This document shows positions 1 to 32,906 of a stretch of DNA of 32,906 nt, in pieces; the first letter of the stretch is position 1; each line of letters begins with the position of its first letter. Position numbers and translations under genes: made by a program. Below the pieces are notes generated by a model. It searched no databases, had not been told where the DNA came from, and saw nothing but the letters and a program-made list of their open reading frames with translations. Source of the stretch: Octopus bimaculoides (Eukaryota); assembly GCF_001194135.2 (NCBI RefSeq), contig NC_069001.1, forward strand, positions 19,025,006 to 19,057,911. Reading direction: 5' to 3'.

Positions 1-19
1 AATTGTGGGGTATGAGTTG

Positions 20-200
20 ATCTATATATAGCGTTAAGAGGGCTCCCAGATGGCTTCAGAATTTTACTCTATCACGTGACCTTATTAGGGGCCGTGATTG
101 GTCAGTTTGCGTTCTGGCGGGAAAGGTTCGAAGAAGTTGCCGATTCGAATAATGATCGTCACGTGATGACAAGGAATGGGTTCTCTACTACGCTCGCATT
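20..200. promoter_or_regulatory. CpG-rich promoter-like patch with two extended E-boxes and an inverted CCAAT box
   Basis: About 12 CpGs in the first 200 bp of otherwise CpG-poor DNA; ATCACGTGAC at 71-80, its reverse complement GTCACGTGAT at 158-167, ATTGG at 97-101. No transcript evidence. Confidence 0.45.
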
Positions 201-328
201 TATTTATATTTAAATGAGAAGAATGGTGATAGCAGTTTTGTATCTAATGGTGGTAGGTAGTTTCACTACATATATATTATATGCCGGCCACTGCTTTAAT
301 TGTTTTATCCTTTATTATTATTAAATAG

Positions 329-364
329 GGAGAGCATGCTAATAGTGAAGGATTATCAATCCAG
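329..364 (+). CDS. Candidate upstream 36-nt exon of the C1orf21 homolog (xESMLIVKDYQS + split R)
   Basis: T-rich tract ending TAG at 326-328; donor CAG|GTAAAA after 364; the 2-nt overhang AG joins the first G of exon 6245 to give AGG (Arg) in the conserved frame; in-frame ATG at 336. No recognised homology for this segment. Confidence 0.3.
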
Positions 365-531
365 GTAAAATACTTCATAAGCTCTCTGTTGGCACACCAG
401 GCTAACAATATTGTTTTGAATAGTGAAGAACTTCAAGTATTCTTATGGTAGAGTGCAAGGTTATGGTTCATCACAATTCTATATTGTAAATCCGCAGTTG
501 GGTTCCAGACAAACTGGTTTTTAGAGAGTGA

Positions 532-746
532 TATATAAGACCAGTTGTAGATAATGGTCTTTACATATTTTTTCCTTTATTAGAGCAAATTTGGCTTACA
601 ATTGTTTCCAGTAGTCATTATAGGTATGTTACTGACAGGTTTACTCAATTGGTCTGTTGATCAGTTAAGAAAAATTGAATGACCTAAAAAAATTAATGAT
701 ACTTTCGTTGGAGCCATTTCTGGTTATAACAAAGCAGAACACTGAA
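532..746 (+). repeat. Left arm of ~215-bp inverted repeat (partner 4265-4479)
   Basis: Hand alignment to the reverse complement of 4265-4479 gives roughly 90% identity. Confidence 0.92.
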
Positions 747-1011
747 GGAATGTTGAGTGTAGGATAGGGAGGAAAAGATGGGAAAATACAAGTAGAATAT
801 AGAAAAGGAGAAAGACAGGTTACAAAGGGGCGAAGAGAAGTAATGAAAGGATAGAGGAAGGGGTCACTTAACAGAAGCAGAGGTATAGGATGACCAAGAT
901 TTGGAAAAAGGACAGTCATAAACATTAATGTTTGTAATTAGCTCAACACAGATGAACATATTAGCATTGTTTTTAGGTTAGATATTCTCCAAATGTTGTA
1001 ATGTTATTATC

Positions 1012-1437
1012 AGTTTTGAATATGCCAGTGGCACATTCTAACTTGTAAACAAGCCTTTCACTGTGTTTTGCCATGAAAAAAATTTCTCACTGTAGACAAA
1101 TCATGTAAATACACCTACATCAGCTCACAACACTGCCTATCCAGACTGTGAGATGCAAGCATTTTGAAGTGGTTATCTCCTCTTCAGTCACAGAAACCAT
1201 ATGGTGGCACTGCGAGCAGTTAAGAGGGACAATTTATTTTATGCTATTCCAGTTATTGTAGATCGGTTGGGAGCACTAATCAATAGCTCACAGTAAACAA
1301 ATTATGGGCTGGGAGCACTAAGCAGTGATACGTATAAATGCAATGTTATTACCAGTTCAAATATGCCAGTGGCGCGTTCGAATTTGCAAATAAGCCAATT
1401 TCTTGCTGTAGACAAATGGTGTAAATACACCTAAATC
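1012..1437 (+). repeat. Diverged direct repeat pair (~1012-1131 and ~1352-1437)
   Basis: Both contain ATATGCCAGTGGC...CTGTAGACAAAT..TGTAAATACACCTA; the second copy lacks ~30 nt. Confidence 0.75.
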
Positions 1438-2795
1438 TCCCAATGTTGTGTTCAAATTTGATATGGGCCATTTATACACATGGTCAACCTAAGTCTTTAA
1501 TATTTGGTCATTGCTATCAACCATAGTAGGGGAATTGTATTAGAAGATGAATGAAATATCAGTAGTAATCATATTGTGCTGTAGAGGTCAAGAAAGCTCT
1601 GATTAGCTAGGATATAAAATACTGATTGATTGAGAGATGTGAGGTTGAAATGAGATAGAGTCAAGTTGAGTTGTTGAAATTAACCTCATTACATGAGTTT
1701 TAAAATTTAAACCATTAATTAAATTACGGATTAAAATTTGAACTAAAGTTAAAAATTTCTAAATTTAGCATTAAAGCAAACTAAAGATTAAAAGAATTAA
1801 AACAATAATGATGATGATGATGATGACAACATCAACAACACCAATAGCAATAATATTAAACATCTTGCAAATGGACAGAGATTTAGAGACGTATTACTCG
1901 AAGCCTTTGACGAAATAGAAAGGGATATAGCTTTACACAATGTGGAAGACAACTGGAGGTTTCTACAGAACAACCTGCTGAGGGTCACTGACCAGATCTG
2001 TGGATGGTGCAAAGTCCCCTCTCGACCCAAGATAACGTGGTGGTGAAACAATGTTGTTGGCAGGGCTATTAGAGAAAAGAAACAGGCTTGGAAGGACTGG
2101 AAGAACGGTGGTAGCAGGGAATTGTATCAGACTGCCAGAAGGGAAGCTAGGTGATAGGTTTATTTAGCCAGAGGGGAAGCAGATAAGAAAAAATTTGCCA
2201 ATGTTCTGCAGGAGAAATACCTAGCCAAAGATAAACCTCTGTACTTGGCTTTTGTTGACATGGAGAAAGCCTTTGACAGGGTCTCCCAATCCCTTATCTG
2301 GTAGTCAATGAGGAAACTAGGGATAGATGAATGGTTAGTGAGAGCTGTGCAAGCCATGTACAGGGACACTGTCAGTTAGGTGAGGGTTGGCAACGAGTAC
2401 TGTGAAGAATTCCGGGTAGAGGTAGGGGTCCACCAAGGTCCAGTTCTCAGTCTCCTCCTATTTATCATAGTCCTCCAGGCAATAACAGAGGAATTCAAGA
2501 CAGGATGCCCCTGGGAGCTCCTCTATGCTGATGACATTGCACTAATTGCTGAGTCACTATCAGAACTAGAAGAGAAGTTTCAGGTGTGGAAGCAAGGATT
2601 AGAATCGAAGGGCTTTAGAGTCAACCTAGCTAAAACCAAAGTCCCAATAAGTAGGAAGGCAGACAAACCACAAACCCCTTCAGGTAGATGGCCCTGCACG
2701 ATATGTAGAAAAGGTGTAGGTAGAAACTCCATAAGATGTACCCAGTGTAAGCTATGGACACATAAGAGGTGCAACAATATCAAAGGAAGGCTAAC

Positions 2796-2869
2796 TGGGA
2801 AGATAGTTTTTGTATGTGGCTGGGAAGATAGTTTTTGTATTGTTAACTGGAAAGATAGTTTTTGTATTG
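2796..2869 (+). repeat. Three tandem ~26-bp copies (TGGGAAGATAGTTTTTGTAT) inside the LINE ORF
   Basis: Units start at 2796, 2821 and 2848. Confidence 0.9.
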
Positions 2870-3631
2870 CTCAGGAACAATAAACACTGAAAATGTGCAG
2901 AGAACAACTTCTGCCACATTCCAGGGAGAAAAACTGGAAGTACTTGATAGCTTCCATTACCTAGGTGACCAAGTCATTAGTGGGGGTGGCTGCTCTGAAA
3001 GTGTAGCTGCTAGAATAAGAACAGAGAACTCTTACCTCTGCTGGTGACAAAGTAAAAGGCAGACTGTATGACGCATGTGTATGAACAGCCATGCTACATG
3101 GCAGTGAAATATGGGTGGTGACTGCTGAGGACATGCGTAAGCTCGCAAGGAATGAAGCCAGTATGCTCCGCTAGGTGTGTAATGTCAGTGTGCATATTCA
3201 ACAGAGTGTAAGTACCTTGAGAGAAAAGTTGGACCTAAGAAACATCAGATGTGGTGTGCATGAGAGATGACTGCACTGGTATGATCATGTGGTGAGAATG
3301 GATGAGGATAGCTGTGTGAAAAATTGCCACACCCTAGCAGTTGAGGGAACATGTGGAAGAGGTAGACCCAGGAAGACATGGGATGAGGTGGTGAAGCACA
3401 ACCTTTAAACATTAGGCCTCACCAAGGCAGTGACTAGTGACCGAAACCTTTAGCAATATACTGTGCTTGAGAAGACCTAGCAAGCCAAGTGAGACCATAA
3501 CCTGTGGCCTATGCTAGTGGTGTGACCATCCCACTTATGCGTACCTTTCCTTCATTGGACACTAAACTCTGCTTACAAAGACCTGTTGAGGCAAGTGAAA
3601 TCGAAATCAAATTCGATGACAGCACTGCATG

Positions 3632-3950
3632 ACTGGCATCCGTGCTAGTGGAGCGCTAAGAGCACCATCTGAGTGTGATCATTGCTAGAGTAGCTGACTG
3701 GCTTCTGTGCTGGTGGCACGTAAAAAGCACCATTCGAGCGGGATCGTTACCAGTGTTGCCTTACTGGCTTTTGTTCCAGTGGGATGTGAAAAAATATTCG
3801 AGCAAGGTTGTTGCCAGTGCCGCTGGACTGGGTGCTATGCAGGTGGCATGTAAAAACACCATTTGAGCGCAACCGTTGCCAGTACCGCCTACTGGCCCTC
3901 GTGCCGATAGCACATAAAAGCACCCATTACACTTTTGAAGTGGTTCGCTT
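3632..3950 (+). repeat. Five diverged ~65-bp tandem units in the LINE 3' UTR
   Basis: ACTGG-initiated units at 3632, 3697, 3763, 3827 and 3891, most with GTG...GGCA.GTAAAA.GCACC. Confidence 0.85.
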
Positions 3951-4031
3951 TAGGAAGGGCATCCAGCTGTAGAAACTCTGCCAGATCAGATTGGAGCCTG
4001 GTGTAGCCATCTGGTTCACCAGTCCTCAGTC

Positions 4032-4041
4032 NNNNNNNNNN
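4032..4041. other. Assembly gap (10 N) with duplicated flanks
   Basis: 4003-4031 is identical to 4042-4070. Confidence 0.95.
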
Positions 4042-4264
4042 GTAGCCATCTGGTTCACCAGTCCTCAGTCAAATTGTCCAACCTATGCCAGCATGGAAAG
4101 CGGACGTTAAACAATGATGATGATGAGGAGGATTAATAAAATAATAATATAAAATAAGAAAAAAAATAATAATGATGTAATAATAAAACAACACTAAAGA
4201 GGTAAAAAAATAACAACAGTAATGAAATAAAAAGGAAAATTAAAAATTTAAAAAATGAAAAGAT

Positions 4265-4479
4265 TTCAGTGTTCTGCTTTGTTATAACCAGAAATGGCTC
4301 TGATGAAAGTAGCATTAATTTTTTTAGGTCGTTCAATTTTTCTCAACCAATCAATAGACTGATTGAGTAAACCTATCAGTAACATACCTATAATGACTAC
4401 TGGAAACAGTTGTGAGCCAAATTTGCTCTAATAAAGTTTAAATATGTAATGACCATTATCTACAACTTGTCTTATATAT
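4265..4479 (-). repeat. Right arm of ~215-bp inverted repeat (partner 532-746)
   Basis: Reverse complement matches 532-746; outer ends lie in TATA runs. Confidence 0.92.
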
Positions 4480-4682
4480 AAATACAGAAACACATGCATG
4501 CATGCATACATACATACAAACAAACAAGTAAAGCATATAAAAGATATATACAAAATTCGTAGGATGTAGCAGGATGATATACACAAATTAAATAAGTGTG
4601 TGTGTGTATGGCATATAGTTACATAAAATCTGCATGGAAGATTTTATATACAAGTTATACAGCAAGTTAGGTGGAGAGTCTA

Positions 4683-5962
4683 CAGGGAGTCAACAAATTT
4701 TTTCACACACTGCAAGCACCTATTGCATATATTGATATAGACTATGTGACATTATTTTTTTGGATGGACATAATAGAATGCTTACTTTAACATCACCTTG
4801 GACAACCCTTTCAAACTTTTTTATGCAAATTTTCTAGTGCAAAGGCAGCATGCAGTTCTCCAATATAATCATTATCCTTCAAGAAATCTTTCTTGAGAAA
4901 AAAATTTTTTTTTATGGGGGATGAAAATGCATTCAAAGGAAGAGAGAAGAAAAGTAGCTGTTGATTTGAAGATTTCAAAGTCTACAGTGGAATATATGTT
5001 TAAAAATGACTATAACTAGAAGAAAGGAGGAAAGAAAAAGTCACTTGGGAAGAAAACTCAAAGGTGAATGAAGATGACTGTATCATATGTACTGGCAGCT
5101 GGAAGAAAGGCAATAGCATGGAACATGAAGGAGAAATGCAAAATAGCTGTAAATATTCGAACAGTTTAAAGAATGCTGAAAGAAATTGGATACAAGTATG
5201 GAAAGGCCATGAGGAAAAAGCGAAATACATAAGGCATGGTTAGACTGCAAAATTGTGGTTAACTACTCCTGTTGATTTTACCGAAGTAATTTTTACTGAT
5301 GAGAAGTGATTTAAGGCTGATGGACTCAACAGCTGGTGCTCTTGGTCAAGGAAAGATGAACCGGTGATGCTGAACAAAAACCAGATGAGCAGAGGTGGTA
5401 TGTAATGGTATGGAGCAGGGTTAGGAGTGACTGGAAGGAAGACAGAACAGCATGAATTACATCCAGTTGTTAAAAAACAAGAGAAGAAATAGCAGATAAT
5501 TTTATTTTATCCTCTAATAAAATACCTGCAGCATTCACAAGTCAAAAACAGTCAAAGAATGGAAGCAAGATGTGAAAATAAGTCTACTGGACTGGCTAGG
5601 AAATGTCACAGTTTGTCTAGTGAGGCAGAATTATGGAAATGGACTTTAGGAGCCTAGAGAAACAAAAAGAGATGTTATGATGAAAAATGTTTGTGTGGTA
5701 TAACGAACAAATATTGCAAGTGATTGAAAAGAAAGACAAGTGTGTGGACTACTAACTGAAGCTGAGTTGTAATGTCTGAAAAATATTGTCGGATGATTTT
5801 ATTAAAATTTTTATAAAACACCACTTAAACGTTTGCATACATGCTCAGGGAGTGCAATCACAACAAGAATATTATGAATACATCTACATTGTTTTATTCT
5901 AAAAGTGTGTTTATCGTTAAGTGTCTGTAAGCAGGTGTCTGGAAAAATGTATCAACCCTCTG
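4683..5962 (+). mobile_element. Ancient full-length Tc1-like transposon, transposase heavily degraded
   Basis: TA flanks at 4681-82 and 5963-64; degenerate TIRs (21/29 matches counting the TA; CAGGGAGTCAAC.. vs CAGAGGGTTGAT..); remnants LKISKSTV, VIFTDEK*FKADG, VKEWKQDVKISLLDW; 1280 bp. Confidence 0.7.
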
Positions 5963-5964
5963 TA

Positions 5965-6150
5965 TAGGAATCACATAGAAGGTAGAGGGAGAGTCTTTAG
6001 GAATCACATAGAAGGGAGAGGAAGAACTTAAGAGTTAAATAGAAGGGAAAAGAGAGTTTATATGAGTCATGTAGAAAGTAGAGGGAGATTGTTGGCATCC
6101 CATAGAAGGGAGAGTCTATAGGAGTTGTGTAGAAGATAGAAAGATGATGT
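5965..6150 (+). repeat. Degenerate purine-rich ~30-bp minisatellite
   Basis: Recurring AGGAATCACATAGAAGG-like units. Confidence 0.7.
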
Positions 6151-6244
6151 ATATTCTCCAGCACTTTTAAGCCATTTCCTGTTATATAATTCCAATCTAT
6201 TGTCCAGTTAACCATGAACCAATAATATTTTGATTATATTTCAG

Positions 6245-6299
6245 GATTACACGTAGTCAATTGGAATTTTTTAGAATGTTAGATGAAAAAATTGCTCAG
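6245..6299 (+). CDS. C1orf21: Penultimate coding exon of C1orf21/DUF4612 homolog (x-ITRSQLEFFRMLDEKIAQ)
   Basis: Acceptor TTATATTTCAG at 6244, donor CAG|GTGAGT at 6300; 1+54 nt; matches recalled human ISESQQEFFRMLDEKIEK; splices in frame to 15618. Confidence 0.92.
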
Positions 6300-6910
6300 G
6301 TGAGTTGATCTAGGTTTTTTGTTTGCTTTCTTTTATAATTTTGTTTTAATATTGAATTAGTGAGGTTGAGTTAGTGAATATTGTTGTTCAGCCTATATAA
6401 GTGTGTGTATACACACACACATGCAAATTATATATAATATATAGTATATATGTATGTATGTTTTATACACAAACTAAAATAATACATGTATATTATTTAG
6501 CAACAGCAAGAAAGAGGATTCAACATTGGAGCATATTTACATTTGTCCTCTCCCTCTCCCTTTCATGTGTCTTCTCTCTAATTACTTCTATCAAAGCTAT
6601 CATGGAATACACTTGCCCAAAGTTTGGTCCTAGACCATGAGTTTGAGCTACCTTCCTGGGTGAACTGAGTTCCAAGCACAGTTTGGCATTTTTTCCCATT
6701 TAGCCGAACCTCATAAATCTTAATCCCCTTCTCTAGTAGGCATCCGTCAGCCTCAAGTGACAATGGATCTGCACCTGAAGAAACCGTCAGCTGCTGATAG
6801 CAATGCAGCATCTGTTGTGGTTGTATAGGCCCACACATGAATGACTGTCACACAGCGGCTGCATTGGAAGGAGCTCTTTACCGGCACTACTGGTTTTTCC
6901 TTCCTTCGAG

Positions 6911-7027
6911 GAAACTCTGCCAAATCAGATTGGAGCCTGGTGTAACCATCTGGTTTCACCAGTCCTCAGTCAAATCGTCCAATCCATGCTAACATGGAAA
7001 GCGGACGTTAAACGACGATGATGATGA
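6911..7027 (+). mobile_element. RTE/SINE 3' tail fragment with (GAT)n
   Basis: Near-identical to ~3972-4125. Confidence 0.9.
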
Positions 7028-10000
7028 GTGGCAAGTTCCTGTTTTCCTTCTGCTCACTTCATCCCCTTTCACAGTATTTGTCTCCAGTGTAGGTGATCAT
7101 TTACAACCTCCTCCCATCTCAGGACATTTAGATCAAGCAATTTCATATTCCTCTTACAGACGTCCTTGAAGCAAAGATGAGGTCATTCTCATGCTCTTGT
7201 GCTGGTAGCCAATTCCCCATACAGGAGATCTTTTGGGATCTTCCCATCCAGCAAGCAATGTGCATGACAGCCAGTGCAGATAATGCTGCTGGAGCAGGGT
7301 GAATATGTTAGCTATCTTGGCGTAGTTGAGGACTTCAGTCTGAATGCTGGTGTTTTGCACTATCTACTTGATATCCAAGATGCATCTCAAATTACGAAGT
7401 GGAAGACGTTGAGATACTGCTCCTGTCTGGAGTAGAGGCTCCATGCCTCACTGCCATAAAGTCGCATACTAAGGATGCACACCTTATAGACAGCAATCTT
7501 GGTGTTTACAGCCAGTTCTCTGTTTTCCCAGATTCTCTTTGTGAGCCTGGAAAATGTGGAGGATGCTTTTCCAATTCGCCTGTTGATCTTAGGGTCTAGG
7601 GAGAGGTTGTCAGCGATGGTACAGCTGAGGTAGGTGAATTCATGCACTACTCTAGCTTGTAGTTGTTGATGGTGGGCCAGTACTTTGGTCTTCTTCATAC
7701 AGATAGTCAGGCTGAATTCCTGACAGGCTTTGAAAGTTTATCCACAAGGTGTTGCATTTGCTCCCCAGAGTGCGCTGTCAGTGCTGCATCATCCGCAAAC
7801 AGCATTTCTCTGATGAGTACCTGGCACACTCTGGATTTTGCTTTCGCTTTCGACAGACTAAACAGTTTACTGTTTGATTTGGTATGAAGGTAAACACCAT
7901 CAGTTGATGTCCCAAATGCATGTTTCAGCATGACTGCAAAGAAGATGCCAAACAGGCTGGGGACAAGCACACAGCCCTGCTACATGCCTCTACATATGTT
8001 GAACGTCTCTGAAGAAGAGCCATCAAATTGAATGATGCCTTTCATATCCGTGTGAAATGATTGGACAATCTTGAGTCTTGGAGGACAGCCAATCTTGGCA
8101 AGGATTTTGAACTGGCTGTCTCTACTGACTAGGTCAAAAACCTTTGTGCCTTTGCTCTCAGCACATCTCTTGATGATGGTGGAGCATTCTGATCTGAAAC
8201 CACACTGAGATTCAGGGTATACCCTCTCAGCAATTTTCTGTAGTCTGCTTAGGACTACATGGACCTTCCGGATGATACTTAACAGTGAGATACCTTGGTA
8301 ATTATTGCAGTCCCTTTTGTCCCATTTGTTCTTATATAGGGTGACAATGTTGCAGTCTCTCATGTCTTGTGGTACTGATCCCTCCTCCCAGCACTGACAC
8401 ACTAGTTTCAGCAAGTGGATGAGTAGAACTCTCCTTGCACATCTAATGATCTCTGGTGGGATGCCATCCAAACCTGGTGCTTTTCCTGTGGGCAAGCTGT
8501 CGATGGCTCTGCTCAGTTTTTCAGCAGTTGGCTCCATGAGAGGTAGGTGTTCAACGTTGTCTAGTGCACTATCCAAGATGTTTTCCTTGGCATAGAGTTT
8601 GGAATAATGTTCCACCCATCTCTCCAGCTGCTCTCTTTTACTTTTGATGACTTCCACTGTTCTGGATTTGAGTGGAACTATCTTGCTCTGAGTTGGGCTG
8701 ATGGCTTTCTTGATACCCTCGTACATTCAGCAAATGTTGCCCATGTCAAATAACAGTTGGATATCTACATATAATTGTTACTAGGATTCATTTGCACACC
8801 ATCTCACTGTCTTCTGCTTGTTCTTCCTTGCTGATCTCAATGCTTGCAACATTTTTCTTCCATGAGGGTATTGAGCTCCTTCACACTCACCTCAAACTAG
8901 TCTTGTGGCATTTTCCCCTTCCTCTCAATGCTGTAGATGATGTCCCTGAGAGTCTCATCTCTGCTGAACATTGCTTTCCAGTGGGTCTGCAAGGAGGGTG
9001 TCTTCCAGTGTCTTAAGGAATGCATCTTAGTTGGCTGTTGGGTTGCAGTAGCATTGATGTGCTGCTTGCCTGGGGGCTTGGCACAGTGCATCATTTTTAG
9101 CTATAATTTGAGATTGCAGCAAACCAAGGAGTGGTCTGTGTCACAGTCAGTGCTCTGAAAAGACTGAGTTAGAACATTCCTCAGGTGGTTTCATCTTGTG
9201 GTGATCAGATCTAGCTGCTGCCAGTGCCCTGAGTGAGGGTGATGCCAAGAGGCCCTGTGTTGAGCTTTGGCATGGAAGAAGGTGTTGGTGACACATAGTC
9301 CATGGAGCATGCAGAGCTCAAGCAGCCGTTACCCATTTTCATTCATCTTGTCAAACCTGTACCGACCTAGACACACTGTCCAGGAGTTGTGATGAGCTCC
9401 CACTCTGGCGTTGAAATCACCAAGTAGCACCAGCTGTTCTCTAAATGGGGTACCTTGTATTTTCCTAGAAACTGATCATAGAACTTATCCTTGACATCTT
9501 GTGTGGAGTAGAGGGTTGGAGCATAAGCACTGAGGCTGACAAACCCCTCAGAAGTGTGCAATTGAAGTGAGAGTATCTGCTCCAAACCGTAGCTGCTGAG
9601 TTCTACCAGCTCCAGCAGAGAGTTTTTCACAGCAAAGCCAACACCATGCTCTCTGACTTCATGTATGCCTTTCCCTTGCCAGGAAAAAGTATGTTCTCTT
9701 TCACGAAGGGTCCTTGAATCTGGGAGCCTCGTTTCCTATGGTTGATCACTGCTTTCTTGCATGTGTCACTGATCTTTTGAAGGTCCTCTGACAGACCAGT
9801 TGTCATAATTTTTATGTTCCAACATTCGAGTCTGAATGCTGGTGTTTTGCGTTATTTGTTGTTTTTTTTTCTTGATGCAGTGTTCTGTGCTCACTCGTGG
9901 GTTTCGTCTTTTTTTTTTTTTAGCCCATGATTGGGGATATTAGATTTGCTAAGCCCCACACACCTAACTAACTGGGTGCTGCCCAGCTTGAGGTTGGTGG

Positions 10001-10410
10001 TAGCTGTCCAGTGAGGTACAATGACCTCTCCTCCTGTCAAATGCAGACCCTGGCATGTTGCTCTTACATCAATTATGTGCAGGCTTAAAACCGGTAGACT
10101 ACTGCTTTCCATGTTTTACCGCCATTGTTAGACAGCACTGGAGTCTCCTCTCCAGGGTGCTGACCTGGACAGTTTTTCCATGGAGATCAACAGTTACCCA
10201 TGCAGCACGTTTCCCCTCTCCACCGCCACTAATGTTATCCATGGGAAGGGTAAGAATCAATACGATTTGACACCAGTAGGGCTGCAGGAGTTGCTAGAGC
10301 AAGATTGTTTATAGCATCAAACTACCTTAAGGACTCTGGCTCCGGATTTATCCTCAGGGTTTACTCCTGAAGCTTTTCCCTTAAGTGGGCGTTACTGCAA
10401 GGCAGCAGAG
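7028..10410 (-). mobile_element. Near full-length decayed RTE (BovB-like) LINE, antisense in the last C1orf21 intron
   Basis: Minus strand: 5' UTR ~9880-10410; APE (CWNIKIM, SAYAPT..KDKFYDQ, MNENG*RLLELC, DCDTDH); RT (KAPGLDGIPPE, YQGISLLS, PESQCGFR, MLFADD, LYGSEAW); C-terminus CFKDVCKRNMK; multiple stops and frameshifts. Confidence 0.95.
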
Positions 10411-10964
10411 TTGTTATTATTGCTGTTGTCTTAAGTGGGTAAGGGCTTAATAGGCAGCACAGCTAATAATGAGTTGCTTATTTGGATGGCTGTTGACTCT
10501 TCATAGTTCATTCACCCTTTGACAGGTCTTGTATTAAATCCTGCAGGGTGACCAAATAGCAAGAAAAGCACCCTCCTTACAAAGCAAGTTCTGTGGTGTT
10601 GCCGGTTAGTTGCTGACAGCCTGGCACCTGTGATTCGATGATTGGAAAGAAAGAGACAGTGGGAGGAGAGAAAAATTTTAAAAAGGTGGGTACAGTGAGG
10701 GAACACAACGGACTTAAACAGTAGTTTTAGTTATAGATGAGAGGCTTAAATCTACCAAAGGGCAGCGTGGGAGTTAATGCTGTTTATTATTAGGATTATT
10801 TTATTCTATTTTTGGGTAGTTGCAGTAAACACAAGTTGTTTGGTTGATCTGGTAGTGTTAGGGGACAGGTGGAAGAAGTTACAGGAAGAACAAGAGCAAG
10901 CTGGAAGATATCGTTATCTAGGCAGCAAGAAAAAAAGAGAAAACAGCATGTTTTCTCCAAAAGA

Positions 10965-11304
10965 AGACCACCGGTTAATGTTTACAATATTACCCAGAAA
11001 TGGAAAAAAAAATAATAGTGCAACAGGTGTAAAAAAAAATGTGTAGGAAATGAAAATGAAAAAAACACGTGCAGAAAGCAATGGAGGGAGGGGGAGAGGA
11101 CTTCGGAAAATTCAAAAGATCCAAATTTTTCCCTCATAACTTTTAGGAAAATGTTTTTTTTTTTTCAAATGGCATAGATTACGATTATAAAGAAATTTGT
11201 GGGTAAAATCTTTTCCGAAGGGGTGGGGAGAGAACTTTGGAAAATTCACAAGATCCAATTTTTTCCGTCATAACTTTAAGGGAAATGGATATCTTTGAAT
11301 GAAA

Positions 11305-11341
<37 letters not shown>

Positions 11342-12147
11342 AAACGGCTATGGATGCCTGTTCCGCAAACCCCTTATTTTTGTTCGGAAAAAGGTGTTGG
11401 TGGGGAGAAACCAGAATTGTTAGAAAATGCTTCTCTTTTTCTAATGAATGAATTATGGTGACCTAATATGCCATAATCTGCAATCTGGGATTAATATATC
11501 AAGTGATTTTAAAAAGGTATGTAAAAGATATTTTGTTTTTATATTATAATTTTATTTGTTTCACACACACACAAACACTAACGTGGTTTTTGTAAGGATT
11601 TTGTTCATTCTTTCTCTTCTATCCAGACTTCGTGACCACTAATTTTTACAACTTCAGCATTTTCGCTTATTATTCTTTTCAAACTTGTTTGGATTTTCAC
11701 TCTAGAAAAGGTATTTCTGCAAAATGTTATCTTAAAAAATATGGGCAAAGAAAAGGGTCAGTATAAAGACCTTCACCCAGGAACAAAAAAAGGCAAGACT
11801 TCCACCCGTCCCCCACCTTTCGGCTATGGGGAATACGAATCTGCAAAAAAATTGGCAAAAATCGACATTTCTAAATTACCACCTCCACCCCCATTTTTTT
11901 TTTTTATAAATATGCGGAAAAATACGAACATCCTCAAAGTTATGGGTGAAAACCTCGGATCTTGTGAATTTTCCGAAGTCCTCTCCCCACCCCCATTGCT
12001 TTCCGCACATTTTTTTTTATATTCGTTTCCTACACATTTTTTTACACTGTTATTATTATTTTTTTTTTTTTGCACTATTATTTTTTTATTTTTTTTATTT
12101 TCGTCTCTGGGTAATATTGTAAACATTAAACCGGCCACGCTCGGTCT
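10965..12147. mobile_element. Non-autonomous foldback/MITE-like element with ~180-200-bp inverted arms and an internal sub-repeat
   Basis: 10971-11148 matches the reverse complement of ~11927-12134; 11221-11280 is a direct copy of ~11090-11146; (TA)n at ~11306-11335; no coding capacity. Confidence 0.75.
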
Positions 12148-12949
12148 GCAAGAAACAACTTAGACGTATTGCTATGTTAGAAATAGAATCAATCTAACGA
12201 AGGGAAAAAAAGAGCAAACTTACTGTTGAAAAGTTTCAAAGTCCGTCTCTAAGGTCCATAGAAAGAAACTAATATAATTTAGCTGTCACAGTTTACCCTA
12301 TCCTATTGATGATAGCTATTACTTCCACTTCACATAGCGTCAACTATTATTTATAAAAAGCTGAAGACCGTTCAGGTTGTCTCCCTTATCAACAGGATAC
12401 AAGAATTACCTCCCTCTGATAGAAAAAAATTTATTTTTTTTTCGCCAATAAATTTCACCGCGTTCGCTCCATTTGCTAGAAATAGTAGCCAGGTTGTAAT
12501 GTGACATCTACAATATACGTTTAATGATGTAATCTAAGAAACACTTTTGATAATAGAGTCTGTTTTGGGCTAGACAAAATAATTGTTTTAATTTTGTTTT
12601 TATAGAATTATTTAAAATATTATTTTGACTTATAAGAATTTATTTTAGTTATTTTAGCTTTGACTTCATTTGTTTTGGCACCTCCATCTCTACCATCTTT
12701 AGCCTTCCTACTTATTCCCACCTATCACATATATAATATGGTGTAACCATACATCTCATCCATAGCATGATACTACACTTGCCCCTCTCTCATTCTTTAG
12801 CCTTTGAACACTCAGTATAAAACCACATTCCCCTCTAAAATATTCCCCATAGATGCTCTTAGTAGCAGAAAGTTTTTCCTTTTCCATTTTCTCTCTCCCT
12901 TATTCTGTCTTGTAACTTGACATTAGAGCTTGATGCTGCTCGAATGGAT

Positions 12950-13012
12950 TGCTAGATCATTTCAAACAGTCCAACTTATACCAGCATGGAAAACGAATGT
13001 TAAATGATGATG
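12950..13012 (+). mobile_element. Short RTE/SINE tail fragment
   Basis: GTCCAAC..ATACCAGCATGGAAAACGAATGTTAAATGATGATG. Confidence 0.75.
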
Positions 13013-13044
13013 TATTTTATTCTGAAATGATAAGAAATTATGGC

Positions 13045-13487
13045 AGAATTCTGCTTTATGCACAGCATACAACTCCTTCAAATTTTTTTATTTTTTGGAA
13101 TTTTCAGAAAATATTTGGGAATTTGTGTTCTACACATGGGAATTCATACAACTATGAAAAAAAATTATTTTTTTGATTTTTCAAAATTAAAAAAAAAATT
13201 TTTCCAGGCATTTTTCTTTTAAATCACAGTTTAAAATACAGGCTTCTGGAGAGAATGATATTGAAAAAAATCGATACGTCAGAGTGACAGACAAGGAGGG
13301 TGGTTGTGAGATGTGCTAAGAATAACAGCTTAAATCACACATAAAAAAAAATTTCTCTTTTTGTTTGGGTTTTTGCATAATTGTATGAATTCCCATGTGT
13401 AGAATACAAATTTGCAAAAAAAATTCTGAAAATTCCAAAAATAAAGAAATTATGAGGGGTTATATACCATTTGTAAAGCAGAATTCT
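13045..13487. mobile_element. MITE-like element with ~120-bp terminal inverted repeats
   Basis: AGAATTCTGCTTTA...CTACACATGGGAATTCATACAA (13045-~13160) is inverted at ~13372-13487; no clear TSD. Confidence 0.8.
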
Positions 13488-13698
13488 TATATATAAAATT
13501 ATTATCTCTTTATATGTTTACTCATGGCCTCAGAAAAATTCCACATTTTATAAGTTGTGATTTTTTTATTCCAAAAGTTATGCTTCTTCTTAATATTGTT
13601 TATTGTCATAAAGATTTTTCAATAAATTGAAGTTGTTAAAAAAATAAGGTTTTGTTAACTTATAGTAGTGGTCCCCAACTTCTTTTCCTAAATCTTGT

Positions 13699-13880
13699 CA
13701 TCATCATTTAATGTCCATTGCATGGGTTGAACAGTTTGACCAGAACTGGCAAGCTGGAGAACTGCACCAGGTTCCAGTTTCATTCGACATGGCTTCTACA
13801 GCTGGATGCCCTTCCTAACACCAACCATTTCAAGAGTGTAATGGGTGCTTTTACAAGTATTTATACATGGCACTGGCACA
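13699..13880 (-). mobile_element. RTE/SINE tail copy, minus strand
   Basis: (TCA)n followed by CTACAGCTGGATGCCCTTCCTAA and GTAATGGGTGCTTTT, the reverse complement of ~3915-3972. Confidence 0.85.
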
Positions 13881-14307
13881 GGAATCTTGGGGGGCCATTC
13901 CTTTTCCCTCAAATGGCCTTAACACTTCTACTGTGGAGTATGGGTCTTAGGTAATGCTTCATAAATTTTCATACTCAATACAAAAGTTATAACACATTTT
14001 ATAAGATGAAAAGAAAGTCAATTTTCCTTTTTTAATTGAACCACGGACAGTAGTGTGCTTTAATATATTCAACTGTTTTTATATATTGAACTCAGTTTAT
14101 AAACTAGAAACATTAATTTAGCAATTACAAAAACTGTCACTGGTGACAATTGTGTACACAGATACATTAAATCTACATTTGTTGAATAGTAGAATTGTTG
14201 ATGGGTTTTATAGAAGAAAGTTACTTTCAATCATTCAGAATTTATCCTGGAAGGTGAGTTTAATAAAGTTTATACATACACATACAAATGGATGTTTGTT
14301 TATTTGT

Positions 14308-14514
14308 TTGAGGTCCCTGAAGGCCCTGGTAATCCTGGCCCTCAGCTCATCCTTTGTGTCGCTGCTGGATTTGTTGGTTTTTCATTCCACTGTGTCCCAC
14401 ACATAGAAGCAGTCAAGTGAGTTGGGATGCCAAATATTAGGTGCTGTGTGATTGAAGAAATTCTCCGACAGCCAGGTCCACGTCTTCTGGCTGGTGTGAC
14501 AGGGCACTGAGTCT
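14308..14514 (-). mobile_element. maT-like (IS630-Tc1-mariner) transposase C-terminal fragment
   Basis: DSVPCHTSQKTWTWLSENFFNHTAPNIWHPNSLDCFYVWDTVE*KTNKSSSDTKDELRARITRAF, similar in pattern to 25964-26305. Confidence 0.8.
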
Positions 14515-14650
14515 CACCTTATTGACAGTACTTGTTGGATTAGAAAGCTCTCACAAGCCATTTGTCTATTCTTAGCTTTCTTAATGACCACCAGATCATA
14601 GAGCAAGAGATCTTGTTGAAAATTTCTCCAGATTAACAAATATATTATAA

Positions 14651-14790
14651 GTGCAGAAATGGCTATGGTTGAGAAGTTTACATGTGGTTTTAGGTTTAGT
14701 CCCACTGCGTGGTACTACTACTACAGCTCCAGGTCAGCCAAAGCCTTGTGAGTGGATTTGGTAGATGAAAAGTGAAAAGAGACTATCATA
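14651..14790 (+). mobile_element. tRNA-derived SINE fragment (cephalopod-type)
   Basis: GGTTTAGTCCCACTGCGTGG...CCAAAGCCTTGTGAGTGGATTTGGTAGA, recognised as an abundant Octopus SINE; related to 17332-17470. Confidence 0.7.
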
Positions 14791-15617
14791 TGTATTGTAA
14801 TAAGAGTGAAATTCTGTCTGTCTGTCTGGGACCTCTGTATCTCAGTCTTCATTTGTTCTACATAGACATATTTTACCTTTTTGGAAACAGGATGATCCCG
14901 AGATTGAAGATCTTCCCTTCATTTGGTTCTTGAATATCTGATTTAAAAGCATTTGGGTTGCTATTTCTAGCAGGTAAAGTTTGGCTGACATAACATCTTG
15001 ATTGGCCTTTGTCAGAGATCGAGGGGGAAATAAATGACATTCACTTTGTTAATTTTACTTCAAGATAAGAACTTTGGGACAAATTGACCAACAGTTGGAA
15101 TTCAAATTTGAACTGGAACAATAGAATGATTGCATTACAGAATTAATTCTCATCTGTCCTTAACCTCTGATCAAACCCCAATGGGGCATATAGTCATGCT
15201 ATTTAACTTTCTTTAGTTTGGCGCTGCTGGCCCAATCAGCCCTCTGCAGGAGATAGCTTAAAAGTCCACATGGAGTGTGTCCTTTAAGCTAGGATGTAAT
15301 ATGTGTGTGTCTGTGCCTGTGTTCACAATCACTTGTACAAAAGTAGAGCAATTGGTATTGTCAGTTTCTCTTCAAACAAAACTGCCAGGCACTTTGTATC
15401 TATGTGGATTAAGTGATCCCTTACTTGAAAAACTGGTCAGGAAGAGCATCTGGCTGTAAAATATAATGTGTACCCAACATTCTATGTCTGCATTTGTATT
15501 CATGCATGGTAAAATAAATGGCAGTAAATGAATGTATGTGTGTGTGTGCGTGCACACGCACACACTTTATATATATGTATATATATTTTGATGTTTTTCT
15601 ATTTTTCTCTGTTTCAG

Positions 15618-15650
15618 GGCAAAGATTACTGCTCTGAAGAGGAAACGTAG
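15618..15650 (+). CDS. C1orf21: Terminal coding exon of C1orf21/DUF4612 homolog (GKDYCSEEET*)
   Basis: Strong acceptor TTTTTCTCTGTTTCAG at 15617; phase 0; matches recalled human GRDYCSEEEDIT; TAG at 15648-15650. Confidence 0.92.
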   Translation, partial: GKDYCSEEET

Positions 15651-16825
15651 CAGATGTCCAGTGGGTGACTAGCACAGGCTTTATGTGGGTTCCCTTTCTG
15701 ATGGCACTTCCAAATCAAAACAAAACAAAACAATCATTTTAAACAACAACAGTAATAATTATAGTAATAACAACAACAACAACTACATTCAAAAAGAAGA
15801 AACACAAAGACTGGAGACAACTAAAAGCCCATCCAATATTCAGCCAGCATTCAGTTCGACCCTACCTATGACAGAGCTTTCATATCTCTCTTTGACTTTT
15901 ACATTGCCATCTGCAATACCAATAGCTTTAAAAGCTTGCTCGTAACAATTTAATCATGATGATGATGATAATGATGATATTGACAATAATAAGGAATTAT
16001 AGTAATTTAAGTGTTATACACTCACATACATATATGTCCATATATGCATGTGTGTGTGTCTATATTCATATATGTATGTGTGTGTGTATAGATATATATA
16101 TAAACACACATATAGCCACTTTAAACATACAAGCCAACAAACAAAAAAAATCCAAACAATATTCTCTTTCGTCAATATAATTCTACAGGAGTGATGTTAG
16201 CACCAGCATTATCATTGTCATCACCATCATCCCCACCACACATACACACACCCGCACATATACACTACTGTACTCTCAATACCACACCATACATTTCTTG
16301 AATAAAACAACAAAACTTTTAAAAGAATTGTGAAAATTGTTAAAAATTGAATTCTCCCAATTTAAAAGGAAAGAAACTTAGGAAGAGAACAAAGTAAAAG
16401 TGAAGAAAAGAATAAAGAAATAAGAAAGAAAGAATGAATGAAGGAAAATAGAATGACAGAAAGGAAAGAAGAAAGAGTGTAGAAGAGATTTTCTATTTAA
16501 AGCCAACATTTTCACAAATATTATGAATGAAAAACTGAAGCAAGAAGAAATTCTTCGTGTCTGCTACCCTGATTTTATATGTCTAAAAGAATTCTTTGAG
16601 ACTGTTCTAACTCTTTGCTGCCATAGTTTACCAAAAAGACGTGCAATATATATTCTTTGAAAGTTTCTAACCCTAACCCTTCACCTGAAACAAATCTAAA
16701 AGCAACAAAATTTCTTGTGTTTTTTTTTTTTTTATTTTGTTATTTCCTTTTTTACCTCCTCTTCATATCATCACCACTACCACTACTCCACTACTACTAT
16801 TATTCACCTTCATCTACAGATTGGG

Positions 16826-17020
16826 GGAAGTCTTTGTGTGGCCTGTTGACATGCTAGAAACAAGTAGTCAAGTACCTTCCTTAAACCCTACCTTTACCCA
16901 ATTGTCTTAAATAAACATAAACATTAGACAAAGTTGGTCCCTGAAACTTTAAATGGGATGGTTTTGATCATAGATATACTCAATCAGGACTGACCTGCCC
17001 GTGGTTATACAATAACAGCA
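16826..17020 (+). repeat. Octopus-type dispersed repeat (..TGCTAGAAA..GGATGGT..CTGACC..)
   Basis: Related pieces at ~12474-12500, ~14955-14978 (minus) and 22805-22945; family recognised from memory. Confidence 0.55.
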
Positions 17021-17331
17021 ACATTTTTACTCCATTTCTCTGACTTACTGTTTTAATTAGGTTGAAATAAATTCCAACCTAAAACACTGGAACTTAACAC
17101 GTCACATCCTCCAGGGGCCACCACCACTCTCATCTTCATTCCATCCTTTCATCATCTGGACCATTCCCCCGCATCAACCTCTTTTCTTAATTGAACATAT
17201 TTTCTTTTTCTATTTGCTTGTTGTTATAAATCTTTAAAAGTTGTTTGTCTTACTCCCTTTGACATTTTCTCCTTGTGCCATTCCTTTTCTTTGATCTCAA
17301 ACCACATCACATTGATAACTCTAGCATATTA

Positions 17332-17470
17332 CTAGGTGCACGCAGCGCTGCAGGCTTCAGAAGTTTGAGACCATGTGGTTTCTGGTTCAATCCCACTGCA
17401 TGGCAAATGTCTTTTCCTACAGTTTCGTTGAGTGAAATTTTGAGACTTTACTGGAGCTTGTCATATATGT
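17332..17470 (+). mobile_element. tRNA-derived SINE head fragment
   Basis: B-box-like GGTTCAATCC at 17384-17393 followed by CACTGCATGGCA. Confidence 0.6.
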
Positions 17471-18104
17471 GTATGCTTGTTTGCATGTGTGTGTTTGTTT
17501 TCATTTTTCCTACTCACCACTGGGGCAGTGTTTCTGTTCTGCTGCTGCTGTTATTCCAAGTGTGGCAATCCCAATGGAATAAAGTAGCTGACTTGAAACA
17601 AGTGTGGAATGGCACCAACAGTGGCAAGTTTTGTACACTCCATGCCATCTTGGGAAAGCAAGGATGATGAATGTGTATGTGTGTACGATAATGAACATGA
17701 TATGATGTATGATATGTATGTGATGATGAATATCATATGGTATAACAGACAAAAATCATTCACCCATCAACCACTCACTTTTTCAAAACAAAAATCCCCA
17801 TTAAAAAAGAAATAAATTTATTTATTTAAGATCTCACGTAAACCTGTGTTGAAATTATTTGGGGAAGAAGAAAGACACACACAGACACACAGAAACATCA
17901 CTTTTTTGCTTTTTTTTAACTATTTTTTTAAAATTGAGGTAAAAATGTTAAAAGATTTCAAAAAATAATTTTAAAAAATAGATAAAAAGAGAAAGTTTAT
18001 TGCATGAATGAGAGATAATTAGAAAGAAATAATTGAGATGTTAAAAAGAACAATAACATAAAATGAAGGGGCTGGTGTGATTTTTTTTTTTTTTTTTTTT
18101 TTTT

Positions 18105-18316
18105 NNNNNNNNNNNNNNNNNNNNNNNNNNNNNNNNNNNNNNNNNNNNNNNNNNNNNNNNNNNNNNNNNNNNNNNNNNNNNNNNNNNNNNNNNNNNNNNN
18201 NNNNNNNNNNNNNNNNNNNNNNNNNNNNNNNNNNNNNNNNNNNNNNNNNNNNNNNNNNNNNNNNNNNNNNNNNNNNNNNNNNNNNNNNNNNNNNNNNNNN
18301 NNNNNNNNNNNNNNNN
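18105..18316. other. Assembly gap
   Basis: Run of N after poly-T. Confidence 1.
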
Positions 18317-19218
18317 AACTTTTAAGTGATATGATGGTGATGATGATGTTGATAATAATAGTAATAATAATAATAATTGAATAAAGTTGAAATGGTGACA
18401 AAAATTTAAATAGAGAAATAAAAATTACCAGTTGATCCCATCCCAACTTCTCTTTCTCCCCACACAGTAAATAACAAAAAGAACTGTTTCTTTTTCTTTA
18501 GTTTTAAGGTTTGTTCTGTTGATACATTAAATAAAAAAAAAGATTAAAGAGAAAAAAAAACAAGAAAAAAGGGTGAAAATTGTGATTTTTTTCTTTGAAT
18601 ATTGAAAAAAAAAACATATGTCTTTATTTGATGATTTTTAACTATCTTTTTCTTTGAAGGTTAATCATTTTGCTTGTAACAAAGCCAAAAAACATGCTAC
18701 ACATATTTTCTCACACACACACACACACATTCACTGCTAAAAGACAAAAGCAGTTGTTGCCCCAATCCCCAGTCCTTCACATGACAGAGAGTTCATTCAT
18801 ATTATATTGACATTATTTTTGTGTCCCTTTTTTTCTGTTGTTTTTTTTCCATTGCATCATCAACAACAATCACAATTGTTACAATTTACTGATATTTCAT
18901 CAGTAAATCTTGTTTCCAGCTTGCTGTTGGTCATTGTGTCTACTCTGACCACAAACAGGATGTCGACACATTTGTGAATGTTGCTATATGTCTATATCTA
19001 AAGACGAATCCATGTGTTCAGACTACATTAAAATTTATGTTTATTTCATATGTAAATGTGTGCATGTTTTCTTTAATGTAATTGCATTAATATTTGTTGC
19101 ATGCATTATATGTCTTGTATGTATGTGTGTATAAAACTGCATTAACATTAGTTACATGCATTATGTTTGTGTATAATATGTGTGTTTGTATATGCATGTG
19201 TATATATATATATATATA

Positions 19219-19572
19219 GTTTGGTGGGTTAAAAATGCATTTGAGTCTCAAAACAAGTTGTAGTTTTTAAATTTTGTGACAAATTTGACATTCTTGTTTT
19301 GTTTTGTCTTGCAATGGTAAATACAAAAAGTTTAGGAGAGATTGAAAGTACAATATTCAGTAAGCTTCACAGAGAAAAACAGTAATACAGGTTCAGATGT
19401 TCGATGAGTTTCATAACAGTCATATGTGATCAAAAGTTCAGTAACATTGAGTTATATTAACAATATAACTCAACTTATAAGTTTTTAAAAGAGTCAGAAA
19501 AAAAAAGGATTTTTTTACAATTTCTTTCATAGTGCATGAAAGAGGATTCTTTGTTGCTGGTTTTGCTGGTGA
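19219..19572 (+). repeat. Left arm of long inverted repeat flanking the Penelope-like fragment
   Basis: Matches the reverse complement of 20654-21071 (e.g. AAAACAAGTTGTAGTTTT, AAAAGTTTAGGAGAGATTGAA, TCAGTAACATTGAGTTAT, TCATAGTGCATGAA); lacks a ~60-bp block present in the right arm. Confidence 0.85.
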
Positions 19573-19574
19573 GA

Positions 19575-20650
19575 TTTTAAATACCTTGTCAATCTAATCA
19601 ATAATAGAATTGAACATGTGAAACAATTCACATCTAAGAATTATGAAAAACAAGAAAACCTCTTGATACACACAATCCAACATGGAAGCATATAATATCA
19701 GCCATCAGAATATACACCCTTTTGATGACCAGCCTGTGAATGAAAAAAGCACTTCAAGCACATAAAATTATTAAAAGTAAAACACAACCTAAGTCCCTAA
19801 AAAAGCTACCTACTAGAGTCAAATTACCCGTCAAAATATAACCCCAATAGTAAAAAAAATGTAGCCACTTTAATTGCATCAACTTTATGGAAGGCTCACC
19901 GTATCAGTTCAAGTTAGAGCAAACATTATTTATAAAAATCATTTTACCTATACATTGAGGAACTTAATTTATATAACCAAATGCAGCAGGTGTGGTGGGG
20001 ATTACATAGGCCAAATGAACTTGACTTTGAGGGACAGAACAACAGTACGCAAGCAACAGAATCAGGACCCCACAACTAGGAAAATTCCCATAAGATCTGT
20101 GCCCCATATCTAAAATATCAAATTTTCCCTCTGTGTCAATGCACTGGAAACACCAGCTCAATTCTGATTGAATAAGAAAAATATATTTAAAGAATATAAA
20201 CCACAACTGAATACCCTATAACAATACACCAGAATGGGAAAACTCAATTTATTCCTGAAAAATGACAAGAAACAACAAACATAAATTAAAAGTTTAAGTA
20301 ATGGACTACCTCTAGGATTCAAAACCCTAACTTCAAGCCACTGTACAATTACACCTTGTGCTTTCTCAAATACCAGTTGCTACTGTCACTTCAGGCTTAA
20401 ACATATTGTTTTCTAGTCAAAGGTGGACCCTCAGGAAAAAAACAAACATTCAATTAACAGAGACCAGTGGCTTCTTAAGGAAATCAACGAACCAGAGCAC
20501 TGAGCAAAGACAAGTGACATATTCAGGTAGCCAGCCAACCAAAATGGCAGAAAAAGCAAGTTACGTCATTAAATTTACAACCAATCAGAATTTGAACCTA
20601 TACCTTAAAAACCTATATTTACAAACAATTTCAGCTTAAAACAGTTCAGT
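19575..20650 (+). mobile_element. Penelope-like element 3' fragment: linker plus GIY-YIG endonuclease pseudogene
   Basis: IKSKTQPKSLKKL linker; RNLIYITKCSRCGGDYIGQ..LRDR..KQQ; C-terminal EKYI..YKPQLN; stops and frameshifts. Confidence 0.85.
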
Positions 20651-20653
20651 CTA

Positions 20654-21071
20654 TCATCAGTGAACCAGTGACAAAGAATTCTCCTTCATGCACTATGACA
20701 GAAATTTCTTTAATCTTTATTAATTTCTTTCATTTTTGAAAATTTCATCCTATCTTATTGTTAACATAACTCAATGTTACTGAATTTTCAATTTTATGAC
20801 TTATGAAATTCATTGAAAATTTAAACATGTATTACTGTCTGTCTCTGTGAAACTTAGTGAATATTGGAATTTGTATGAATGTTTGATTTTTTAAATATGT
20901 TTTTCTGAATTTTCCTTTGTACCTTCAATCTCTCCTAAACTTTTATTTATTTACCATTGAAAAACAAGAAATTGCTGTAACCAGTTTGGTATTTTAATAC
21001 ATTTGTTACAAAATTTATAAAAAAAACTACAACTTGTTTTATGACCCAAGTGCATTTTCAACCTCCAAAAC
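20654..21071 (-). repeat. Right arm of long inverted repeat
   Basis: Partner of 19219-19572. Confidence 0.85.
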
Positions 21072-21223
21072 CAACTTTCCTATATTCATTCCTGGGAATA
21101 CACTTCTTTTCTCCATATGTGTGTGTGTGTAATATTAATGCAGTCTGGAAAATGGTTAAGATCAGAGGGAAAATATAAAGAACATAGAAATTGGGGGGGA
21201 TGATTAAAAAATTTTTTAATTTT

Positions 21224-21954
21224 NNNNNNNNNNNNNNNNNNNNNNNNNNNNNNNNNNNNNNNNNNNNNNNNNNNNNNNNNNNNNNNNNNNNNNNNNNNNN
21301 NNNNNNNNNNNNNNNNNNNNNNNNNNNNNNNNNNNNNNNNNNNNNNNNNNNNNNNNNNNNNNNNNNNNNNNNNNNNNNNNNNNNNNNNNNNNNNNNNNNN
21401 NNNNNNNNNNNNNNNNNNNNNNNNNNNNNNNNNNNNNNNNNNNNNNNNNNNNNNNNNNNNNNNNNNNNNNNNNNNNNNNNNNNNNNNNNNNNNNNNNNNN
21501 NNNNNNNNNNNNNNNNNNNNNNNNNNNNNNNNNNNNNNNNNNNNNNNNNNNNNNNNNNNNNNNNNNNNNNNNNNNNNNNNNNNNNNNNNNNNNNNNNNNN
21601 NNNNNNNNNNNNNNNNNNNNNNNNNNNNNNNNNNNNNNNNNNNNNNNNNNNNNNNNNNNNNNNNNNNNNNNNNNNNNNNNNNNNNNNNNNNNNNNNNNNN
21701 NNNNNNNNNNNNNNNNNNNNNNNNNNNNNNNNNNNNNNNNNNNNNNNNNNNNNNNNNNNNNNNNNNNNNNNNNNNNNNNNNNNNNNNNNNNNNNNNNNNN
21801 NNNNNNNNNNNNNNNNNNNNNNNNNNNNNNNNNNNNNNNNNNNNNNNNNNNNNNNNNNNNNNNNNNNNNNNNNNNNNNNNNNNNNNNNNNNNNNNNNNNN
21901 NNNNNNNNNNNNNNNNNNNNNNNNNNNNNNNNNNNNNNNNNNNNNNNNNNNNNN
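21224..21954. other. Assembly gap
   Basis: Run of N. Confidence 1.
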
Positions 21955-22468
21955 TTTTTTTTTTTTTTTTTTGCTTTTATTTCCAATATTTTTGCAGTGA
22001 TATATATTTTACAACTTCTCACAGTAAGACATTTTTCCAGAACTTTTCATGGTATTTTTCCCAACACCTTTCATAGTGAGTTTTTATAAGACTTTTTGCA
22101 GTGGATTTCTTCCTTGCCCCAACACTTTCCACAGTAGGTCTTCATTTTATAAAGTATATCACAGTGGGTATCTTCTTTTTCCATTTGTTATTTTCTTGTT
22201 GTACTTTAATATTTGATTAAATTTAGTGTTTCTAAAAGACAAAAGTATACTTGGAGATCAAATACTTAATTTTTAGTGAGATTCTCTCATTAAAGAGCAA
22301 TAATTTTTAAGATAAGTAAAATTTGAGTGAGGCAGTAAAAGTCCTCTTTAGAGGTAACACCTTAAGGAAATACAAACCTGTTGTTTAGGGAGTATCAGGG
22401 ACCAAGCTAAAACTTTTTAGGGAGTATTATCAAGTAATATGATAAATATTCTTATTACTCTTATTCAT

Positions 22469-22602
22469 TTTCTGAGTTCAAATCCTGCCAAGATCAGCTT
22501 TGCCTTTCATCCTTCCAGGGTTGATGAAATAAAGTACCAGTCAAATACTGAGGTTTGTATAAAACTGATAACAACTCTCCAAAACTTGTGGCTCTGTGCC
22601 TC

Positions 22603-22633
<31 letters not shown>

Positions 22634-22640
22634 TATTATT
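22469..22640 (+). mobile_element. tRNA-derived SINE (5'-truncated) with (ATT)n tail
   Basis: B-box GTTCAAATCC at 22476-22485; central CTTTGCCTTTCATCCTTCCAGGGTTGATGAAATAAAGTACCAG block; ATT tail. Confidence 0.85.
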
Positions 22641-22804
22641 GCTGTTGTTAATAATGAATCTTTCTTTAATGTTCTCAGCCATGACTTGCCAAGAGCAATA
22701 TTTAATTAAGAGGGACACAACTCAGAACATAATTATTAATTACTCCAAACTATTTAAATTGCATCAACAACGAGGTAACAAACCGCATGGTTGCTTGACT
22801 TGCT

Positions 22805-22945
22805 GCTAAAAATAGCTGTCAAATCCCCCTCAGACCACCTGCTTAGAGAAGGGGAACACATTCAGTAATAAATTCCTGGGTGGGGCATACTATGCCTAGC
22901 AAAAAGACAGGATGGTCATAGCTGAAATACCTGAGACTTACTGAA
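22805..22945 (+). repeat. Dispersed repeat related to 16826-17020
   Basis: TGCTAAAAATAGC..CAAATCCCCCTCA..AAAAAGACAGGATGGTCATAGCTG. Confidence 0.55.
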
Positions 22946-22990
22946 TCAGAACTAAACAATAGTAACATAGAATAAGACATTTAGTAATGA

Positions 22991-23024
<34 letters not shown>

Positions 23025-23028
23025 TTAT

Positions 23029-23076
<48 letters not shown>

Positions 23077-23078
<2 letters not shown>

Positions 23079-23519
23079 GAATCAAGACAGCTTGATTCAA
23101 ATTTGTTGCTACTCCAAGTTTCAAGCATGATGCTAATCTTCAACCGTTTTAAATTTGAATGAGAGAAGTTGATTGTTATTACCTTAAGGTGGGCTGTGAT
23201 TGGTCGAGGAAGGTCATGGTTTGATGTTGGTATATCAAGAACAACACTTGGAAAATATTGCATGGTGAACAGGAAATAGACCACATGGACAGGAAAACAG
23301 CCGCTTTCCTGTTCACCATGCGATATTTTCCAAGTAAGTGTTGTCACTGATATACCAACATCAAACTGCAACACCATGTGACCTTCCTCAACTAATTGCA
23401 GCCCACCTTATGGTAATAACAATAAACTTCTCTCATTCAAATTCAAAATGGCTGAAGATTAGCATCATGCTTGAAACTCGGAGTACCAATGAATTTGAAT
23501 CAAACTATTTTGGTCCATA
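23077..23519. mobile_element. ~440-bp near-perfect palindrome (foldback MITE)
   Basis: Arms 23092-23276 and 23305-23503 are reverse complements at roughly 85-90% identity by eye, with a 28-nt loop; weaker match extends to 23077/23519. Confidence 0.9.
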
Positions 23520-23574
23520 CATGCAACCCCCAATAAATTTATTGAGCGCTCTACTTTCGTTTGTCCACTCACTC

Positions 23575-23637
23575 GTGTATATATATATGTATGTGTGTGT
23601 TTGTGTGTATATATATATATACATACATATTTATGTG

Positions 23638-23669
<32 letters not shown>

Positions 23670-23705
23670 CACATGCATATGTGCATATATGTATGTATAT
23701 ATATG

Positions 23706-23747
<42 letters not shown>

Positions 23748-23748
23748 G

Positions 23749-23780
<32 letters not shown>

Positions 23781-23881
23781 TCAGCCTCAGCTGTGAACTT
23801 GGAACCTAATGGATGACCAATTATAGCACTTATGCAGTGTAGCTATTGGTTTAGGTCATCAGTGAACTAAACCCTGCATAT

Positions 23882-23938
<57 letters not shown>

Positions 23939-23995
23939 CATACATACAGAGAGAGAGCAAGGTATGTGTGTGTGTGTATGTATATAGATAGATAA
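23575..23995. repeat. Compound (TA)n/(TG)n/(CA)n/(CT)n microsatellites
   Basis: Directly visible; similar tract at 22990-23078. Confidence 0.95.
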
Positions 23996-25320
23996 ATAAA
24001 TGTTGTCTTGTTCTCTCCCCCACCACCCACTGAATTTTAAGCTAACTTTTTTACTAAGCTATTTCCAATATGTCCATTTATGCTTAGTATTAAAGTTGGG
24101 ACTTATCACTTTATTATTATTATTATTATTAATGAATGATGCAGAGAAATGGAAAAGAGCTTGGGTAAGCTTAATTTTCTTTTTTTTTAATCATTTTTTT
24201 AATGCTCTTTTTAATTTTTTCCATTGTTTCCCCTCGAAAAACAAGGAAAAAGAAAGAAACCAAAGCATTTTTCTCATAGAGAATTAATTTTAAAAAAATT
24301 CCATTGAAAGAAAATCCTCCAATCGTGTCTATATCAAGAAATGTATTGATAATGTATTGATGATGTATAAGAGATTCACTCAAAGAAAAAAGTTGAACCA
24401 ATTCTTATTAGCAAATAAAATCAATTAAAAAGCCAAAAGAAATTCTGAAGTAGCTTTCTATAATCATTTGAGTTTGTTCACCATTTTTGTATTGGTGACA
24501 TTATGTGTTTTCCTCTTGGGATGTTATTTGTTAACTGCATTGGTTGTTTCCCTCATCTCTTGTGATATATTAGTCATATGTCTGTTTTCCTCCAACACTA
24601 TTGTTAACTGTATTGGCTGTTTCCACCCACTGTCATGTATCAGTAAATAATAAGTATTGCATATTGTACCACTGTAACTCTCAGCCTTCTATATAAAGCC
24701 AACAGAAATACATTTAAAAAAAACTGTCAAGAATGACAATGGTGCAGGCAGTTTTGGAACGTATCCCGACAACGCTGTCACAAATGATGCAGGAATAACC
24801 AGCAACATTACTAATTCAGAATGTGCAACTTCTGCTTCCAAGAGAAACTCCACATCATGCATGACACTGTTCTCATTCTAAACAAAAGTTTTGAACTCAT
24901 TTCAAACCTACTACCATGCACCAAAGTTCTTCTGAGTCAATTCAAAATATAACCAACTTTTTTACCTAATAAAATGAATGGAAACCGCCACAAATATGAC
25001 CAACTACATTATTAACTCTAAAGTAAAACCACCTTGTTACTACCTTTCAAAAAACACAAACTAATGAAATGGTGTCCAACGCCTTTAAATACTCTGCAGT
25101 TCCATTCAAAACACACAAAAAAACTACAATGAATACCCCATGGCACCACTTGAACACTTTGACACTTCTGCTCTAGCAGATCTTAGAGGTGTTTTGGACT
25201 CGGAATATAAAGAACTGGAATAAATACTTCATTTCATTCAAGTATTTAGAGATTCTGAATGCTGCCTTATATGAGGTATATACAACGTCTGACGTATGTA
25301 TGTGTGTGTGTGTATTTGTA

Positions 25321-26383
25321 CAAGATGTAAGGAGTATGTGAGGACACATAATTATCAGTATATTACTCTCTACGAACCAGTTAAAAAGATTTTGTTTCTT
25401 TGAGATCTCCCATGGCAGATAAAATGCTAACACAAAAAATGAAGAGATTTGCAATCAACGTTGCTGTATGGGTGGAACACAGTGACTTGTACACTGCCAA
25501 CTTTGTAAAATATTACAAGTACTTTTGTACACAAAATCTCTGGTGGGAAGGTTTCAACTGTATCCAAAAGACAAAAAGATGTCATAATTGTTTAGACACT
25601 ATAAGGACACCACAGGTTCAAAATGTTATCTGAAAATCAAAGAGAGCCCTTTTGGTGTTGGAGTGGACTATCAGAACTATGATGCACAAGGATGTTTGAT
25701 ACATGTCATATGTGTTGAAGTGAAGCTAATTTATGCCCGCAAAGACGCAGGAAAACCATTTAAACCATACCAAGCAGTTCATTAGCAAAGTTAAAAGCCT
25801 TCACAAACATGGCATGCTTTGGTTTTTCTCTAATGAAAAAAATTCTATCAGGAGAAATGACAGATGGTTAAATGCAGTTCCTTTTAATGGCTTTAGGAAT
25901 AGTGAGTTATGAAGGTCATATGCCATTTCATCTTTCCATAGGATTCCTGAATATGTTGAGGTATTGGTAACAGCTCTTAAGCTCTGGGTGGAAAGTCAAC
26001 AAGACTCAGCACCTTTTCGCAAATCCCACATAACCCAAGAATGGATGTCAGGTGACCTTTATGATTGTCTGACACCAAACTTGTGCCCTCCAAGCTCACC
26101 AGATTTAAATCTCAAGGACTACTACATTTGGGGCATTGTTGAAAGGGACACTAATCAGCATCCTCACAATAACATAGCTTCATTGAAGGTTGCCATTGTC
26201 CAGGTGATGTATGAAATGAATAAGGGTCATTTAGTACAGGTATGCCAACGATTCTGGCCCTGCATTGAGGCAGTCATCAAAGCTGATCGTGGACTCCTTG
26301 AATAATTTCATAAGAATGTTTATCTAGAACATGTATGCTTTTTTTATTAAATTACCATGCCCTCAAATACCTCTTGCATCCTG
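25321..26383 (+). mobile_element. maT-family (DD37D) transposon, internally deleted
   Basis: TA flanks 25319-20 and 26384-85; TIRs CAAGATGTAAGGAGTATGTGAGG / CAGGATGCAAGAGGTATTTGAGG; N-terminus MADKMLTQKMKRFAI; FFSNEKN; QQDSAP...SPDLNLKDYY with 37 residues between the Ds. Confidence 0.9.
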
Positions 26384-26934
26384 TATATACACAACTTTTT
26401 AAACAGTTGTATAAGTGTTTACATAATATACACAACTATTATATATACATACATTTGAACACATACTTACATGTATACATACATGCACATATGCTCAGAT
26501 ACATATGTGTGTGTGTGTGTGTATACAGAGAGAGAGAAAAAATGAACTGTTGTAAAATGCATGAAATCACATAAAATAGCTATGCAGAAGTTTTTCTGCT
26601 TATATATCATTATACATAATGATATATAAGCAGAAAAACTGGAAAAGCAGGAGAGCAAGCACTCATCATAATTCTTTACAGATACATATAAATATATATA
26701 TCCTGAAAACTCATACTTGAATTTCACAGATAGAAGAGAGAATCCAATAGTTCTTCACAGGGGCTCATCCTGGAAGGTAGGTAAAAATCCTTGGAGTTAC
26801 TATTTGAACTTCACAGATGAGAGAGTGGAAAAATGTGGGTAATCCTTTACAGCTCTGGGCTTTGGTGTTCAGTGAGTGTAATAGAATATATTGTGTATAT
26901 ATATATATATAAAGTAGAATGATGTTAGGAAATA

Positions 26935-27828
26935 TTGGGTCATTCCATAAATAATGCAATTTTTTCAATTGCATGAACTAAAAGTCAGAGAGGGATGGAA
27001 TAAACTACCTGCATCAACTTGCTATAAAAGCAGATAGTGATTTTACCTTGTACTTATTCTTAGTGCAAATTTTGAAGAGTGCAGCTTTATTTTAACAGTT
27101 ATTTTTTCAAAGTTATAACGAAAGTAACAAAGAAACATATTTGGCATATTTTGCTTTATGAGTTCAATAAAGGCAACAACGCAACTAAAAGTGCGAGGAA
27201 TATTAATGCAGTATACGAGGATCGGACAATAAGTATAAGCCAGTGTCAACAGTGGTTCCAGAAATTCTGAGCCGGAAACTACTCCCTAGAAGATCTGTAG
27301 AGTTCAACGATGATGTCCTGCAAACCCTGGTGGGATAAAATCCTATCGTAAGTGTTGAGGAATTAGCAGAGAAGCTTGGATTTGGTTATTTAAGTTAGCA
27401 CACGAAGTAAAACCACCGTCTTTAGTTTCAAGACAATGGGTGTTCTTCCATCAGGATAATGCTCAGCCACATACAGTGAGGATGACATTCCAAAGGCTGG
27501 AATAGTTTGAATGGGAAACGATGCCCCACCCACCATATTGACCGGACATTGCCTCATCTCATTATCAATTATTCCACATTCTTCAAAATCATTTGGATGG
27601 AAAAGATATGAATTCTGTAGACGAGGTCAGAACAGTACTGGAGGAGTATTTTCCATCATGGACAAGTGAATTTTGGAAGTGGGGCTTTGCAAGTCTACCA
27701 GATTAGATGGAAGAGCATTGTAGAAAATGAAGGAGAGTATATTTTAGATTAAAAAAGAACTTTGTTTATCTTAATTTTGAAAAATAAAAGAAGTATTAAA
27801 AAAAAACATTATTTATGGAATGACCTAA
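26935..27828 (+). mobile_element. mariner (DD34D) transposon, internally deleted
   Basis: TA flanks 26933-34 and 27829-30; TIRs TT(G/A)GGTCATTCCATAAATAATG; HILLYEFNKGNNATKSARNINAVY..QWFQKF; QDNAQPH..HPPY*PDIASSHY with 34-residue spacing and the third D mutated to H. Confidence 0.95.
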
Positions 27829-30177
27829 TATATAAATATGAATTTAGAGACTTAGAAACAGCTTGCCAGTGCGAATTCAGCCATAAACTCTGCATTTCAG
27901 ATGCCAGAAAGTGTCAAGTTATCAGGAGAAAATGCACACTCTTTAGGGGCCTTCTTCTTGATGGCTTTACAACACACCAGCCCCACCTCACTGATGAAAG
28001 GCCCCACCTACAGTTTTGACTGACTAGTATTCAACCACAAGTCCATTTCAGGATCATCACCTCTCCAACCAGGTTCTGTCATTCATTTCCAGCCATATTC
28101 AGTGATTGGCCCTCTCAACTGTCACCTAGATCTCCCTCAAGATATAGTTTGCTTGCTGATGTTGGATTCCAATTGATAGCAGCAACCATTTCAGTCTGGT
28201 TCCAATAAAACCCCTACGTCTAACGTCTACAGGAACGTGTACTGCACTTCAGCCAGCATCTATACAATCTTCCAGTTGCATCTCGCAATGTTTGTCTTTC
28301 CTAAACTGTGGAGCAGTGAATTGAAGATGTATTATGTTCCTCACATGGTATTGTCATATCCAGCTCTTTTCTTATTGGTATTGAAAGGAGGCATTCACAT
28401 CCAACAAGATTTGCTACTGTCTCCCATTCTCTGTCCCAGTTCTCATCATTCATAGTTTTCTGTTTTGGATAGCCATCTTGACCTTGATGGATAAACATAA
28501 TAAACCATTTACTGCCATTTTTTGGTTTCTTGTCACCAACGATTGCTTGCATCTGCTTCTTGGCAGCACTATAAAATTCTGAGGACCTCATTGTGTCTGT
28601 ATATGTACCTTTCCAATGCCATAGCATAGTTAGATAGAATATGCTTTAGTGTGCCAACTTTTCCGCATCTATATTTGTTGTCATTTGCTATTTTCCATCT
28701 CATCAAATTGCAAGGGGATGGCAGCACATCATAGATAGCTTGAAGAAGGAAACTCAGCCATGATGTGCTCCTCTTCCAGATCTCATCCTAACCCACCTAC
28801 CTTTCAATAACCTTTTCTTCTCACTTGGTGAGGGCATCAAATCAAAGGCAGTTCCCTTTTTCTCTGTTTTTCTCACTTTAACATAGCCACTAACAGTGAC
28901 TCAGTGTTATCATTGAAAATGGTTTAAATAGATTGCAGCCAATCCCCTTCTGGTCACTTTAAATTGCTCCCACTATATCTCGATGTTCCCATAATATTAT
29001 TATGCCATCAGTTTCTTTCTCTGGAACTATTTTCATACAGTTTTGATATCTGGTGGATTGTCCTGTATTTCTACATCTTTGGAATCCCTCAGCATCATAA
29101 CCATTCCCACCTTTCCGGCTTTGTAGACTTTAACAATTGGTGTTATAGGTAGTTGAAGAGATCCTTTTTTCTGATATATTGTTCAAGGTAGACTAAGCCA
29201 TCTCTTGATGTAAACACTGTGCTTTTGCTCCACTCTCAACAGTGCTAAGAGGCCAAGCAATGCAGGGAAATAGGCCAAACGGCAAGCATCAGATATTGTA
29301 TTTACCTGGCAGTTTTGATCTGTTTATGGTTTTCAACCCATCCTCAGTTTGTGCCATGATCTCAATTCCCCTACTCTTATCCAACAATAAATAAGCATAC
29401 CATCATTCTAAGCTTTCTACATGTTTGTCTTTAACCATTGGCATGATTTCTCCTGCTATTTCAAACTTCACTTGCTTCTGCCAGTCTTTGACAAAAGTCA
29501 GACCGAATTTTTCGCCTTAAATTGCATTCTTGACCAAGTAGTTACTTCATCTAGAACTGTTTGCATAGTCTTTTTAGTCTCTTATCAGTATTGTTATGTA
29601 TTATGCCTTCTTTGGAGATCTCACCATAGCCATTTCTTCTGAGCAGGCTGCTGATCTAAATAACATCTCTATAACAAGCAGAAACCAGATGACCTATAAA
29701 GTGCAACTTGTAGCAATTCTAATTTCTAGATGATTCCAGACTGTTGTGAATTTTTTTGTTGTTAATTGCATTTTGAAGTTGTTATAGTAATTCTTTATCA
29801 GAATCGATAATCTTCTCTAGTATGTAAAAAAAAAAAAAAAGTCCATTGCTTCAATCAATAATTTGTGTGGTACAGAACCATAAGCATTAGCCAGATCCAG
29901 CCATACAATATTCTTCTTCACATCTTGTATCACATCCCAGATTGCATGTTTCACACATCCAGGAATTCTGGGTATTCTAGTTTTCTGGACACTTTCAGCC
30001 ACTGTCTTGTAGCAGTTCTCTAAGCAAGTACACCCATGTAAATTTTGCCATCTACATTCAGGATGGAAATGGGTTAGAACTGGCCAATCAGTTCTGCTTT
30101 AACTTCTTTTGGTAAGTAAACTCCTGCCTTGTACCAGTCATCAACCAGTTCACCTTTACACCACAACTCTCTAAGTA

Positions 30178-31477
30178 TTAGATCATCTAGTATGAAATTT
30201 GTAGAAAAGAAAAAATAGTTTGCTAATGTTTTATAAATACAAGGAATAGTTTTATTCATCAAAGTATGCACCCATATTGTCAATACACTTTTGCCATTTC
30301 AGTGGTAGCCTGGAACTGTAAAAGCTTGGCAATCTAGAGTCAATAAAATCTTGGAAGGCCTGTTTTACAGCATCGTTGGAATTAAATTTTTCCTATCAAA
30401 AAAGTTATCCAAATTCTGGAAGAAGTGGTAGCAGTGGGGACAAGATCAGGTGAGTATGGTGGATGATGGAGAATTTCCAACTCCANNNNNNNNNNNNNNN
30501 NNNNNNNNNNNNNNNNNNNNNNNNNNNNNNNNNNNNNNNNNNNNNNNNNNNNNNNNNNNNNNNNNNNNNNNNNNNNNNNNNNNNNNNNNNNNNNNNNNNN
30601 NNNNNNNNNNNNNNNNNNNNNNNNNNNNNNNNNNNNNNNNNNNNNNNNNNNNNNNNNNNNNNNNNNNNNNNNNNNNNNNNNNNNNNNNNNNNNNNNNNNN
30701 NNNNNNNNNNNNNNNNNNNNNNNNNNNNNNNNNNNNNNNNNNNNNNNNNNNNNNNNNNNNNNNNNNNNNNNNNNNNNNNNNNNNNNNNNNNNNNNNNNNN
30801 NNNNNNNNNNNNNNNNNNNNNNNNNNNNNNNNNNNNNNNNNNNNNNNNNNNNNNNNNNNNNNNNNNNNNNNNNNNNNNNNNNNNNNNNNNNNNNNNNNNN
30901 NNNNNNNNNNNNNNNNNNNNNNNNNNNNNNNNNNNNNNNNNNNNNNNNNNNNNNNNNNNNNNNNNNNNNNNNNNNNNNNNNNNNNNNNNNNNNNNNNNNN
31001 NNNNNNNNNNNNNNNNNNNNNNNNNNNNNNNNNNNNNNNNNNNNNNNNNNNNNNNNNNNNNNNNNNNNNNNNNNNNNNNNNNNNNNNNNNNNNNNNNNNN
31101 NNNNNNNNNNNNNNNNNNNNNNNNNNNNNNNNNNNNNNNNNNNNNNNNNNNNNNNNNNNNNNNNNNNNNNNNCTGTCTATTGTGTAATAACATTTGAATG
31201 AAATACTCCATTAATATTCTGAGCTGTCTGTGATGCTGTATTTCCAAGAAAGAACTCATATTTCAAAACTGTACAAATTTCCGACTTATCCATCTCTAAA
31301 CAAAAATAGAAAAAAGCGATTTATAAATACTTTATAAAGCACAAAATGAGTTAGAATAAAGAAATAGATGTGTCAGCTTTCTAACAAAAAATAAAGATAA
31401 TATAATGATGGTGCAAAATGAGCAGCTGTCAAAATTTACCATATACCTTACTACAAATTTCATACTTGACAACCTAA
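30178..31477 (-). mobile_element. Full-length-sized mariner nested in the HERO RT; centre hidden by gap
   Basis: TA flanks 30176-77 and 31478-79; ~27-bp TIRs TTAG(GTTG/ATCA)TC.AGTATGAAATTTGTAG; ATG at 31293 (MDKSEICTVLKYEF..TASQTAQNIN); HPPYSPDLVP; WQKCIDNMGAYFDE* ending at 30252. Confidence 0.93.
30486..31172. other. Assembly gap
   Basis: Run of N. Confidence 1.
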
Positions 31478-32289
31478 TAGTAAGTAAAGTGTATAATGTA
31501 ATTGAGTACAATATCTGCACACCTTATATGGTACTTCATCACATCCTGGTGCATTCTTTGCTCTTGTCTTCTTCACAAAGTTGTCTACTTCTTTCCTGCT
31601 GATATCATCAAGTTGAAATTTAATTCCAGGTTTTGTGATGTGTTTCAATCTATTTATGAGTGGGAATGGTTGGTCTTGCTTTGAGTCACTTTAGGTCTCC
31701 TGTGTATGCCTATCCAGTTCATCTTTGAGCAAACAGTTTCCTGTTTCTTTAGATCTTCATACAGGACTAACAAACCTTCCTTCTTGGGTTTGACCTGTTT
31801 CCTTTGTTTCCATAAGTCAGTCTCTCTTCTTAACTGTTTCATCTTTCTTTCTCACCTACTTTTGCAGGGGCTAGAATCTAGTTTCTTCTTACCACCCTCA
31901 TTTAAACAAGATAACTTAACATCTATTGTGATAGTTACATTGGGTTGCATGAGACTTCTCTTGAGAGTTCTATATACATATCAGGATACCAAAATCAGCA
32001 ACCCAATGCAACTATCACATTATTCTTCTGCAAAACGTTTAGGCTTTTTACATCTTGCTGCAATTCTTGCACTTCACCTCACTTGATGAAATTTTCATGT
32101 TCGATCTTCATTCAAGCTAGCATTGTCAATAACAGGCTGCTTCACTTCTATAACTCTGGTGTTGGTGTCACACCTAGCCTTGGGACTTGATATGGTCACA
32201 CCATCACTGTTAGGCATCTTTGAAAACTCAGCATGAACCATTGTGCTAGGTCCTGGTTCCCGTGTGTTTAGCCACTATCTGCAGTGGGC

Positions 32290-32625
32290 AACCCTCCTTA
32301 ATCCATGCAGTATTCTTTCAAATATTTTGCCTTGGCTGCAACCTTGTCAAACATGGTTTTGTATATTACATCTTCATCTATTTCAAAGAATGGGTTTACT
32401 GTAACCCTCAATAGTCTTTTCATTAACTTTTCAGCTGGTGATAATTTACAAGGCACTCCAATGGTTGAACAGAATTTTGTTCAAGCAGTTGCCGAAATTC
32501 TCAGTCTTAAGATCAAAATGCTTCAGTGCAGCTTTCACAGACTGTGCAGCCCTTTCAGTGGCGCCATTAGATGCCAGACTGTAAGCAGGTGTCTCAATTT
32601 TTCTGCAAATATTACAGGAAGGTAA
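32290..32625 (-). mobile_element. Gypsy-type LTR retrotransposon integrase fragment
   Basis: TPAYSLASNGATERAAQSVKAAL (integrase catalytic E helix) and SPAEKLMKRLLR. Confidence 0.75.
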
Positions 32626-32906
32626 TGAAATTAATTTCAATGACAATAATATTTTAATATTTTCTTAGAATCTAAATTTAAAGAATTTATAGGAAAGTGG
32701 GTTATACATCATTAAATGTATACCTGACTTTCCTATATAATATTAAGAATATAACGGAACGCTGAACTCCAGACTATCAACTTAAACAACATTTATTCAG
32801 GTGGTTAATATATACATCTTTAGCTCTTGTTTGTTGTTACAGCTTCTGTGTGTGTGAGCATTGTTGTTGGGACGTTGGTATGTAGATGTAAGCGAGCTGT
32901 CGAGCT

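Follow-up and report, generated by a model that had tools for sequence, protein, structure and literature searches.

Two short exons at positions 6245-6299 and 15618-15650 of a 32,906-nucleotide stretch of Octopus bimaculoides DNA (NCBI RefSeq assembly GCF_001194135.2, contig NC_069001.1, positions 19,025,006 to 19,057,911 of the forward strand; the window) are almost certainly the last two of five coding exons in the Octopus gene orthologous to vertebrate C1orf21, a member of the DUF4612 family. Existing annotations cover this gene, with DUF4612 on record, LOC106873104 being the O. bimaculoides locus and LOC115222888 that of O. sinensis. A first-pass annotation had described a hidden host gene here, and the exons were indeed missed by a bacterial-style ORF track; the gene is hidden only from that track, because a RefSeq/GenBank annotation with DUF4612 exists. 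The same annotation placed a C1orf21 homolog in the window, which holds for the last two of the five coding exons and not for the whole gene. The features that define this part of the gene are the following.

6228..6244, plus strand: 3' splice acceptor of the upstream phase-2 intron (ttttgattatatttcag), unchanged in O. vulgaris and O. sinensis
6245..6299, plus strand: penultimate coding exon, 55 nt, encoding (K)ITRSQLEFFRMLDEKIAQ, which is predicted to form the amphipathic helix of the DUF4612 C-terminal motif
6300..15617, plus strand: last intron, phase 0, 9318 nt, with donor GTGAGT and an acceptor made up of a pyrimidine tract and CAG
15618..15650, plus strand: last coding exon segment, 33 nt (30 nt and TAG), encoding GKDYCSEEET and a stop, that is, the helix cap and acidic tail
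15633-15635, plus strand: phospho-acceptor Ser codon TCT, homologous to mouse S115
15651..18096, plus strand: start of the 3' UTR and downstream flank, colinear with other Octopus genomes at ~91% identity

The 55-nt exon is preceded in the window by ...tatatttcag and followed by gtgagt, and it reads G ATT ACA CGT AGT CAA TTG GAA TTT TTT AGA ATG TTA GAT GAA AAA ATT GCT CAG, its first G completing a Lys codon that is split at the upstream phase-2 intron (AA comes from the preceding exon). The 33-nt exon, which follows a 23-nt pyrimidine-rich tract with cag at its end, reads GGC AAA GAT TAC TGC TCT GAA GAG GAA ACG TAG. Joined in frame through canonical splice sites, the two encode the 28-aa peptide ITRSQLEFFRMLDEKIAQ/GKDYCSEEET, ending at the stop codon. 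Searches of positions 1-6244 by tblastn, with the human sequence and the Octopus proteins as queries, found no upstream coding exons, and colinearity with the O. vulgaris and O. sinensis loci places the upstream exon (aa ~197-209) ~3 kb before window position 1. On the 3' side, a scan for AATAAA did not pin the poly(A) site, since several sites occur from 16301 on and are no commoner than chance; the window has no Rfam match.

The spliced peptide matches the C-terminal end of Pfam DUF4612 (PF15389, profile positions 89-115 of 115) with E=2e-12 and 48.5 bits, against a Pfam cutoff of 27 bits. A match of this strength indicates that the exons are not a chance find, and it bears out the homology proposed from the letters alone. 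PF15389 is also on record for the full-length Octopus orthologue, of which the peptide represents residues 210-237 (100% match), and the C-terminus is identical in O. sinensis LOC115222888, O. vulgaris CAI9738373 and O. bimaculoides LOC106873104. The window peptide has every invariant column of the DUF4612 C-terminal motif (S, Q, F, F, L, K, I, G, D), and its stop lies 10 residues past the Gly. The segments EFFRMLDEKI and DYCSEEE, which had been proposed to be shared by mollusc and human, are identical in octopus and in the mammalian sequence; the human C1orf21 sequence used here shares 98% identity with a mammalian cluster of 162 members that bears the name 'C1orf21 homolog'.

Both exons are very short and lie amid transposon debris and assembly gaps, features that would suit pseudo-exons, whether aligned by chance or left as a dead remnant, that lack coding expression. 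This explanation is effectively refuted: beyond the Pfam E-value and the identity to annotated proteins, a contiguous 1053-nt mRNA contig from another octopod contains the same junction, with 13 synonymous nucleotide differences and 1 non-synonymous difference, and the intron position is kept across phyla. The in-frame splice read from the sequence is confirmed both by this transcript and by the annotated proteins of three Octopus species. The C-terminal 28 residues and the exon structure are as in the window in O. bimaculoides LOC106873104 (XP_014775818.1 / XP_052831547.1), in O. sinensis LOC115222888 (XP_029649131.1), in O. vulgaris CAI9738373.1 and in the Argonauta hians homologue. The O. 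vulgaris and O. sinensis genomes, each ~90% identical to the window, allowed all five coding exons to be mapped, and both keep the two exons of the window and their four splice sites, with synonymous changes only.

The last intron lies in phase 0 immediately before a Gly codon (CAG/gtgagt ... cag/GGC), and an intron at the equivalent K/G position, given in the first-pass annotation for human, is found in a gastropod and in a fish. In Littorina it occupies the same position (AAG/gtgaga ... cag/GGT), the penultimate exon is also 55 nt, and the phase of the upstream intron is also the same. Genomic sequence of the fish Metynnis reads EKIEK/gt..., with a last exon GRDYCSEEEDVT; the penultimate exon there is probably 61 nt, to judge from the tblastn alignment, compared with 55 nt in octopus. 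Mammalian and avian isoforms part exactly after EKIEK into a V-R/S... read-through, which agrees with an intron at that point; the human gene has a range of ~209 kb.

The family extends from cnidarians to humans, and only an N-terminal MGC and the C-terminal motif are kept throughout. A set of 15 sequences ranging from Cnidaria to mammals is invariant at the G of MGC, S213, Q214, F217, F218, L221, K224, I225, G228 and D230. The helix follows the consensus S-Q-x-[ED]-F-F-x-[ML]-L-[DE]-x-K-I, is closed by an invariant Gly cap and is succeeded by D-[YF]-x-[ST]-[DE]-x-[DE]; the phase-0 intron interrupts the motif exactly where the helix gives way to the Gly and its acidic tail. The short helix anticipated in the first reading agrees with the AlphaFold2 model of the octopus protein, which has one confident helix, RSQLEFFRMLDEKIA, at residues 212-226 (block-mean pLDDT 96 and 84), and block-mean pLDDT <60 everywhere before residue 201; apart from this helix the protein is predicted to be disordered. 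Searches of the PDB with the peptide or the family profile returned no relative. The Ser of the tail is homologous to mouse S115 in DYCSEEE, which is phosphorylated in mouse brain, and S-E-E-E in the window peptide has the CK2-type form S-x-x-[DE], with Ser or Thr at this position in only ~13/15 family members.

At the other end of the protein, the Octopus orthologue reads MLLKGT-MGCGRSK, encoded by an exon outside the window. The Octopus gene models start six codons upstream of MGC, where the annotated Met stands in the Kozak context TCAATGT, compared with ACAATGG (strong) at the MGC Met. By the MGxxxS/T rule, N-myristoylation on Gly2 and palmitoylation on Cys3 are expected, and MGC is a predicted site of both.

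Vertebrate C1orf21, also called PIG13 ('proliferation-inducing protein 13'), resembles the octopus protein in its N-terminal MGC and C-terminal motif, in the phase-0 intron between the helix and the Gly with its acidic tail, and in a stop codon a few residues past the acidic run. At 237 aa the octopus protein has about twice the length of the vertebrate one (121 aa), its linker is disordered, Gln/His/Ser-rich and unrelated to that of vertebrate C1orf21, and the middle block conserved in vertebrates (GKNYQNGDVFGDEYRIKPVEEVKYMKNG...NQENLEK) is missing from it. What has survived since the cnidarian-bilaterian ancestor is only ~25 residues together with the N-terminal MGC, and these ~25 residues make up a single predicted helix and an acidic tail that is phosphorylated. 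As a genome feature the locus is of little importance, because RefSeq/GenBank already has it, along with DUF4612, for several Octopus species. NCBI also already applies the labels 'C1orf21 homolog' or 'C1orf21-like' to coral, hydrozoan, brachiopod and amphioxus homologues; the octopus gene is named only 'uncharacterized protein LOC...'. The remaining interest is in the function of the tail, in a human gene that is poorly understood.

We tentatively suggest, at somewhat less than an even chance, that the protein is anchored by lipids and docks PP2A-B56. It would be a small, intrinsically disordered adaptor that N-terminal dual acylation tethers to membranes, and the F-F-L-I face of its helix would dock a signalling enzyme. 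The likeliest docked partner would be the PP2A-B56 holoenzyme, because its C, A and B56alpha/beta subunits dominate the reported partners of human C1orf21, and phosphorylation of the tail Ser, in its CK2-type S-x-x-E context, might tune the binding. Those partners include PPP2CA, PPP2R1A, PPP2R1B, PPP2R5A, PPP2R5B and CSNK1G1, among others (PMC10298883 supplement, a secondary source that draws on high-throughput interactome compilations and covers human only), and enrichment of GO 'dephosphorylation' is also reported (PMC10298883 text). Within searchable papers, we found none that ties C1orf21 to LxxIxE or B56 binding and nothing mechanistic on C1orf21 with PP2A, myristoylation or DUF4612; C1orf21 is absent from a B56-inhibition proteomics supplement. 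The reported human partners, in pointing to PP2A-B56, provide a concrete and inexpensive hypothesis for this understudied human protein.

How the conserved segment might contact such a partner can be read in more than one way. Binding motifs of the LxxIxE class are defined in ELM as L..[IVLWC].E or [LMFYWIC]..I.E, so that a P1 Leu or a P4 Ile is required at least once. It is improbable that the segment is a canonical motif of this class, with F-R-M-L-D-E lying extended in the B56 pocket. Such a motif would account for the reported association of PP2A A, C and B56alpha/beta subunits with human C1orf21; FRMLDE is the same in octopus and human, and B56 tolerates F at P1 in peptide measurements (PMC8809670). 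However, F-R-M-L-D-E is the only candidate register, and both its P1 (F) and its P4 (L) are non-preferred, so that the segment, while possibly sharing a partner with DOC_PP2A_B56_1 and an acidic, phosphorylatable context by a hydrophobic core, fails the canonical pattern. The truly invariant residues are F-F-L-K-I-G-D instead, and at P6 Branchiostoma (amphioxus) has Gln and Hydractinia has Arg in place of the Glu. Further, AlphaFold2 gives the confident helix at 212-226, as an indication from a monomer prediction, whereas LxxIxE ligands bind in extended form. We rejected the canonical motif on the non-conservation of the P6 Glu and on the predicted helix. The helix and acidic tail could in turn form an undescribed helical, non-LxxIxE docking module for PP2A-B56, present from cnidarians to humans, which we consider unlikely; in that case C1orf21/DUF4612 would be a dual-acylated 'membrane PP2A anchor' with tail-Ser phosphorylation as its switch, the counterpart for PP2A of smAKAP for PKA.

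It is also conceivable, though doubtful, that the helix and tail dock another partner or act on the membrane, with PP2A associated indirectly or with C1orf21 as its substrate. Candidates would be CK1-gamma (CSNK1G1), HRAS, anchoring of a kinase regulatory subunit in the manner of an AKAP, or an amphipathic helix lying on the bilayer. CSNK1G1, HRAS, ESR1, MOV10 and others are also among the reported C1orf21 partners, and the tail Ser is a phosphosite, so PP2A could act on it rather than be anchored by it. The small dual-acylated AKAPs smAKAP (C2orf88) and AKAP18alpha are short and mostly disordered; lipids on an N-terminal Gly/Cys anchor them, and their one amphipathic helix docks a signalling enzyme. 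The predicted architecture of the C1orf21 family is like theirs, with no sequence relationship. Its hydrophobic spacing (F, F, +3 M, L, +8 I) is, however, unlike the PhiPhi-x-x-PhiPhi pattern by which AKAPs bind RI/RII, and its reported partners are PP2A subunits, in contrast to the PKA regulatory subunits bound by smAKAP and AKAP18alpha; PKA subunits are not on the list. That a short partner list names five subunits of a single holoenzyme is the strongest single signal, and it favors docking of PP2A-B56.

The last intron is considerably longer in the window (9318 nt) than in O. sinensis (~3.2 kb) or O. vulgaris (~4.9 kb). Three features of the octopus intron stand out.

7387..8726, minus strand: decayed non-LTR retrotransposon (LINE) reverse-transcriptase fragment (ORFs 7387-7698 and 7980-8726)
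8251..12371, no strand assigned: block that has no colinear equivalent in either O. vulgaris or O. sinensis, attributed to lineage-specific insertions
13265..15405, no strand assigned: second block missing from the orthologous introns, from the colinearity comparison

The LINE fragment, a weak RVT_1 match (E=0.002) that falls under the Pfam cutoff, is partly common to O. vulgaris, and it is a passenger outside the gene proper. Judged by colinearity, lineage-specific insertions help enlarge the 9.3-kb intron, and the introns in the window are larger than those of the annotated orthologues owing to the insertions at 1496-5970, 8251-12371 and 13265-15405. The one at 1496-5970, a 4.5-kb lineage-specific insertion upstream of the two exons, also contains a LINE reverse-transcriptase fragment.

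Read directly from the window, both exons and their splice sites are exactly as the first-pass annotation described them:

6245-6299, forward strand: exon 1, preceded by ...tatatttcag and followed by gtgagt
15618-15650, forward strand: exon 2, with a pyrimidine-rich tract ending in cag upstream, encoding GKDYCSEEET and then TAG

After a single G that closes a split codon, exon 1 encodes ITRSQLEFFRMLDEKIAQ, and the intron between the two exons is 9318 nt long. A microsatellite of (TG)n/(CA)n and (TA)n repeats (15540-15590) lies ~30 nt 5' of the exon 2 acceptor, whose pyrimidine tract and AG are kept in other Octopus genomes despite the adjoining repeat. Assignment to the C1orf21 (DUF4612) family holds under profile comparison: the 28-residue spliced peptide matches Pfam DUF4612 (PF15389) with E=2e-12 and 48.5 bits, against a curated cutoff of 27 bits, and covers the last 27 of the 115 model positions. 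In a six-frame tblastn search of the whole window with human C1orf21, the two exons were the top two matches and no other was credible; the query shares 98% identity with a mammalian cluster of 162 members that carries the name "uncharacterized protein C1orf21 homolog". The commonest C-terminal string among vertebrate matches is ISESQQEFFRMLDEKIEKGRDYCSEEEDIT, and thus EFFRMLDEKI and DYCSEEE, proposed earlier to be shared by mollusc and human, are both identical in the window and in mammals. The initial observation is confirmed, and its interpretation is supported.

A human intron at the equivalent K|G position had also been proposed, and for vertebrates this is supported by genomic exons of the fish Metynnis hypsauchen, in which EKIEK|gt closes one exon and GRDYCSEEEDVT is encoded by the last, together with alternative isoforms of mammals and birds that part exactly after EKIEK into "VR...", as expected from read-through of a GTRAG donor. 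The human gene is about 209 kb long. In the gastropod Littorina saxatilis, the penultimate exon is also 55 nt (C plus 18 codons) and ends ...GAA AAG|gtgaga, and the last exon begins cag|GGT CAA GAC TAT. In the fish, the motif and the upstream intron are separated by two more codons than in octopus, and the phase of this intron appears, from the tblastn alignment, to be the same. The Metynnis locus (CM115317.1; 21874-22855 and 27960-29055 of our extract) also holds a tandem duplicate of two exons coding EKSSAHKTKLHKEVPGANANRA and IHTSESQQEFFRMLDEKIEK, both included in gene model P0106, so that the helix motif is present twice in that protein, through either a true segmental duplication or an artefact of assembly.

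O. vulgaris and O. sinensis retain both exons and every splice signal around them; the only two differences are synonymous (CAA/CAG and TTA/CTA), in a setting where the adjacent intron has diverged by ~10%. In-frame splicing, as predicted, is borne out by Logan contig SRR7548197 (1053 nt), whose contiguous ORF encodes a 238-aa orthologue from another octopod (74% identical) and which has the same ...GCTCAG|GG... junction; we take it to be an assembled mRNA because five exons are contiguous in about 1 kb. Over the 88 nt compared with the window, it shows 13 synonymous differences plus the split Lys codon, and one non-synonymous change (E to D).

The exons had been called hidden, and they are indeed absent from the prokaryote-style ORF list, but only from that list, because the gene is already annotated in three Octopus species with PF15389 precomputed. 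A profile built from 13 vertebrate proteins was searched exhaustively against 1.84 billion representative proteins and recovered a 237-aa Octopus protein. The 28 C-terminal residues of this protein match the spliced peptide at 100% identity, and its cluster comprises these entries:

O. sinensis: XP_029649131.1 (LOC115222888)
O. vulgaris: CAI9738373.1
O. bimaculoides: XP_014775818.1 and XP_052831547.1 (LOC106873104), with a longer isoform X1

In O. vulgaris and O. sinensis the CDS consists of five exons (~aa 1-51, 51-196, 197-209, 209-227 and 227-237) spanning 14.2 kb and 12.7 kb, respectively. The window contains only the last two, and residues 1-209 have no match within it. The feature is an ordinary, already-annotated gene tail amid transposon-rich octopus introns.

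Named family members include proteins from Montipora corals, the hydrozoan Hydractinia, the brachiopod Lingula, amphioxus, Ciona, lampreys, hagfish, gastropods, and vertebrates. In a 15-sequence alignment, the only positions that never vary are the Gly of the N-terminal MGC and, in the C-terminal motif, S, Q, F, F, L, K, I, G, and D; the Cys of MGC, D222, and Y231 are almost invariant, and an unalignable low-complexity linker lies between the two conserved ends. With this alignment as input, AlphaFold2 modeled the octopus protein at a mean pLDDT of 52, and the only predicted secondary structure, in agreement with the short helix proposed earlier, is at residues 212-226 (RSQLEFFRMLDEKIA; block-mean pLDDT 96 and 84). 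PDB searches with the peptide and the family profile found no solved structure of a family member or relative. In the acidic tail, a Ser lies in an S-x-x-E context; its mouse counterpart, S115, has been detected as a phosphosite in brain. MGCxxS/K is a textbook signal for N-myristoylation (Gly2, Ser6) and palmitoylation (Cys3), and the choice of start codon therefore bears on predicted myristoylation. Octopus gene models start six codons 5' of MGC, at an ATG in weak Kozak context (TCAATGT), whereas the MGC ATG is in a strong one (ACAATGG; 10001-10021 of the O. vulgaris and O. sinensis loci, outside the window), so the annotated start may be incorrect, or ribosomes may reach the MGC ATG by leaky scanning. 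Gene models of Octopus, Argonauta, Lingula, lamprey, and Hydractinia all start a few codons 5' of the conserved MGC.

The sole lead to a binding partner is a compiled interactome table, which lists CSNK1G1, ESR1, HRAS, MAGEA3, MOV10, PPP2CA, PPP2R1A, PPP2R1B, PPP2R5A, PPP2R5B, and SHMT2 for human C1orf21, with "dephosphorylation" enrichment noted in the text (PMC10298883). Because five of these 11 partners are subunits of one holoenzyme, PP2A-B56, we tentatively propose, at somewhat less than even probability, that the C1orf21 homolog is a putative lipid-anchored PP2A-B56 docking protein. Predicted acylation of the MGC terminus would anchor the protein, and the module encoded by exons 1 and 2 would form the docking element, its helix presenting F-F-(M)L-I along one face and capped by the invariant Gly. 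The usual B56 ligands are LxxIxE peptides (PMC8786283), and B56 tolerates F at P1 (PMC8809670). However, membership in this canonical class fails: the sole register, F-R-M-L-D-E, has neither Leu at P1 nor Ile at P4, the residues preferred there; amphioxus has Gln and Hydractinia has Arg in place of the P6 Glu, with the invariant residues lying elsewhere; and the segment is predicted to be helical. The searchable literature yielded no link of C1orf21 to B56 or LxxIxE. Should PP2A-B56 prove to be the partner, it would be bound in a new way; the interest left is that of a C-terminal module, unexplained and shared across eumetazoans, in a human protein that is understudied.

Colinear non-coding blocks of the window are 88-92% identical to O. 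vulgaris and O. sinensis, a divergence that assigns the window to a different Octopus species, most plausibly O. bimaculoides in view of its scaffold-style N runs. Three blocks (1496-5970, 8251-12371, and 13265-15405) have no counterpart in the two genomes. The latter two account for the length of the last intron, 9.3 kb compared with 3.2 kb in O. sinensis and 4.9 kb in O. vulgaris. The first (4.5 kb) is missing from the orthologous intron of both species, whose flanks abut exactly at that point; it resembles a lineage-specific insertion of a LINE, and also holds a 10-N gap (4032-4041) and a Cys-rich stretch with weak PHD-like character. Transposon remnants and assembly gaps are as follows:

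within 1496-5970: decayed LINE (non-LTR) reverse transcriptase, RVT_1 E=8e-19, frame-shifted with many stops
7387-8726, reverse strand: weaker reverse transcriptase remnant inside the last intron
18105-18316: N run (212 nt)
21224-21954: N run (731 nt)
30486-31172: N run (687 nt)

By eye, translations at 25964-26305 and ~27416-27502 resemble C-terminal pieces of a putative Tc1/mariner transposase (e.g., ...HQDNAQPHTVRMT...), and the 25964-26305 ORF has no Pfam match at E<=0.01. In O. vulgaris, a 116-aa gene without a Pfam match is called 3' of the DUF4612 gene (30181-30531 of that locus); by colinearity, the part of the window where its counterpart would lie falls in the N gap at 21224-21954. 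The three N runs explain why some GC readings are very low and why spurious long ORFs are listed at 21191-22022 and 30405-31259.
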